Virus record (IMG/VR): IMGVR_UViG_3300010220_000093
Location: 1-64,000 of that record
DNA: 64,000 nt
Origin: an uncultured virus (IMG/VR IMGVR_UViG_3300010220_000093)
Lineage: Duplodnaviria > Heunggongvirae > Uroviricota > Caudoviricetes
Direction: 5' to 3' (one strand)
Each line of letters begins with the position of its first letter. Positions within the stretch are counted from its first letter, which is position 1. Below, piece after piece: positions 1-64,000 of this stretch. A program made the translations under genes and the position numbers. The notes beneath the pieces were generated by a model. That model was not told where the DNA came from. It did no database searches and saw nothing but the letters and a program-made list of their open reading frames with translations.

Positions 1-108
1 GATCGCCTGATCGCCGATCCAGTCCACCGAGATCACATGCACGGCCTGCGCCGAAGCAATGCCCCGCACGGATGCGCCGTTCTTGACGTCTTCAAGCCTT
101 GCCGTCAT
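1..108 (-). CDS. N-terminus of a probable SNF2-family helicase (type found with DUF3883/DUF1156/DUF499 systems); runs off the window
   Basis: Not in the ORF track. ATG at 108 reads MTARLEDVKNGASVRGIASAQAVHVISVDWIGDQAI..., open to the edge, 25 nt after the WYL stop. Family call is from recall of this N-terminus only. Confidence 0.55.
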   Translation of the reverse strand, partial: MTARLEDVKNGASVRGIASAQAVHVISVDWIGDQAI

Positions 109-133
109 CAGCCAGCACTTCCTTTTGGCACGT

Positions 134-997
134 TCATAGTCGAAGCCCCGCCTTCTCCAGGGCGGCCTCCGTCTCCTTGCGATTCACTGTCACAATATGC
201 TGCGTATAGGCACTCTGCTTCGCAGCATCGCCGAGCAACCCAAGCCGTTTCAGCACATAGAAAAGCATCGCATAGCGAACGGAAAGTGCCCCGTTGCCGC
301 GATCCAGCCCGTAGTCCTTCGTGACAACCTTCTTCTGGCTCTCGGTAAGGGCAGGGTGCGGCCCGATAACCACGTCGAAGAAGTTGTTCCAGAGCCAGTC
401 CTGTTCACCAGCTTCCCCTGGTTCACCCTGCGAGCCGACTTCGAGGATGCGCGGCAACAGGAAGTCCTTGAACTTGTGCTCCAGATGGCAATAGGCCCGC
501 GCGTGCCAGCGGAAACCGTCATGACCAAAGGCATGCGGCGTGATCCGTCGCCAGATGGGATCCGGCCGCACCATGTTCATTGACTGGTAGAGGACATCGA
601 TGGAAACGCCCGCGCGGACGGCATCGAGAATCTTGCGCAGCACCGTGATGTCGATGTCCCGCTTGGGTGTCAGCGCGACATCGGCGCTGGGAAGTGATGC
701 AATCCACGACTCGCTCGCGGGCATAGCGCCTTCGGTGACCGAACGAAGCTGCAAGAGGTAGGTGTAAGGATCCGGATCGAGGAAGCGCAGAACGAACTTC
801 TCGGCAGCGACATAGCGCTTGGCCCGGGTGTCATACTCCATGTTTCCGGGTGCGCGCTCCTGATAGAGCGTCAGGTCCTTCGATGCCTGAGGGACGGATA
901 CGCCAAAGAAATCTCTGACATCCGCACGGTTTATCGATCCCTCCCAGAACAGGCGGAACTCGATGAACTCTAGCCTTTGCTCGACGCCCCAGCGCAC
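134..997 (-). CDS. capW: CapW/BrxR-like wHTH-WYL-WCX transcriptional regulator
   Basis: N-terminal RLEFIEFRLFWEGSINRAD...FGVSVPQASKDL; WYL core RWHARAYC...FKDFLLPRI; divergent from CBASS. Confidence 0.85.
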   Translation of the reverse strand: MRWGVEQRLEFIEFRLFWEGSINRADVRDFFGVSVPQASKDLTLYQERAPGNMEYDTRAKRYVAAEKFVLRFLDPDPYTYLLQLRSVTEGAMPASESWIASLPSADVALTPKRDIDITVLRKILDAVRAGVSIDVLYQSMNMVRPDPIWRRITPHAFGHDGFRWHARAYCHLEHKFKDFLLPRILEVGSQGEPGEAGEQDWLWNNFFDVVIGPHPALTESQKKVVTKDYGLDRGNGALSVRYAMLFYVLKRLGLLGDAAKQSAYTQHIVTVNRKETEAALEKAGLRL

Positions 998-1033
998 TCT
1001 TGACTCCCAGTCAGAATAGAAAATATGCTGACC

Positions 1034-1066
1034 TTGACAGGTCGTATGTATAGTTCATATATGCAT
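1034..1066 (+). promoter_or_regulatory. Candidate CBASS promoter with overlapping WYL operator
   Basis: TTGACA at 1034-1039; imperfect inverted repeat ATGTATA-N7-TATGCAT at 1046-1066 over the expected -10 region. Confidence 0.55.
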
Positions 1067-1099
1067 GTTGGCACTGAGTCAACGATAAGGGTAGGGTCT

Positions 1100-1336
1100 A
1101 TGACCGACAGGTACGTTACCAGGCACCCGAGGGACTGGGCCGTGAAAGCGCCCGGGGGCGTGCGGGCGAGCAGTGTGCATTCCACGCAGCGCGACGCCGA
1201 GCAGGCCGCCAAGCAGACGGTTCGCAATCTCGGCGGCGGTGAGGTCCGTATTCATGGACGTGATGGCCGCTGGCGCAACTCCGATACCGTGCCGCCCGGC
1301 AACGATCCGAATCCGCCCCGCGACCGGAAACACTAG
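1100..1336 (+). CDS. DUF2188-family small protein
   Basis: WAVK...RAS..H.TQ..A...A...GEV.IHGRDG....D...GNDP.PPRD pattern; ATG at 1100 preferred over 1025. Confidence 0.8.
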   Translation: MTDRYVTRHPRDWAVKAPGGVRASSVHSTQRDAEQAAKQTVRNLGGGEVRIHGRDGRWRNSDTVPPGNDPNPPRDRKH

Positions 1337-1356
1337 GCGCGAGCGGGGGCACGGCG

Positions 1357-2322
1357 ATGAAACGGATCCTGACAATCGATGGTGGCGGCATCCGGGGCAC
1401 CTTCCCGGCAGCGTTTCTGGCCAATCTCGAACAGGATTTGGATCAGCCGATCGGGCGCTATTTCGACCTCATCTCCGGCACCTCGACCGGTGGCATCATC
1501 GCCATCGGCCTCGCGCTCGGCATGCGCGCTGCCGATATTCTCAAGCTCTATGAAGAACAGGGGCCGGCGATCTTCGCGCAGACGCGCGGCGGCATTGCAG
1601 GCTGGCTCGGTCGGCATCTGCGCAAAGGGCGCTGGCTGTTCTGGGGGCCGAAATACAGTGCCCAGCCGCTCCGTGATGCGCTTCATGGCGTCCTGGCGGA
1701 CCGCAGGCTTGGCGAGGCTAAAACCCGGCTTGTCATTCCCGCATGGCATCCGCAGACGCAGGGCGTCTACATCTTCAAGACCGCCCATCATCCTCGTCTT
1801 CGCACCGACTATAAGGAACTCGCCATAGACGCCGCGTTGGCCACGGCGGCGGCGCCGTCCTATTTCGCGCAGCACGTCACCGCTAATGACGTCGGGCTGG
1901 TCGATGGGGGGCTGTGGGCAAACAACCCCACCGGTATTGCTGTCGTCGAAGCGATCGCCACGCTCGGGTGGCCGGCAGACGATATCCGCGTCCTCAGCAT
2001 CGGCTGCCTCGAAGACATCAAGGTCGTGCGCGAAGCCTATGGCGCAGCCAGGCTTGCGCCACAGCTCGCCAGCCTGTTCATGGCAGGGCAGTCGCATGGC
2101 TCCCACGGCATCGCCCAGATTCTGACTGGCGATCCGCATGAGCGGCGCGCCATTTACCGGGTCTCACAGCCCGTGCCTGACGGGTTCTACTCCCTCGACG
2201 ACACCCGCCGCATCCGCAGCCTGAAAGACCGGGCATTCGCCGAGGCGCGGATTCAGAAACCCATCCTGCAACCGCAATTCTTCGGCGCGCCCGCTGAGGA
2301 ATTCGTTCCTCACTACAGGTGA
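1357..2322 (+). CDS. capV: CBASS patatin-like phospholipase effector (CapV/CapE type)
   Basis: DGGGIRG, GTSTGG (catalytic Ser) and DGGLWANNP (catalytic Asp); adjacent to the CD-NTase. Confidence 0.9.
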   Translation: MKRILTIDGGGIRGTFPAAFLANLEQDLDQPIGRYFDLISGTSTGGIIAIGLALGMRAADILKLYEEQGPAIFAQTRGGIAGWLGRHLRKGRWLFWGPKYSAQPLRDALHGVLADRRLGEAKTRLVIPAWHPQTQGVYIFKTAHHPRLRTDYKELAIDAALATAAAPSYFAQHVTANDVGLVDGGLWANNPTGIAVVEAIATLGWPADDIRVLSIGCLEDIKVVREAYGAARLAPQLASLFMAGQSHGSHGIAQILTGDPHERRAIYRVSQPVPDGFYSLDDTRRIRSLKDRAFAEARIQKPILQPQFFGAPAEEFVPHYR

Positions 2323-2326
2323 TCCC

Positions 2327-3583
2327 ATGGCCGTGCATGACAAGCGCCTCGCAAAATCGCATGACGACGTTCTGGAGGCGATGGCCGACGCGCTCGACAT
2401 CCCACCCTCGCAATTCGAGGAGGCGAAGAGCCGTTACGAGGCGATCGGCAATTGGCTCGACCGCCCGGAGTCCACGATCGCCGGATACGATCCGGCGATC
2501 TCTCCGCAAGGATCCTTCTTGCTCGGCACCGTGACACGGCCGTTCACCGATGCCGAAGAATATGACGTTGACCTCGGTTGCCGGCTCAACGCCACCAAGG
2601 CCGAGTTTACGCAGAAAAGTCTGAAGGACGCCGTTGGTTACGAGGTCGCGCTCTACGCCAAGGCGCACGGCATGACCAAACCCGAAGAGCATCGCCGCTG
2701 CTGGAGGCTCATCTATGCGGCCGGTGCGCAATTTCACTTGGATATCGTGCCGGCGCTCCCCGATGCGCAGCGCTACCAAGCTGAACTGCTGACGCACGGC
2801 TATCGCGACCTCGCCTACGATGTGGGCCTGACCGGGCAGGCGATTGCGATCACTGACAACACGCTGCCCCACTATGAGCAGCGAACCGACGATTGGCCGC
2901 AGAGCAATCCGCTCGGCTACGCTGCCTGGTTCCGCGGCCGGATGCGTATCCAGTTGGCGGTGCGTAAAAGGGCGTTCGCAGAGCATGAGAGGATCACCGC
3001 GAGCGTGGATGAAATCCCGGACTACAAGGTAAAGACTCCCTTGCAGCGCGCGATCCAGCTTCTGAAGCGCCATCGCGACTGCATGTTTGCGGAGGATGGC
3101 GAACACAAGCCGATCTCGATCATCATCACGACGCTGGCCGCGCACGCCTACAACGAGGAGCCCACCATCTCGGCGGCGCTGCAAAGCATCCTGACCGCCA
3201 TGGACCGCTACATCGAGGATCGCGGTGGCATCGCCTGGGTGTCCAACCCGGTCAACCCAACCGAGAACTTCGCCGACAAGTGGACCGAGGAACCCAGGAA
3301 GCGCGAGAACTTCTACCGCTGGCTCGATCAGGCTCGGGAGGATATTGCGATTTACCTGCGCGCAAGCACGTTCGACAAAATGCCAGCACTGCTCCGCGAG
3401 CATCTCGGCGCCAAGCTGGTCGATAGCACCATGGCGGCGGTGCTGCCCGTCGCCGTTGCCGACCTCGCTGCCCCGGCGATCGCCACCACCCTCTCCAATG
3501 CCGGGGATATGGCGCGTGCCGAGCGCGCTGTTGAATCCATCAACCGTACCGGACCTCAGTCGAAGCCTTGGGTAAGATCCTAA
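2327..3583 (+). CDS. cGAS/DncV-like nucleotidyltransferase (CD-NTase)
   Basis: QGSFLLGT...EYDVDL, HLDIVP, SNPLGYAAWF, QLLKRHRD, KPISIIITTL, NPVNPTENFADKW. Confidence 0.92.
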   Translation: MAVHDKRLAKSHDDVLEAMADALDIPPSQFEEAKSRYEAIGNWLDRPESTIAGYDPAISPQGSFLLGTVTRPFTDAEEYDVDLGCRLNATKAEFTQKSLKDAVGYEVALYAKAHGMTKPEEHRRCWRLIYAAGAQFHLDIVPALPDAQRYQAELLTHGYRDLAYDVGLTGQAIAITDNTLPHYEQRTDDWPQSNPLGYAAWFRGRMRIQLAVRKRAFAEHERITASVDEIPDYKVKTPLQRAIQLLKRHRDCMFAEDGEHKPISIIITTLAAHAYNEEPTISAALQSILTAMDRYIEDRGGIAWVSNPVNPTENFADKWTEEPRKRENFYRWLDQAREDIAIYLRASTFDKMPALLREHLGAKLVDSTMAAVLPVAVADLAAPAIATTLSNAGDMARAERAVESINRTGPQSKPWVRS

Positions 3584-4251
3584 GAAACAGCGGTGCGCTG
3601 CTCACTCTGGACGATGTCAGGGCGGCGATCGCTTTCAATCAGCCGAAGCTGCGCGCCTCGGCGTCCGGTCGGACAATTGCTGTCGAAGGTGGTTTCCTCG
3701 TCCATGAGAGGGGTATTGTCGCCGCGCCAGAGGGGCCGATTGCCGAGTTTGAAATCAGGATCGAGTTGACGGATCGCTTTCCGCAACACGAGCCCAAGGT
3801 GTTCGAGATTGGCGGCAGAATCCCGCGCGAGGACAAGCGGCATATCAATGGCGGCGGCGACTGTTGCGTGACGGTTTGGGAGCACTGGCTCGCTACCGCC
3901 AGTGATCATTCCATAGCGAGTTATATCGATGGTCCGCTGCACGAGTATTTTCTCGGACAATTCTGCTTCGAACAAACCGGACGATGGCCTTTTGGCGAAC
4001 GACCACATGGATACGCCGGGCTCCAGGAAGCCTTTACCGATGCGTTGGGGATCCCGAACAAGAAGGAAAGCCTGCTCTACCATTTACGGCTCTTGGCCCA
4101 GGACTGGCCGAAGGGTCACTGGCTTTGCCCTTGCGGCAGCGGCGCGCTGCTGCGCCGTTGCCATCGCGACGACATAGCGGCCATGCACAGGAGAATCCCG
4201 CAGCCTGTTGCCCGCCAGATGCTAAAGAGAATGAAGACCGATGGCCGGTAA
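3568..4251 (+). CDS. Prokaryotic E2-like protein with C-terminal SEC-C Zn motif (short type II CBASS accessory)
   Basis: FEIRIEL...FP..EPKV...RHINGGGDCC resembles the E2 active-site region; CPCGSG..LRRCH is SEC-C-like; overlaps the CD-NTase end; TTG start uncertain. Confidence 0.75.
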   Translation: MGKILRNSGALLTLDDVRAAIAFNQPKLRASASGRTIAVEGGFLVHERGIVAAPEGPIAEFEIRIELTDRFPQHEPKVFEIGGRIPREDKRHINGGGDCCVTVWEHWLATASDHSIASYIDGPLHEYFLGQFCFEQTGRWPFGERPHGYAGLQEAFTDALGIPNKKESLLYHLRLLAQDWPKGHWLCPCGSGALLRRCHRDDIAAMHRRIPQPVARQMLKRMKTDGR

Positions 4252-4389
4252 GCTTGCCTGTCATCGGCAGTGCGAAGTTTGTCCACGACGGCGGAGTAAA
4301 GGCAGACTGGCTAGAAAGGGAAGCCAGCCCCACATAGCTGGTTCGTATGACGCTTACGGAGTTTGCCCCCCAAACTTACCCGGCGCAAG

Positions 4390-5487
4390 TCAGATGTTTG
4401 TCTGGCCTCGTTCCGATAGCAGCGCCAGCAGGGCGGGGTTGATGTAGAGGTTTTCTCGTCCGACCTTTACTTCCTCCAGCAGTCCTTCGGAGACCATCGC
4501 CTTGAGGTAGGTCGCCGCTGTCTGGCGTTTGGCGACGCCCGAGTCGACGAGATCGCTGATCCGGCAATAGGGGTTCACGAAGATCAGTTCGACCAGTTCA
4601 CGGGAATAAATCTTGGGCAGGTTCTGCCGCATGTGCTCGGCAGTCCGTTCCAACAGGTCGCGGATCGACTGAATCCGGTTTGTCGTCCATAGGGCCGTTG
4701 TCCTGACCGCCTCCAGCATGAACAGCACCCACTGTTCCCAGGCTCCCTGCTTGGTGACCTCCAGCAGATACCTGTAGTAGATCGGCTTGTTCTGAATGAT
4801 GTGGCGGCTGAGATAGAGCACCGGAATGTCCAGTAGTCCCTTGTCCACCAGATAGAGCAGGTTCAGCACCCGCCCCGTGCGGCCGTTGCCGTCGACGAAG
4901 GGATGGATGGCCTCGAACTGATAGTGCATCACCGCGAGACGGATCAGCGGATCGGTGTCCTCGGCCTCATGGATGTAGTGCTCCCAGTTGGCGAGTTTTT
5001 CGCGCAGCAGGTCCTCGCCTTCCGGCGGGGTGTAGATCACAGCCCCGGTGGCATTGTTCATCAGGGCGGTTCCGGGCGTATTTCGGATGTCGAGCTCCAC
5101 CCCCTTGATTGTCCGGCACACTTCGACGGCGATCGCCGTCGAGAGCGGGCGCTGCTTCAACATGCCGAAGCCACGGTTCAGGGCGGTACGGTAGCGCAGG
5201 GCCTCCTTGGTCGCGGGGTCGGCCTGGCCTCCAGTATCATTGGCAAAGCGGAACAGCCGGTCGGTGGTGGTGACGATGTTCTCGATCTCGGAACTCGCCT
5301 GGGCTTCGAGGAGGGGAATCGAGTTGATCAGGACCGCCTGGTTGGGGATGATCTGCCCGGAGACCCGCAGTTCCGCCAGAGCGGCCCGCGCCCCGATGCA
5401 CGCTTTGAGCACGGCCTTGGTCTCGACATCCTGCGCCGGTGGCAGGGCAGGGAGGTCGTTGAACGGACGGTCTGGACGGAAAGTCAT
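4390..5487 (-). CDS. fic: Fic-family protein adenylyltransferase with C-terminal wHTH
   Basis: HPFVDGNGRTGR motif; inhibitory-helix-like SSEIEN; start refined to ATG 5487 (MTFRPDRPFNDLP). Confidence 0.9.
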   Translation of the reverse strand: MTFRPDRPFNDLPALPPAQDVETKAVLKACIGARAALAELRVSGQIIPNQAVLINSIPLLEAQASSEIENIVTTTDRLFRFANDTGGQADPATKEALRYRTALNRGFGMLKQRPLSTAIAVEVCRTIKGVELDIRNTPGTALMNNATGAVIYTPPEGEDLLREKLANWEHYIHEAEDTDPLIRLAVMHYQFEAIHPFVDGNGRTGRVLNLLYLVDKGLLDIPVLYLSRHIIQNKPIYYRYLLEVTKQGAWEQWVLFMLEAVRTTALWTTNRIQSIRDLLERTAEHMRQNLPKIYSRELVELIFVNPYCRISDLVDSGVAKRQTAATYLKAMVSEGLLEEVKVGRENLYINPALLALLSERGQTNI

Positions 5488-5584
5488 GTCGATTACCTGC
5501 TCTCTGATCGACACGAGAATCCGACGTGTCGACGTAATCGACATATCGGGATAACGTGTCGATGCTTTCAACATCTATCGACAT
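5486..5584. repeat. Nested palindromic array of six TGTCGA/TCGACA boxes upstream of fic
   Basis: TGTCGA at 5487, 5527, 5557; TCGACA at 5508, 5538, 5578; all symmetric about 5535. Confidence 0.8.
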
Positions 5585-5754
5585 ATAATGGGTGGGGCAA
5601 GTGGCACGGCAGCGAACTCAAACGTCTTCGTGGAATGACCGAGTGAGCATATCAGGGGACGGCTGACACTACGCCGGATCGCCAGCCAGAGACTTCCCAC
5701 GGGATGGGCTGCCTACGCGATTGCTTGAAATAGAACAGTATGTTACGCTACGCT

Positions 5755-5817
5755 GCAAGCTTCGGGATTTGTTGCTCGACCAATCGCAAGTATCGTTGGT
5801 TGCGCGCCCCGCAACCA
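5755..5817 (+). repeat. att-like direct repeat copy 1, ending in tRNA-Met-like CCCCGCAACCA
   Basis: Near-identical to 22631-22694; internal inverted repeat TGGTTGCG/CGCAACCA. Confidence 0.8.
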
Positions 5818-6057
5818 GTCCTAGCTACGCTAGACTCCTCCAAACTACGATCTGCTACGGTCCGCTACGCCGCTGAATACGCAGGTTCAAATCGGGTGTG
5901 CTGCGCTGTGATCGGAAAGCCAGGCCCCGAAGGCGCTTTTGTGCTTTGATCTTTCCCGATAATCCCGCCGTCCGTGACTATCGGAAGGCAAGTAACGAGA
6001 CCTACCCACACCGGATTTCGATGGCGCAGTATGCGGAACCGGAACGGCCCGGCCCGG

Positions 6058-9000
6058 TCAGGCCGTTGAGGCCAGCGTGATCGTTCCCGTCTCGAACCAC
6101 AGAATGGCGACCTGATCCGCGCGGCTTGCCTCGGCATAGGCGGCAAGCTGGGGCCAATAGGTTGCAAAGCGGGCGTCTAGGTCCGGGACATGGCCGCTCT
6201 TATAATCCATGATCATGCGCCCGGCCGGACCTTCAGCCAGCAGATCGATGATGCCGTTCATGCCAGCGCCCTCATCATCACGCAGATGCAGCGGTAGTTC
6301 GGTGTGCAGTTGGTCAAAGCCTTGGCCCCGCAGCCAGTGACGTAGCGCCTCGGCTTGGGATGCGACATCGGCGACCTCGTCCGGCGTCAACCCGGTGGCG
6401 GCGGCGACCTCGTTCCCGTTCCCCGGCGCCATCAGAGCGGCACGCATCGCCAGATGCAGCGCTGTGCCGCGATCTGTCGCGCTGGCGAAAACGCTGCCGA
6501 CCGTCACGCGCGGCAGGCCGGTGAGGTGACGTAAGGGGCCATGGCGCGTGGCGGCCGTGGTCAGACCCGAGGGCAGTTGCCGCCATGCCCGTGCCGAGAC
6601 CGCAGGCAGCGGCGCCGGTGTGCCCCAACGCCACCAGCCCGGCCAGGCGCCGGGTACGATCTCTCCGAACCCGTCCAGAGTCGCGTCGGGACACAGGATT
6701 ACCCGCGTGGGTAGGCTTTCGTCGCCAACCTTCAGCGCGGTGGCGGTCATCGTCATCCCAGCATCGCGCCGGATCAGTGCGGCACAGGTGACTGGCGGTT
6801 CTGAGCCGTCCAGCTTGGCAAAGAGATATTCGGGCCAGGCCAGCGTCAGCCGGTCGCGGGCGCGGGTGGTGGCGACATAGATCAGCCGGTGCGCGTCCTT
6901 TTCAAAGCTGTCGCGGTCGGCCTCGATCATCGCCTCCTGCTTTTCCGGTACCGGGGTCTCGGGCAGCAGGTGCAGCCCGGCGCGGGTCAGCACCTCGGCC
7001 AGATCGTCGAAATCGGGAAAGGCCGCGCGCATGGTGCCGGGTCGGGTGCGGATGTCGCCGTCCAGCCCGGTGACGATGGTCCAGTTCCACTCGCGGCCTT
7101 TCGAGGCGTGCCAGGTGACGACCTCGACCCCATCTGCTCCGGCGCCGGGATCGGGATGCCGATCAAAGTCGCGGCCGCCGGCTTCCTGCGACAACCAGCC
7201 CCGAAACACCGGCGCCGTCTCGCCATGGAAGCCCGCGGTAACCTTCATGTCGCGATGCGCGTCCAGAAATGCCGCGACCTCGGACTCGAGCCGCAACAGG
7301 TCGGCGCGGGACTGGGCGGGGTCAGGCTGACCCTCGGCCCAGTCGCGCAGGCCGGTGGTCTGGATCACCCGGTCCATGACCAGATCCAGTGGTGCGGCGC
7401 GCGCCAGATCGCATAGGCCCGCCAGCGCAGCCAGAAGCGGATGCCGTGCCAGATCACCGGCCAGCAACATTGCCAGTGCCTGTTCCAGCGGAAGCGCGGG
7501 GGGACCCAGCGTCAGCAGCGCCAGCCCGGAATGCAGATCTTCCGGATCAAAGGCGAAACAGGCTGCGTTCAATGCCGCCTGCACCACCGAAGATTGTAGC
7601 CAGCCACCTTCGGCGATCCGCACCGGCACGCCCAATTGCCGCAATGCCCTTGCGTGCTGCGACGCCTGCGTATGCGAGCGGCAGAGCACTGCCACATCGG
7701 CCGGCCGCATCCCCCGCAACTGCCCGGAATGGCGATCGACGATCTGCGCGCCTTCGGCCAGCACATCGCGGATATGCGCTGCGACATGCTGCCAGGGCTT
7801 TGCCTTGTTACCGCGTGCCCTAGGGCCGCTTTGCAGGCGCAGTACCTCGATGGCCGGGGTCTGGCCGGTTTCGTTGCGCTGCGGGGTCAAGGCGGTATAG
7901 CCCGACCCGAACGCCTTGCGGCCAAGTGCGTTGACGAAGCCCATGATGCGCGGATCGCTGCGCCAGTTGCGGTCCAGCGCCTCGACTCGGTCCGGGTGCT
8001 GCTCGACCAGCGCCTCGGTCAGCCGGGGGTCGGCACCCTGAAAGCCCATGATCGACTGCTTGATGTCGCCAACCAGCACCACCCGCGGCGCGCGCTGCGC
8101 GAGCCGCCACAGCAGAGCGAACTGCACCGGATTGGTGTCCTGAAATTCGTCTACGATCACGCAGTCGATCTCGGCCAGCACGGCATCCAGCACCTCGGGG
8201 CGGGTGCGTAGCAAGCGCTCGGCATCGACGATCATGTCGGCAAAGTCGATCACCCCTGCCGCGCGCTTGGTTGCGGCGAATTCGGCCATGATCTCTTGCG
8301 CGCCACGGATCAGGGCCGAGGCATGGTCGCAGATATCGGCCAGCGGGCCGGGATGGCGCAGCAGGCCATCGGCTGCATCCATCACCGTCTGGGCGGCGCT
8401 ATCATAGCCTTCGGGCGTCGCGGCGCCGCGCTTGGATTGCCGCAATCCCCGCAACTGCTGCCACAACGGCCAGTCCCATGCCAACGCATCCGAGTTCAGC
8501 GCGCGGCGCAGGTTCCGAAGATCGCGGGCGAACTCCTTGTTGGCCGACGCGCTGAAATCCAGATCAGTGCACCCCGAGGGGAAGGTGCGCAGTATCGCCT
8601 GCACCGCGTCGCGCAGCTTGGCCTCGAGCGGGACGCCGTCGCGGTCCACCTTGCCGTAAAGGCTGCGGGTGGCGAGGGCCAGTTCATCGGCAAGGTCCGG
8701 CGCTGTCCCCCGGTCGCCAAGGCTGCGCAGCAGGTCGATCACGCCGAACAGCCGGGCGCGGAAGGCATCCTCGGCGGAGGTCTTGCTGTTGAAATCGAAG
8801 CGATAGCCAAAGCGCGGCAGGTCGGCCCGGACCTGATCCAGTACCCGGCAGCGGGCGATGCATTGCCGGATCATCACGTCGCGTTCCGGGTCCGACAGGT
8901 GGCGTGGGCTGACCGAACTGCCGGCGGCAAAGGCATGTTCGCCCAGCAGCCGAAGCCCCAATCCGTGAATGGTGGAGACATAGGCGCGCTCGACCGCCAT

Positions 9001-9204
9001 GGCGGCCTCGACCTTGCCGGCGGCCATCAGCGTAAAGCGGATGCGGTCGCGCAATTCCCCGGCCGCCGCCTCCGTAAAGGTTACTGCTAGGATGCGGTCG
9101 GGACGCACCAGTCCCTGTTCGACCCAATCGGCAAGATCGGTCTTGATGCGATAGGTCTTGCCCGAGCCGGCGCCGGCTGGAAGGATCTTCAGGCTCTGGT
9201 TCAT
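6058..9204 (-). CDS. AddA/UvrD-like SF1 helicase with C-terminal PD-(D/E)XK nuclease
   Basis: AGAGSGKT, TFTEAAAGE, VDEFQD, VGDIKQSI, NWRS, TWHASKGREW, YVATTRARD; nuclease GIIDLL..MDYKSG..QLAAY. Confidence 0.9.
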   Translation of the reverse strand: MNQSLKILPAGAGSGKTYRIKTDLADWVEQGLVRPDRILAVTFTEAAAGELRDRIRFTLMAAGKVEAAMAVERAYVSTIHGLGLRLLGEHAFAAGSSVSPRHLSDPERDVMIRQCIARCRVLDQVRADLPRFGYRFDFNSKTSAEDAFRARLFGVIDLLRSLGDRGTAPDLADELALATRSLYGKVDRDGVPLEAKLRDAVQAILRTFPSGCTDLDFSASANKEFARDLRNLRRALNSDALAWDWPLWQQLRGLRQSKRGAATPEGYDSAAQTVMDAADGLLRHPGPLADICDHASALIRGAQEIMAEFAATKRAAGVIDFADMIVDAERLLRTRPEVLDAVLAEIDCVIVDEFQDTNPVQFALLWRLAQRAPRVVLVGDIKQSIMGFQGADPRLTEALVEQHPDRVEALDRNWRSDPRIMGFVNALGRKAFGSGYTALTPQRNETGQTPAIEVLRLQSGPRARGNKAKPWQHVAAHIRDVLAEGAQIVDRHSGQLRGMRPADVAVLCRSHTQASQHARALRQLGVPVRIAEGGWLQSSVVQAALNAACFAFDPEDLHSGLALLTLGPPALPLEQALAMLLAGDLARHPLLAALAGLCDLARAAPLDLVMDRVIQTTGLRDWAEGQPDPAQSRADLLRLESEVAAFLDAHRDMKVTAGFHGETAPVFRGWLSQEAGGRDFDRHPDPGAGADGVEVVTWHASKGREWNWTIVTGLDGDIRTRPGTMRAAFPDFDDLAEVLTRAGLHLLPETPVPEKQEAMIEADRDSFEKDAHRLIYVATTRARDRLTLAWPEYLFAKLDGSEPPVTCAALIRRDAGMTMTATALKVGDESLPTRVILCPDATLDGFGEIVPGAWPGWWRWGTPAPLPAVSARAWRQLPSGLTTAATRHGPLRHLTGLPRVTVGSVFASATDRGTALHLAMRAALMAPGNGNEVAAATGLTPDEVADVASQAEALRHWLRGQGFDQLHTELPLHLRDDEGAGMNGIIDLLAEGPAGRMIMDYKSGHVPDLDARFATYWPQLAAYAEASRADQVAILWFETGTITLASTA

Positions 9205-11858
9205 TCCTCGTCCTCGTCAACGGCGTTGCCGGCCCCGATGGTGAAGGCAGCTATCAGTGGGCTCGCCTCCAGCGCATAGGGGGTGAGCTTGCACATCTTG
9301 CTGAAGAAACCGGCGTCTTCGGCACTGTTCAGCCGGATGTGTCCGGCGCCCACGTCGGCCAACCGTTCCTTGAGCATCTTCAGCGCATTGACGGAGATGT
9401 CGGCGGTGATCGGGGTCACGCCCTCGGACGCGATCTCAATGCCGTGGCACAGGATGCCGGAATCGTTGAGCAGGTGATAGGCGACGCCGATCTTGCCATG
9501 TGTGCCGTTAAACGGGCTGGGTGGTGCGCCTTCGGGCGGCGGAGCGGGATTGCTCAGCATGGCGCGGTAAAGCTCGGTCTGCAGGTCCCAACCGGCCTGC
9601 ATGCGTTCTTGCCGCTGGCCGGTGCGAGATTTCTTGTGATCGACGATCAGCAGGTCGCCATCCGGTAGTCGCAGTACGCTGTCGGCGAAACCGCGGAGCG
9701 CGATGCCATGCCATGTGCCGCGCAAGCCGACCTCGTTTGCGACCACCTCGGCCTGCATGGCGCGCAGTGCTGTGGCCCAGTTGCGGGCGGCCAGGATCAC
9801 TTCGCGCGTCAGGCTGTCACGCTCGACCGCCCAGAGCGAGCCCTGGGCGAAAGCAGCCTTGCGGCGGATGGCCTCGGCAATGATGGGGGAGGTGCGCTCG
9901 GCGATCTCTATATCCGATGGCAGCGGCTCGCCCGGCCGGAACAAGTGCTCCAGCACGTCATGGGCTAGCGTGCCGGCGGTCATGATATCCCATTCCTGCG
10001 GCAGCCATTCCACCGGGCCGGCACCGGCTTGATCCAGCAGCCAGGCCAACGGACTGACCAGCAGCGTTTCCAGCCGGCTGGGCGATTGAGGTGCGGCCAG
10101 CCCGTCTTCGGTCTGGCGCAGCATCAGCAGGTCGCGGCCAAGCCGCACCACCCCTTCGGTCGGCAGGGTAGGCAGAGGGGTGGCGGGACCGGCCGCCCCG
10201 CTGGCACAAAGCCGATGCACAGTGGGGTCGTTACGCAGATCGCGGATCAGACTTTCTGGCTCTGTCACCGGCCGATCGGGTGCCGCGGGATCGGCGATGC
10301 AGCGCGCGATCAGTGCCAGCGCCGGGCCGGGCATCTGCGCTGATCCGTCAAGCCCCTGACGCGGGCAGAACATCACCAGCCGCTGCAAGGGCAATGCGAT
10401 CTGGCGCCGGAACAGTGCCAGATCGCACGCCAGTCGTTCCGCGCGTCCCTCCAGCCGCAACCCGATGGTTTGGGCAATGGTCTCGCGTTCGGAATCCATG
10501 AACAGGGCGGAATTGGCGGGAGGGCGCGGATAGCGGCCGTCGCTGACTCCCAGCACCATCAGGATGTGGGCCGGGCGCCATGGCGGCTCGCCGTCGCGGA
10601 TGATGCTGACGCCCTCGACGATGCGCAGGGGGGCGGGCGGTTCGGGCGTGCGTGGGGCGGCCAGCGCGGTCAGCAAGGCCCAGTCGGGCGCTGTGGCGAC
10701 ATGCAGATGCGGTCGCAGCAGGTTCAGCCGCGCTTGCATTCCGTGGCGCAGATTGTTGTCCGGCAGCAGCGCGGCAAACTGCTCAAGCCGGCGACGCAAT
10801 TCCTCGCCATCGGCGGGGCGCGGGCGGGCGATCAGCCCGGTGATCTCGGCCAGCGGTCCCTCGGCGGCGGTGGCCCAGCGGGGTTGCGCGCGCCCGTCCA
10901 GCGCCTCGCGAGCCAGCGCCGTGCCGGTTGCATCCGGCCAGGGCATGCTGGGTAGCGCATAGAGGCTGGCCACGGCCATCGCTGGCGCCGGGGTTTGCAG
11001 CGCGGAGAGCAGATGCGTCAGCGCCTCGCCCGCCAGATCCCGTTCTGGCGTGGGGTTCGGCAGGCCCGACAGGGGTACGCCGACGCGGGAAAAGGCACGG
11101 GCGAGGTGGCGGTGGCAGGCTGGATCCTCGGGGACCAGCAGGGCAATGTCTTGCGGGCGCGTGCCTTGGGCAATCAGCTTCTGCGCCATGGCGGCGCAGG
11201 CTTCGGCCTCTTCGACAAGGTCGCGCAGGCCCCAGATGGTCAGGCTGTCGTCCTGCGGCACGGGCGGCGCAGCGCTCAGTAGATGGCGCTGGACCTGTGC
11301 CAATGTGCAGCCCGGAGGCGCGCCATTCGTCAGAGCGGCCTGCTCGGCCTGCCACGTCTGCAAGGCCGCAGTTGGGGCCAGCCCGAAGCGCGCGACTAGC
11401 GCCGCGTGCAAGGAGCGGATGGCGGCGGGGGTGTCGTCGGGCAACGGCAGGTCAAGCAGCGGCAGCGGCTCCAGCGGCACGCCCTCGCCGGCGATGGCGC
11501 GGCGGATCGTGTCCAGCCCTTCGGGCAGGGCATCATCGAGCGCGCGCCAGAGGTCGAGAAGCGCCGCAAGGTGGCGCACGGCGCGGCTGTCGGGCAGGGG
11601 CGACAGGTCAATGCCATCCGGCCGCATGTCTGGTGTGGCCAGGATCAGGCCCTTCAGCTCTGCCAAAATGCTGACTGCCGTTTCGGTTGGGGCCAGCGCG
11701 AGGCTCTCTGCCCAGGGCGCATCGATCTGCGCAGCAAGCACCGACATCGGATCGAAAGGGCGGGGGCGCGGCAACAGCAACGCCTCGCGCAAGAGGCCCG
11801 GGGTCAGCGCCCGGATTGCGCCGGTAACGGGATGCGCGGTCAGCAGATACTCGATCAT
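9201..11858 (-). CDS. AddB-like degenerate-helicase / PD-(D/E)XK nuclease
   Basis: SPSRLE, GTLAHDVLE, RGFADSV..IVDHK..QTELY; no Walker A; ATGA overlap with the AddA-like gene. Confidence 0.82.
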   Translation of the reverse strand: MIEYLLTAHPVTGAIRALTPGLLREALLLPRPRPFDPMSVLAAQIDAPWAESLALAPTETAVSILAELKGLILATPDMRPDGIDLSPLPDSRAVRHLAALLDLWRALDDALPEGLDTIRRAIAGEGVPLEPLPLLDLPLPDDTPAAIRSLHAALVARFGLAPTAALQTWQAEQAALTNGAPPGCTLAQVQRHLLSAAPPVPQDDSLTIWGLRDLVEEAEACAAMAQKLIAQGTRPQDIALLVPEDPACHRHLARAFSRVGVPLSGLPNPTPERDLAGEALTHLLSALQTPAPAMAVASLYALPSMPWPDATGTALAREALDGRAQPRWATAAEGPLAEITGLIARPRPADGEELRRRLEQFAALLPDNNLRHGMQARLNLLRPHLHVATAPDWALLTALAAPRTPEPPAPLRIVEGVSIIRDGEPPWRPAHILMVLGVSDGRYPRPPANSALFMDSERETIAQTIGLRLEGRAERLACDLALFRRQIALPLQRLVMFCPRQGLDGSAQMPGPALALIARCIADPAAPDRPVTEPESLIRDLRNDPTVHRLCASGAAGPATPLPTLPTEGVVRLGRDLLMLRQTEDGLAAPQSPSRLETLLVSPLAWLLDQAGAGPVEWLPQEWDIMTAGTLAHDVLEHLFRPGEPLPSDIEIAERTSPIIAEAIRRKAAFAQGSLWAVERDSLTREVILAARNWATALRAMQAEVVANEVGLRGTWHGIALRGFADSVLRLPDGDLLIVDHKKSRTGQRQERMQAGWDLQTELYRAMLSNPAPPPEGAPPSPFNGTHGKIGVAYHLLNDSGILCHGIEIASEGVTPITADISVNALKMLKERLADVGAGHIRLNSAEDAGFFSKMCKLTPYALEASPLIAAFTIGAGNAVDEDEE

Positions 11859-14413
11859 GCGCCGGTTTCTCCTGCAAGGCCAGGTGGCGCGAAGTTCGGC
11901 GTCGCGCGGTGGATGCGGTCGATCAGCGCCTGCTTTTCGGGCGAAGGCGCAGGACGCCCCGCAGGATGCGGCAGCACGTCGCCGTGCAGTTGCGCGCGCA
12001 GTTCCAGCCAGCGCACCTTCAGCACCTGCCAGTTGTAATCGTCATAGGTGCCGCTGACTACGACCGGATGGATGCGGATGCGCGGTGGTTCGCCAGTGGT
12101 TCCGTCGTCCTGCCAAGCGCGCAGATCCTTGAGCCAGCGGCTGTTCTTGCGGTCCACCCGGCCGATCTGCTGCTCGACGATGCCGGGGTTCCATTCGGCA
12201 TGCAGCAGGACGACGGTGCGGCAGGCCTCGTGCAAGTTCAGCCCTTCGCGCCCGACGCGGGATTGTGCCAACAGCACCATCGGCCAGCTTGCTGGGCGGT
12301 TGAAGGCAGCCTGCAATAGCCGGCGCGTCTGAGGCATGGTGCTGCCCGACATCATGCGAGCGAAATTGCCTTCTCGCCCGGAATAGTCTGCGAGATAGAC
12401 GGTCAAACGGGATTGCAATGTGTCGGTGCTTTCATCTTCATCCTCGCCGGAAAGCTCCGACAGCAGGACGCGAAACAGCGTCAGCATCTCGTCTCCGGTC
12501 CAGGGCGTGGTGGGATCGGGCCTGTGCGTGTCCAGTGCTTCGAGGAGCGCTGCGATGTCGCCGTGCAGTTCGCCCTCGCCGGGTTGCAGGTAATCTACCA
12601 GCAATGCTGCGGTGCCATCTTCTTGCGCCAAGGCCTCGATCTCGCGGTGAAGGCGCGTCAGTTCAGCTTTGCGGGTGTTGGACCATTCGCGGTAACGCTC
12701 TGCCAGTATCTTGTTGATTTCCGGGATGCCGCCTTTGGGCGCCTTCAGATCCAAGTCGCGCGCTGCTGCTTTCGTGGCCGTCACGGTGTCTGTGTCCTGG
12801 TGCACGGATCTGGCAGGCCAATGATCGTTGTCTCGCACCCTGCGCAGCATCTCGCGGGCGTCCAGAAGTCGGGTTAGCGCCTGCATCGGCTTGATGAAGC
12901 GGCCGAAGACCAGCACCTTTTCGCCCTTGGCCGCGTAATCCTCGATCAAGCGCGCTGCGGCAAGAATGGCGGGATGGCTGTAGAGATCGGCCGGCTCACG
13001 GGTGAATGCATCAAGCCAGACCGAATGCGGGCCCTGCGCCTCGTCCGGATCCGCCGGTTTTTCCGCCTCGTCATCCGTGGTCATGCCGAAGCCATAGCCC
13101 TGCGCGACCGACAACCGCGCCCGCTTGACGCGCGGATCGTCCTGCGGCAGCAGCGATAGTGCCTCGGCCGCGCAGAAGCGGCGCAACCAGTCGCGGGTGA
13201 AGCCCTCGGTTTCTGGAGAAATGGCCAGATCACAGATCTTTCGGTAGTCGCCATGACAGTCATGAAAGGCGCGGAACTCTGGATCGTGCCGCTTGTCCCG
13301 GCGCAGAACATAGGGGCGCAAGCCGTCGCGAAAGCGCGCGGCTGCGGCCTCGAAGCCCGAGGTCAGCAGGTCGTCAAGTTCCTCGATTTGCAGGCGCTGA
13401 ACTTTGTCAACATAGCCGCCGATCCAGTCGAGCAATTCGCCAAGCGCCTCTATGTCCTCGCCATCGTCCCGTCCGTTGATCCGACCCAGGGTATCGATCC
13501 ACTGCTGCGAGTCGAGTTCCACCGGCGTGGCGGTCATGCCCAGACGGAACGGATCCGGTCCCTCCCAACTGACCGGGCCGAGAATGCGAGACAGGCTTGA
13601 ATCGGTGCCGCGCGCCTTGTGTGCCTCGTCCACCACGACAAGATCGAACTGGCCGAGGCCATAGCCGATCAGGGGCAAGATCTTTTGCCTGTACTCGTCC
13701 GATGACAACCATCTCTGATCCCCGGTCAGATCGTGCGGCAGGTCGTGTTTCAGGATAGTCGCGGCGATACCGGAGGCGGCACGGCGGCTGGCATGGACAT
13801 GCCCGACCTCGCCCCGATAGAAACTGTCCCGCATGAAGTTCCGGCGCCGCCCGGCGACAAGGCGCGCCACATTCGGCAAAAGCTCGCGACGCCAGCCGCC
13901 GGCCGGTCCCTCGCCCCGGCTTGGAAAACGCATCGCGGCAAAGCTGTGCGAGATCATCAGGATCGGCTCTGCCGCCCAACCCTGGGTCGGCAATTCACGC
14001 TGCTGTCGGCGATCCTGAAGCCGTTCGCGGTGGCTGCGCTTGCGCCTCTCGCTGCCCTCGGCGTCGTTCTCCTCGACGAAACCGCTTATGAACCCCTCAT
14101 AGCTGCGTAGCGGCAGCAGGGTGTGGTCGTCGGGATTGAAGCGGCGCAACTCATCCTGCCACTGCTTGCCCAGCCCTGCGGGCAGGACGATGGCGCTGCG
14201 GCCCCCGGCGCGGCGCACGGCCTCGATTAGCGCGACGGCGATGCGGGTCTTGCCCATGCCGACCTCGTCGGCCAGCAGCGCGGCGCGCTGCCCAGCACGG
14301 ATGCGGCGGGCCAGTTCGGCGAGCGTCGCGCGTTGCCCTTCGTCGAGCAAATCCGACGCCTCGTCGGCATAGCTCTCCAGCGTTTCGGCGACTTTTGACC
14401 AATCCAACGTCAT
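11855..14413 (-). CDS. SF2 (SNF2-like) helicase/ATPase
   Basis: LLADEVGMGKT, VVDEAHK, MTATP, GREGLNL, EQQIGRVDR. Confidence 0.9.
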   Translation of the reverse strand: MTLDWSKVAETLESYADEASDLLDEGQRATLAELARRIRAGQRAALLADEVGMGKTRIAVALIEAVRRAGGRSAIVLPAGLGKQWQDELRRFNPDDHTLLPLRSYEGFISGFVEENDAEGSERRKRSHRERLQDRRQQRELPTQGWAAEPILMISHSFAAMRFPSRGEGPAGGWRRELLPNVARLVAGRRRNFMRDSFYRGEVGHVHASRRAASGIAATILKHDLPHDLTGDQRWLSSDEYRQKILPLIGYGLGQFDLVVVDEAHKARGTDSSLSRILGPVSWEGPDPFRLGMTATPVELDSQQWIDTLGRINGRDDGEDIEALGELLDWIGGYVDKVQRLQIEELDDLLTSGFEAAAARFRDGLRPYVLRRDKRHDPEFRAFHDCHGDYRKICDLAISPETEGFTRDWLRRFCAAEALSLLPQDDPRVKRARLSVAQGYGFGMTTDDEAEKPADPDEAQGPHSVWLDAFTREPADLYSHPAILAAARLIEDYAAKGEKVLVFGRFIKPMQALTRLLDAREMLRRVRDNDHWPARSVHQDTDTVTATKAAARDLDLKAPKGGIPEINKILAERYREWSNTRKAELTRLHREIEALAQEDGTAALLVDYLQPGEGELHGDIAALLEALDTHRPDPTTPWTGDEMLTLFRVLLSELSGEDEDESTDTLQSRLTVYLADYSGREGNFARMMSGSTMPQTRRLLQAAFNRPASWPMVLLAQSRVGREGLNLHEACRTVVLLHAEWNPGIVEQQIGRVDRKNSRWLKDLRAWQDDGTTGEPPRIRIHPVVVSGTYDDYNWQVLKVRWLELRAQLHGDVLPHPAGRPAPSPEKQALIDRIHRATPNFAPPGLAGETGA

Positions 14414-16188
14414 GCGGCCTCATCAATCCAAAGGGATGGGCAATCGCCTAGGTTCCATGCGGATGCCACCGCAGCCAGAGCCTCATCCAGCGGGGCGGTG
14501 TCGGCACCCTCGGGGCAGAGCCGTGGGTCCGCCAGCACCGGCAGCGGGTTGGCACCGGCGTTGCGGAAAAAACCGATCATTGCCTGTTCCTGCGCGGCGA
14601 TGGCACAAAGGTTCCGGCGCAATTCGCGGCACCAGCGTTGCCAGTCGCGTGGGTCGATGCCCTTCTGGGTTTCGCCAAGGTTGACCAGCAGTCCCATCAT
14701 GCGGCGGATGGCATAGGTCGCCGGCGGCGCACTGGGTGCATCTGCAGCCTCGGTCACGGCCCCGCCGCCTTCCGGCCCATCCTCGGGCTGATCACGGTCG
14801 GGTGGCTCCGGGAAGCTGCCAAGGCCGGCCAGCACGTCCTCGACCGTCATCTCGGGTGGCAGCGGGGTGACAAGCACGCCCTCGGCGATGACCGGAAGCC
14901 GCCAGCCGTCTTCTGCGAGTGTGACGATGACAGGGGCTGGCGCGGGCCAGGGGCAGGGGGTGATAATATGAGCACCATCGGGGCCGATCACCGGAACCGC
15001 CAGATTGCCGGGCGCCGACAGCACCCCCTGATGCCAGTTCAGCCAGGACACCGGCGGCGGCGCGTCTGGCTCCTCGGGTCGGGTGAAATCCTCGCCGGCT
15101 TGCAGCGCGGCGGGTGTCGCGGTGTCGTCAAACTGGATCGGCAACAGGCTGCGGATACCCTTTCGGCCATGCCAATCCAGACCTTCCGGTAGATCGACAA
15201 CCACGCCGGCCTCAAGATTGCCGCCGGAATTGGCGGCGGTCTCGAAGCCCGCGCGACTGAGGTTGCCCGAACCTAGATAGATCCGCCCGGCAGCCTGCTT
15301 GTCGCCATGGGCCAGCAGCACGAATTTCGCATGCAGCCGGGCGTCGTCACCATGCAGCACCGATTTCGCGCGGCGCAATGTCCAGCCAGCATCATCCAGC
15401 GCCTGTGTGCGGGTCGCCAGACCCTGACAGGATTGCGGGTTCAGGAACAGGTCGAGTCGCGCCTTCCGGGTCAGCGACTTCTTTTGCAGCAGCGCCATGC
15501 GCAGACGTTCGGGAACGCCGCCATCCTCGCCTTCGGACTCGAAATAGCCCGAGCCAAGGATCAACCGATCCGCCCTGCGTCCCCGTCCGATGCGCTCGAC
15601 CACCTGCGTGTTCAGTGGCTGCGTTCGGCTGTCGATGAAGCGTGGCTCCAGCTCTGTCTTTGGCAGGGCGGCAATGGCGGTGCGCAATCGGGCGTCGGGA
15701 CGATCGCCGTCGTAGTCCCGTTCGATCAGACTACAATCCGCGCGTTCGCGCAGCCAGTCGAACATCGCCCAGGCGGCATGCAGATCAGCCGCGTCCTGCG
15801 GGTCCGGGGCCGCAGTGTTGAGGTCAATGGACCAGAACAAGTCGATGCTGTCGGTCAGTGGATCTTGTGTCCAGTTGCCGGTGCTGATGGCCAAGCGGAT
15901 GACATATCCGCCGCCACCTTGCTGGCGAAAGCCCAGCAGCGCCACCTTGGCATGCAGAAGGTTGTAGCCATCTTTCCGCATCCACATCCATGCGAGGCCG
16001 GGAATATCAGAAACGGCGTTCACTGTCGGATGGATGAAGGCGGCCAGCGCTGGCCGCGCCAGTTCTCCGGCAAAGGTCCGCCGGATTTGGCCCAGTACCT
16101 GCGGCGTCGCGGTGAAGCCGCAAAACAGGCCGAAATCGCCAAAGCAACCCTCGGGCGGCATGAACAGGGCGTAAAGCGTCGTGTGCAT
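14410..16188 (-). CDS. Phospholipase D-superfamily protein with two HxK motifs (putative nuclease/phosphodiesterase)
   Basis: LLHAKVALL...STGNWT and LHAKFVLL...GSGNLS; start refined to ATG 16188 (TGATG overlap). Confidence 0.78.
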   Translation of the reverse strand: MHTTLYALFMPPEGCFGDFGLFCGFTATPQVLGQIRRTFAGELARPALAAFIHPTVNAVSDIPGLAWMWMRKDGYNLLHAKVALLGFRQQGGGGYVIRLAISTGNWTQDPLTDSIDLFWSIDLNTAAPDPQDAADLHAAWAMFDWLRERADCSLIERDYDGDRPDARLRTAIAALPKTELEPRFIDSRTQPLNTQVVERIGRGRRADRLILGSGYFESEGEDGGVPERLRMALLQKKSLTRKARLDLFLNPQSCQGLATRTQALDDAGWTLRRAKSVLHGDDARLHAKFVLLAHGDKQAAGRIYLGSGNLSRAGFETAANSGGNLEAGVVVDLPEGLDWHGRKGIRSLLPIQFDDTATPAALQAGEDFTRPEEPDAPPPVSWLNWHQGVLSAPGNLAVPVIGPDGAHIITPCPWPAPAPVIVTLAEDGWRLPVIAEGVLVTPLPPEMTVEDVLAGLGSFPEPPDRDQPEDGPEGGGAVTEAADAPSAPPATYAIRRMMGLLVNLGETQKGIDPRDWQRWCRELRRNLCAIAAQEQAMIGFFRNAGANPLPVLADPRLCPEGADTAPLDEALAAVASAWNLGDCPSLWIDEAA

Positions 16189-17405
16189 CAGGCTGCCTCC
16201 TGCTCGCTTGCATCGCGGCATCCGGGATTGACCTGACCCTGCAACTCGGTGGCGAGGCAATGCAGGTTGTAAAGCCGAAACAGTTGCGGTGCGAAGGCGG
16301 AGTCGTTGATCGGTTGAGGCCCCTCACCGGCATCATCGCTTGCGGCCGGATCGCCGGCTGCCGGACCGAGGGCCAGATGATCGGCGCGCCAGACGACGAC
16401 CGCGCCGTCGCGCTCGGCCAGGGCTTGCAGCAGTCGGGCAGGGGGCAGCGACAGAATCTGGCCCAGAAAGGCGCGGCTCACCGGCTCGCCAGCGGCGTCG
16501 ATCCGCGCCCCGGACGCCTCGGCGATGCGGCGCAGATTCTCGATCTCGGCTTCGGCCTTACGTTCGGCTTCCTGCGACAAAAGGCGCGCGGGCAGGCTGG
16601 CGTCGCGTCGTTGCAGTAGGATCTGCTCGATGCGGTCCAGCACCTTCAGCGCCGCATCGCGAAGGTCGATGAAGGCAGCGCCGGCGCGAAGGTCGGTCCA
16701 ATGCGCGGGGTCGATCCCCGGCAATGGGTCGGGGCTGTCAAGCTGCGCGGTGCTAGGGCCGGTGCCAAGAGTGACCAGGTTGCGGCGACGCGTGGCGCCG
16801 GGATCGTCCTCATCCAGCAGGCGCGCGCGGATCAGCTTGCGGACCTCGTCCGGCACCGGCGCAACGGGCGAAAGCCGCGCGCTGAGATCCGCCAGGCCGT
16901 GCGGCCGGCCGCCACGCGCCCAGTTTGCAAGCAAGGCGCGGCCGTCCTGCATCACCGGCAGGGCCAGCATCTGCCGACCGGCATCGTGGATGCGAAATGC
17001 ACCATAGCGGCTGCCCCGCACGAATCCCAGGGCGACCAGCGGCTGCACCATGGCCATGCGGATCGGCTGCACGACATAGGTACCGCGCCGGGTCAGGTTC
17101 TGAAAGCTCCAGTCGGTCAGGCCCTGCATCTTGCGGGCGCCGCGCACCCGGCGATCGGCCGGCCCCTCCTTGGCTTGGCGCATCATCAGCGCCTCGACCG
17201 CGTTGCCGACGGGCAACGCCGGACGCCCAAGTTCCTCGGCGATCGAAACCGCCAGCACGGACCAGATCAGCGGCATCGGAAACCACATCCCGCCCAGCCC
17301 CGGCACGGACTTGTCGTTGTAATGTCGGACCGCCGCTGCAAGGCCCAGATTTTGCTGTCGCCGCTGCGAGATCACCGTATCCGGCGCCAGTATTCCCCAA
17401 GGCAT
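16188..17405 (-). CDS. Hypothetical protein, first gene of the five-gene operon
   Basis: 405 aa ORF with a GGAG RBS, coupled to the PLD gene; no motif recognised with confidence. Confidence 0.75.
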   Translation of the reverse strand: MPWGILAPDTVISQRRQQNLGLAAAVRHYNDKSVPGLGGMWFPMPLIWSVLAVSIAEELGRPALPVGNAVEALMMRQAKEGPADRRVRGARKMQGLTDWSFQNLTRRGTYVVQPIRMAMVQPLVALGFVRGSRYGAFRIHDAGRQMLALPVMQDGRALLANWARGGRPHGLADLSARLSPVAPVPDEVRKLIRARLLDEDDPGATRRRNLVTLGTGPSTAQLDSPDPLPGIDPAHWTDLRAGAAFIDLRDAALKVLDRIEQILLQRRDASLPARLLSQEAERKAEAEIENLRRIAEASGARIDAAGEPVSRAFLGQILSLPPARLLQALAERDGAVVVWRADHLALGPAAGDPAASDDAGEGPQPINDSAFAPQLFRLYNLHCLATELQGQVNPGCRDASEQEAA

Positions 17406-17450
17406 TAACTTGCTCCTGTCCTATCGTCCCGGCTCGATATGAATGACCCT

Positions 17451-17469
17451 TACATCAAATCAGGATGAT
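17451..17469. promoter_or_regulatory. Degenerate copy of the putative WYL operator
   Basis: TACATC-AAATCAG-GATGAT, about 46 nt upstream of the operon start. Confidence 0.4.
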
Positions 17470-17583
17470 TGTTCTGGGCGACCCACAAAAAGTCCATAAG
17501 GACAAAGAATTACTTCGCTAAAATCGCGCATGTTCGGGGGGCTGATCGGCAAGATTTTCCTCTTGACGATCCACGATACCGTG

Positions 17584-19152
17584 TCAGCCACCCGGATAGA
17601 TTTCGAACAGTGCCTCGGCGGCATCTGGATCAGACATGAGACGGACATGATCCCGCGCCAGGTGGCTGATGATGTCTGCTCCCTGAACCATCGTTGTCCA
17701 AGGGTGGGCCATCACCGCATCCGGGCGCATGACGCCCAGCATGTTGCCCGCAATCGCGCCCGTGGAATCGCTGTCGCCGCTATGTGTCACGGCAATCCGA
17801 AGGCCATCGGTCAGATCCTTTCCGGCGAGACAGGCATAAAGTGCGATGGCCAGCGCCTCTTCCGCCGTCCAGCCTCCGCCTAGCTGTTCAACGGTTTCCG
17901 GCTGCCCGTCACGCGGGGCGGATAGGGCGGAGCGAATGGCGGCGGCGGTTTCCTCGCCGCCGTCCAGTCGCGCATATTCGGACGCGATCCGCCCTGCCGC
18001 CTGCTCCAACCCTTCGCCTGTCGCAACATCGGCCAGCATCTCGGCCCAAGCGGCGGCCGCAAGCTGGCCGGTGATGTGCCCATGGGTCAGGGCCGAGGTC
18101 TCGATCGCCAGTTCCCGCACCCGATCGCGCGAGGCCATCAGCGCGACCGGAGCCACCCGCATGATCGTGCCGCAGCCCTTGCTGTCGTTGCGGGCGGGAT
18201 CGCCAAAACGCCGGCTGGAACCCAGTGCCGACATGCAGGTTGTGCCCGGCGCGCATTGCGCCCAAAGCCTGCGATCCTCGATCAGCCCGATCTCGTCGGT
18301 CTCGATCCGGGGTCGCCCGCCCTGCGTCCGATACCAGCGCAGAAGCGCATGATGGACGACCGAGGGCGGGTGGCAGATCCCGCGCAACCGGCCCCGGATA
18401 TGCGCCCGGATCAGGCCCTCGGCGGTGAACAGGGTCATCTGCGTATCGTCGGTGATCGCACCGCGTTGCCCGCGATAGGGAGGCAATGCGGTGAGCCTGG
18501 CCGGAAGGCGTCTGCGGATTTCCGCAAGCGACTGGAATTCAATATCGGCCCCCAGGCTGTCGCCCATGGCACCGCCGACGAGGCAGGCTTGGAGGACCTT
18601 CGCGGGGTCGGTCAAACCGGAGGCTTGCCTTTGCAGCCATTGGTCCTGTTCGGGCGTCTCGATGGCGCCGGGTCGGACGCTCCGCACCTCGGCCATAGCT
18701 GCGTCCGCCGACCATCCGCGCTCAATCATCAGCAGGGCGGCAATCGTCCCCGCGCGACCCAGCCCGCCCCGGCAATGGATCATGACCTTGCCGCCATTTT
18801 CGAGCTGCTGGTGAATCCGCCGCGACAACCCGCGCCAATGTCCTTCGCTGTCAGCGGACGGCACATCGACATCTCGGATCTGAAAGTGAAGCCATTCCAT
18901 CCCGCGTGCCCGCAGCCCTTCGGCCAGCCCGCGGACGGCGAGCGTATCGAACTCATGGTCCTCGATCAGCGTCAGCACCATGTCGGCGCCCCAGGATTTG
19001 ACCGCATCAAGATCGAGCGCCAGATCCCGCGCCCAAGGCTTTCCGAAGACGCTGTCGCCCTGTTTTCCGGGGCAAAGCGTCAGGCCGATCTGGCCGTTGG
19101 CAATAGGCAAGCTGTCGATGCGCAGCGGATGGGTGATACTGGTGCGGGGCAA
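17584..19152 (-). CDS. Fusion of a CDKN3-like dual-specificity phosphatase and an ADP-ribosylglycohydrolase
   Basis: HCRGGLGRAG (CX5R); GDSLG, TDDTQM, SKGCGTIMR, LTHGH, GDSDSTG; TTG start with GAGGAGG RBS. Confidence 0.9.
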   Translation of the reverse strand: MPRTSITHPLRIDSLPIANGQIGLTLCPGKQGDSVFGKPWARDLALDLDAVKSWGADMVLTLIEDHEFDTLAVRGLAEGLRARGMEWLHFQIRDVDVPSADSEGHWRGLSRRIHQQLENGGKVMIHCRGGLGRAGTIAALLMIERGWSADAAMAEVRSVRPGAIETPEQDQWLQRQASGLTDPAKVLQACLVGGAMGDSLGADIEFQSLAEIRRRLPARLTALPPYRGQRGAITDDTQMTLFTAEGLIRAHIRGRLRGICHPPSVVHHALLRWYRTQGGRPRIETDEIGLIEDRRLWAQCAPGTTCMSALGSSRRFGDPARNDSKGCGTIMRVAPVALMASRDRVRELAIETSALTHGHITGQLAAAAWAEMLADVATGEGLEQAAGRIASEYARLDGGEETAAAIRSALSAPRDGQPETVEQLGGGWTAEEALAIALYACLAGKDLTDGLRIAVTHSGDSDSTGAIAGNMLGVMRPDAVMAHPWTTMVQGADIISHLARDHVRLMSDPDAAEALFEIYPGG

Positions 19153-19191
19153 GGGCGCCTCCTCTAACTTGGTTCATGACTTTGTATTCCG

Positions 19192-19218
19192 TTGATACGT
19201 CATTTTCGGACGTATCAA
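19192..19218. promoter_or_regulatory. Perfect palindromic operator (putative WYL binding site)
   Basis: TTGATACGTC-N7-GACGTATCAA, about 40 nt upstream of the phosphatase-ARH start. Confidence 0.7.
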
Positions 19219-19246
19219 GCGCGGCGCGTTGACCCATTGAGTTATT

Positions 19247-20221
19247 TTAGGCTGGCAAGGTTGTGAGAGAGTTTGGACCTTCCGGCGAACGCGGCGAGAT
19301 CACCTCGACACTGTCGCCCCATCTCGCCAGATACCACGCCATTTCCTGCTGCCCACCGGCGCGGAACCGGACCATTAGCGAACCATCCTCAAGCCGCTCC
19401 ATGACCTGCTTGGGGTGGAAAACATGGCCCGCCGCTTCATCCGCCACGTCGGGTAGAAACCGCCACGCGACATCCTGCGGCTCCTCGCGCCAGATGCCGA
19501 AGCTCTCCGACAGCCATTCCTGAAGGTCGAACCCTTCGGGGCGGGTATAGATGTCGGGTTCCAACGAAACCCGTTCAAAGCCGGCGAGGGAGAACAATCG
19601 CAGGTCGTCTTGATACTCGCCCCAGGCCAGCAGGTATTGGCGGCCTTGCCCGAACAGCATGGCAATGGGGCCAATGCGGGTGTTGCGCGACAGTTTCCCT
19701 GTGCTACGCGCCCGGTGATCGGCTGAGATCATGACGCCCGCCAGAATCGCTTCGCGCAGAGTCGCCAGTATCTCGGGCGAGATATTTTCACGCGGGCCGG
19801 GTCGAAAGGCGACCCCATCGGCCATCAGTTGCGCTTCAAGGTCGACCGCAATCATCCGGCGGCGATCTGCACGGAACATGGCCTGCACCTTGGCAAGCAA
19901 TCGCTCCAGTGTTTCAGCGCTCTGTTCGTCGCCTTCGCGCCTGGCAATCGCCGCGGCACGGTGGCCGGCGGCCAACTCGTCCAGTGTCGGTTCGACCATC
20001 CTGCCAAGGGAACCGGGCGGAAACCGCCAGTATTTTCGCCCGGCGTCACCGCCGAGTTCCTCGATCTGCGGATAGGTATTGCGCAGCGCATCGCGCATGC
20101 GTTCGGCCGTGCGGCGCGAAACCGAGAATTCGCGCTGGATGTCCGCAAGGCAGATGCCTTCGGCCGAGCCCTGCATCATCAGGGCCAGTTTCTGCAAATC
20201 TTCCTGACGGGCGTAGCGCAT
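19247..20221 (-). CDS. HTH-WYL-WCX transcriptional regulator (PafB/C, YafY-like)
   Basis: FSVSRRTAERMRDAL HTH; RQYLLAW..LRLFSL WYL; WCX-like EMAWYLARWGDSVEVISP; ATG 20221 has a GGAGAA RBS. Confidence 0.88.
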   Translation of the reverse strand: MRYARQEDLQKLALMMQGSAEGICLADIQREFSVSRRTAERMRDALRNTYPQIEELGGDAGRKYWRFPPGSLGRMVEPTLDELAAGHRAAAIARREGDEQSAETLERLLAKVQAMFRADRRRMIAVDLEAQLMADGVAFRPGPRENISPEILATLREAILAGVMISADHRARSTGKLSRNTRIGPIAMLFGQGRQYLLAWGEYQDDLRLFSLAGFERVSLEPDIYTRPEGFDLQEWLSESFGIWREEPQDVAWRFLPDVADEAAGHVFHPKQVMERLEDGSLMVRFRAGGQQEMAWYLARWGDSVEVISPRSPEGPNSLTTLPA

Positions 20222-20270
20222 GGGTTCTCCGGACAATATCATGCCAGCTTCGCGGCGCGGCGATTTCGCG

Positions 20271-22274
20271 TCAACGGCCAAAGCCGATCGGGCGTGCTGC
20301 CCCCTCCTTTGCCTCCATCTCGCGACTCAGCTCATGCAGGATGTCATCAGGCCTCGTTAGGCCCAAGGCATGCATCCTGCGGGCGACATTGGCGAAATCT
20401 CCGGGCGCGAGTCGATCAAGCCGCAACAGGCTTTTGGGAAGCTCCGCCGGAAAATGGGCCTGCCATGCGAGGGCAAGCTGATTACCGGAGAGGTGATCGA
20501 AACGGATGCGAAAGGTAAAGCGGCGCTGTGTCGCCGGATCGAGATTTTCGATCAGGTTCGTGGTGCAGACGAAAGGCAGCGGGTGGTTTTCCATCCAGGT
20601 CAGCATCTCGTTGACCTGAGTGACCTCCCAGTTACGCTGTGCATTCCTGCGATCCGCAAGCAGACTGTCGGCTTCGTCAAAGATCAGCAGCGCCCCGTTG
20701 GCGCGCGCTTCGGCAAAGGCGCGGGCGATGTTCTTTTCGCTCTCGCCCACCCATTTCGAGATCAAATCCGAGGCACGCTTTTCCACCACGGGCATGCCGA
20801 TCACTTGCGCCAGATGGCGGGCCCAGGCGCTTTTGCCGGTACCAGCCGGACCGTCGAGGCAGAAACTGATCCGCCGGGGGGCATCCGGTGCTGCCAGCCG
20901 CGCCTCGATCAGGCGCAGATCCGTGTCGGTATTGGCGAGAGCCGGCTGCCACGGCACCTCGGAGTGGTGACGTGGGGGCGCATCGACGCCACCTCCGGCT
21001 AGCCGCGCCGCCGCGTCCAGCACCTGTGACACCATATTGTGACCGCCCTCGCAGAGCCGCGCCACCCGCATCGCGTCCGAGACCAGCGCCGGCGCCTGAT
21101 CGTGGCGCTCGACCAGTCGCGGCAAGGCGTCCGCCGGGATGCCGACGGTATGGCGCGCTTCCAGCCGCTGCCAGATCCGCGCGCGCACTCGACCGGAGGG
21201 GGGGCGCATCAATGCAGAATAGCTCATCCGGCGCAGGAACGCGGGATCGCAGTACTCGACCGAGTTCGTGGTCCAGATCACCGGGATCGGATTCATCTCC
21301 AGCATCCGGTTGGCATGAACCTTTGACGGGCGGTCACGGTCGAAGAACGGGCTGGCGCCGCCAAACAGGTCCTCCATCTCGTCAAAAAGCAGGATCGTGT
21401 CGGATCGCTCGCCCAGCATCCGGCAGGCCATAGCCATTTCGGACAGCCGTTCGCGGCGCGATGGTTCGCCGCCGTCGTCATCGGCTTCGCCGACGGCACG
21501 AAGCTCGCCGCCGACCTCGCTGGCCAGGACCTTGGCAAACTCGGTCTTGCCGGTGCCGGGAGGTCCGTAGAGAAGAATATTCACGCCTCGTGCGCGGTTG
21601 GCCAGAGCCCGGGCGGTCAGATCGCGCATGATCTCTGCATCACGCCCCAACCCTTCAAAGTCCTGCCACTCGGCTTGCGGTTGTTGTGCCGCCGGAAACA
21701 TGAGGCCGATCAGATCGCTGACACCGCGCACATCCGCCAGAAGTGCAGCCAGAAGCCTGTCCGACAGATCGAAGGGAATCCGATTATAATGTCGGCCACG
21801 ATTGCGCTGCACCAACCCCGAGGTGACGAGCCGCGATGACGGGCGTAGAGTTGCCCGGATCTCCGGCTCTTCTGCCTGGCAGAACCAGGACAGCAGGAGC
21901 GGGATCGTCACCTCCTTTGTTTCTAGCGCACCATCGACGACATGCTCAAAGCCGTCGAACACCTTGTAGAGAGTGGCGAAGGTCAGGATTCCGACTTCGA
22001 CAGTCGACAGACCGAAATGTGCGCCGAGAAGGGCGCAGTTGCGGCTCAGGATTTCGCCCTCGCCCCCTCCGGCCTGCGGCACCAGGTTGCGGCTGATCTG
22101 GCGAATCTTCTCCCACCAGGTCGCACCGGGACGCGCCCGGGGACGTTCCGGGCATTCAACTTCGGTCAGATATTCCAGCCAGCCGGGCAGTTCCTTCGCC
22201 ACGCGGCTGGTAGGGCCAAAGCGGCTGGCCAGGCAGGCGATAAGGTCAAAGGTGAGGTGGTGTTCGTGGCTCAT
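20271..22274 (-). CDS. Tandem AAA+ ATPase
   Basis: GPPGTGKT/LLFDEMED and GPAGTGKS/IFDEADS...TTN...LDPATQRRF. Confidence 0.9.
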   Translation of the reverse strand: MSHEHHLTFDLIACLASRFGPTSRVAKELPGWLEYLTEVECPERPRARPGATWWEKIRQISRNLVPQAGGGEGEILSRNCALLGAHFGLSTVEVGILTFATLYKVFDGFEHVVDGALETKEVTIPLLLSWFCQAEEPEIRATLRPSSRLVTSGLVQRNRGRHYNRIPFDLSDRLLAALLADVRGVSDLIGLMFPAAQQPQAEWQDFEGLGRDAEIMRDLTARALANRARGVNILLYGPPGTGKTEFAKVLASEVGGELRAVGEADDDGGEPSRRERLSEMAMACRMLGERSDTILLFDEMEDLFGGASPFFDRDRPSKVHANRMLEMNPIPVIWTTNSVEYCDPAFLRRMSYSALMRPPSGRVRARIWQRLEARHTVGIPADALPRLVERHDQAPALVSDAMRVARLCEGGHNMVSQVLDAAARLAGGGVDAPPRHHSEVPWQPALANTDTDLRLIEARLAAPDAPRRISFCLDGPAGTGKSAWARHLAQVIGMPVVEKRASDLISKWVGESEKNIARAFAEARANGALLIFDEADSLLADRRNAQRNWEVTQVNEMLTWMENHPLPFVCTTNLIENLDPATQRRFTFRIRFDHLSGNQLALAWQAHFPAELPKSLLRLDRLAPGDFANVARRMHALGLTRPDDILHELSREMEAKEGAARPIGFGR

Positions 22275-22311
22275 GTCGTTCTCCGTCTTTCACGACAGAG
22301 ATAGGACGCGA

Positions 22312-22332
22312 ATACGCCAGATACGGACGTAT
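22312..22332. promoter_or_regulatory. Second copy of the putative WYL operator
   Basis: ATACGCC-N7-GACGTAT, about 38 nt upstream of the AAA start. Confidence 0.6.
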
Positions 22333-22630
22333 CCCTATTCGAGATTCAAGTTGCGTAGGGGTGTTTGTCGATCATCTGCTGCCTAAGCGCCACGTGGAGT
22401 TGACCTATAGGTGGCATCGACAGGTCAGGATCATATGTCTATTTTCTTTCGATCCATCGACACATTGTTCGTAAGGTCAGTGGCTCGTCAACAAACGGAT
22501 CGACATTCGGAAAGAGACCAACAGCGCATATCGGGAGGCGGTTCGCAGCGAGCCTGATCGTCTGGAAATCTGCTATGAGACGGGCCGGTAACGCGATTGC
22601 TCAAAGTATAACAGTGAGTTATACTAAGCA

Positions 22631-22694
22631 GCAAGCTTCGGGATCTGACGCTCGACCAATCGCAAGTATCGTTGGTTGCGCGCCCCCGCAACCA
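22631..22694 (+). repeat. att-like direct repeat copy 2, ending in tRNA-Met-like GCCCCCGCAACCA
   Basis: Differs from 5755-5817 by 3 substitutions and a 1-nt indel. Confidence 0.8.
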
Positions 22695-22831
22695 AAAAGA
22701 CGCGTCTTATCAAAGACTTCAAAGCCGAGCATAACGCTCGGCTTTCGTCATTCCAAATTCTTGTCAACACCTGGTCAACGTTTTGCGAGCCCCCCATCGA
22801 CGGTGCGGATAATCGTCGCCGGACGCTGCAA

Positions 22832-23689
22832 TCATGCCGCCGCCCTGCATGCCGGTTCAAGCCAAGCCCAGATCTCCGCAGTGACCTCTGCGAGCGGGCG
22901 TCCTTCGAGAGCCGTTCCCTCCGAGTAGGCCCGCCATTGCGTCATCTTTGCCGGGTCGGTCGAGAACTCCTCCGACAGACCGACAGGGCAGGCGGCTGGA
23001 ACAATCGTATCGCGTCGAGCGAAGGTTCCTCGGATCGCGACCGTGAGGTCGCTCATGTCGATGTTGACGGACTTCGGCAAGGTCCACAGATCATAGAGAT
23101 CCTTCATCCGGCTGTTTGCCACGCCCAGCGCCACCACGGCCTGGAACTTCTCGGCGATGACCGTTGCCGGTGAATAGGCGCGGATCGATGCGGCGGGGAA
23201 GTCGAGCAGGGAGCCGTACTCGATCTCGAATTGCGGATCGGCCAAGGCATCGCCGAAGCCGAGGTCTACGGTGATCGGAATGCGCGTGTTGCCCAAGCGG
23301 GCTTCGGTCCGGAGCCGCATCCCGCCATAGATCTGGTCTTCTCGAATGGCGACGGCCGTTAGGCTTTCAATGTCATAGACCAGCCCATCATCGCCATCTA
23401 TGGCGAGTATCCGGGAGAAGGCAGTCTTCAGTTCCGCCTCCTCGTCAGAACCGAACGCCAGGAAGTCGATGTCCCGGGTAAAGCGGCCAGTGTCAGCCGT
23501 CCACAAGGTGACGAGCATGCCACCCTTCAAGACGAAGCGGTCGCGATATTCAGAGACCGACAGCCGGTACACCAGTCGTTCGAGGCCAAAGGCCACCAGC
23601 ACCACATCGAACAGCTGTCCTTCCGCACGGGCCAAGTTCAGAAGGCGCTGACGTACGGAGGCCGCGATGTCCTTGGCGTGCTTAGCCAT
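22832..23689 (-). CDS. abiEii: AbiEii/AbiGii nucleotidyltransferase toxin (type IV TA)
   Basis: ASVRQRLLN, FVLKGG, RFTRDIDF, AEKFQA, NSRMKDLYD. Confidence 0.92.
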   Translation of the reverse strand: MAKHAKDIAASVRQRLLNLARAEGQLFDVVLVAFGLERLVYRLSVSEYRDRFVLKGGMLVTLWTADTGRFTRDIDFLAFGSDEEAELKTAFSRILAIDGDDGLVYDIESLTAVAIREDQIYGGMRLRTEARLGNTRIPITVDLGFGDALADPQFEIEYGSLLDFPAASIRAYSPATVIAEKFQAVVALGVANSRMKDLYDLWTLPKSVNIDMSDLTVAIRGTFARRDTIVPAACPVGLSEEFSTDPAKMTQWRAYSEGTALEGRPLAEVTAEIWAWLEPACRAAA

Positions 23690-24302
23690 TTGACGTCAGG
23701 GCCTCCAGATAGGGGCGCATCTGGTTCCAGGCGCCGTTCTCGTGCGCCGCTGTCGCGAGCTGACCCGCCGTAGCCTTCCTCGCGCCCAGCGCCGCCTTCA
23801 TCGCCTCGATGGTTACGGATCGGTCCACCAGCTTCGGGTTACGGAATGCGTCGGCAATCGTCTTGGCGATGGAATAGACTCGAACCTCCGTCTCCCCGAT
23901 CCGATGGACCTCGGTGCCATTGGTCAGGTAGGGCTCACGGAAACGCACGATGCGGATGCGAGGGTATTCGATCTTCGGTGCCCAATCCTTCGCACCGATG
24001 GCGATCCACACCCGGCGTGGAAGTTGGTCGGTCAGCTGATGAAACGACAGTGCCGACGTCAGGCAGATGACGGCCTTTGGTGCGAGCTTGGCAATCTCGA
24101 CCAGCCCAGCATGAAGTTCTGGCTCGCTGTCGCCCAGCTGGTACAGTCCCCGCCCGATCCGCACCACCACGCCATCTGCCACCGCCCTCGCGATGGTGGT
24201 TCCGCTCACGCCGATGGACGCCAGATCCCTTGAACGAGCTGTTGCATGGACTTCCATGTAGTCGATCATGCGGGCGCGCTGGCCCTGATCCGTCGCAAGC
24301 AT
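23682..24302 (-). CDS. abiEi: AbiEi antitoxin / transcriptional regulator
   Basis: RIGRGLY, ICLTSALSFHQLTDQLP, KTIADAFR; start refined to ATG 24302. Confidence 0.88.
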   Translation of the reverse strand: MLATDQGQRARMIDYMEVHATARSRDLASIGVSGTTIARAVADGVVVRIGRGLYQLGDSEPELHAGLVEIAKLAPKAVICLTSALSFHQLTDQLPRRVWIAIGAKDWAPKIEYPRIRIVRFREPYLTNGTEVHRIGETEVRVYSIAKTIADAFRNPKLVDRSVTIEAMKAALGARKATAGQLATAAHENGAWNQMRPYLEALTSNG

Positions 24303-24351
24303 TGTTACAAAACCTCGGACACAAGTGCATCCTGTCCTAGGTTTTGTAACA
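24303..24351. promoter_or_regulatory. AbiE autoregulatory inverted repeat
   Basis: TGTTACAAAACCTCGGACA-N11-TGTCCTAGGTTTTGTAACA (18/19 match) abutting the abiEi start. Confidence 0.8.
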
Positions 24352-24532
24352 TGCCGCTCGGCTTCACGCAACCTGCGCAGGTCCGCACCCCACGGCGTCA
24401 TCATGTTCAATCACCGCAGATTTTGCGGAGATTAGACCCGCTATTCTCCGCACGACTGTTCCATAGTCGGATCTTGCCGTTCGATGAACCTTGGAACGGA
24501 TGGCACCCGGATCACGAGAAACGGCTGATCCG

Positions 24533-24790
24533 TCAAATGCGGTTGCGCGCGATCACCTCCGCGGCCGACGACGGATGGTAGGTGGATTCTGGGGCGCTGA
24601 ACCCAGCGACAAGTTCCACCCGCAGCTGCGTAAAGGCCGCGGCCTCCTGGCTTGCCATTTCGCGCCGGATCAGGTCTTCAACATAGGCGCAGACGGATTG
24701 ATTGGGCCCTGCGTCGCTCACCATCAACGTCAGGAGCTCGTGCAGTTCCTCATCGATTTCCAGTGTCGTCGTTCTGGGTCGGGCCGTCAT
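24533..24790 (-). CDS. Orphan ParD-like ribbon-helix-helix antitoxin
   Basis: SVCAYVEDLIRRE...AFTQLRVEL..GF.APES.Y....A.EVIARN pattern; no ParE neighbour. Confidence 0.6.
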   Translation of the reverse strand: MTARPRTTTLEIDEELHELLTLMVSDAGPNQSVCAYVEDLIRREMASQEAAAFTQLRVELVAGFSAPESTYHPSSAAEVIARNRI

Positions 24791-24800
24791 CCGTCTCTTC

Positions 24801-25676
24801 CTATTCGCTGTCAGCTTGAGCGTCGGCGACCTCACGGCCGCAGTCGGGACACGCAGTTTCTGTCCTTGAGAACGCAAATCCGCACTCGAGGCGTGGCTTC
24901 AGATCAGTCATGTCCTCCAGGAAAGCGCAACGCTTGCACAGCGTCTTTGTGTGCTTCAGCGACAGATACTCCCGGAAATCCGCAAGCCATGCGAGAATGG
25001 CTCCGCGCTTCCAATCGCCTTCCCAGTTTGTCGCCTTCTCACGCCAAGCCATATACTTCCGCGCGCGGATACCGCGTTTCTGGGCTGCTGTGAGGGCTTC
25101 CTTCTTCGCCGGAACCTCGAATACGTGACCGCAATAGCCCCGCCCGACCGGACTGTTGCAGATCCACGTTCCCGCCTTCTTGCGAAACTGAATCGACAGG
25201 CTGAAGCACAGAGGGCAGCAGTCCCGCATTTCCGGAACTACGTCGTCCCGGATCGCGTAGCACTCCTCCCGCAACTCAGCGCGATAGTCGTGGGCTGGTT
25301 CCCGCGACTCATATTCAGCCTTGGCCTTGTCCAAATAGGGCTGAACACGGGGAATTCTCACAGTGTGCTGCAGAACAAGTACAGCTTCATGGTCGGCGCC
25401 GCATGTTGCGCATTCCGAACCAAGGAATTGAACCCTGGCGCGCTTCCAGTTTTTCCAGTGCCAAGGCGGGCCATGCTTCCGTCTTGCGACGAAGATTTCG
25501 CGCGCAGCTTCTTGGCCCGTCATGGTCCGCCTGTCGAGGGCGTCTTGCACACGCTGGAACTCAAAGGGCCATTCAATCATGAGACAATACCGCTGATCGG
25601 GAACATCGCGCTTCGGCTCAGAAATCGGTGCCGAGGCCCAAACTATGTCATCATTGGCACGCCCGCGCTTGGTCAC
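24801..25676 (-). CDS. Cys-rich hypothetical protein (HNH-like / Zn-ribbon)
   Basis: CATC, CPLC, C..CGH, CKRC, CPDC motifs; start uncertain. Confidence 0.55.
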   Translation of the reverse strand: MTKRGRANDDIVWASAPISEPKRDVPDQRYCLMIEWPFEFQRVQDALDRRTMTGQEAAREIFVARRKHGPPWHWKNWKRARVQFLGSECATCGADHEAVLVLQHTVRIPRVQPYLDKAKAEYESREPAHDYRAELREECYAIRDDVVPEMRDCCPLCFSLSIQFRKKAGTWICNSPVGRGYCGHVFEVPAKKEALTAAQKRGIRARKYMAWREKATNWEGDWKRGAILAWLADFREYLSLKHTKTLCKRCAFLEDMTDLKPRLECGFAFSRTETACPDCGREVADAQADSE

Positions 25677-25917
25677 GCAAGACAGCGTAGTCGCTCAGCA
25701 TCCGGACGATGACCGCGCCTTCCGGCAAAGCCTCTACCTCGTCGTCCGCCCGCGCCTGCTCGGCGGCCGTGTATTCGACCACAGGCGGGCAAGGCGCGCG
25801 TGTCTCAGAACCGTCCGTCGCGCAGGCGCTCAGCCAAAGCATCGCGATCATGAGGACGGCGGGTGGCGGCGTCGAGCATCTGGCGGTGGATGGCATCGTT
25901 TCTCTCTCGGGCATCAA
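25651..25917 (-). CDS. Rz1-like o-spanin lipoprotein
   Basis: Lipobox LSAC, Pro-rich segment, overlaps the i-spanin; start uncertain. Confidence 0.65.
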   Translation of the reverse strand: MMPERETMPSTARCSTPPPAVLMIAMLWLSACATDGSETRAPCPPVVEYTAAEQARADDEVEALPEGAVIVRMLSDYAVLRDQARACQ

Positions 25918-26050
25918 GCCGTTCGGCGGCGCGCCCAGCGCGTTCGCCTGCGCGGCGCAGGTTCATGAGGAACAGCAGGATCACTGCTGCGGCGAGGATC
26001 ACGCCCAGCGCTTTTCGCGCCGGGCCATGGGTCAGGAGCCAAAGGATCAC
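25805..26050 (-). CDS. Rz-like i-spanin
   Basis: GTG overlapping the endolysin stop; N-terminal TM plus charged helical tail. Confidence 0.65.
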   Translation of the reverse strand: MILWLLTHGPARKALGVILAAAVILLFLMNLRRAGERAGRAAERLDARERNDAIHRQMLDAATRRPHDRDALAERLRDGRF

Positions 26051-26724
26051 CGCTGGCCCCGCTTCCAGTCGTCGATCCGGGCATGGATGGTGACGGCGAT
26101 CCCGAGGAGCGCCACGGCGATGAACACCCAGCGGAGCGCATCGAGATACGGCACCAGCGGCAGGATTGCGGATTGGGTCTCGCCGAGGACGCTTTGGGCG
26201 ACCTCCACCCCGGCCGCACCGACGGTCGCGGCACCGGCCGCCCCGCCACCACGCAGGGTGCGACTTTCCGACAGGACCTCGCGCGCAGGCGGCAGTTCCG
26301 GCGCGAAGGCCACAGGCCGCACCGGGAACCGCTCGCCCCACTGCCGGGCGGGCCCGAGATCGATGTGCATGAAGCCCGAGCGCGGATAGTATCCGAACCC
26401 CAGGAAACCGACCGCCCGCGCGGCCGCCTCGAAGGCCGCGGGATCGTGGTTCGCCATGGCGATATCGAAGGCGGTCGCCTGCATGTGCTTCGACGCAGGG
26501 GCCCCGCCCACAGCGCGATTGTGTTCCGGGCTGCGATACGCCGAGCGGATGATCAGCGGCTTGCCCAGCCGGTTGCGCAGGGCCTGCAGCTTGTCCATGG
26601 CTTCCGTGTTGATCTTGATTGCGCCGGTGCCGCGGCAGGCGATCTCGGCCGGGGAGAAGCTGGGCCAAGCTGCCCAAGCGCTGTCGGGCACATCGCGACA
26701 GGTGGTCCAAGTCAGAGTCGGCAT
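26047..26724 (-). CDS. Endolysin, peptidase M15 family, with hydrophobic C-terminus
   Basis: SAYRSPEHN..VGGA..SKHM..TAFD, FMHID; start refined to 26724. Confidence 0.85.
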   Translation of the reverse strand: MPTLTWTTCRDVPDSAWAAWPSFSPAEIACRGTGAIKINTEAMDKLQALRNRLGKPLIIRSAYRSPEHNRAVGGAPASKHMQATAFDIAMANHDPAAFEAAARAVGFLGFGYYPRSGFMHIDLGPARQWGERFPVRPVAFAPELPPAREVLSESRTLRGGGAAGAATVGAAGVEVAQSVLGETQSAILPLVPYLDALRWVFIAVALLGIAVTIHARIDDWKRGQR

Positions 26725-26736
26725 GGTGTATGCTCC

Positions 26737-26764
26737 AAAAGCAAAAGCCCGCCTCAAGGACGGG
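26737..26764 (-). terminator. Possible intrinsic terminator between holin and endolysin
   Basis: Bulged GC hairpin followed by TTTTGCTTTT on the minus strand. Confidence 0.35.
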
Positions 26765-26796
26765 GGTGGACGTTGTTCAGTATTGTTATGGGTCGT

Positions 26797-27105
26797 TCAG
26801 TCCGGTCGCGTGCGCTGGAAGGCATCGAAGAGCATGTCGCGCATGGCGCGGATGTCGGTCTCTATGCGGTCGAGCCGATCAGCATCCGCTTTGCGATCCT
26901 CGGCGCGCTGACGGTCAACGCGGTCGCGCTCATGAGCAAGTTCGCGGTCGAGTCGGTCAAGCAGCGCCTCGTTGGTGAAGGCTTTTCGGGTGACGGCGGC
27001 GGCGAGCGCCAGGGAGCCGCCGATCAGCGCAGTAAGGGCTGCGGTCAGGCCATGGTCGCGCAAGGCTTGTGCCGCGCCTTCGAGAAGGCCGGGTCTGCCG
27101 GTCAT
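26797..27105 (-). CDS. Putative holin-like membrane protein
   Basis: One TM segment plus coiled coil; directly before the endolysin. Confidence 0.55.
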   Translation of the reverse strand: MTGRPGLLEGAAQALRDHGLTAALTALIGGSLALAAAVTRKAFTNEALLDRLDRELAHERDRVDRQRAEDRKADADRLDRIETDIRAMRDMLFDAFQRTRPD

Positions 27106-27139
27106 GTCTGGATTCCTTGAGGGTAAGCGGTGGGCAGGG

Positions 27140-27613
27140 TCAGACCGTGGCGAAGTCGGTCCAGATCGTGTCGATCTCTTCCTCCGTCTTTCCCGCCGCC
27201 GCAGCGATCATCGCGGTCAACGGATCGAGCCGGTAGGCCATCTGGAAGGCTGCGAAGGTGACGCGAGCGTCCGTCTGGGAGGGCTCCGGCAAGGAGGCAA
27301 AGACGGATTCAAGGGCAGAAGGTACGGCTCCGGTCGCGGCGGCGGCCACTGCTTCGGTTGCCGTGATCAATCCCAGACGGTGCAGGGCGATGAAGACTTG
27401 GCGACGGGTAAGAGGTGGGATCATTGCCCGGATTTCCTCCGGTCCCGGTTCAGGAAGGGGCAGCGAGGCTGGATCCGGTACAAAGGGCAAGATGCTCGCC
27501 CAGACTGAGACGTCGCGCCAGAGCGGATGGCCCGGTTCGACGATCACCACATGACCGGAGGTGTCGGTCAGGGCGAGGATTGTGTGTTCTGCATTGCGCC
27601 ATTGGGCTTGCAT
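27140..27613 (-). CDS. Putative tail fibre assembly/chaperone protein
   Basis: Follows the tail fibre; LTRRQV...EEIDTIW pattern. Confidence 0.55.
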   Translation of the reverse strand: MQAQWRNAEHTILALTDTSGHVVIVEPGHPLWRDVSVWASILPFVPDPASLPLPEPGPEEIRAMIPPLTRRQVFIALHRLGLITATEAVAAAATGAVPSALESVFASLPEPSQTDARVTFAAFQMAYRLDPLTAMIAAAAGKTEEEIDTIWTDFATV

Positions 27614-27616
27614 GGC

Positions 27617-28486
27617 TCAGATTCCGATCAAAGCGCGTTGATCCGCGAGGTAGCGGACGTTGCGGATAAGTGATTGACTGGTACGCACAGTATCATTCCC
27701 ACTCGTATGCCCGGTCGCGCCGATGCGCAGGCAGATGGTTTGACCGGCGTTCAGGCTGACGTCGAGACTGCGTTCGGTCCAGCTGGTGAGGTTGGTGCTC
27801 CATTCCTGCAAGACAATACCGTCGCGCATGACGGCTGCGAACTGGTTGTTCCCGTCCCCACCGCGGGCCTGCTCGAAGCGGACCCGGAGCGCGCAACTCC
27901 GAGTTGCGGTCAAACCGGTCTCGCCCGCGAGTAGTGAGTAGACGGTCCCGCTGCCAGACTTGCTGAGTGAGATCGGCTCACTCCCTCCGCCGGAACAGTG
28001 CTTCAGCATGACGGTGTCCGCAGCGATCGTCGGCGCCATGGCATCGGCCGAGAGGTTCGAGACTTCCGCTACCAGCGCGCCGATGGCCTCCGCCACCCGC
28101 AAGGGCGTCATCAGCGTGGCATTGTCGGTGCCCGCCTGCGCCTGGGCGAGGCTGGCAAGGTTCAGGGTCGCCCCGTTGCCAAGCCCCAGGCCGGTGCGCT
28201 GCGCCGCGACCGTGGCGGCGGCGATCAGCGCCCGACCGACTTCGGAGCTGCCAGCCAGTTCGAACCCGCCCGGGGCCAGCGTCCCGACCGCGATCCATCC
28301 CGTATTCAGCGCATTGCGGATCTTCAGGACCGGATTGGCCCCCGAGGCATCGACCCAGAGCTGCCCCGCCGTGGGGGATGCGGGCGGCGTCGCCCCGAAG
28401 GCGCAGGACTGCAGTGCTGCCAGGATCAGGTTCAGCTCGGCGCGGAACTGCGCCCCGGACTGATTGGCAAGGTTGTAATCGACCAT
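27617..28486 (-). CDS. Tail fibre / receptor-binding protein
   Basis: Phage-type N-terminus, AQAGTDNATLMTPLR motif, beta-rich C-terminal domain. Confidence 0.7.
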   Translation of the reverse strand: MVDYNLANQSGAQFRAELNLILAALQSCAFGATPPASPTAGQLWVDASGANPVLKIRNALNTGWIAVGTLAPGGFELAGSSEVGRALIAAATVAAQRTGLGLGNGATLNLASLAQAQAGTDNATLMTPLRVAEAIGALVAEVSNLSADAMAPTIAADTVMLKHCSGGGSEPISLSKSGSGTVYSLLAGETGLTATRSCALRVRFEQARGGDGNNQFAAVMRDGIVLQEWSTNLTSWTERSLDVSLNAGQTICLRIGATGHTSGNDTVRTSQSLIRNVRYLADQRALIGI

Positions 28487-31026
28487 CAGGATACCTCTTC
28501 CGCATGGATGCGGAGCCTCAGGAGAAGGACGTTGTAATCAGGGCTCTCGGAGATCAGCCTGGCACGCAGCTCGACCGCACGGACCTCGTCTTCGGAACTG
28601 TCGAGCCGCGACCAGTCCGACCAGAGGGGCGTGCCAGCCGGATCATCATCGGTGCTGCGGGCCTCGACGATGACATCGATTTCGGCGCCGTCGGTGTCAT
28701 CGACATCGAGCCAGCTGTCGATGGGGGCTGTCCGGTCGTCGATGAGCCCGCCGAGGTTCAGCGCGGCCACATCGATCTCCGAGCGCAACCGCACGCGGCG
28801 CAACGCACCGAAGTCCATCCCGGCCGGGAAGGTGAAGCTGCCTTCGCTGCCAATATCGACGAGCTTCAGCGCCCCACCCTCGACCGCGACATTGATCCCG
28901 TCGCCAATCCAGCCCGGATCGGCGGTGAGGCTCATCACCGGCGCGAAGGGCAGGACCTGCGCGCCCTTGGTCACGACACTGGCAACTGGGCCCAGATTGC
29001 CGGAGTTGTCCCGCGCCCGGACCAGATAGGTGCCGGGCTTCAAGGGCACGAGAGCCACGGCGTCGGATCCTGCCACCTCGTCCATGCTGGTCGAAGTGGC
29101 CCAGGTCGCGGTCAGCGCCGCGGAATGCCGGATCACGATCCGCCCGCCGATCCGCACATCGAGATCGGCCGAGGGAAGCCACTTCAGGATGGCGAGCCCG
29201 CCCGCGGTCTGGATCGTCAGACTTTCCAGCGCGGCAGGTGGCGCGGTCAGCCCGAGAATCTCGATCTCGGCGCTGACGTAGGGCGAGGAAACGCCGATCA
29301 CCGACAGCGACTTCACGGCCACCTCCCAGCGACCGGGTTTGACGTCGCGGATTTCCCAAGAGGTCTGGTCTGTGCGGCCGAGCGTGATCCAGTCTTCGCC
29401 GGTGGCATTGCCGTCCTTGTCCAGAACCCGCCGGGCCCGGATCTGATAGTCCCGCACGAAGTCCGAGGGCGCCTCGACCCAAGTGACCCGGATCAGCGTC
29501 CTGACGCCGGTCCCGCCCCGGGTCTCGTACATCTCTTCCGCCAGATGCGGCGTGCCGGGGGCTGGCACATCGGCAGGCCCCGGCAAGGTCGTGCGCGGCG
29601 CCGCGGCGTAGATCGCCTCTTCCGAGGCCGACCAGTCATAGACGAGGGGAGAGGTCTCGCGCAGCACGAGTTCCGGCAGAAGCAGTGCGCCGTCGCCGGA
29701 GGCGGTCAGATCGAGGCTCACCCCCTGAACCTCGAAAGGCTTTGCCGCGAAGCCCCAGCGGGCATAGGAGAGCATCACCGTCTCGCCCACTCCGGCCCGC
29801 CAGGCGGCAAGCTTGCCCGAGAGCTTAACGGTCATCTGGCGCCGGGCGCGCTCAAGTTCGATCTTGGCCAGCCGCTGCGCCATCGCGGCGGAGATGGTGA
29901 AGGGCAAGGGCAGATCGCGCCATTTCCGCTCGCCGCCATCTTCGGCGAGATAGACGTCGCTGGCATAGGCCGGAAAGTCGTCCGGTTGCCAGTCGTTCTC
30001 CGGGCTGACGAACTGGCCGCGCACGCCGTTGAAGTTCGCCGACTGGCTGACGCGGGTGGCGAGCACCAGGCCGCCCGCGCGCACGTCATCGGCACTCAGC
30101 GTGACCTCGGGCAGACGATACGCCCCGGCGTGGATGCGCCAGTTGCCGCCCTGCACGGCGACGCGACCGGCCATCGCGGACAACAGCCCCTCGATGATGG
30201 TCTTCGGGCTTTCCGCCAGCGACACGACGCCGTTGCAGCTGTAGCGCCGCTCCGATCCGCCGGATGCCAGGGGTACCATCTCGTCGCAGATGTTCGCGGC
30301 CTCGATCAGGCTCTCGACCTCGATCCCGTCGGCAGCGCCGATCCCGGCCCCGATGCCGAAGGCCGGATGGGCGAGATAATCGGCAAGACAGAGGGCGGGG
30401 TTCTCCGAATAGCCGCGCAGTCCCGTCCGCGGATCGAGGATGTCGTTCTTGCCCTCGATGTCGACGCTGATGTTCGGGATCCCGCCCGGAAAGGCATCCG
30501 CATCATAGGTGAGCCGCAGATAAAGCGCGGCGCAGCCTGCCAGCCGATGCGCGGCAGTCCATTTGGTCGGCACATTGGCCATGAGGCTTGCAAAGGCCGC
30601 CTGGTCCTCGGCCCCGAGGCGCTTCTCGACCGTGATCTTCCCCGCCCAGCGGCCCTGCACGATGCCGCCTGCGCTGACGGCCATTTCGCCATCGAACCAG
30701 ACAGCGCCGATGGATTTGACCCGATGCGCAGCCAGCACGATCACCAGGTGCAGGTACTGGTCTTTCGGCCCCGAGGCATGCAGGAAGGTGATGACGCCGC
30801 CCTTGCGCGCCCGCCCGTAAACCATGTCGCGCGGCACCACCGGCTCGCGCACCGTCACCGTGCGGGCCTGCAGCGCCACCTTGGGCTTCGGCATCAGCGC
30901 CTGGGAGGCGTAGGAGAGAAGGAGCGTGCCGCCGAGCCGTACGAGGGCCGCGCCGATGCCGCCCGCGGCCAGCACGCCGGAGATCGCCCCGGCAATGGCC
31001 GTGACGGCAGAGACGATGAAGGGCAT
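28486..31026 (-). CDS. Tail tip / host-specificity protein (J-like)
   Basis: VYGRARKGG, YSENPALCLADYL, Fn3-like C-terminal part; start refined to MPFIVSAV at 31026. Confidence 0.85.
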   Translation of the reverse strand: MPFIVSAVTAIAGAISGVLAAGGIGAALVRLGGTLLLSYASQALMPKPKVALQARTVTVREPVVPRDMVYGRARKGGVITFLHASGPKDQYLHLVIVLAAHRVKSIGAVWFDGEMAVSAGGIVQGRWAGKITVEKRLGAEDQAAFASLMANVPTKWTAAHRLAGCAALYLRLTYDADAFPGGIPNISVDIEGKNDILDPRTGLRGYSENPALCLADYLAHPAFGIGAGIGAADGIEVESLIEAANICDEMVPLASGGSERRYSCNGVVSLAESPKTIIEGLLSAMAGRVAVQGGNWRIHAGAYRLPEVTLSADDVRAGGLVLATRVSQSANFNGVRGQFVSPENDWQPDDFPAYASDVYLAEDGGERKWRDLPLPFTISAAMAQRLAKIELERARRQMTVKLSGKLAAWRAGVGETVMLSYARWGFAAKPFEVQGVSLDLTASGDGALLLPELVLRETSPLVYDWSASEEAIYAAAPRTTLPGPADVPAPGTPHLAEEMYETRGGTGVRTLIRVTWVEAPSDFVRDYQIRARRVLDKDGNATGEDWITLGRTDQTSWEIRDVKPGRWEVAVKSLSVIGVSSPYVSAEIEILGLTAPPAALESLTIQTAGGLAILKWLPSADLDVRIGGRIVIRHSAALTATWATSTSMDEVAGSDAVALVPLKPGTYLVRARDNSGNLGPVASVVTKGAQVLPFAPVMSLTADPGWIGDGINVAVEGGALKLVDIGSEGSFTFPAGMDFGALRRVRLRSEIDVAALNLGGLIDDRTAPIDSWLDVDDTDGAEIDVIVEARSTDDDPAGTPLWSDWSRLDSSEDEVRAVELRARLISESPDYNVLLLRLRIHAEEVS

Positions 31027-31082
31027 CGAGGGTGGGTTTCCGGTCGGAAGAGAGGGCCAGAGGGGCGCGTCAGGTGGTCGTT

Positions 31083-31544
31083 TCAGACGCGCCAGGCCAG
31101 CGCGCAGGCAGTAATCGGCACCAGGACAAGGCCGGAGGGTGCAATCCCCGCGGCCCGGGCGCCGAGGCAGATGCCGAAGCCGAGGCCGGTATCGGCAAGC
31201 ACCAGATCGCCCCGCTGGGCGAGATGCACCGAGGCCAAGGGTTCGCCGAGAAGATCGCGGCCCGCGGCCTCGAGCGAGGACCAGCCAAGGCGACGCATCA
31301 CCCTGACCGCCCCGCGCGCCGTCGTGTAGCGTCCGCGCCAGAGTGCGGCGACGTCGTGCCCGCCCGCAAGCGTGCGGCGCAGGTCGAAGGCGAAGGTCGC
31401 GCAATCATGGCGGCCCCAGCGGAAGGGGCGCTCGCGGGCGGCCTCGATGGCCTCGGCAAGGTGGCGTTCCCATCCGGGGCTCCGGGTGCCCCGGGTCACG
31501 ACGACTGCCGTGACGACCGCTGCGGTTTCTTCCAAATCCGTCAT
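31083..31544 (-). CDS. NlpC/P60-like tail protein (DUF6950-like)
   Basis: FRWGRHDCATFA, AQRGD. Confidence 0.7.
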   Translation of the reverse strand: MTDLEETAAVVTAVVVTRGTRSPGWERHLAEAIEAARERPFRWGRHDCATFAFDLRRTLAGGHDVAALWRGRYTTARGAVRVMRRLGWSSLEAAGRDLLGEPLASVHLAQRGDLVLADTGLGFGICLGARAAGIAPSGLVLVPITACALAWRV

Positions 31545-32101
31545 CCGCGCCCCCAGGTCACTTCCCGGTCCTGGATGGCCGAGACATATTCAAACCCGAG
31601 ATCGCCGGGATGGAGCGCCTGCTGGCTTTCGTGGGTGTAGCGCCAGCTGCGGGGCGTGTTGAGATCAATCAGGCGGCTCTCGTAGCTGATGGTGATCCGA
31701 CAGCTTTCCGCGTCATCGGTGATCTCGGGCACATCGAGGCGCCCGGCGAAGGCCAGGACCGGATCGGCGATGATCTGACCCTCGGGTGTCAGAAGGCCGA
31801 GCCAGACCCGGCCGGGCAGACCTTGCCGGGCTTCCGCGATGGCCATCTGCACGAGGCTGGGCGGAATGCCCGAGAGCGAGACCGAGGTGCCGCCCGCCAC
31901 CACCTCGGAGGTTTCCTCGATGGACCCGAGGCCCAGGAGCGCGCCCGCCCCAGACCAGCTTTCTCCGGCCCAGCCGATCTCGCCGAGGCCCGACCAGAGG
32001 CGGACGGGGCCGGAAGCGAAGGCGCCTTCGAAGAAGATCACGGGCCGCAGATCGCGCTCGGCCAGGGCCGCGGCGAAGTCGGGGGTCAGATCGCGGCTCA
32101 T
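31541..32101 (-). CDS. Minor tail (tip/hub) protein
   Basis: Position in the tail module; RYTHESQQ..HPGD.GFEYV. Confidence 0.7.
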   Translation of the reverse strand: MSRDLTPDFAAALAERDLRPVIFFEGAFASGPVRLWSGLGEIGWAGESWSGAGALLGLGSIEETSEVVAGGTSVSLSGIPPSLVQMAIAEARQGLPGRVWLGLLTPEGQIIADPVLAFAGRLDVPEITDDAESCRITISYESRLIDLNTPRSWRYTHESQQALHPGDLGFEYVSAIQDREVTWGRG

Positions 32102-32691
32102 AGCGCCTCCCGGGCGGCAAGGGTGAAGAGGAAGCTCTCGGCGCGGCCGATCCGGGTCGGCACCGGCGCGGTCAGGCGCAGAACGACTGCCGGGGCGGCA
32201 ATCTCGAGCGGCGCGCCATCGGCAGGCGCGGATCTGAGCCGCGGCACAAAGGCAAGCGTGGCCTCGCCCGCCTCGTCACTGACCACATCCGCCGTCAGCT
32301 GGTGAAGCCGGGTCTGGGCACCCGAGCCGAGCGAGAAGAAGTCCCCGGTGAAGAGCGGCGTCGAGAACGGCGGCCAGCCCGCAGTGACGAGCTGGTTGCC
32401 GGTCTGGAACCCACCCGCCACCTGGGGTGCGAGCGTACTTCCCGGTTGACGGATCGTCGGATCGCGGAAGAGGAACCGCCCCCGCGCACCACCAAGGGCC
32501 GCAAGTAAGGCCGAGAGGCGGCGGCCATCACGGCCCGTTGTCCGCGCCATCTCGATCCCATAGTCCCACCATTCGCCACCCCAGTCCTGGACCTCTTCGC
32601 TTCCGGTGAAGGGCGAGGCGGCGACGGCCGTGGTCGTGATGAGGCGGCGTTCCAGCGATTGCACCAGCGTCAGCGGAAGTTCAGGGATCAT
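32098..32691 (-). CDS. Distal tail protein-like
   Basis: Directly after the tape measure; SPFTG..QDWGGEWW. Confidence 0.65.
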   Translation of the reverse strand: MIPELPLTLVQSLERRLITTTAVAASPFTGSEEVQDWGGEWWDYGIEMARTTGRDGRRLSALLAALGGARGRFLFRDPTIRQPGSTLAPQVAGGFQTGNQLVTAGWPPFSTPLFTGDFFSLGSGAQTRLHQLTADVVSDEAGEATLAFVPRLRSAPADGAPLEIAAPAVVLRLTAPVPTRIGRAESFLFTLAAREAL

Positions 32692-32706
32692 CGCTCGGGC
32701 CTCTCC

Positions 32707-35184
32707 TCAAAGCGCATGGCCGCGCCGCCGCCCATCGGCGACGCTGGCTTTTGCGAGCCGTGCAATCTCCGGGATCGCCGCGCGCAGCTTGGCGTCGATC
32801 TGTTCCGCGACACCCGCCTGCGCGCCACGGGCATCGATGCTGATCGTGACGCCGCTTGCAGCGCCACCGCCCCGTCCCACCCCGGATGCGACCTCGGCCC
32901 GCGACAGCACCCGTTCGCCGCGCTGCAGGATCGCTGGGACCTCGTCAGGTCGGAGCCCGGCCCAGCCGCCATTGTGCAACTTGGGCGCGCCCGCAAAGGC
33001 CAGCGCAGGCACCATGCGGCCGGGACCGGGGGCGCCGACCATGCCGCCTGCGTGCTTGACGGGGGCGAAGATCGAGCCGAGGCCGCCCGAGAGCCAGTTG
33101 GCCAGCGGACCCAGGACCGAGTTCTTGAAGGCGAGCGTCGCGAGATCGGCGAGAATCGACGAGATCAGCGACTTGAAGTCGAACTTGCCGGTGGTGACGA
33201 AGGTGCGGAAGGCATTCTCGGCCGAGGTGAAGGCGGAGGTCAGGGTCTCGCCGAGGCCCTTGCCCCAATCCATCGCGCCTTTGGCGTAGTCCGCGAGAGA
33301 TTTGGTGACGGCTTGCCAGCCGGTTGCCGCCTCTTGCGCCGCCTTCTTTGCCGCAGCACCCGCGCCACCGGCGGCGTTTCCAGCGCCCGCGAACCCGTCC
33401 GCAAGCGCATCTGCCGCCGATGTGGCGCCGTCGAGCGCGGCCTCGCCTTCGGCCCCGGCACCGCTCACCGCATCCTTCAACGCTTGCCAGGCGGCGAGCG
33501 GCCGACCGGCGGCGTCAGCCAGCATACCCGCCGCTTCGCGATAGCCGTCGGCCCGGGCGCGGGCATCGTCGGCCATCGCGCCAAGACCAAGATCGGGTGG
33601 CTCGAGGTAGGTGCGTGCGAGGGCCGCCGAAAAGGCGTCCGCCGCGGCAGCCCCTGCGGCCGTTGCCGCGCCTTCGAAGGGATTGCCGATGCGGCCGAGT
33701 TCCACCGGATCGAGCGTTCCAATCCGCACCCCACCTTCGCCAGTGGCCCATTCCGGCAGGAGGGCCAACGCGGCATTCAGCGTCTCGATGAAGCTGTTGA
33801 TGCGCGTGACGACGCCGTTCAGCATCGCCTCGACGCCGGAGATCAGCCCGTTCGCAGCTTGGAAAGCGAAGTCGCCGATGGCACCGGGCAGGCTGCCCCA
33901 GATCGTGACCGCCGCGTCATAGGCACCCTGGAAAATCGCGGCCGTCCGGTCACCGAAGCTGACGACGCCTGCGATGGTGCCCTCGAGGGCCGAGAGACCA
34001 GCCGCCTTCAGGCCCTCCCACCCTGCCGCCATTCGCGCGAGGGCCGCGTCCAGCGACAGGCCGATGCGGGGCCAGACCTCGCGCGCCAGATCTCCAAGCA
34101 GCCGGAAGGCTTCGCCCACGCCACCAACCCGGGCGACAAGCTGCGAAAACTGATAGACCAACTCGCCCGCGCCGACGATCAGCGCCCCGATGCCGGTGCG
34201 GATCAGAGCGCCGCGCAGGAACACCAGCGCGGTGGCGAGGCCGCGCACGGACAGGGCTGCGGCCGCCATTCCCGCCACCCAGCGCCCTGCCATGACGACG
34301 GCGAAGGTCGCGGCATATGAGGCGAGACGGCCGAGATTGCCGATTAGCCCATCGATGGCTGACCGCAGAATGCCGCCGTCTGACGCGAGGGCGACGAAGG
34401 CATTGGCCAGCGCCTCGATGGTCGGAGCGACTGCCACGGCGATGCGGTTGCGGAGGCCATCGAAGACCAGCGACACGGTGCCCAGCGCCAGTTGCGTGCG
34501 CCGCAGGGCTTCCAGCGCATCGCCATCTAGAACCGCGCCAAGGTCCGATGCCTGATCAGCAAGCCGGGCCATCTCCGCCCCGCCATTGCGCAGGAGCGGT
34601 ATCAACCGCGTGGCATCCGAGGCCATGGCCTCAAGATAGAACGTCATCTCCTGCTGGCTGAGACCTGCGCGCTCCAGCGTATCGACGTAAAGCTGCAGCG
34701 CATCCGGCCCCGACAGCCGCGCGAACTGGTCGGCGGTAACACCGACACGGGGGGCGACATTCTCGAAGAAGTCGGCCATCGGCCCGCCGCCGGTCTGGAG
34801 GAAATCCCCGACCCGGTCGTTCACGTCCTTCAGGATGTCGGCCAGCTTCTCCTGTTCGATGCCAACAGTTCGCGCCCCGGCCGACCAACGCTGCAGCGCC
34901 TCGGGCGTGGCGTTGGCCACTTGCGCAAACTGCCGAATCTGCGCGGCACTCTCGGCCGTGGAGCGGACGATCAGCCCGAGCGAGGCAGTAGCGGCGGCAG
35001 CGGCGGCCCCGAGCGCCAGACCGGCACGGCGCGCAAAGGCGGCCAGCCGGGTGTTGGCCAGTTCCATCTCGCGCGAAAGGCGGCCAAAGCCGCGGGCCCC
35101 GGCTTCGCCGACGCCTTCCAGCTCGGCGCGCACGCGCCGCCCGCCCTCCGCCACGAGGCGGACGGAGACCTTCTTCTCAGCCAT
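32707..35184 (-). CDS. Tail tape measure protein
   Basis: 825 aa, Ala/Gly-rich; lambda-type C-terminus (DEVPAILQRGERVL). Confidence 0.9.
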   Translation of the reverse strand: MAEKKVSVRLVAEGGRRVRAELEGVGEAGARGFGRLSREMELANTRLAAFARRAGLALGAAAAAATASLGLIVRSTAESAAQIRQFAQVANATPEALQRWSAGARTVGIEQEKLADILKDVNDRVGDFLQTGGGPMADFFENVAPRVGVTADQFARLSGPDALQLYVDTLERAGLSQQEMTFYLEAMASDATRLIPLLRNGGAEMARLADQASDLGAVLDGDALEALRRTQLALGTVSLVFDGLRNRIAVAVAPTIEALANAFVALASDGGILRSAIDGLIGNLGRLASYAATFAVVMAGRWVAGMAAAALSVRGLATALVFLRGALIRTGIGALIVGAGELVYQFSQLVARVGGVGEAFRLLGDLAREVWPRIGLSLDAALARMAAGWEGLKAAGLSALEGTIAGVVSFGDRTAAIFQGAYDAAVTIWGSLPGAIGDFAFQAANGLISGVEAMLNGVVTRINSFIETLNAALALLPEWATGEGGVRIGTLDPVELGRIGNPFEGAATAAGAAAADAFSAALARTYLEPPDLGLGAMADDARARADGYREAAGMLADAAGRPLAAWQALKDAVSGAGAEGEAALDGATSAADALADGFAGAGNAAGGAGAAAKKAAQEAATGWQAVTKSLADYAKGAMDWGKGLGETLTSAFTSAENAFRTFVTTGKFDFKSLISSILADLATLAFKNSVLGPLANWLSGGLGSIFAPVKHAGGMVGAPGPGRMVPALAFAGAPKLHNGGWAGLRPDEVPAILQRGERVLSRAEVASGVGRGGGAASGVTISIDARGAQAGVAEQIDAKLRAAIPEIARLAKASVADGRRRGHAL

Positions 35185-35506
35185 TCTGGCGTCCTTCCAT
35201 CTGCTCGTTGAGCTTGCGCACCATCACCGCCTCGATCTCGGGCAGCAGTTCGGCGGCGATCAGCGCGTTGACGCCCAGCGCCTGCGCCAGTGAAAGCGCA
35301 GCGCCCATGTCCCATCCGATGACGGCACCCGGCGCGATGCGCAGCTGGCCGCCGAGGCGCTGGGTCAGATCCCAGACCTGCCAGCCTTCGACCGTCTGCG
35401 GCCGGTTCAGTCTTGCGGGGCATTCCAGGCAGGGGCCTGCGCAGGCCGCGCAGTAGCCGTCACCCCCGCCGAAAGACCAGTCGGCGAGGGCGCGGAGACG
35501 TTTTTT
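35177..35506 (-). CDS. Tail assembly chaperone, frameshifted extension (gpT-like)
   Basis: Open -1 frame entered at the slippery A AAA AAC (35506-35500). Confidence 0.7.
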   Translation of the reverse strand, partial: KKRLRALADWSFGGGDGYCAACAGPCLECPARLNRPQTVEGWQVWDLTQRLGGQLRIAPGAVIGWDMGAALSLAQALGVNALIAAELLPEIEAVMVRKLNEQMEGRQNG

Positions 35507-35844
35507 TCCTGATCCAGGATCAGGCCCCGGGCGACATATTGCGCCTGGAAGGCCTCGAAGACCGGCCAGATTTCGAGAAGGGCGTCGATCCCGGCCGGGC
35601 TGACGGGCACGAGGTTGCCAGCCTCGTCGCCGACGCCTTCCCATTCGAGCACGGCGCGGCGGGCGACGGCTTTGGCCATAGCCAGCGCCATGTCCTCCTG
35701 GCTGGAGGTTTCCGACAGGCCGTCAATCAAGGGATCGGCGCGGGCGGAGACCATCAGCGCGGTGGTCAGTGGGGCCACTAGGATACGCAGGCCGGGCAGC
35801 AGGTCCAGCCATTCGGGCCGGTTCGACAGGTTCAGACGGATCAT
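35407..35844 (-). CDS. Tail assembly chaperone (gpG-like)
   Basis: Between tail tube and tape measure; start MIRLNL at 35844. Confidence 0.75.
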   Translation of the reverse strand: MIRLNLSNRPEWLDLLPGLRILVAPLTTALMVSARADPLIDGLSETSSQEDMALAMAKAVARRAVLEWEGVGDEAGNLVPVSPAGIDALLEIWPVFEAFQAQYVARGLILDQEKNVSAPSPTGLSAGVTATARPAQAPAWNAPQD

Positions 35845-35846
35845 GG

Positions 35847-36785
35847 TCAGTATCCTGTGACGGTGTTGACGAGGACGGCGGTGCACATGCGCGCGGGGCT
35901 GGTGGCCTTGGCCGCCTGCCAGTCGAAGGTCGCCTGGATGCCCTGCGGCCCGGGGATCTCGATCCGCGGGACGGGCAGGTAGACGGCGTGGGCGGTGAAG
36001 GTGAAGCTGGCGTTCGCCCCGAGGCTGTAGGCGAACTCGAGCTCGCAGGGCGTGCCGTCGATGGCTTGGGTGACGAGGGCGCTATCGGCGAAGCGCACCT
36101 CAATCCGGCCCGTCAGCGCCGCCATGCCGGGATCGGCGCCTTCGATCTTGCCGTCGTTGCGGATGGTCTCGATCCGGTCGAGGCCGTTGGCATAGGTGAT
36201 CTCGGCCGAGACGACATTGCCCAAGGCCGTGCCGTTGCGCTTCACCACCCCGTTGAAATGGCCGAAGCGCTGCAGGCCGAGCGCGGTCGGGGTGCCTGCG
36301 GCGGTGGTGGCCGCAATCGCCTCGCCTTGGGCGATCAGGCGGGCGGTGGCGGTCAGCAGGCCCGAGCGGTTCATCTGCCAGGACAACTGGTCCATCACGC
36401 AGCCCGCATACATCGCGAACCGCGGTACCTCGGGCATGGCGACTTCGATGGCCATCGAGGGCAGTGTCCAGTTGCCCGACTGGAAGGTGTGAGTCTTGGG
36501 CGTCGTGCCAGTGGTCGTCGGCTGACCGAAGGCCGCCTTAAGCCAGAAGCCGAAGGCCTCGACGTCGATCGGCACCACCACATCGCCATCGGCGGTGACC
36601 GCATCCTTGATCGGAGCCAGCGGGTCGCGCCCCTGGCCCAACAATTCCGAGGCGATCAGCGGCTGTTCGGAGCCGAGTGTGGTGCTGACGAAGGGCACCG
36701 TCCGATAGCCAGAGGCGGGCGGGGTGCCGTAGACGGTCTCGAACGCAAGCGCCATCTGCGCCCGCGCGCCGTGTGCGCGTGCCAT
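35847..36785 (-). CDS. Major tail tube protein
   Basis: MARAHGARAQMALAFETVYG N-terminus; position. Confidence 0.85.
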   Translation of the reverse strand: MARAHGARAQMALAFETVYGTPPASGYRTVPFVSTTLGSEQPLIASELLGQGRDPLAPIKDAVTADGDVVVPIDVEAFGFWLKAAFGQPTTTGTTPKTHTFQSGNWTLPSMAIEVAMPEVPRFAMYAGCVMDQLSWQMNRSGLLTATARLIAQGEAIAATTAAGTPTALGLQRFGHFNGVVKRNGTALGNVVSAEITYANGLDRIETIRNDGKIEGADPGMAALTGRIEVRFADSALVTQAIDGTPCELEFAYSLGANASFTFTAHAVYLPVPRIEIPGPQGIQATFDWQAAKATSPARMCTAVLVNTVTGY

Positions 36786-36808
36786 GGGGGTCTCCTATGT
36801 GGGGGGTG

Positions 36809-37231
36809 TCAGACCAGAGGGCCGGTCGTGGTGTAGTGCAGATTGAGCGTGATCACCGCCGCCTTCAGGGCCGCCGCGCCCTCGACGGGCAGATCGACCG
36901 AGGCCGGGGCTTCCGGTTCGACCCAGTCGCAATGGCCGCCGAGCGTCCGGTCCGCCTCAAGTGCCGCGCCAATGGCGGCGATCAGGTCGTCGAAGGCGCT
37001 TGCCCGGCCGGTGCCCGCCTGGACGACGACCTCCAGCTCCGCTTGGTGCTGGTAGTGATAACGCAGGGGCGAGAGCGTGACCTCCGGATCGCCCGGCTGG
37101 CCGTCGCGCAGGATGATCAGCCCCGCTGCGGGGATCCGCTCGGGCAGCACCTCGTCACGCAGGGTGAGGGCGGCAAGCGGCTGAAGCCGCGCGTGCAGCG
37201 CGGCGAGGACGGTTTCGCGGGTGGTGGGCAT
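36809..37231 (-). CDS. Tail terminator/completion protein
   Basis: ADRTLGG.CDWVE motif; position before the tail tube. Confidence 0.7.
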   Translation of the reverse strand: MPTTRETVLAALHARLQPLAALTLRDEVLPERIPAAGLIILRDGQPGDPEVTLSPLRYHYQHQAELEVVVQAGTGRASAFDDLIAAIGAALEADRTLGGHCDWVEPEAPASVDLPVEGAAALKAAVITLNLHYTTTGPLV

Positions 37232-37263
37232 GACTTCACCAATTCAAAGAGAGCCTTGAAGCT

Positions 37264-37644
37264 CTATATGGGCAATTCTTGCTCGATGCAGATATTGTAC
37301 CCGTCAGGGTCATACAGATACAATTGCCTCCTGCCAAAGCCCATAAGCGCAGGTGGCGCCGAGACCTCGACACCCTCAGAGATTAGCCGGTCGTATTCGT
37401 GCATCAAGTCCTTAGCAGAAAGATGTAGAATTACACCAGCGCCTCGAAATTTAGTTACCTTGATGCTCGATAGAGAAACAGGAACGGGTTCTGGATCTCG
37501 ATGAAGGATGAGTTCGAGTCCACCCAATTCAAATATCGCCGGACCATCCTTAAACAGCCGCGGCGGGGTTTTAAGAAGCACACTGTAGTACCTAGCCGAG
37601 TCCTCGGTTGATGAGACGTACAGCAAAATCGAAGAGAACAACAT
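37264..37644 (-). CDS. VOC/glyoxalase-family protein (cargo)
   Basis: LYVS..EDSARYY...FGRRQLYLYDPDGYNI; lower GC. Confidence 0.8.
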   Translation of the reverse strand: MLFSSILLYVSSTEDSARYYSVLLKTPPRLFKDGPAIFELGGLELILHRDPEPVPVSLSSIKVTKFRGAGVILHLSAKDLMHEYDRLISEGVEVSAPPALMGFGRRQLYLYDPDGYNICIEQELPI

Positions 37645-37656
37645 TGCGCATGATCC

Positions 37657-39201
37657 CTACTCAAATGACTGAGCGAACATCGTCTCTATATCTGATCCTC
37701 CAGGCAAGGGAACTCTGAACAAGACCGACATGCCATTAACTCCCGCCGCTTGGTCGGTAACAAAAATACTTTGACCATCAAATGAAAATTGGACACCCAT
37801 AGGTTGTTTGAAGGGATTGCCGGCCCAGAGCACCGCCGGTAATCCTCCCTTTGACGGGAAAATGAACACCGAGCGGCTAGTCCCGTCAGCGCTGGCGCTT
37901 AGGCTCAGCCCAGAGCTTGAGAGAGGAACTACCCGCGCCCCTGCGTGCTTATTGTCTTGTGGCACTGCGCCCAACAGTTGACCCTTTGGAATAGACACAG
38001 TTGAACTGAGCTTGGCTCCTGTGGCCTCATCTTTATACTCTATGGTGAGCTCCACTCTCTCAAGGGAGTTTGGGCTGCGAACGATTCTAATCTTGCCGTT
38101 CGTATCGCCTTGAGAACTTTCGTCAACAGAACCGAGCAACTGTGATGGTGCTGATGCGGATACCGATAGAATTTCGGCGCCCTCTGGGACGAACTCGCGA
38201 ACATCTACTGGGGTGTCCTCAAGCATCACGGATTCTGTTAGAGGTCCAAGTGCAAGCGGCTCTTCACCCAGAACTTCAGCAATGAAGTATTTCGCGGTTC
38301 CGGACCGTGGGAACGTAGGATCGATTCCCTGTAATCTTCCGCCGTCAATATCAATTATGCGCAGAAATCTCTTTCCATCAGCATCAAGAAATTGACATGC
38401 TCCTATCACCGTTATCCACTTGTGGTCTTCGAACAACTTTGTCGGTTCTCCACCGCTTAGTGGAAGCTTGAATACGACACCCTGATTGAATTCATCATCA
38501 GGGGCTTCCGGGCGCGTGGTCAAAGATCCTGCGGCCCAATCTGAGACAATAACCGTCTCGCCTATAACCGTGACGCCTTCTGGGCTTCGAAAGGGTGGCC
38601 CTTCATGGAGAACAGTCGGTTCTCCTGCTAGACCTTGATCGTCGATCGGAATGGAGAGAACTTTTGCACCCTTTCCTGTTCCTGGTGCCCTCGGTATGGG
38701 TTCCTCACCCAAGTCTGACACGATAAGAAGATCCGGACCCGCTTCGCGACTATGATAGTAAATCCATTTTGGGTTTATGAGTTCTGATGATTCAAAGAAT
38801 TTTTCTAGGTTGTTTGTTCTTGGGTCAAATCTCCAAATTCTACCTGGCTCACTGCGTAGCGAGTCTTTGCCAGTATCAGTTATGTAGAAGAATTCACGGC
38901 CGGGAAAAATCCCCTTGGTCTGAACCATGTCGCCATCGGCAACGATGACCGGTGCGAACTTCGTAGAATCTATTTTTGATGGAACATCGCCATCAAATGG
39001 CATTGCGCTGAACGAGCCAAATTCTTGACCGTCACTACTTTCGAAGCTGAGGTCCAAAGAATCGTGTTGAAGCTCAGCTATCTTCGCGCCAAACATTCTG
39101 GGCAAGGACTGAAGCGGCCTGTCACTAACGATATCTTGTGCCATCAAGGCGGTTGAGGAGCAGATGACCGCGAACAAGATGAGTGGCATAAACTCTTTCA
39201 T
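37657..39201 (-). CDS. Secreted protein, probable beta-propeller (cargo)
   Basis: Signal-peptide-like N-terminus; repeated P.G/V.D blades (SPEGV..VIVSD, QPMGV..IFVTD); lower GC. Confidence 0.65.
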   Translation of the reverse strand: MKEFMPLILFAVICSSTALMAQDIVSDRPLQSLPRMFGAKIAELQHDSLDLSFESSDGQEFGSFSAMPFDGDVPSKIDSTKFAPVIVADGDMVQTKGIFPGREFFYITDTGKDSLRSEPGRIWRFDPRTNNLEKFFESSELINPKWIYYHSREAGPDLLIVSDLGEEPIPRAPGTGKGAKVLSIPIDDQGLAGEPTVLHEGPPFRSPEGVTVIGETVIVSDWAAGSLTTRPEAPDDEFNQGVVFKLPLSGGEPTKLFEDHKWITVIGACQFLDADGKRFLRIIDIDGGRLQGIDPTFPRSGTAKYFIAEVLGEEPLALGPLTESVMLEDTPVDVREFVPEGAEILSVSASAPSQLLGSVDESSQGDTNGKIRIVRSPNSLERVELTIEYKDEATGAKLSSTVSIPKGQLLGAVPQDNKHAGARVVPLSSSGLSLSASADGTSRSVFIFPSKGGLPAVLWAGNPFKQPMGVQFSFDGQSIFVTDQAAGVNGMSVLFRVPLPGGSDIETMFAQSFE

Positions 39202-39258
39202 CCAACGCTCCTTAAGCTGGTTCTGTTGTCTTTGGGTGAATGACAGACTGCCACGAAC

Positions 39259-39870
39259 TCAGCTTTCTGCCATGATTCTTGTGAGACGTTCCACAGAAAC
39301 GGTGATGTCGTTCAATAGGTCCAACCGCTTGCGCAGCTTGACCTGCGGCACCAGCAGGAAAATCGGCACGGTGGTCAGACCGCGGCCGGTTTTTGCACGG
39401 GACGCTACAGCGCGTCCTTTGCTATTAATCCTCCCCTCGCCCACCAGCAGGCTCGGCCCGCGGCGCCGGTAGATGAAGCGCAAGCGCAGCCCCGTGCGGC
39501 GTTCCCATTCGCCGGGGGTGATGCGACCGCCGCGGGTGGATTTGCCTGCGGCCGGGGTGGGGATGGCCAGCCAGAACCCGTTGCGCGACCGGATCAGAGG
39601 TCCGGTGTCATGCGCGCCGACGATCACTGGGGCGTTCGACCAGACCAGCGCCGCGGCGTTCAGGCTCTCGCTGCCCCTGGGGTAGGTGGCCAGCCGGATC
39701 GAATTGCCCAGCCGGGTGCCGAGGCCAGCGCCGGTGATCTGGCCGCGCCAGGCGGATTTCAGGCCCGTGCCCGCCTCGCGCATGGCTGTGGTCACGGCCT
39801 TCTCGCCCGCGGCGATTTCCGCCTGCATCAGGGCGGCGAGGTCGGGGCTGATATCAAGCTTCAATTTCAT
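39259..39870 (-). CDS. Phage neck/minor tail protein (DUF6441-like)
   Basis: WRGQITGAGLG, WLAIP, PIFLLVPQVKL. Confidence 0.7.
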   Translation of the reverse strand: MKLKLDISPDLAALMQAEIAAGEKAVTTAMREAGTGLKSAWRGQITGAGLGTRLGNSIRLATYPRGSESLNAAALVWSNAPVIVGAHDTGPLIRSRNGFWLAIPTPAAGKSTRGGRITPGEWERRTGLRLRFIYRRRGPSLLVGEGRINSKGRAVASRAKTGRGLTTVPIFLLVPQVKLRKRLDLLNDITVSVERLTRIMAES

Positions 39871-40181
39871 GCTGGCCTCAGGTCCAGCGTCCAGATCAGC
39901 CGCTCCCAGTCGCGCAGCGGCTCCCCCTGGATGACATGACTTTCGGCACCGATGACGATTACGTCGCCCGGGCGCGGGGCGGGCAGGTCGGCCACGCGCA
40001 CGTCTACCACCGTCGTATCGCTGACAAACCGCCCTGCGCCGAAGTCGGTGACGCGATCCGGCGCGCGGCGGATGATGCGGATCGGGCGTTCCTCCGACGT
40101 GGTGGCCGAGATCCAGAGAGCCGGGGCCGCCATGGAGGCGTGGGTGAAGATGCGGTCCATGGCGGCGGCAAAGACGGACAT
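39867..40181 (-). CDS. Head-tail joining protein (gpFII-like)
   Basis: Position after the capsid; PRPGD...WTLD. Confidence 0.7.
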   Translation of the reverse strand: MSVFAAAMDRIFTHASMAAPALWISATTSEERPIRIIRRAPDRVTDFGAGRFVSDTTVVDVRVADLPAPRPGDVIVIGAESHVIQGEPLRDWERLIWTLDLRPA

Positions 40182-40192
40182 GGGTGGGTCCG

Positions 40193-41218
40193 TCAGTTCG
40201 ACGTGTGCAGCCGGATCGCCAGCCGCGGCCGCTTGTTCACCGGCAGGATCGAGGCCTCGGTCATCACGTCGATCCAGCGGCCCTTTTCGTCGAGATGCTG
40301 GCGGGCGTAGAGGGGCAGGCCGATGGTGTTGGCGGTTTCCAGCAGGTTCGCCGGGCCGCCGTAGGTCGTGAAGGTGTCCATCGTGCCCAAGGGGAAGGCG
40401 ATGCCTTCGTTCGCCGGGACCAGCCGTTCGGTGGCCTTGGTCGAGAGGGTAACGGTGCCCGAATATTCCTCGAACAGGATGCCGCCGAAGGGGAAGTTGC
40501 GCCGCACATCCTCGCGCAGCGGCTGGGCGCCGGTCGAGGCGTAGAACTTGTAGGCCTCCTCGGTCTTCGGATGCGCGATCAGCTTGTCGAAGAATTCGCG
40601 GCTGACAAGGGCGTGCACGCTGGTCATCGCCTCGCCCAGCAGGTTGTCCTCGATGGCGCGCAGCACCTCACGGACCTTGCCCTGCACGTTGGTGCCCGCG
40701 GTGCCGAGGACGAAGTCGACCGAGATCTGCGCCAGGCCGAATTCGGTGAAGTAGTTGTAGAGGGTGGTGCCCGCGCCATCCTTCACGATGCCGCGGAGCG
40801 CGTTCATCTCCATGTATTCGCGGGTCTGGGCATGCTTGCGGCGCATCAACAGCAGCTTGCGGTTCATCACCTCGACAAGGGGATCGGCCGCATCGAAGGC
40901 GCCGCCCAGCGCGGGCTGCCCCTGGATGTCGGCAGGCAGGACCACGTCGTCATGCGGGATCCACGGCAGGGCGAAGGACCGCATGGACCGGCCTTCGCGC
41001 GTGCCGACCGTGGCGGGGCCGCCGAGGGGGACGGAGGGCAGCAGGCTCAGGACGCCCTCGTATTGCTCGATGATGACCGAGCGCTGGCTGACCCCTTCGA
41101 AGCGGAAGAGGCCGATCTGGGCGAGGCGGGTGTAGAGGTTGGGCAGGATGTTGATGGCCTGCGTCATCTCGGCCAACGAATAGCCGCCAGCGTCGAAGGG
41201 ATTGCGGACGAGGGTCAT
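40193..41218 (-). CDS. Major capsid protein (lambda E family)
   Basis: TREYM..NAL.G, FPFGGILFEEY, ILPVNKRP. Confidence 0.92.
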   Translation of the reverse strand: MTLVRNPFDAGGYSLAEMTQAINILPNLYTRLAQIGLFRFEGVSQRSVIIEQYEGVLSLLPSVPLGGPATVGTREGRSMRSFALPWIPHDDVVLPADIQGQPALGGAFDAADPLVEVMNRKLLLMRRKHAQTREYMEMNALRGIVKDGAGTTLYNYFTEFGLAQISVDFVLGTAGTNVQGKVREVLRAIEDNLLGEAMTSVHALVSREFFDKLIAHPKTEEAYKFYASTGAQPLREDVRRNFPFGGILFEEYSGTVTLSTKATERLVPANEGIAFPLGTMDTFTTYGGPANLLETANTIGLPLYARQHLDEKGRWIDVMTEASILPVNKRPRLAIRLHTSN

Positions 41219-41244
41219 GGTGGGGCTCCGGGGGATGAGGGGGA

Positions 41245-41625
41245 TCAGATGCCGTCGCGGGCGATGATGCCGACGGCGGCCAGCTGGGTGAGTTTCGCGG
41301 CGATCTTGGTGCCGTCATCGACCGTCGCGCCGTAGGCGAGGGCCGCGCGCGACACGATCGAGGGTCCGCGCACGAGGACGATACCCACAGCATCTGCCAG
41401 CGTGGCATCGACGGCATAAAGAAGGACGGCCGTTGCAACCTGCGATCCGTCCGCCCCGGTCGCGGGGGACAGCGTGTACTTGCCGCTGGCCGAGATCTTC
41501 CCCAGCACCGAGCCCACGGGATAGGGCATGCCCGCGAGGAGCGTCACCACCTCGCGAGTGTAGTTCGGGTTGACCTCATATTTGAGGACATCGCCCATGC
41601 TGGGCGGTTCCGTCAGGACGGGCAT
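41245..41625 (-). CDS. Head decoration protein (gpD-like)
   Basis: GSVLGKI..SGKY; position before the capsid gene. Confidence 0.85.
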   Translation of the reverse strand: MPVLTEPPSMGDVLKYEVNPNYTREVVTLLAGMPYPVGSVLGKISASGKYTLSPATGADGSQVATAVLLYAVDATLADAVGIVLVRGPSIVSRAALAYGATVDDGTKIAAKLTQLAAVGIIARDGI

Positions 41626-41666
41626 GGTTCAGTCTCCAGGATGTTGGGGGATGGGATGCGCCGGGA

Positions 41667-42980
41667 TCAGCGAGAGGCGGCGGCCGAACTTTTCGCGGCT
41701 GCGACGATGGGGCTTTCCTTCGCGCCAGCCGCCGGGGCGGTGGCGATGATGCCTGCGGCATCGCTGCGAGCGGCGAGATCGGCGAGGATCTTGGCGCGCA
41801 GGGCTTCGGGCTTCACGCCGCGGGCCAACGCATCGGCGGCATCGATCTGGACGCCGAGGCGGGCGGCCTGCGCACAGACCTGCGCGACCTCGGCCGCCTC
41901 GGCGCGGATCGCCTCGGGCGACATCTCGGCCGCCGCCGTCTGCGGCGGTGCGACTGCCGCGGGCGGGGCCGGTTCCGGCGGCGCGCTGGCGGCAGGCGTG
42001 GTCGGCGGCTGCGTATGATCTTCGGGGGCGGTGGTCATCGTTGGGCCCTTTCCTCTGGGGGTGGAAGTGCCGCGGGGTGCGGCGGCGAAAGCGCGGAAGG
42101 CGGTGACGGGATCGGCCACCTCGTCGGCAAGACCGGCGAAGACGGCCGCCTCGCCGCGGAAGACGGCGGCCTCGGTGCCCAGCGCGCGTTGAGTGTCGAG
42201 GCGGCGGCCGCGCCCTTCGGCGACAGTCTCGGCGAAGAGCTGGCGGAGGTCTTCCAGCTCGCCCGCGATCCGGGCGCGGACGGCCTCGGGCAGCGGCTGA
42301 TACGGGTTCGCATCGACCTTGCGCACGCCTGCATGGATCAGCGTGACGGCGATGCCCTTCTGGTCCAGCGCCCCGCTCATGTCGCTGTGCATGGCGACGA
42401 CACCGATGCTGCCGACGGCCCCGGTCCGGGGCAGGATGATGCGGTCGGCTTGGGAGGCCAGCGCATAGGCGGCCGAGAGGGCGTGGTCGGCGACGAAGGC
42501 ATGGACCGGTTTCTGTTCCCTTGCCGCCCGGATGCGGTCGGCCAGATCGAACGCGCCCGCGACCTCGCCACCGAAGCTGTCGATGTCGAGGGCGATGCCG
42601 CGAATGGCGGGGTCGGCCAGCGCCGCCTGCAGCTGGGCGGCAATGCCCTCGTAGGAGGTCAGACCCGAGGATTGCCCGATCCAGGCGCCGCGATGCACCA
42701 GCGTGCCCGCGATCTCGATGACGGCGATCCCGTCCACCACAGCGAATGGCTGGCCACCATTCCGTGCCTGGCGGTTGGTCAGATCATCACCGAACAACGA
42801 CGCCCGGACGGTCATGCTGGCGGCCTCCTGCGCTTCGGCGGCGATTTCGACCCCCTCGACGCTGATTTCTCTGCCGGTGATCCGCGGGCCAAGGCCGGTC
42901 AGGAAGGCCAGCGCCTTGGCGGGATCGACCATCAGCGGGGTGTTGAAGACGCGCTGGGCGATCTGGGTGTGATGCATCAT
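41667..42980 (-). CDS. S49 prohead protease with scaffold C-terminus
   Basis: DIDSFGGE, SAAYALAS, GSIGV; Pro/Ala-rich tail; start refined to 42980. Confidence 0.9.
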   Translation of the reverse strand: MMHHTQIAQRVFNTPLMVDPAKALAFLTGLGPRITGREISVEGVEIAAEAQEAASMTVRASLFGDDLTNRQARNGGQPFAVVDGIAVIEIAGTLVHRGAWIGQSSGLTSYEGIAAQLQAALADPAIRGIALDIDSFGGEVAGAFDLADRIRAAREQKPVHAFVADHALSAAYALASQADRIILPRTGAVGSIGVVAMHSDMSGALDQKGIAVTLIHAGVRKVDANPYQPLPEAVRARIAGELEDLRQLFAETVAEGRGRRLDTQRALGTEAAVFRGEAAVFAGLADEVADPVTAFRAFAAAPRGTSTPRGKGPTMTTAPEDHTQPPTTPAASAPPEPAPPAAVAPPQTAAAEMSPEAIRAEAAEVAQVCAQAARLGVQIDAADALARGVKPEALRAKILADLAARSDAAGIIATAPAAGAKESPIVAAAKSSAAASR

Positions 42981-44494
42981 GCGTCCTCCGCGGGCCGTGG
43001 TTCCCGGTCCTCGCCGTCGTCTTCCTGATCGTTGGTGTCCTGCTGATCCCGCCGCTCGTCCTCTGCATCGCCCGGCCCAGCGCCGCCACCGGCCGCCTGC
43101 GCCGGGGACCCCGGCCGCCGGAAGTCGAGACCAAGCGCGGCCTCGCGCTCGCGTTCCGCAGCGATTTCGCGGTCCACCTGCTCTGCGTCGTATCCCCGTT
43201 CGGCGATGGCCTGCGTTCGGGATTTCAGGCCCGCCTCGATCTGCAGGATTTCGGCCGCGGCATCCTTGGCCGGGTCGATCCAGTCCCATTTGGTGGGGAG
43301 CCAGTCGCAGGCGAGGTATTGCCGCCGCTCCTTGGCAAAGCCCGGCAGGTCGATGGCATCGGCCAGCACCGCCATGTCCATCCAGCGCGTCCAGACTGCG
43401 CGGCAGAGCTGATAGACCATGACCGAATGCTGGAAGGCCGAGATGCGGCGCCGGAAGTCCACCAGCGCGATCCGGGTGTTGGAGAAGTTCCCCTTGGCGG
43501 TATCGCCGGTCAGATAGCCATAGGGCACGCCCAGCGCCGCACCGATCTGCAGCAGGGTGCGGTACTGGAAGGGTTCATAGGTGGACCCGGAATCCGGCGT
43601 CGAGGGCGTGGTGACATCTTCGCCGGGGTCCAGCCGCACCACCTGGCCGGGTTCGACCTCCAGATCGTCCTCCGCCGGATCGAGGGCCGTTTCGGGGGCG
43701 GGGGAGGTGATGAACATCGCGAACATCGCCGCGGTCTTCTTCCGCTCGAGTTCCGCGTCGTCGTAGAGATCGAGGGTGAAGAGCTTCACCACGGCAGCCG
43801 CGAAGCGTGACACGCCCCGCAGCTGACCCGCCTCGACCGGGTCGAGGATGTGGATCACCTCGGAGGCTGGAACCCGCACCGTCTCGCCCGCCAGGCCCGG
43901 ATCGGTCATGTCGCCCGGATGGCGGCGGAGAAAGTGATAGGCCACGCGCCGCCCGATCCCGTCGAATTCGATCCCCTGCCGGATCGATCCCGCGCCGGGC
44001 AGGAGGCGGGTCATGTCCTGGGGCAGCATTTCCGATGGCAGCATCTGCAGCTGCATGGGCACGGTCAGCCCGTCCTCGGGGCGCCGCGTCCGGATGCGCA
44101 GGAACACCTCACCCGCCAGAAACACCTCGCGTGCCGCCCGGCGCTGCAGCCCGAAGAAGTCCGTCAGCCCCTCGGCATCGGCCTCGTCGGTCCAGGCGAG
44201 CCACAGCTTCTGCAACTCCTCCTTCTTCGTGACATCGACGATCTTCGACGAGGGCTTGATCCCGTCGCCGACGACATGGTTGGCAAAGGCATCGACCGCA
44301 TTCGCGGCATAGCCGTTGTTGCGGACCAGCCAGCGCGCCCGGGCGGTGATCGTCTCACCCGAGGCTGCGATCAGCGTGTTCACATGCGCCCGCGTGGCGC
44401 GGAACCCGCGCATGCGGCGGTGGGATTGCGCTGCGTCAAACCCGCCGATGATGGACCCGAGCCGCGCACGGAAGGCGTCGAGGACCATGGTCAC
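42977..44494 (-). CDS. Portal protein (lambda family)
   Basis: RARWLVRNNGYA, GQLRGVS, NFSNTR, WDWIDP.KD. Confidence 0.93.
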   Translation of the reverse strand: MTMVLDAFRARLGSIIGGFDAAQSHRRMRGFRATRAHVNTLIAASGETITARARWLVRNNGYAANAVDAFANHVVGDGIKPSSKIVDVTKKEELQKLWLAWTDEADAEGLTDFFGLQRRAAREVFLAGEVFLRIRTRRPEDGLTVPMQLQMLPSEMLPQDMTRLLPGAGSIRQGIEFDGIGRRVAYHFLRRHPGDMTDPGLAGETVRVPASEVIHILDPVEAGQLRGVSRFAAAVVKLFTLDLYDDAELERKKTAAMFAMFITSPAPETALDPAEDDLEVEPGQVVRLDPGEDVTTPSTPDSGSTYEPFQYRTLLQIGAALGVPYGYLTGDTAKGNFSNTRIALVDFRRRISAFQHSVMVYQLCRAVWTRWMDMAVLADAIDLPGFAKERRQYLACDWLPTKWDWIDPAKDAAAEILQIEAGLKSRTQAIAERGYDAEQVDREIAAEREREAALGLDFRRPGSPAQAAGGGAGPGDAEDERRDQQDTNDQEDDGEDREPRPAEDA

Positions 44495-44703
44495 AGACCC
44501 TTCGTGGCCACGGTGCCCCAGCGGCGACGCCGCGGCGTGGCACAGGCGGTCGCGATGCGGGCTTCCAGATCCCGGATCGCCGCCGCCAGTTCGGCGTCCG
44601 AGCCATAAGTCACGGTCTTGCCGTCATAGCTGACGCTACGCAGCCCGGCGAAGCGGGCTTCTTGCAGTGCGGTCAGCAGGGCCTGCATGCGTTCCAGGTC
44701 CAT
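44491..44703 (-). CDS. Head-tail adaptor (gpW-like)
   Basis: VSYDGKTVTY; between terminase and portal. Confidence 0.8.
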   Translation of the reverse strand: MDLERMQALLTALQEARFAGLRSVSYDGKTVTYGSDAELAAAIRDLEARIATACATPRRRRWGTVATKGL

Positions 44704-46706
44704 CAGTCCCTCATGAAGTTCGGGGTGTAGGCCCGCCGTTTCCGGCGTGGCGTGGTCAGGGTTCCGGCCTTGGGCTGGGCCGGGTCTTGTGTGGTTTCGG
44801 CCGCCACGGCCGCGGGCAAGCGCGTTTCAACGCCCGCCTGCGCCTCAAGCCGCCGCCAGGTGGCCTCGTCCCACCGGTCGGCGCCGAGGATCCACGCCGC
44901 CGCGCGGGCGTATACCCGGCAGTCCAGCGCCTCGTTCCGCTCGCGCATCTTCTGCCATTCCTGATGGGCATAGCCGCGCTTGTTGCGGATCGTGACCAGC
45001 TGTTCGGCCACCAGCTGCTTCAGCCATTCGGTGTCGGCCCAGCCGGGGATGTGCACGGTCCCCGGCGCATCGAGAACGCCCAGCGCCCGGTCCTCGTCAG
45101 ACGGCCGTTCGATCCGCAGGAAGCGGTAGGTCTCCGCCTTGAAGGTCGCCGTGGCCACCGACCAGAGCCGCGCGCCGCGGCGCAGCCGTTTGCCGCCGAT
45201 GGTGGCGTCGACAAAGGTCGGGCCCGAGACAGGTGCCGACCGATTGAAGCCTTCGAGGCCCTTCAGGGGTGCCACCTGTTCGAACCCGGCCTTGCGCGAC
45301 CAGGCATAGACGGCCGCGGCCTCGTAACCAGTATCAACGCCAAGTCTTGCCACGGTCATGAAGGCGCCGTTGGCATGCTGCCAGCTGCGCCCGAGCAAGG
45401 CGGTCAGCTTGTCCCATGCGGCCGGATCGTCAGGGCCGCCCGGGATGACGATGTGATCGACAAGCCAGGACTCGAGCCCCCGGCCCCAGGCCCAGATATC
45501 GACCTCGATCCGGTCCCTCTGGACGTCGGCACCGGCCGTCAGAAACAGCCCCGCCATGGGCACGGTGCCTGGCTCCCAGGCTTCGCGCCGATCCGCCAGC
45601 CGCTGCCATTCCGGCGCGTCGCCCGACTCGACCCATGTCTCGCCCAGAAGCGTGTTGCGCGCGGCGCGCAGCGTCTCGTCCGACCCTTGGGCCGCGAGCC
45701 ATTCCCGCGCGACATCGGACCAGCTTTTCCACCCAAGCGGCGAATAGAGCGCCGAGAGGTGGAAGCCGATGGCCTTCGGATCCTTCGAAACCGCTGTTGC
45801 CCGCCATTCGCCGCGGGCCAGCATCTCGGTCTTGTGGTGCTCGGCGATGGGACGCTCGCAGCCCTCACAGTGATAGGCGGCGGTTTCCGGCTTCCCCTTT
45901 GCCCAGCGCAGTCGGTCGAACTGCAGCCACTGCATTGTGCCGCAGTGCGGACAGGGCACGAAGTAGCGCCTCTGGTCGGACGCCTCGAATTCCCGCTCGA
46001 TCCGGCTCAGCCCCCGGATCGTGGGCGTCGAGACCATGAACACCTTGCGCCGGTGCGAGAAGGTGGTGGTGCGGGCCTCGGCCAGCGTGACCGGATCGCC
46101 CTCTTCATCGGCCGAGGCGGGATAGGCGTCGACCTCGTCGAGGAAGACATAGCGCGCGGGCATTGACCGCAGGCCGGTGGCGGAGTTGGCCCCGGTCAGC
46201 ACCAGGATGCCACCGGGAAACTCCTTCGACAGCATCGAATTCCCGGCATCGCGGGATCGGGCCGGGTTCACCCGTTCGCGCAGCGCCGGGCTATCCGCGA
46301 TCAGTGGATCAAGGCGGCCGCGCGAGGTGCGCTTCGCCAATTCCAGGCTCGGCAGCACCGCCAGCATCGGCCCCGGGGCGTGATGGATCACGAAGCCGAT
46401 CCAGTTGTTCCCGGCCTCGGTGGCCCCCACCTGCGCTGCCTTCATGAAGGTGATGCGCTGGGCCGGATGGCCGGGCGAGAGCGCATCCATGATCTCGCGC
46501 AGATAGGGCGCGCGGGCTGTGCGATACCTCCCCGGCTCGGCCGCGCCGCGCGACGACAGCCAGCGATGCTGATCCGCCCATTCCGACACGGTTAGGTTCG
46601 GGTCGGGGCGCATCCCCTGACGCCAGACCCGAAGCAGATACTCGGCGCCATCGAAGCCGAGGTCGAGACCCGCGGTCAGGTCGTTGTCATCGTCCTCATC
46701 ATGCAA
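44703..46706 (-). CDS. Terminase large subunit (GpA family)
   Basis: KAAQVGATE, FLDEVD, STPT, CPHC, GADVQ, RNEALDC; probable TTG start at 46706. Confidence 0.95.
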   Translation of the reverse strand: MHDEDDDNDLTAGLDLGFDGAEYLLRVWRQGMRPDPNLTVSEWADQHRWLSSRGAAEPGRYRTARAPYLREIMDALSPGHPAQRITFMKAAQVGATEAGNNWIGFVIHHAPGPMLAVLPSLELAKRTSRGRLDPLIADSPALRERVNPARSRDAGNSMLSKEFPGGILVLTGANSATGLRSMPARYVFLDEVDAYPASADEEGDPVTLAEARTTTFSHRRKVFMVSTPTIRGLSRIEREFEASDQRRYFVPCPHCGTMQWLQFDRLRWAKGKPETAAYHCEGCERPIAEHHKTEMLARGEWRATAVSKDPKAIGFHLSALYSPLGWKSWSDVAREWLAAQGSDETLRAARNTLLGETWVESGDAPEWQRLADRREAWEPGTVPMAGLFLTAGADVQRDRIEVDIWAWGRGLESWLVDHIVIPGGPDDPAAWDKLTALLGRSWQHANGAFMTVARLGVDTGYEAAAVYAWSRKAGFEQVAPLKGLEGFNRSAPVSGPTFVDATIGGKRLRRGARLWSVATATFKAETYRFLRIERPSDEDRALGVLDAPGTVHIPGWADTEWLKQLVAEQLVTIRNKRGYAHQEWQKMRERNEALDCRVYARAAAWILGADRWDEATWRRLEAQAGVETRLPAAVAAETTQDPAQPKAGTLTTPRRKRRAYTPNFMRD

Positions 46707-47235
46707 GTGAGACCCTGAGGTCGGCGAGGGCGTCGAGCTGTTCGCGGACATGGGCTTCCAGCACCCTCTGCATGATCGCGGTCTCGATCGTCACCGATGC
46801 CCCGGATTGCCGTTCCACCTCCGCCATGATCTGCGCCGCCATAAGTGCTGCCACCCGTCCGGGCCAGGTCACCCAGACGTCCCGTTCCTGCCGCGCGAGG
46901 CGAAACACCAGCGTTTCCGCCCGCGCTCGGTCGACCAGCGTGCCCTTCTTCTTCTGGACGGCCAGTTGGCGCTCCTGCGCCGCGTAGACCGTGAGCGCCG
47001 TGCGCGCCTTGATGTAGGATGTCGTATCGCCCGGGGCGCTGGCAAGCCCATCTCCACCCAAGCTGCGCCGCTGCTGGTCGGGGTCCGTCATTTCCGCACG
47101 CCGCACATCCGAGGCCGCTGCATTGATCGACCCGTCGTCATGGACCACCAGTCGTCCGTTCTTCCGCGCCTTCTGCACCCCGCCGCGGGACAGGCCGGAA
47201 TGGGCCGCATACTCGCGTTCACTCATGCCCTTCAT
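46699..47235 (-). CDS. Terminase small subunit (Nu1-like)
   Basis: N-terminal HTH MSEREYA.H.GLSR..VQKA; overlaps the large subunit. Confidence 0.8.
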   Translation of the reverse strand: MKGMSEREYAAHSGLSRGGVQKARKNGRLVVHDDGSINAAASDVRRAEMTDPDQQRRSLGGDGLASAPGDTTSYIKARTALTVYAAQERQLAVQKKKGTLVDRARAETLVFRLARQERDVWVTWPGRVAALMAAQIMAEVERQSGASVTIETAIMQRVLEAHVREQLDALADLRVSLA

Positions 47236-47369
47236 GGTGCCGTGAAGCCTATCAAGATATTGAAATTAAACATGAAAAGACAATCATTCCCGTTGATTGT
47301 CTGCCCCTCCGGAGCGATTCTGTCGTCCATCAACTGGCCGCATCGCGCCGATCCCACGAGGGCTTCACC

Positions 47370-47585
47370 ATGACCACGACCACCATCCGCATCGACTATT
47401 CCACCCTTCCCGAGGGGTTCGATCTGAGCCGCCCGGACGCCATCGCCGAGGTCATTGAGCAGGTGCTCCGCGAGAGCGGGATCCCGGCCGAGGCCTCCGA
47501 CGTCCTGTCGCACCTGAAGATCGAACTGCCGACCGCCCAGCTGGGTGCCGCCAGCCGCACGCTGGCCGAGATGCGGCTGATCTGA
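47370..47585 (+). CDS. Small hypothetical phage protein
   Basis: 71 aa ORF with GC3-rich codons, divergent from the terminase. Confidence 0.6.
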   Translation: MTTTTIRIDYSTLPEGFDLSRPDAIAEVIEQVLRESGIPAEASDVLSHLKIELPTAQLGAASRTLAEMRLI

Positions 47586-47696
47586 CCGGAGCGATCAGAA
47601 AGCACTGATATTGCTCCGATTTGCCTACGATCATCCGCCCGACAGAGCGATGGTGTTGGCACCGAAACGATGCAACTCATCGAAGGACGCCCCGCC

Positions 47697-47924
47697 ATGA
47701 CCACCCGCCGCGCCACCGACAACTCCAAGGCCCTCGACGCCTTCATCACCGCCAAGGCCGAGATCGACACCATGCTGGAGCGCCTGAAGGCCCTCAGCGA
47801 CGACCACTTCGAGACCCACCCCGACGAGATCAACTGGGGGCACGTCGGGACGCTGAAGCACTACGCGGGCCTGCTGCGCCAGATCACCGACAGCGCCTTC
47901 AAGGAAGGCGAACACGCCGCCTGA
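47697..47924 (+). CDS. Small hypothetical phage protein
   Basis: DDHF.T.PDEINWGHVG motif; typical neighbour of DUF3489 genes. Confidence 0.7.
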   Translation: MTTRRATDNSKALDAFITAKAEIDTMLERLKALSDDHFETHPDEINWGHVGTLKHYAGLLRQITDSAFKEGEHAA

Positions 47925-48019
47925 CGCGCCCACGCGGTGCAACGGCCGCCCCGTCCGACGACGGGGCTTGCCTCCGTAGAAGGCGCGCATACCGCGCGCC
48001 CACAACCACGGAGGCCCCG

Positions 48020-48589
48020 ATGACCACACCGTCCGACACCCAGTCCCTGATCCTCGCTCGTGCCGCGACCCGGCCCGGCAATCTCGCCCTGCCTCTGCCC
48101 GAGGGGCTGGTCGGCGCCGCCGCCAGGATGGTCGTCGGCAAGATGATTGCCCGCGGCTGGCTCGAGGAGGTCGAGGCGAACCTGCGCCGCGGCGAACCGA
48201 TGTGGCGCGAGACCGGCGACGGACATGGCACCACGCTGATCGCCACCGAGGCCGGGATGGAGGCCATCGGGATCGAGCCGGTGGCGGCCAGCGCCGTCGC
48301 CAATGTGCGGAAGGCGAGGCCGCAGCCGGAACCGGTGCAGATGCCCTGCGACGGCGAAACCGTGAAACCCGTCGCCATCCGCGCTGGCACCAAGCAGGCG
48401 CAGATCGTCACCATGCTCCAGCGCCCCGAGGGAGCGACGGTCGCCGAGATTGTCGCGGCGACCGGATGGTTGGCGCACACGGTCAGGGGCTCGATCTCTG
48501 GTGCCCTGAAGAAAAAGCTGGGTCTGCCCATCGCAGCGGAGAAGGTCGAGGGCAGGGGGATGGTGTACCGGCTCGCCGAAGGTAGCTGA
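48020..48589 (+). CDS. DUF3489-family wHTH protein
   Basis: GTKQA...ML.RPEGAT..EI..ATGW..HTVRG.ISGALKKKLGL; GGAGG RBS before ATG 48020. Confidence 0.85.
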   Translation: MTTPSDTQSLILARAATRPGNLALPLPEGLVGAAARMVVGKMIARGWLEEVEANLRRGEPMWRETGDGHGTTLIATEAGMEAIGIEPVAASAVANVRKARPQPEPVQMPCDGETVKPVAIRAGTKQAQIVTMLQRPEGATVAEIVAATGWLAHTVRGSISGALKKKLGLPIAAEKVEGRGMVYRLAEGS

Positions 48590-48593
48590 TCGA

Positions 48594-49676
48594 TCAGCAG
48601 TAGTCGTCCATGCAGTCGTCGTAACTGTCGCCGGTCAGTTCACAGAAAGTCTTGAGGGCCCCCTGCAGGGTAAAATACTGGTGTTCGCTGCGGTGGTAAA
48701 AGAATTCGCCGCGGACACCGACATGTGCGACCGCCCAGTCCTTGATCGCATTGTCGCTAGGATCGTGCGTAAGGACAACGAGGCTGTCCTCGGTCATGCC
48801 ATGTTGCACGACCAAACTCTGGTAGAGATGGTTTCGTGCGAAAACACGGCCGAATTTCAGGTTCTCCGCGTAGCGCTGCAGGGCGTCCTCTGTAACTGCT
48901 TCGGGGCAAAGGGGGAATTCTGTCGGCACCTTCCATTTGACCTGCACGACTGACGGCGTCAGCGACTCATATTCTTCCGGCGGTGGTTCATAGCTCGCCC
49001 GCTCTCTTGTCCCATAAAGCCACTCGCCCAGCGCGCCACCGCTTGGGACAGAACCGCTCTTTGCCCATTCCTGCAAACGTGCTTTTGCGGCTGCCGCCTC
49101 GTCCTTCGACAAGGTGCGCATCCAGGATATGTCGGGAAACACCTTATCGGTCTGGACCCGGTTGGGGTCAGCGAAGAAGGCTTCAATCGAGCCGTAGACC
49201 AGTTCGATTCGCCGAGCAGAGATTTCGTTGAGCAGGACGTTTTCCAGCCGCGTGACCCACCGCAGGTTTTCCGGCCGATTGTTCGCCCTGTTCGTGTCGA
49301 TGTGATCAACTACATGACGGTCAGTGGGCGGCTCGCCATGAAACGCCCAACAGATGATCCGATGAACGGGCACGCCGCTCAGATACATGTAGCCAGTCGA
49401 CAACCCCTGCCGCCCAAAAGTCCATTGGTCATCAAGCGGTCTGGTCTTCTGCCGTTTCTGGTGCAGACGATGCGCAGAACCATTGTCTCGAACCCGATAC
49501 CGCTCGCCCCGGTATTCGACCTCCACCTCGCGTTCAAAGATATCAATGAGTTGGTCGGCTTTGCCGGGGGATGAAAGGGAAGGGCTACGCATCAACGGCT
49601 CCGGTGAAATTCGACTACTCAAGTACCGAAGGCGGCAGGCCGATTTTCCATTCTCCTTCTGGGCGAACATTCGCAA
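48594..49676 (-). CDS. HNH endonuclease with C-terminal extension
   Basis: VHRIICWAFHG...VDHIDTNRANNRPENLRWVT; start uncertain. Confidence 0.8.
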   Translation of the reverse strand: MRMFAQKENGKSACRLRYLSSRISPEPLMRSPSLSSPGKADQLIDIFEREVEVEYRGERYRVRDNGSAHRLHQKRQKTRPLDDQWTFGRQGLSTGYMYLSGVPVHRIICWAFHGEPPTDRHVVDHIDTNRANNRPENLRWVTRLENVLLNEISARRIELVYGSIEAFFADPNRVQTDKVFPDISWMRTLSKDEAAAAKARLQEWAKSGSVPSGGALGEWLYGTRERASYEPPPEEYESLTPSVVQVKWKVPTEFPLCPEAVTEDALQRYAENLKFGRVFARNHLYQSLVVQHGMTEDSLVVLTHDPSDNAIKDWAVAHVGVRGEFFYHRSEHQYFTLQGALKTFCELTGDSYDDCMDDYC

Positions 49677-49691
49677 GTTCGGGCCAACTGG

Positions 49692-51014
49692 TCAATCGCG
49701 GCTGGCTTTCCTCCCCGTCGCCAACTCCCACCGCCGCACGGCGACGTCGCAATAGATCGGGTCCAGTTCCACCGCGCAGCACCGCCGCCCGGTGCGTTCC
49801 GCGGCGATCAGCTGGGTGCCGGAGCCGCAGAAGGGTTCAAACACCAGGTCGCCGGGATCGGTGAAAGCCTCCAGCACCGCCTCCACCAGCGCCACCGGGA
49901 AGACGGCGGGGTGCGACCCGGCGGCGCCCAGCCCGCCCTTGTGGCGCATGATGCGGAACACGCTGTCCGGGATACGGTGGGTCTGGATCGCGTTCCCGTA
50001 GCCGGTCTTGCGGTGAACCGTGCCGTCGGCCCCGCGCAGGCCGCCGCCGCCCAGTGTTTCGCCCGCGTGCTTGCTCGCCACCGTCTTGTTCGGCTTTCGG
50101 GGCTGGCGGTTGAAGTGGAAGATGAACTCGTGGGACGGGGCGAGGCGCCCGTTCCAGTCGCCGGGCAGGCCGGGCCCCTGGTCCCAGACATACCAGCCGA
50201 AGCGCCGCCAGCCCTGCGCGCGCATCCAGTCGACCCAGCCGTCCCAATACGGGATCCACTCACCATCGCGATGCACAAGGCCGAGGTTGACCAGCAGCTG
50301 GGCATCGGCGGTGACGGGCGCTGCTGCGAAGACGCCCTGCATCAGCGCATCCCAATCGCCGACCTTCTCCTTCGCCGCGCCATAGTCGCGCTGCTGGGCA
50401 TAGGGTGGCGAGGTGAACATGAGCGACGCCTGTGCCCCGTCCATCAGCCGGGCCACCACGGCCGGGTCGGTGGCATCGCCGCAGATCAGCCGGTGATGCC
50501 CGAGCCGCCAGATGTCGCCGGGCTTCGTGATGGGTTCGACCGGAGCTTCGGGGATGGTGTCGGCGGTGTCGTCGTCGATGGGCGCGCGGTCGTCGGCATC
50601 GTGCAGCAGGGCGTCCAGTTCGTCCTCGGGGATCCCGATCAGCCCGAGGTCAAAATCCTCGGCCATCAGCCCGCGCAGTTCCTCGAGCAGAAGCGTCTCG
50701 TCCCATCCGCCCAGTTCGGTCAGCTTGTTGTCGGCGATCCGGTAGGCGCGGCGCTGCGCCTCGGTCAGATGGCCCAGCACGATGACCGGCGCCTCTGCCA
50801 GCCCGAGCCGGGTCGCGGCCAGAACACGGCCGTGGCCTGCGATCAACTCGCCGTCTGCGGCGACCAGGCAGGGGACGGTCCAGCCGAACTCGGCCATGCT
50901 GGCGGCGATCTTGGCCACCTGATCGGCATCGTGAGTCTTGGCATTGCGGGCGTAGGGTCGAAGACGGGCGAGGGGCCAGTGTTCGATCCGGCCGGGCAGG
51001 AGGGGCGCATTCAT
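49692..51014 (-). CDS. ParB-N / DNA methyltransferase (N4/N6)
   Basis: IAGHGR, IADNK; TSPPY; HPAVFP; EPFCGSGT; start 51014. Confidence 0.9.
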   Translation of the reverse strand: MNAPLLPGRIEHWPLARLRPYARNAKTHDADQVAKIAASMAEFGWTVPCLVAADGELIAGHGRVLAATRLGLAEAPVIVLGHLTEAQRRAYRIADNKLTELGGWDETLLLEELRGLMAEDFDLGLIGIPEDELDALLHDADDRAPIDDDTADTIPEAPVEPITKPGDIWRLGHHRLICGDATDPAVVARLMDGAQASLMFTSPPYAQQRDYGAAKEKVGDWDALMQGVFAAAPVTADAQLLVNLGLVHRDGEWIPYWDGWVDWMRAQGWRRFGWYVWDQGPGLPGDWNGRLAPSHEFIFHFNRQPRKPNKTVASKHAGETLGGGGLRGADGTVHRKTGYGNAIQTHRIPDSVFRIMRHKGGLGAAGSHPAVFPVALVEAVLEAFTDPGDLVFEPFCGSGTQLIAAERTGRRCCAVELDPIYCDVAVRRWELATGRKASRD

Positions 51015-52273
51015 GCCGCGAGCCGTTTGGCCTTGAGGGCGGCGAAGGTCTCGCCGGTTTCCGCCAGCACGGCCTCCTGACCCGTGAATGACTGCCAGCG
51101 CTCGATGGCCACGTCGACATAGGCTGGGTTCAACTCGATCCCGAAGCACACCCGCCCCGTCGTCTCGGCTGCGATTAGCGTGGTGCCAGATCCCATGAAG
51201 GGTTCATAGACCGCTTGGCCGGGGCTGGAATTGTTCAGGATCGGCCGCCGCATGCATTCGACCGGCTTCTGCGTGCCGTGGACCGTATCGGCGTCCTGAT
51301 CCCGGTTGGCGATCTGCCACAGCGTGGTCTGTTTGCGGTCCCCCGCCCAATGGCCCTTGCCCTTGGCACGCACCGCATACCAGCAAGGTTCGTGCTGCCA
51401 GTGGTAATCGCCGCGGCTGAGGACCAGCCGGTCCTTCGCCCAGATGATCTGCGACCGGATGGCGAAGCCCGCAGCGGTCAGGCTGTCGGCCACGGTTGCG
51501 GCATGCAGCGCACCGTGCCAGACGTAGGCCACGTCTCCGGGGAACAGCGCCCATGCTTCGCGCCAGTCGGCCCGGTCGTCGTTCAGCACCTTGCCGGTGC
51601 GTTTGGTCTTGGCCGCGCCCGCGGCGTTGCGCCAAGAGGGGTCATACTCGACGCCATAGGGCGGGTCGGTGACCATCAGCAGGGGCCGCACATCGCCCAG
51701 CAGCCGCCCGACCACATCGGCCGCAGTGCTGTCGCCGCAGATCAGTCGATGCGCGCCCAGCTTCCAGAGATCGCCCGACACCGACACCGGTGAGACCGGC
51801 AGCTCGGGAACATCCTCCTCGCCCTCGACCGGACCATCGCCGCCCAGCGCCTCGGGATCCCGCAGTAGCGCGTCGAGGTCATCGTCGCTGATGCCGAGCA
51901 GGGTCAGGTCGAAATCCTCAGCCAGCAGCCCCGCGATCTCGTCGCGCAGCAGGGCTTCGTCCCATTCGCCCAGTTCGGTCAGCTTGTTGTCGGCGATTCG
52001 GTAGGCCCGGCGTTCCGCCTCGTCGAGATGGCTGAGCCGGATCACCGGCACCTCGGTCAGCCCCAGCATGGTCGCGGCCAGCACCCGGCCATGGCCCGCG
52101 ATCAGCTCGCCGTCGTCGGCCACTATGCAGGGCACAGTCCAGCCGAACTTGGCCATGCTGGCGGCGATCTTGGCCACCTGATCGTCGCCATGCATCTTGG
52201 CATTGCGGGCATAGGGGCGCAGCCGGGCAATCGGCCAGGATTCAACCTGGCGCGGCGCGAAGACGAGGTCCAT
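51011..52273 (-). CDS. ParB-N / DNA methyltransferase (N6)
   Basis: IAGHGR, IADNK; TDPPY; HGTQKPV; EPFMGSGT. Confidence 0.92.
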   Translation of the reverse strand: MDLVFAPRQVESWPIARLRPYARNAKMHGDDQVAKIAASMAKFGWTVPCIVADDGELIAGHGRVLAATMLGLTEVPVIRLSHLDEAERRAYRIADNKLTELGEWDEALLRDEIAGLLAEDFDLTLLGISDDDLDALLRDPEALGGDGPVEGEEDVPELPVSPVSVSGDLWKLGAHRLICGDSTAADVVGRLLGDVRPLLMVTDPPYGVEYDPSWRNAAGAAKTKRTGKVLNDDRADWREAWALFPGDVAYVWHGALHAATVADSLTAAGFAIRSQIIWAKDRLVLSRGDYHWQHEPCWYAVRAKGKGHWAGDRKQTTLWQIANRDQDADTVHGTQKPVECMRRPILNNSSPGQAVYEPFMGSGTTLIAAETTGRVCFGIELNPAYVDVAIERWQSFTGQEAVLAETGETFAALKAKRLAA

Positions 52274-52301
52274 GGGATAGGGCTCGGGATGTGGGGGATG
52301 G

Positions 52302-52338
52302 AAATGAAAAGCGCCCGCGAGGGGGTTCCTCTGGGCGC
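52302..52338 (-). terminator. Intrinsic terminator-like hairpin ahead of the late operon
   Basis: Minus strand GCGCCC...GGGCGC followed by TTTTCATTT. Confidence 0.5.
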
Positions 52339-52459
52339 AATTCTTCGATGATCAAGGGGTAGGTCAATGGGGGCAGGTCTGTCAACCCAAAAAATGAAGC
52401 GGATTCAATTGTTTCTGCCGATTCCCGGTTTTGGCCTGCTGCGTGGACTCCGGCCCCTG

Positions 52460-53215
52460 TTATTGTGCCGTGTAGCCGCCATCGACGAGGTGGTAGGAGC
52501 CCGTGATGAAGCTGGCCCGTTCAGAAAGCAGGAAGACGATCAGCGCGGCCACCTCTTCTGACCGGCCGAGACGGTTCAGGGCGTGTTTGCCCTCGAGGAA
52601 CTTGAGCGTAGCCTCATCCAGTGCATTGGCGACCAGCGGTGTGTGGATGAAGCCGGGACCGACGGAATTGACCCGCACCCCGTCCGCGGCATGTTCGAGG
52701 GCCGCGTTCTTTGTCGCGCCGACGACCGCGTGCTTGGCACTGACATAAGCAGTGGAATTGGCAAAGCCGACCGAGCCGAGGATGGAGGCCACGTTCACCA
52801 CCGCGCCGCCGCCTGCCTTCTCAATCTCAGGGATGGCAAAACGCATGCCGTAGAAAACGCCAGACAGGTTGATGTCGATGACCTTCTGCCAGCCCTCGAG
52901 GTCATAGCTGCCGGTCGGGGCTGCAGGCCCACCAATTCCGGCGTTGTTGACGATGCCGTAAAGCGCGCCGGTCTTTGCCACGGCGAAATCGACCATGGCT
53001 TTCACCTGATCGGCCTTGGCCACATCGACGGCGAAGGGATAGGCCTTCCCGCCCTTGTCAGTGATGCCCTTCACCACCTGTTCGGCATGCTCGAGGTTGA
53101 GGTCCGCGACGACGACGGTTGCGCCACTGCTGGCCAATTCCTCTGCCGTGGCTGCCCCGATGCCTGAGCCGCCACCGGTGACGATCACCGTCTTGCCGTC
53201 AAAACGCAGATCCAT
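52460..53215 (-). CDS. Classical SDR oxidoreductase (cargo)
   Basis: TGGGSGIG, NNAGI, YVSAK, VDGGY; GGAGG RBS. Confidence 0.93.
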   Translation of the reverse strand: MDLRFDGKTVIVTGGGSGIGAATAEELASSGATVVVADLNLEHAEQVVKGITDKGGKAYPFAVDVAKADQVKAMVDFAVAKTGALYGIVNNAGIGGPAAPTGSYDLEGWQKVIDINLSGVFYGMRFAIPEIEKAGGGAVVNVASILGSVGFANSTAYVSAKHAVVGATKNAALEHAADGVRVNSVGPGFIHTPLVANALDEATLKFLEGKHALNRLGRSEEVAALIVFLLSERASFITGSYHLVDGGYTAQ

Positions 53216-53315
53216 GCTTTCCTCCTTGGCCTGCTATTTGTTCGTGGTCACAGGATAGTCCGCCAATCGGGAGAATGTCACGCTGTGCGGGTAGGAGCGA
53301 TAAGAATGTCTGTCA

Positions 53316-53540
53316 GGATTCCGTGCCGGGTGGATTCCGGGAGCTGGCCAAGGTGGATTCCGCATAAGAATCCAGCACATCCAGATCGTGATTTTACAAA
53401 CGTTTGATATTTAATGATTAAAAATCACGACCTCCGCGCGCTGGATTCCAAGTGGATTCCCCGGTGAAACTGCCTGTCGCTAGCGGAATGCCGCGCTGCG
53501 CCCCCCCGCATACGTTCAGGGCCGGGGAGGAACCAGATGA
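53316..53540. repeat. GGATTC repeat cluster with AT-rich inverted repeat; possible packaging (cos-like) site
   Basis: GGATTCC at 53316, 53332, 53355, 53443, 53454; inverted GAATCCA at 53368; TCGTGATTTT/AAAATCACGA at 53386/53421. Confidence 0.55.
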
Positions 53541-53958
53541 GGGGGGGCTCGGCTCTCCAGTGCCGGCAACATGTGCCATTCGATGTAAGTGGGGGTGCAC
53601 TAAACCCTGTGTAGGGAGTTTCGAGCGCCCCGCGCGACCGGAAACCTGTGTTGATCGATTCGTGCAAGGGGTGCGGTGCTCGGAGGGACTGCGGTCTAGG
53701 TGGAGCAACGCGGCCTTCGGGAAGCAACCCAAGATCTGACATGACAGGAGGTCTTCGAGTGAATCGACCACTGCGAAGGGTTCCGGTTCCTTGTCGACGC
53801 CCTTCGATCAATTCGCCGGGGCCCCCAAAATCCATCTCTTCACTAGGGGTTACGGGTTGGTTTCTGGAAGCGCATCCTATACCGTCTTGGTTGTGAGCGG
53901 ACGAGCCCTCGGTAAGCGACTGGACGCACAGCCTTGAGGCGCAAAAAAGGGAAGCGCC

Positions 53959-56900
53959 ATGCCCAAACGGGAGAGCAACAGAACAGGCAGTGAACTGTTC
54001 ATTGTGGATAACAGCGCGGACGACTGGAAAGCACTTCGATATCTCAACGATTGGTGTCAGCTTTCAAAATCAATCGATATTGCAACGGGTTATTTTGAAA
54101 TCGGGGCACTTCTTGCCTTGGGCGATGAATGGCGAAAAGTCGATCACATACGGATACTTATGGGTGACGAGGTCTCAAAGCGGACCAAGCGCGCTTTTGA
54201 AACCGGACTTCGGGACATTGTTGCTCGACTTGATGCAAGCATTGAGGGTGAGAAGGAGAAGAACCACTTTCTGAAGGGCGTTGAGGCCATAGTAGACGGC
54301 ATTCGGAACGGAAAAATTGAATGCCGTGTCTACAGGAAAGACAAGTTTCATGCAAAAGCCTACATCACGCACGCACGTTTAGAGGTGATTGGTTCCTCCG
54401 CGCTGGTCGGATCATCGAATTTTACAGTGCCGGGGCTGACCCAAAATATTGAGCTGAACGTCCAGATTACCGGAACGCCGGTTTCTGTGCTGCAGGAATG
54501 GTACGAAGAGCGCTGGGAGGAGGCTGAAGAAGTTTCGCCAGAGGTCTTGAAGACCATTGAACGCCATACTCGCGACTTCTCCCCGTTTGAAGTCTACGGT
54601 CGATCGCTCCAGCTTTACTTTTCCGGCCATGAAGAGACTGCGAGCGAGTGGGAAATGAACTCGTCTCGAATATATCCCGTCCTTGCCAAGTACCAGCGTG
54701 ACGGATACGGCGGGCTCTTGAAGCGCGCCGCAAAGTACAGGGGAGCCTTCCTATGTGACGGCGTGGGTCTTGGAAAGACCTTCATCGGACTCATGCTGAT
54801 CGAACGTTTCGTGCAGTACGAGAACAAGAACGTAGCGCTGTTCGTACCCAAGTCTGCCAAGTCACCCGTTTGGGAGCGCGAACTGCGAAATCGCCTGCCA
54901 GATGTGTTCAAAGGTTTCAGCCGCCTAAAGATTTTCAGTCACACAGACCTGATGCGTGACAGCATGCAGGAAGAGCTGGACCAGGTTGCCTCCCAGGCCG
55001 ACGTCATAATCATCGATGAGGCGCACCATTTCCGAAACACAGGGACGAAAGGCGACGAAGGGCCCAAGCGGAAGTCGCGTTACTGGCGTCTTTTTGACAT
55101 TGCCGCCGGAAAGGACATGTACCTGTTAACGGCGACGCCAATCAACAACAGCTTGCTGGACTTTCAGCACATGGTCGAGTTGTTTAGTCGCCTTCGCCCT
55201 GATCATTTCGCTGAGGCACCACTTGGGATACACTCGCTATCAGGTCACATTCGACAGCTTGAAAAATCGATAGAGCGTCAGCTTAGAACATCCGGAGACG
55301 AGGAAGTATCCGAGATCAATATTGCCGAGGTTGGCGACCTATTCTCAACGGACTCACTCTTTGATGCGCTCGTTGTGCAGCGAAGCCGAAGCTATGTGAA
55401 AGCGAGCATCCAGAGAGAGGTAGGTTCGCAGATTGTTTTCCCCGAGCCTCGCAAGCCCAAGGTGGCCCACTACTCGGTCAAGCAGACTTACGGAAAGTTG
55501 CTTGAGATGGTTGCAGATGCGTTTCACAAGCGTGTCCCCCTGTTCACCTTGGGGATTTACAACCCATACGCATACTACAAGGGCAGCGATCCTGACATCA
55601 TTCCGGCATTGGAAAAGGGGCGTCGGAAGCAGGTTGTCGCCCTCATTAGGACGAACTTCCTGAAGCGTTTTGAGAGTTCCGCAGAGGCGTTTCGCCTTTC
55701 TTGCTGGCGACTGCTTCAGAAGCTCCTGGCATGGCTTGACGTGAACGCTTCGTCAGATCACGAACGAGAGGCTGTAGAGCGGTGGAAGCGACGCAATGCG
55801 AAGCTGATAGGTTACAAGCCGCAGCTTGATTTCTTGGATGAAGACGAGGACGAAGAAGACCTGTATCCGGAAGAGCTCAGGGCCGCGGTGGAGAAGCTGT
55901 CGCGCGATGAATTCGACGTCGAGAAGATCGTCCATGATAGTATTCAGGACTTGGATCAGCTTGCAGATTTTCTGAACGAGCTTGAAAAGTTCAAACCGTC
56001 TCAGGACAAGAAGCTGACGGAGCTTCTGAAGTTGCTGAGGAGCGATCCCGTCCTCAAAGATCAGAAGGTTATCATCTTCTCCGAGTTCGGTGAGACCGCT
56101 CGGTACCTAGCAGCGCAGTTGCAGGCGGCCGGGATCGAAGGGGTGGACCAGATTGACAGCGGCACCAAAGGCGACCGGTCTCAGGTCATCCAGCGGTTTG
56201 CGCCATACTACAACGAGTCCAGTTCGACTGATCTCGCGAAGCGCGGGCTGCAGGAAATTCGGGTCTTGATTTCGACCGATGTGCTTTCTGAAGGGCTCAA
56301 CCTTCAGGATGCGACGCGCTTGATCAACTATGACCTTCACTGGAACCCCGTGCGGCTGATGCAGCGCATCGGCCGGGTAGACCGGCGCATGAACCCGGCG
56401 ATCGAAGCGCGAATTCTCGCTGATCATCCCGATCAGAAGGACCTCCGTGGAACGGTCGGCTACTGGAACTTCCTGCCGCCGGAGGAACTGGACGATCTCC
56501 TTCGCCTCTACAACCGGGTGTCGCATAAGACGCTGCGCATTTCTAAGACCCTAGGCATCGAAGGCAAGAAGCTCCTCAAGGAAGATGACGACTACGAGGA
56601 TCTCCGCAACTTCAGCGAACAGTACGAGGGCACGGCGAGCCCCGACGAACAGATGCACCTGGAATGGCAGGACTTGATCCACGAAAAGCCGGATCTCGAG
56701 GCGGCCCTTGCTGCGCTGCCCGATGCGATCTACTCGGGGAAACGTCACACCAAGAAGGGCGCCCGCGGGGTGTTCTTCTGTTACGCTCGACCCGCGTTTG
56801 ATCGCGAAAGAGCCGAACGAGAAGAGCAAGACGTCTGGTCGACGGAAGCCGGTGACGTCAAATGGTATCTGGTCGACTTCGAGTCTGAAGCCGTCGTCGA

Positions 56901-57090
56901 AGATGCCGCGCGGATCGTTGAGATCATTCGCAGCACGCCAGACACACCGCGTGTCGTCGTTCTCGATCGCGATCGGCTGTCCGAGGTTCGCAAGGCCGTG
57001 GAAAAGCACATCGCCAAGACATACTTGCGAAAAGTTCAGGCTCCGGTCGGCGTGAAGCCGGTCCTGAAGGCTTGGATGGAACTGAACTGA
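53959..57090 (+). CDS. PLD-nuclease / SNF2-like helicase fusion
   Basis: FHAKAY...GSSNFT..GL..NIELN; CDGVGLGKT, IDEAHH, LTATP, SEGLNL, QRIGRVDR. Confidence 0.9.
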   Translation: MPKRESNRTGSELFIVDNSADDWKALRYLNDWCQLSKSIDIATGYFEIGALLALGDEWRKVDHIRILMGDEVSKRTKRAFETGLRDIVARLDASIEGEKEKNHFLKGVEAIVDGIRNGKIECRVYRKDKFHAKAYITHARLEVIGSSALVGSSNFTVPGLTQNIELNVQITGTPVSVLQEWYEERWEEAEEVSPEVLKTIERHTRDFSPFEVYGRSLQLYFSGHEETASEWEMNSSRIYPVLAKYQRDGYGGLLKRAAKYRGAFLCDGVGLGKTFIGLMLIERFVQYENKNVALFVPKSAKSPVWERELRNRLPDVFKGFSRLKIFSHTDLMRDSMQEELDQVASQADVIIIDEAHHFRNTGTKGDEGPKRKSRYWRLFDIAAGKDMYLLTATPINNSLLDFQHMVELFSRLRPDHFAEAPLGIHSLSGHIRQLEKSIERQLRTSGDEEVSEINIAEVGDLFSTDSLFDALVVQRSRSYVKASIQREVGSQIVFPEPRKPKVAHYSVKQTYGKLLEMVADAFHKRVPLFTLGIYNPYAYYKGSDPDIIPALEKGRRKQVVALIRTNFLKRFESSAEAFRLSCWRLLQKLLAWLDVNASSDHEREAVERWKRRNAKLIGYKPQLDFLDEDEDEEDLYPEELRAAVEKLSRDEFDVEKIVHDSIQDLDQLADFLNELEKFKPSQDKKLTELLKLLRSDPVLKDQKVIIFSEFGETARYLAAQLQAAGIEGVDQIDSGTKGDRSQVIQRFAPYYNESSSTDLAKRGLQEIRVLISTDVLSEGLNLQDATRLINYDLHWNPVRLMQRIGRVDRRMNPAIEARILADHPDQKDLRGTVGYWNFLPPEELDDLLRLYNRVSHKTLRISKTLGIEGKKLLKEDDDYEDLRNFSEQYEGTASPDEQMHLEWQDLIHEKPDLEAALAALPDAIYSGKRHTKKGARGVFFCYARPAFDRERAEREEQDVWSTEAGDVKWYLVDFESEAVVEDAARIVEIIRSTPDTPRVVVLDRDRLSEVRKAVEKHIAKTYLRKVQAPVGVKPVLKAWMELN

Positions 57091-57103
57091 GGGTAGTGAT
57101 CTG

Positions 57104-60100
57104 ATGGGTAACCTTACTGCCGCCGACCTCGACCGCGTCTCGAACTTCCCTCAGCTTGTATCCCTGCTGCGCGACAAGCTGGAATGGCCCATCCATGGTG
57201 ACTACGACTTCGAAGATGTCGTCTTCGAATACGAGGCCAGCGAGCTTGGCCTGAAAAAGGACGAAGTCGCCAAAATCCGCGAAATCCATCAGCTTCGTCC
57301 GCTGGTGACAAGCCAGCCTTGGGGCGTGTTCTTCATCTCGCTCGAGGACAAGGCGCTGCCCGTCACCGTCCTGCGGCGCATCCTGAAGGCGCTGATCCTG
57401 AACCGCCGGGGGCAAGCCAAGACGGCCGACCGACAGGCGTGGCATCTGAACGACCTGATCTTTGCTGCCAGCTTCGGCAAGTCGGGCGCGCGGGAACTGG
57501 CCTTCATCCACTTCTCGGACGGCAAGGCGACGGGCGATCTGCCGGTGATGAAGGTGCTGGGCTGGAACGCCCGAGACACCGTGCTGAAGCACGACTATGT
57601 CGCGGCCACCCTGCGCGACAAGCTGGCTTGGCCCGATGACCCCGAGGATGCCGAGGCTTGGCGCGCGACTTGGGCCTCTGCCTTCGAGCTGCGGCTGAAT
57701 GAGACGATCCGCACCTCCAAGGACCTTGCCGTTCGCCTGGCCGAACTGGCCTCGGACATCCGGGCGCGGGTCAATCAGTTGCTGAAGGCTGAAGACCAGA
57801 CCGGCCCCATGACCACCATGCTCGCGGCCTTCCGCAAAAACCTGATCCACGATCTGGACGCGGATGGCTTTGCCGACATGTTCGCCCAGACCATCGCCTA
57901 CGGCATGCTGGCCGCACGGATTTCGCGGCCTGCGGGTATCATCGCCGACAACCTGGCCGACATGGTGCCCAAGACCAACCCCTTCCTGAAGGAGCTGTTC
58001 GGCAACTTCCTCAAGATCGGCGGGCGCGACAAACGGAAGGGCCTCGACTTCGACGAACTCGGCGTGCGTGACGTGGTCGACGTGCTGAACGAGGCCAACA
58101 TGGAGGCGGTCCTGCGCGACTTCGGCGACCGCAACCCCAAGGAAGACCCGGTCATCCATTTCTACGAACTGTTCCTGAAGGAATACGACCCGAAGAAGCG
58201 GATGCAGCGCGGCGTTTTCTATACCCCGCGCCCGGTGGTGAACTTCATCGTCCGCGGCGTCGACGAAATCCTGCGGACGGAGTTCGGGCTGCACCTTGGG
58301 CTGGCCGATACCAGCACATGGGCAGAGGTTGCGGCGCGGAATGACCACATCACCATCCCCGCCCATGTGAAGCCCGACGCGCCCTTCGTCCAGATTCTCG
58401 ATCCCGCCACCGGCACCGGCACCTTTCTGGTCGAGGTGATCGACCTGATCCACAAGCGGATGCTTGATCACTGGAAAGGGCAGGGTAAATCGGCGGCCGA
58501 GATCAAGGCTGCCTGGAACGCCTATGTGCCCGCGCATCTATTGCCGCGGTTGACGGCCTTCGAACTGATGATGGCGCCCTATGCTATCGCGCATATGAAG
58601 GTGGGGCTCAAGCTGTCAGAAACCGGCTATTCCTTTGGCTCAGAGGAGAGAGCGCGCATCTTCCTTACCAATGCGCTGGAACCAGCGATTGATGCCGCCA
58701 GTTCGTTTGAGTTCATCACAGAGGCGCTTGCCCACGAGATCCGGGCGGCTAACGCTGCCAAATCTCTCCTAGTTGCGACCGTCGTTGTCGGAAATCCTCC
58801 ATACTCAAAGTCGTCGGGGAACAGATCGCTCTCAGCTGAAGCGCTTGTCTCCCAATACAAGAGCGCCGTAGTCAATGAAACTAACGTGCAACCGCTTTCG
58901 GACGACTACGTAAAGTTCATGGCGCTTTGCGAAAAGGTATCCCCAAAGTATGCATCGATAATTGGTATAATCACGAACCGTGGATATATTGGTGGCTTGA
59001 TCCATCGTGGGATGCGTGAGGATCTTCTACAGAAGTTTGACCGCATTCAAATTGTTGATCTGCACGGTGATAGCAATGTTGGAGAGAATATTCCACTTGG
59101 AATGCTCAATGAAAATGTCTTTGAAATTATGCAGGGTGTCGCGATCTCATTTCTGATCAGATATGAGAAATCAGGCAGCTATGGAGATACGGAGTATGCA
59201 GAACTTTGGGGTTCGCGAGAAGAGAAGTTTGATGCGTTAGTTGCCGATAAGAAGCTACCATTTTCAGCGCTAGCACCCTTTCCCCCGTATTTCTTTTTCG
59301 TGCCAAGAGTTCTTGACTTCGACGAAGAAATGAAAGCATGGCCGCGAATAGATGAGCTATTTTCAGTCCAAGGTATGGGTGTAAAGTCGCGGCGAGACAG
59401 TTTTCTGATCGATATTGACCGGGACGCTCTTCTCCGCCGTATGCAGCTTCTGCATGATGCCGACGATGTTGAAGAAGTGCGCGCAGAGCTGAATGTGAGT
59501 GACAATCCACAGTGGACTCTTGCGGACTTCCAAGCGCTAGTACGGAGGGAGGGCGTGGAGAAGTGCATAACTCCAATTCTGTATCGCCCATTCGATACTC
59601 GCTTCATTTGGTATCATCCGCGTGCCATTGAGAGAGGAGACGCACGGTGGCCAGTGATGAAGAATCTTGTGCTTGGTGGTGTTTCTCTGCTGACCTCGAG
59701 GCAATCAGTAAGTGGGCCATTTACCTCGGCGTTTGTGGCAAGCGGGCTTTCTGAAATGAAGACTGCTGAATCCACGAGGGGATCATACTCTTTTCCATTG
59801 CTCTTGAATCCCCTGAACCTTTCCGGTGGATCGGCGCGCAAGACCACTAACTTTGATCCTCGAAAAATGCCGACGATTCTAAAGAGTGAAGAAGTTGAAG
59901 ATGTACTTGGGTTCATTTATGCAGTTCTTTACTCTCCCCAATACCGGGAGCGATACTCTACGTACTTGGAAATCGAATTTCCAAAGGTCCCAATACCAAA
60001 GAACCCATTGGTATTCAAAGAGATTGCTCGATTGGGCAACCAACTGATTTCCTTGCACCTCCTACGCCCCGAGGACGCAACCGTCCTGAAGTCCCCCGAC

Positions 60101-60449
60101 ATCCAGTTCCGCGGCAGCGGTGAGGCGCGGGTGGCCAAAGGCTATCCCGAGTACCAGAACGGCAAAGTGATGATCAACGCCAGCCGGTGGTTCGAAGACG
60201 TCCCCAAAGCGACATGGGAGTTCCACGTCGGCGGCTATCAGGTCTGCGAAAAGTGGCTGAAGGACCGCGCCGGGAAGGGCGGCAAGAACCCCGGCCCCGG
60301 CCGCGTTCTGACCGAGGATGACATCCTCCACTACCGCCGCGTCGTGGTCGCCCTGACCGAAACTCGCCGCCTNNNNNNNNNNGGCAGAGATCGACACCGA
60401 GATCGAAAAGCACGGCGGCTGGCCGGGGGCGTTCAAGGTGGACGGCTGA
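57104..60449 (+). CDS. N6-adenine methyltransferase with Type ISP-like C-terminal specificity domain (spans the N gap)
   Basis: FYTPRPVV, ILDPATGTGTF, GNPPY, YRPFD.R, VGGYQVCEKWLKDR; after the gap another frame gives AEIDTEIEKHGGWPGAFKVDG-stop at 60449. Confidence 0.85.
60373..60382. other. Assembly gap (10 N)
   Basis: Run of N in the sequence. Confidence 1.
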
Positions 60450-61294
60450 TGGCAAAGACTGCTGAAACCGCAACAGGCTTCCAGGGCGACAAACTCTATC
60501 AGGAGCGGGCGCGCCTCGCGCTGCCCATCCTGATCAGGCAGGCCAAGGCTGGTCAGACCGTCAGCTACGAAGACTTAGCTGCCGAGCTTGGGATGCCGAA
60601 CCCTCGCAACCTGAACTACCCGTTGGGCTGCATCGGCGATGAGCTAAACCGCCTGAGCAAGAAGTGGCGCAAAGAAATCCCGCATATTCAGGCGCTTGTT
60701 GTTTCAAAGGGCACCTCGGTGCCCGGCAAAGGCTTTGATCCTTTCCTGAAAAACCGGGGTAAGGTCTGGAAAACGCCGGAAGAGCGCAAAGCGATCCTCA
60801 AGACCTACATTGCTGAGATCGCCAACTATCCCTACTGGGACGAGGTCCTTGTCGAGCTGGGTCTGCAGCCAGCTGCGTCCAAAATTGACGATGTCATCGA
60901 TCGGGCAACCTCCTTTGGCGGCGGGGAGGGGCCGGAGCACAAGGCGCTCAAGGAATACGTCCGCTCTCATCCTGAATGCGTGGGCCTACCCGTGGGCAGC
61001 GCTGCAGGTTCGGTAGAGGCGCCTCTTCCCTCGGGCGATAGCATTGACGTTCTGTTCGACCGCAAAGATCGAATCATTGCCGTTGAGGTTAAACCGGCCT
61101 CGGCCCCCATCCATGACGTCGTTCGCGGCTTGTTCCAGTGTGTGAAGTACCGCGCGGTTCTTCAGGCGCGCGCCGATTTTGAAAGCGATCCGAGGCCGAT
61201 CGACACGCATCTAGTGCTTGGCGGAGAGCTTCCCAAAGCACTGATCGCATTACGAAATAGTCTTGGCGTCTCTGTCTTTGAGAAGGTGAGTTAA
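60449..61294 (+). CDS. wHTH plus PD-(D/E)XK endonuclease-like protein
   Basis: TGATG-coupled start MAKTAET; VSYEDLAAELG helix; EHKALK..SGDSIDVLF..AVEVK..GLFQCVKY. Confidence 0.75.
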   Translation: MAKTAETATGFQGDKLYQERARLALPILIRQAKAGQTVSYEDLAAELGMPNPRNLNYPLGCIGDELNRLSKKWRKEIPHIQALVVSKGTSVPGKGFDPFLKNRGKVWKTPEERKAILKTYIAEIANYPYWDEVLVELGLQPAASKIDDVIDRATSFGGGEGPEHKALKEYVRSHPECVGLPVGSAAGSVEAPLPSGDSIDVLFDRKDRIIAVEVKPASAPIHDVVRGLFQCVKYRAVLQARADFESDPRPIDTHLVLGGELPKALIALRNSLGVSVFEKVS

Positions 61295-61540
61295 CTGGGG
61301 CCGCTGGTCTTCGAAAGCCGTCGATCGATGCGCTTCGTGCTGAGCGGCTTGCATTTGGGTTGAGGGTGTGAGAGCGTTAAGGGGCTTGCCGAGATGGTGG
61401 GCGGAAACATGAACCTGGACAGGTTCTGGATGGGGTTGTCACCGGCAGGTGGCGTTTGAGAGGGATACCCACCCACTCATTCCGCGGGGCAGGAGCCCCG
61501 TGCTGTTCAGGATCTGTCCTCCTTGGATAAGGACGACAAA

Positions 61541-62899
61541 ATGAACCCGAACGAACTGATCATCCGCTTTGAAACCGTTGACCGCCAGACCGAAGGGCCT
61601 GTGACCCGGCTTGTCGGCTTTGTGCGGGCGCGCAACCTGCTGCCGCTTATGGATGCGGCGACGTTGGAAGCGAACCCGCGCACGGCCAAGGTTGGCCAGA
61701 TCACCTCGGACATCCGCGAGTCTATCGAAACGACGCCCGACCTTTTCCCTTTCAAGACCAAGGGAATTCTTGTCGCTTCGGCCAACTGCAAGGAGCTTGA
61801 GCGGCGTCGCTATCACATGACCTTCGAAAACCCTGCGATCGAGGGCATTTTGGATGGCGGCCACAACACGCTGGCAATCGGCCTGCACATCCTTTCGGTC
61901 GCCGGGGTAGAGCCGCGGGAAATCAAGCGTCTGAAGACGTGGCCCGAGTTCAAGGAGGCGTGGGATGCCAACCAGGACAAGGTCAAGGCCCTGAAGGCTG
62001 CGGCGGCATCTGGTGAGGGTGGGCCTCTTGATTTCCTCGTGCCGGTTGAAGTGCTGATCCCGAGCGATCCGGACGATGATCTGCGGTTCGAGGCCTTCAC
62101 CTCTTCGCTGTTCGAAATCTGCGCGGCCCGGAACAATAACCGGCAGTTGGCCGACGAGGCCAAGGCCAACAAGAAGGGTCTCTACGACCATCTTCGCGTG
62201 ACCGTCCCTGAAGAGATTGCGAAGCGTGTGGAGTGGAAGTCGAACGACGGTGGTGATGTCAAAATCCGCGACATCGTTGCGCTGTCCTGGATTCCCCTCA
62301 ATCTGATGGACCTGCCGGACGGTGTGTCGAAGCCCCGGGTCGTTGATATGTATAGCCAGAAGGGGAAGTGCTCGGCTGCATTCGACGCGCTCATGGAACA
62401 TCCTGAAGTCTCGAAACAAACCGGCGACGGAACGTTCGAACTGCATAGCCAGAAGATCGGCAAGGCGCTCGCCGTGGCTGGGATCATGCCGTTGCTGTAT
62501 GACCTGATCTATCGCGAGTTCCCTGGGGCCTACAACGAAAGTGGGGGGCGGTTTGGTCGGTTGTCGTCGGTCAAAATGGCGAACGACATGAAGACGAAAC
62601 CCGTCACTGCTTTCAGCAAGACGCCGGTCCAGTACAGCTATCCCGACGGCTTCATCATGCCGCTTGTATACGGTCTGAGTGCCTTGATGGAAGCGAACGA
62701 CGATGGGATCGTGAACTGGAAGGTCGAAGACCCCGCGAAGTTTGTGAAGGACTCCCTGACAAACGTTGTCCGGCGCTACCGTGCAATCATCGAGGCGTTT
62801 TCGGGCGATCCGACGAAGATCGGCAAGAATGAAGGTGCCTACACCATTGCAAAGGACGCGTTTGAAACTGAGCTGTTGAAGCTCGGTGCCGCTGTTTGA
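61541..62899 (+). CDS. AIPR-like (ParB-superfamily) protein
   Basis: ANPR...I..SI...PDLF..KTKGI, GILDGGHNT, RNNN.QL. Confidence 0.72.
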   Translation: MNPNELIIRFETVDRQTEGPVTRLVGFVRARNLLPLMDAATLEANPRTAKVGQITSDIRESIETTPDLFPFKTKGILVASANCKELERRRYHMTFENPAIEGILDGGHNTLAIGLHILSVAGVEPREIKRLKTWPEFKEAWDANQDKVKALKAAAASGEGGPLDFLVPVEVLIPSDPDDDLRFEAFTSSLFEICAARNNNRQLADEAKANKKGLYDHLRVTVPEEIAKRVEWKSNDGGDVKIRDIVALSWIPLNLMDLPDGVSKPRVVDMYSQKGKCSAAFDALMEHPEVSKQTGDGTFELHSQKIGKALAVAGIMPLLYDLIYREFPGAYNESGGRFGRLSSVKMANDMKTKPVTAFSKTPVQYSYPDGFIMPLVYGLSALMEANDDGIVNWKVEDPAKFVKDSLTNVVRRYRAIIEAFSGDPTKIGKNEGAYTIAKDAFETELLKLGAAV

Positions 62900-63095
62900 A
62901 GCGTATGAAACTCCTCTGGCGAACGTTTTCGTTCGCCAGAGTCAACTGCCCAAGGACTTCAAGTTCGAGTGTCACGAAGTAAAGTCGACAAGAGGTTAAC
63001 CGGTTCTTCGGAAAATGTCTGCTCCTTCAAGTTTGGCAGACTCTACATCAGACTGAGGGAAATTTCGGGGGACAGGTCACTGGGCATCGAATACT

Positions 63096-63785
63096 TTAGA
63101 ACACCTCCCATACCTCGCCGCTGTCCAGCTGCTTGACGAAATCCACCGCCTCGCCGTTCCAGTGATAGGCGAAATGCGCGCCTTGGGTGGGGATCGGGAT
63201 CACGTCGGGCCAGAAGACGGCCATGCACTGGCCCTCGGGATAGCGGATGCTGGGCCAGGTGATACCGTTCGACCCTGCCGCGCGCCGCTCGGCCCCGAAG
63301 ACCTGCGAGGCGCGGTAGTCATCGGGGTCAAGCAGGTCGGCGCGGCCGGTGGCGTCGTCCAGATCGGCATCGACGGACCCGATCAATTCGCGGAACTGCG
63401 ACGTCCAGCCCGGCGCCTCGTTCGTCGCACGCATGAAGCGGGCGTGGTGATGGATGGTTTCGGCGATGGCCACCTCGGAGCGGTCGCCCGCATAGTAGAG
63501 GCCGAAACTGCCGTCCGAGAACCGCCCCGGCCGCAGGGGCGAGCAATGGACAAAGGGCGCCATGACCCAGCTGGCGCCGGGCCCGGTCACGCGGCGTGCG
63601 ACCGGCACCTTCGACAGATCACCGATGCTGTCGCGGATGCGCGGGTTGAACTTGGCTTCGGCCGAGGCGAGCGCCTCCCAATCGGCGGGATCGGCGATGT
63701 CCTCGAAGAGGTCGATGGGCGGGTGGATGGAGCGGATGATGCGGACAGTGCGGGGCCATGTCACGCGGCGGACAGGCACATTCAC
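63096..63785 (-). CDS. RES-domain toxin
   Basis: GRFSDGSFGLYY, AIAET, DY..SQ..G, PSIR; GTG 63785 overlaps the antitoxin stop. Confidence 0.88.
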   Translation of the reverse strand: MNVPVRRVTWPRTVRIIRSIHPPIDLFEDIADPADWEALASAEAKFNPRIRDSIGDLSKVPVARRVTGPGASWVMAPFVHCSPLRPGRFSDGSFGLYYAGDRSEVAIAETIHHHARFMRATNEAPGWTSQFRELIGSVDADLDDATGRADLLDPDDYRASQVFGAERRAAGSNGITWPSIRYPEGQCMAVFWPDVIPIPTQGAHFAYHWNGEAVDFVKQLDSGEVWEVF

Positions 63786-64000
63786 CAGGCACCCCGTTCG
63801 GCATCCAGATAGGACCGCAGGTCGATCAGATCGGTGATCTCGCCGCGCAACATGATGTCCAGCGCGCTGCGACCACCGAAGGCTGTGCTGGGCTTGCGGA
63901 TCCATGCATAGCCGCGGGCGGGTTCGGTGAAGAGGTAACGCAGCGCCTTGTGGATACCCATCAGGATCGCCATCCGCGCGCGTAGGTCACGGTCGATGCG
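63782..64000 (-). CDS. Xre/MbcA/ParS antitoxin, 5' end outside the window
   Basis: IHKAL..LF....GYAWI.KP..AFGG.S.LD.M....L..LR.YLDAERG. Confidence 0.85.
   Translation of the reverse strand, partial: RIDRDLRARMAILMGIHKALRYLFTEPARGYAWIRKPSTAFGGRSALDIMLRGEITDLIDLRSYLDAERGAW

Follow-up and report, generated by a model that had tools for sequence, protein, structure and literature searches.

The described systems closest to the locus analysed here are Azaca and PDC-M27. The accessible part of the Azaca preprint (bioRxiv 10.1101/2025.07.10.664194) reports that canonical Azaca has anti-phage activity and trio-dependent DNA cleavage, that T4 DNA is cut in vitro by ZacA, ZacB and ZacC acting together, and that this cutting requires both the nuclease site and the Walker A motif of ZacC. 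PDC-M27 is, as far as the accessible text of its source goes, a PADLOC phage-defence candidate predicted by embedding (Payne et al., bioRxiv 10.1101/2024.01.29.577857). In the window (the whole 64,000-nucleotide stretch of DNA that was analysed) we identified a block of five overlapping genes in which a trio resembling these systems in its nuclease and helicase genes is coupled to an AddAB-like pair:

g1, 16188-17405, minus strand: 405 aa, unannotated family, first gene of the trio, positional analogue of ZacA
g2, 14410-16188, minus strand: two-HKD phospholipase-D-family (PLD) nuclease, ZacB-like, 592 aa from the ATG at 16188
g3, 11855-14413, minus strand: 852 aa, SNF2-type SF2 ATPase/helicase, ZacC- and PDC-M27C-like
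g4, 9201-11858, minus strand: 885 aa, AddB-like, C-terminal RecB-type PD-(D/E)XK nuclease, N-terminal region without Walker A
g5, 6058-9204, minus strand: 1048 aa, AddA/RecB-like SF1 UvrD-type helicase with a C-terminal RecB nuclease

The first-pass annotation had described five genes with an overlap at every junction, and this was confirmed. All four junctions overlap by 1-4 nt: the g1/g2 junction reads CTGATGC, where TGA and ATG have one base in common (TGATG), and ATGA is found at g2/g3, g3/g4 and g4/g5. The open reading frame of g2 extends to a TTG at 16260 (14410-16260, 616 aa); the ATG at 16188 is the more likely start. Pfam searches and motif inspection also bore out the domain calls (a PLD nuclease, SF2 and SF1 helicases and two PD-(D/E)XK domains), and all catalytic helicase and nuclease motifs in g2, g3, g4 and g5 are intact. 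The five-gene block adjoins a prophage.

The first gene of the trio has no match in Pfam, PADLOC or NCBIfam, and a profile search (E <= 1e-3) places it in a family of 476 representative clusters. Its AF2 model (pLDDT 91.7) is mainly helical, gives no Foldseek match in the PDB at E <= 0.001 and shows only local, winged-helix-like structural matches (Z 5-6). The g1 protein is not detectably a ZacA (DUF6361): no PADLOC ZacA match was obtained at E <= 10, DUF6361 was matched by 0/33 and 0/104 g1-family members (positive control, ZacA of locus L076, 2.9e-200), and hhalign of the g1 family against ZacA gave a probability of 0.2-0.7%. One ESM look-alike cluster of g1 with DUF6361 at 0.84 is taken as a lead only. 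The g2 protein has no Pfam match, and at E <= 10 in PADLOC it matches only ZacB (4.2e-10, residues 100-354; a genuine ZacB scores 4e-160) and, weakly, DrmC (0.05). Numbered from the TTG, residues 103 and 310 mark its two HxK...GSxN motifs, which align with those of ZacB and PDC-M27B; the relation to ZacB is a distant one. For g3, Pfam recognizes ResIII, SNF2-rel_dom and Helicase_C, and the motifs GMGKT52 (Walker A), DEAH262 and QQIGRVDR748 are present. Its best PADLOC score is to PDC-M27C (2.8e-22, best stretch residues 690-764 only; the M27C of L089 used as control gives E=0 over its full length), followed by DrmD (1e-17) and ZacC (6e-16). The alignment to the ZacC model covers the motor motifs only, and pairwise BLAST in the comparison with Azaca finds the helicase motifs only. 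These comparisons place g1-g2-g3 alongside Azaca and PDC-M27 as a third clade that is not catalogued, with a likeness confined to the PLD and helicase genes. The Azaca-like trio layout that had been suggested for the locus is supported as a resemblance at g2 and g3; g1 has no detectable ZacA homology.

The AddAB architecture, a SF1 motor with a RecB nuclease partnered with a second RecB-nuclease subunit, is present in the g4-g5 pair. The nuclease domain of g4 is a PDDEXK_1 match (9.6e-18, residues 592-777) with the motif D726, D740-H-K742 and Q760xxxY. Residues 1-590 have no Pfam match, and no Walker A was found in g4. The top PDB match of the g4-family profile is B. subtilis AddB (3u44_B; E 0.001, weak, residues 439-548), and two of the ESM look-alike clusters of g4 carry ADDB_N; one profile match together with feature look-alikes tentatively suggests that the N-terminal 590 residues are AddB-like. 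B. subtilis AddB contains iron-sulfur cluster cysteines; an invariant or nearly invariant Cys column was not found among 21 g4-family sequences. The g5 protein contains UvrD-helicase (6e-44), UvrD_C and a C-terminal PDDEXK_1 domain, has complete helicase and nuclease motif sets (GSGKT, DEFQD, VATTRA, DYK, QLAAY) and matches UvrD, RecB, AdnB-type and AddA structures in the PDB. We rejected g5 as a housekeeping AddA, because it scores far below the cut-offs of the addA equivalogs TIGR02784 (addA_alphas; 124.9 versus 860.75) and TIGR02785 (130.7 versus 707.65), and far under that of recB too, and because a true AddA is encoded elsewhere in four host genomes. In these genomes (L002, L008, L003, L028) the separate AddA reaches 1138-1315 bits on TIGR02784, above its cut-off, and the g5 homologues score about 60-75 bits, which makes g4-g5 additional to the housekeeping AddA in all four.

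The five genes are part of a larger block, which is delimited as follows:

left 108-nt direct repeat, 5703-5810: bounds the eight-gene block; metagenome contigs break here
ARH, 17584-19152, minus strand: ADP-ribosylglycohydrolase fused to a dual-specificity-phosphatase-like domain, conserved upstream neighbour
WYL-WCX gene, 19247-20281, minus strand: transcription-regulator-like (BrxR/CapW type), Pfam WYL and WCX, PADLOC WYL
AAA2, 20271-22274, minus strand: 667 aa, two AAA+ ATPase domains, N-terminal winged-helix match
right 108-nt direct repeat, 22579-22686: bounds the eight-gene block

The two repeat copies are 83% identical and share an exact 30-nt core, present twice in the window where no copy is expected by chance. 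AAA2, the WYL-WCX gene and ARH belong to the same conserved repeat-bounded block as g1-g5. ARH (Pfam ADP_ribosyl_GH 3e-63, plus PTP-SAK and DSPc) occupies the same position, with 64-81% identity, in Rhodobacterales-type loci. AAA2 (Pfam AAA in two stretches, 7e-39, plus WHD; IetA-like in PADLOC, 6e-28) overlaps the WYL-WCX gene by 11 nt, and the two are conserved together in related loci. The window is rich in defence genes: SoFic is the left neighbour of the block with CBASS beyond it, and AbiE lies to the right. The repeat-bounded island proposed between CBASS and AbiE is accordingly real in its repeats, and differs in holding eight genes rather than five and in having SoFic between the block and CBASS. 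In 10 genome loci a BREX PglZ-BrxL pair lies directly upstream.

Linkage of the trio and the pair was compared across 32 g1-centred genome loci and 80 g4-centred metagenome loci, 52 of which are informative for the trio. The association of the AddAB-like pair with the trio extends to further genomes: g5 adjoins g1 in 28/32 g1-centred loci, and all five genes were detected in conserved synteny in 23/32. In the metagenomes g4 is followed by g5 in 76/80 loci, the other four having at most 231 nt after g4. A trio (PLD+SNF2) lies beside g4-g5, in either order, in 35/52 informative loci, and it is of the g1 type in 22, canonical Azaca in 11 (at L076 with ZacA 3e-114, ZacB 4e-160 and ZacC E=0) and PDC-M27 in two (L089 and L094, with genes convergent to the pair); a PDC-M27 remnant lies beside g4-g5 in a Komagataeibacter plasmid. 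Where at least 6 kb is available on both sides, a trio is found in 18/23 loci. The BREX-linked loci are near-identical (PglZ/BrxL identity 92-100%), and many loci are copies of one mobile element, so that independent events are fewer than the raw locus counts suggest; once the loci were de-replicated at 90% g5 identity, 20/30 informative clusters include a trio and five clusters are mixed. Trio-first, pair-first and divergent arrangements were all seen. L002 and L034 have ATGA where the two modules meet, and on a Leisingera plasmid with the g4-first order the genes overlap or nearly abut (PGAP coordinates). The g4/g5 and g3/g4 junctions are spanned by contigs from two metatranscriptome libraries, a weak hint of expression that is compatible with DNA carry-over and does not prove a single transcript. 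The idea that the five genes form an indivisible unit was not supported: the trio occurs alone on a Pantoea At-9b plasmid and at L031, and the pair alone in 17/52 informative metagenome loci and on three inspected plasmids (N. humi, Agrobacterium, Ochrobactrum). ZacA matches 50 of 72,556 plasmid records, and none of the 40 listed of these 50 is among the 11 records bearing a g4 homologue; on plasmids, canonical Azaca is thus mostly without the pair.

We read the locus as one translationally coupled operon of two separable DNA-targeting modules, most likely acting in sequence in anti-phage/anti-plasmid defence, and give this reading a probability of about 0.5. Module A (g1-g2-g3) would consist of a helical, probably nucleic-acid-binding adaptor, the two-HKD PLD nuclease and the SNF2-type ATPase. 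Module B (g4-g5) would be a dedicated AddAB-type heterodimer, in which g5 provides motor and nuclease and g4, AddB-like and motor-dead, adds another RecB nuclease. The trio may recognize foreign DNA and make the first ATP-dependent cuts, after which the private AddAB-like enzyme would load on the new ends and degrade both strands processively. Expression is probably under the control of the AAA-WYL pair upstream. Host AddAB and RecBCD are commonly inhibited by phages and are attenuated by Chi sites; if the model is true, the destruction of foreign DNA would be independent of these host enzymes.

The alternative that survives best, which we consider possible and would accept only tentatively, is that trio and pair are independent defence systems that do not cooperate, having in common no more than an operon, a regulator or a cassette slot, with the pair possibly under AAA-WYL control of its own. 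As described above, trio and pair are each also found alone. The AAA2-WYL pair is present at a trio-only locus and at a pair-only locus, and the WYL gene, found near g4-g5 in 34/80 metagenome loci, also lies beside one trio-only locus and pair-only loci. Unrelated cargo fills the slot after g5 as well, namely a metallophosphoesterase (11 loci), GmrSD, PDC-S26, a McrB-like ATPase and TIR genes. Trio type does not track the g5 phylogeny (at least 8 changes of the Azaca label and at least 10 of the g1-type label on the g5 tree), and the three trio families exchange between g5 backbones that are at least 90% identical, which speaks against a specific physical complex of the modules and is what simple swapping of cassettes at a hotspot would produce. 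Independence is harder to reconcile with translational coupling from one module into the other, seen in both gene orders, and with three PLD+SNF2 families, each generally rare, filling the neighbouring slot: a trio in 35/52 loci despite the rarity of ZacA on plasmid records is far above the expectation for a neutral hotspot.

It is improbable that the trio alone is defensive and that g4-g5 serves recombination, repair or maintenance of a mobile element, for example by processing ends when the element itself replicates or recombines, or by competing with rival plasmids. The main role of AddAB and RecBCD is in repair. Seven of the 11 plasmid records with g4 homologues are typed conjugative, and a g4 homologue also lies beside a prophage, which would suit such a function. 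The hosts, however, already own a housekeeping AddA, defence genes (BREX, Azaca, PDC-M27, GmrSD, TIR, WYL regulators) make up the great majority of the neighbours of g4-g5, and replication or conjugation genes are not consistently adjacent. Weakest of all, and very unlikely, is a single obligate machine of all five proteins that would be non-functional in parts: the tight overlap of the five genes and their synteny in 23 of the 32 genome loci would fit it, but the modules are found apart, the trio family is exchanged beside nearly identical g4-g5, and the canonical ZacABC trio cleaves DNA in vitro by itself according to the accessible part of the preprint (bioRxiv 10.1101/2025.07.10.664194).

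The claim that no described system has this five-gene form is supported: literature searches found no description, and PADLOC v2 has no model that matches g1 or g4; the pairing of such a trio with an AddAB-like pair recurs in many bacteria and appears undescribed. The combination of a PLD nuclease with a SNF2-type ATPase is shared with DISARM (DrmC/DrmD), NF042964 and Type-2 BR systems (PMC12839542). The DrmA helicase model matches g3 weakly (4e-13, one of 33 SF2-helicase families matched). Identity of the block with DISARM was rejected, as the DrmA/DrmB (DUF1998) core and the methyltransferase were not found; no methyltransferase or DUF1998 match was obtained among the scanned genes in or beside the eight-gene block. 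In contrast to PLD-helicase fusions, the PLD and the helicase of the g1-g5 block are separate genes. PDC-M27 likewise has a PLD (M27B) and a SNF2 helicase (M27C) component, M27C being the best PADLOC match of g3, and differs in that its M27B model is not matched by g2 even at E <= 10 (control, M27B of L089, 2.7e-241). Azaca has the same three-gene order, with a first gene of about 400 aa, then a PLD nuclease (two HKD motifs, about 600 aa) and a SF2 helicase; in 11 loci its canonical form fills the very slot behind g4-g5. It differs in its first gene, to which g1 has no detectable ZacA/DUF6361 similarity, and in its helicase, g3 being about 190 aa shorter than ZacC and scoring higher on PDC-M27C; Azaca as described in the accessible part of its source consists of three genes, without an AddAB-like pair. 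With AddAB, RecBCD and AdnAB the locus shares the order addB-like to addA-like, the SF1 UvrD-type motor and C-terminal RecB nuclease of g5, the C-terminal RecB nuclease of g4 after a large N-terminal region, and AddB as the top PDB match of the g4 family. It differs from AddAB in that g4 lacks a Walker A and a conserved Cys cluster, and in that g4-g5 is carried by defence islands and mobile elements and occurs alongside a separate housekeeping AddA.

The five genes g1 to g5 form a coupled operon of head-to-tail open reading frames on the minus strand (6058-17405), and their GC3 of 0.73-0.80 is in the range typical for real genes of the window. The first-pass annotation had claimed an overlap at every junction, and the strings were found exactly as given there: TGA and ATG overlap by one base at the g1/g2 junction (16188), and ATGA junctions are present at 14410, 11855 and 9201. 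Given this overlap with g1, the predicted start of g2 is most likely the ATG at 16188 (592 aa) and not the upstream TTG; relatives of g2 align from about the corresponding residue. The operon is located in a defence island, and the virus record (IMGVR_UViG_3300010220_000093; 74,967 bases) has the following features.

Window 1-25 kb: defence island, in the order WYL gene, DUF2188/PDC-S16, CBASS, SoFic, eight-gene block, AbiEii/AbiEi
Window 5703-5810 and 22579-22686: 108-nt direct repeat with a 30-nt exact core, two copies only in the window
Window 6058-17405, minus strand: g5 (6058-9204) and g4 (9201-11858), the AddAB-like pair; g3 (11855-14413), g2 (14410-16188) and g1 (16188-17405), the trio
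Within window 17584-22274, minus strand: AAA gene, a 667-aa double-AAA+ ATPase with an N-terminal winged helix
Within window 17584-22274, minus strand: WYL-WCX regulator gene, overlapping the AAA gene by 11 nt
Within window 17584-22274, minus strand: ARH, an ADP-ribosylglycohydrolase/DSP-phosphatase fusion
Window 26-47 kb: siphovirus-type structural and lysis module
Virus record 66-70 kb: integrase and replication gene

The five genes had been placed in a repeat-bounded island. The 108-nt repeats are real, but they enclose eight co-directional genes (AAA, WYL, ARH and then g1 to g5), not five. The neighbours of this block (window 1-5574 and 22832-24410) represent a dense defence island adjoining prophage lysis and tail genes, and the CBASS operon beside it encodes a patatin effector, a cyclase and an E2-only Cap2-like protein. 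Rfam searches over window 1-27000 found no RNA family, and promoter and terminator scans gave results no better than shuffles. The virus record ends with a sequence resembling the 3' part of a tRNA (L119:10900-10957), which ARAGORN did not call and in which a CTCATAA loop, an arm of GCAGGTTCAAATCCTGC and CCCCGCAACCA are present; this fragment has 14-nt exact words in common with window 5880-5893 and 22682-22695, in or beside both repeat copies. A tRNA-type att origin of the repeats was rejected, since ARAGORN found no tRNA in the window or in the record tail and the 14-nt matches are at about chance level; even so, the fragment could point to a single tRNA att site used by islands in tandem.

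The catalytic sites of the operon are intact. The g2 protein is without a Pfam match and contains two HxK...GSxN motifs, both aligning with their counterparts in ZacB and PDC-M27B, and g3 is a SNF2/ResIII plus Helicase_C ATPase with intact Walker A, DEAH and motif VI. The g4 protein has a RecB-type PD-(D/E)XK domain at residues 592-777 (D726, D740-H-K742 and QxxxY), and no Walker A was found in its 590-residue N-terminal region. The best match of a g4-family profile against PDB was B. subtilis AddB (weak, E 0.001), and two clusters with ADDB_N are among the language-model look-alikes of g4. The g5 protein is a UvrD-type SF1 helicase with every motor motif and a C-terminal RecB nuclease. A separate AddA scoring above the TIGR02784 cut-off is encoded in each of four host genomes checked, and in these g4-g5 is extra to the hosts' own AddA. 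For the g4 family, 37 homologues were found in the word index, and metagenome contigs gave 176 stretches encoding members. As a module of defence islands, the AddAB-like pair has no name as yet.

The g1 protein (405 aa) gave no match to Pfam, NCBIfam or PADLOC, even at E<=10. It has 101 word-indexed homologues, those with names all being alphaproteobacterial, and a full profile search returned 476 representative clusters at E<=1e-3; g1 therefore represents a sizeable unannotated family. Homology to ZacA was ruled out at the sequence level: PADLOC and BLAST gave no match, DUF6361 was found in 0/33 and 0/104 members of the g1 family, and hhalign of the g1 family against ZacA gave probabilities of 0.7% and 0.2%. 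A DUF6361 cluster is among the ESM look-alikes of g1 at 0.84, a score which the tool grades as a lead only. The AF2 model of g1 is confident (pLDDT 91.7, pTM 0.88) and mostly helical. Foldseek of this model against PDB found no match at E<=0.001 (best E 0.52), and a wide VIA-align search gave local matches of Z 5-6, below the tool's meaningful level, mostly to winged-helix DNA-binding domains and covering residues about 43-170 and 241-360. Therefore, no fold family is claimed for g1. In our view g1 takes the position of ZacA in the trio and may contain nucleic-acid-binding modules, but does not belong to the ZacA family.

Scanning of genomes yielded 32 g1-centred loci, which were searched with the five window proteins by tblastn (L-numbers denote loci with g1 or g4 relatives). 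The linkage of the AddAB-like pair to the trio holds in other genomes, as g5 was found beside g1 in 28 of these 32 loci. At two of the four loci without g5 (L027, L032) g1 lies at a contig end, and at the other two (L029, L031) the trio is flanked by several kb in which the pair is absent. The gene order of the window recurs, among the 28 g1-g5 loci, only in Paracoccus lutimaris (L002, 84-89% identity); a different contig of this genome (G001 contig C42:3131-6187) has a further open frame resembling g5, of 1083 aa. In the other 27 loci g4-g5 is upstream of g1, with an insert of 5.5-5.7 kb in L028 and L030 and a 1-kb gap in L033. AAA-WYL-ARH genes as in the window are upstream in five Rhodobacterales loci (64-82% identity). 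Plasmids of Leisingera and Fuscovulum carry AAA-WYL-ARH-(HEPN)-g4-g5-g1-g2-g3 as overlapping or nearly abutting genes annotated as hypothetical; in Fuscovulum blasticum a HEPN-domain gene lies between ARH and g4 (L122:8035-8823) and the rest of the cluster is standard. Paracoccus versutus pBEN (L120) has the g1-g5 order of the window, with WYL and AAA genes next in convergent orientation. The g1-g5 genes of the window are closest to this P. versutus/P. lutimaris type (84-90%), and its AAA-WYL-ARH genes to pair-first Rhodobacterales loci (73-83%), AAA and WYL being only 41-44% identical to those of P. versutus; with these different nearest relatives, the block in the window is a mosaic.

In ten genome loci of many genera, BREX PglZ-BrxL is directly upstream of the pair-first cassette (92-100% identity), and this type is evidently one spreading element. 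It was found in Kaistia, Brucella/Ochrobactrum, Rhizobium, Sphingomonas, Rhodopseudomonas and others, and such identity across genera implies recent horizontal spread. BrxL of these loci (L008:20-4127 and nine similar ones) has a C-terminal PLD-like MIT_C domain, not a Lon protease domain. That the cassette is part of BREX was rejected: PglZ-BrxL precedes it in these ten loci, but BREX is absent at the window's cassette. The accessible part of a BREX survey (PMC12839542) does not mention the cassette.

A g4-centred scan, unbiased as to the trio, was carried out on metagenomes, and the best 80 of 176 relatives were kept. In 76 of these 80 loci g5 follows g4, and in the other four <=231 nt follow g4. 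A PLD+SNF2 trio was found in 35 of the 52 neighbourhood-informative loci among these best 80 of 176 (22 g1-type, 11 canonical Azaca, 2 PDC-M27 B/C), in 18 of 23 loci with >=6 kb on both sides, and in 20 of 30 informative clusters when g5 was clustered at 90% identity, five clusters being mixed. The PDC-M27 B/C genes are convergent to the pair in both loci; in two loci (L089:7356-8489, L094:15306-16436) a 377-aa gene without a Pfam or PADLOC match lies between g5 and convergent PDC-M27. The Azaca assignment is exemplified by L076 (DUF6361 2.9e-200, ZacA 3e-114, ZacB 4e-160, ZacC E=0). The AddAB-type pair is thus recurrently linked, independent of gene order, to three PLD+SNF2 trio families. In a FastTree of 77 g5 proteins, with local support only and some long branches, trio type differs between the sisters L051 (Azaca) and L055 (g1-type) and between L083 (Azaca) and L089 (PDC-M27), and the label changes at least 8 times for Azaca and at least 10 times for the g1-type.

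No trio was present in 17 of the 52 informative g4 loci, and in seven of these a metallophosphoesterase gene follows g5. A 337-aa calcineurin-like metallophosphoesterase directly after g5, again with no trio, was counted in 11 metagenome loci (e.g., L041:13386-14399; loci as listed, L039-L043, L046, L047, L057, L062, L067, L092 and L111), usually with convergent WYL and AAA genes next. These genes may constitute a distinct three-gene variant, AddAB-like plus phosphoesterase. No relatives were found in viral contigs scanned with the g4 and g1 profiles. Metagenomes of activated sludge and wastewater from 8 studies contain the block with hardly any change. In two metatranscriptome libraries, contigs span the g4/g5 and g3/g4 junctions, and in metatranscriptome runs coverage is nil or almost nil for several bins of the g1-g2 region (13578-17616); the contigs are a weak sign of expression, as DNA carry-over is possible, and no proof of a single transcript.

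The two modules also occur apart. A plasmid of Pantoea At-9b carries AAA-WYL-g1-g2-g3 at 30-35% identity without the pair, and plasmids of N. humi, Agrobacterium and Ochrobactrum carry g4-g5 with no trio within 9-10 kb. An indivisible five-gene system is ruled out by these trio-only and pair-only loci, and the proposal that the five genes are one unit stands as far as the junction overlaps go but not as to the modules, which are separable. Ten plasmid records have full-length g4; among nine inspected, five have a g1-type trio, three have none and one has a PDC-M27 remnant. On a Komagataeibacter plasmid a PDC-M27C remnant, interrupted by IS21, is just before g4. Among the matches listed (40 of 50), g4 was found in none of the 40 ZacA-bearing plasmid records, and most Azaca therefore stands alone. 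AAA, WYL and ARH accompany g4-g5, the trio or both in many loci: AAA-WYL is present at the trio-only Pantoea and the pair-only N. humi locus, and the WYL gene on the N. humi and Agrobacterium g4-g5 plasmids. AAA-WYL-ARH may serve as a common module for regulation or counter-counter-defence.

Restriction followed by degradation by RecBCD/AddAB is a textbook two-step process, in which the second step is normally left to a host repair enzyme that phages disarm, for example with lambda Gam or T7 gp5.9. In the coupled operon the trio would make the first DNA cuts, the private AddAB-like g4-g5 would then degrade the ends independently of the phage-inhibited host enzyme, and the WYL regulator would set the expression level. 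According to the accessible text of a preprint, ZacA, ZacB and ZacC jointly cleave T4 DNA, requiring the PLD site and the Walker A of ZacC (bioRxiv 10.1101/2025.07.10.664194). The exchange of trio families beside nearly identical g4-g5 keeps alive the alternative that trio and pair are simply two systems sharing an operon. Since trio families swap freely there, this exchange also argues that cooperation of the modules, if any, uses DNA intermediates and not a permanent complex of the proteins; synergy via shared DNA intermediates is described for Druantia III and Zorya II in the accessible part of a 2026 preprint (PMC13192584). A more far-reaching reading, tentative at a probability of about 0.3, is that g4-g5 is a dedicated second-stage shredder repeatedly recruited by the Azaca, PDC-M27 and g1-type families, representing a general two-stage 'cut then resect' immunity with its own end-resection enzyme. 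This enzyme would be outside phage RecBCD/AddAB inhibitors and host Chi control, and the ssDNA it produces could act on the WYL regulator encoded next to it.

The first-pass annotation knew of no system of this five-gene form, and we agree: literature searches did not turn up any system in which an Azaca-type trio is combined with an AddAB-like pair. PADLOC v2 lacks models for g1 and g4 and gives no confident name to any of the five proteins. The recurrent fusion of trio and AddAB-like pair is the point of interest. If true, a defence operon with its own AddAB-type enzyme would mean that immunity privatises a housekeeping activity, and would make synergy between defence modules directly accessible to genetics. 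Two unannotated families, g1 and g4, are delimited and the Azaca/PDC-M27 group is extended, which is of practical value for annotation tools.

Among known enzymes, g5 resembles RecB, AddA and UvrD but scores far under every equivalog cut-off. For the trio, the earlier likening to Azaca is upheld for g2, which matches the PADLOC ZacB model (4e-10), and for g3, whose best models are PDC-M27C (3e-22), DrmD and ZacC (6e-16), but not for g1, which lacks detectable ZacA homology. In pairwise BLAST the g1-type, Azaca and PDC-M27 trios are about equally distant from one another, and the g1-type trio is a new, third clade of the Azaca/PDC-M27 group. With Azaca it shares a ZacB-like PLD protein but not ZacA/DUF6361, which was not detected in the g1 family; the PLD motifs of g2 also align with those of PDC-M27, and the closest PADLOC model of g3 is M27C, ahead of ZacC.
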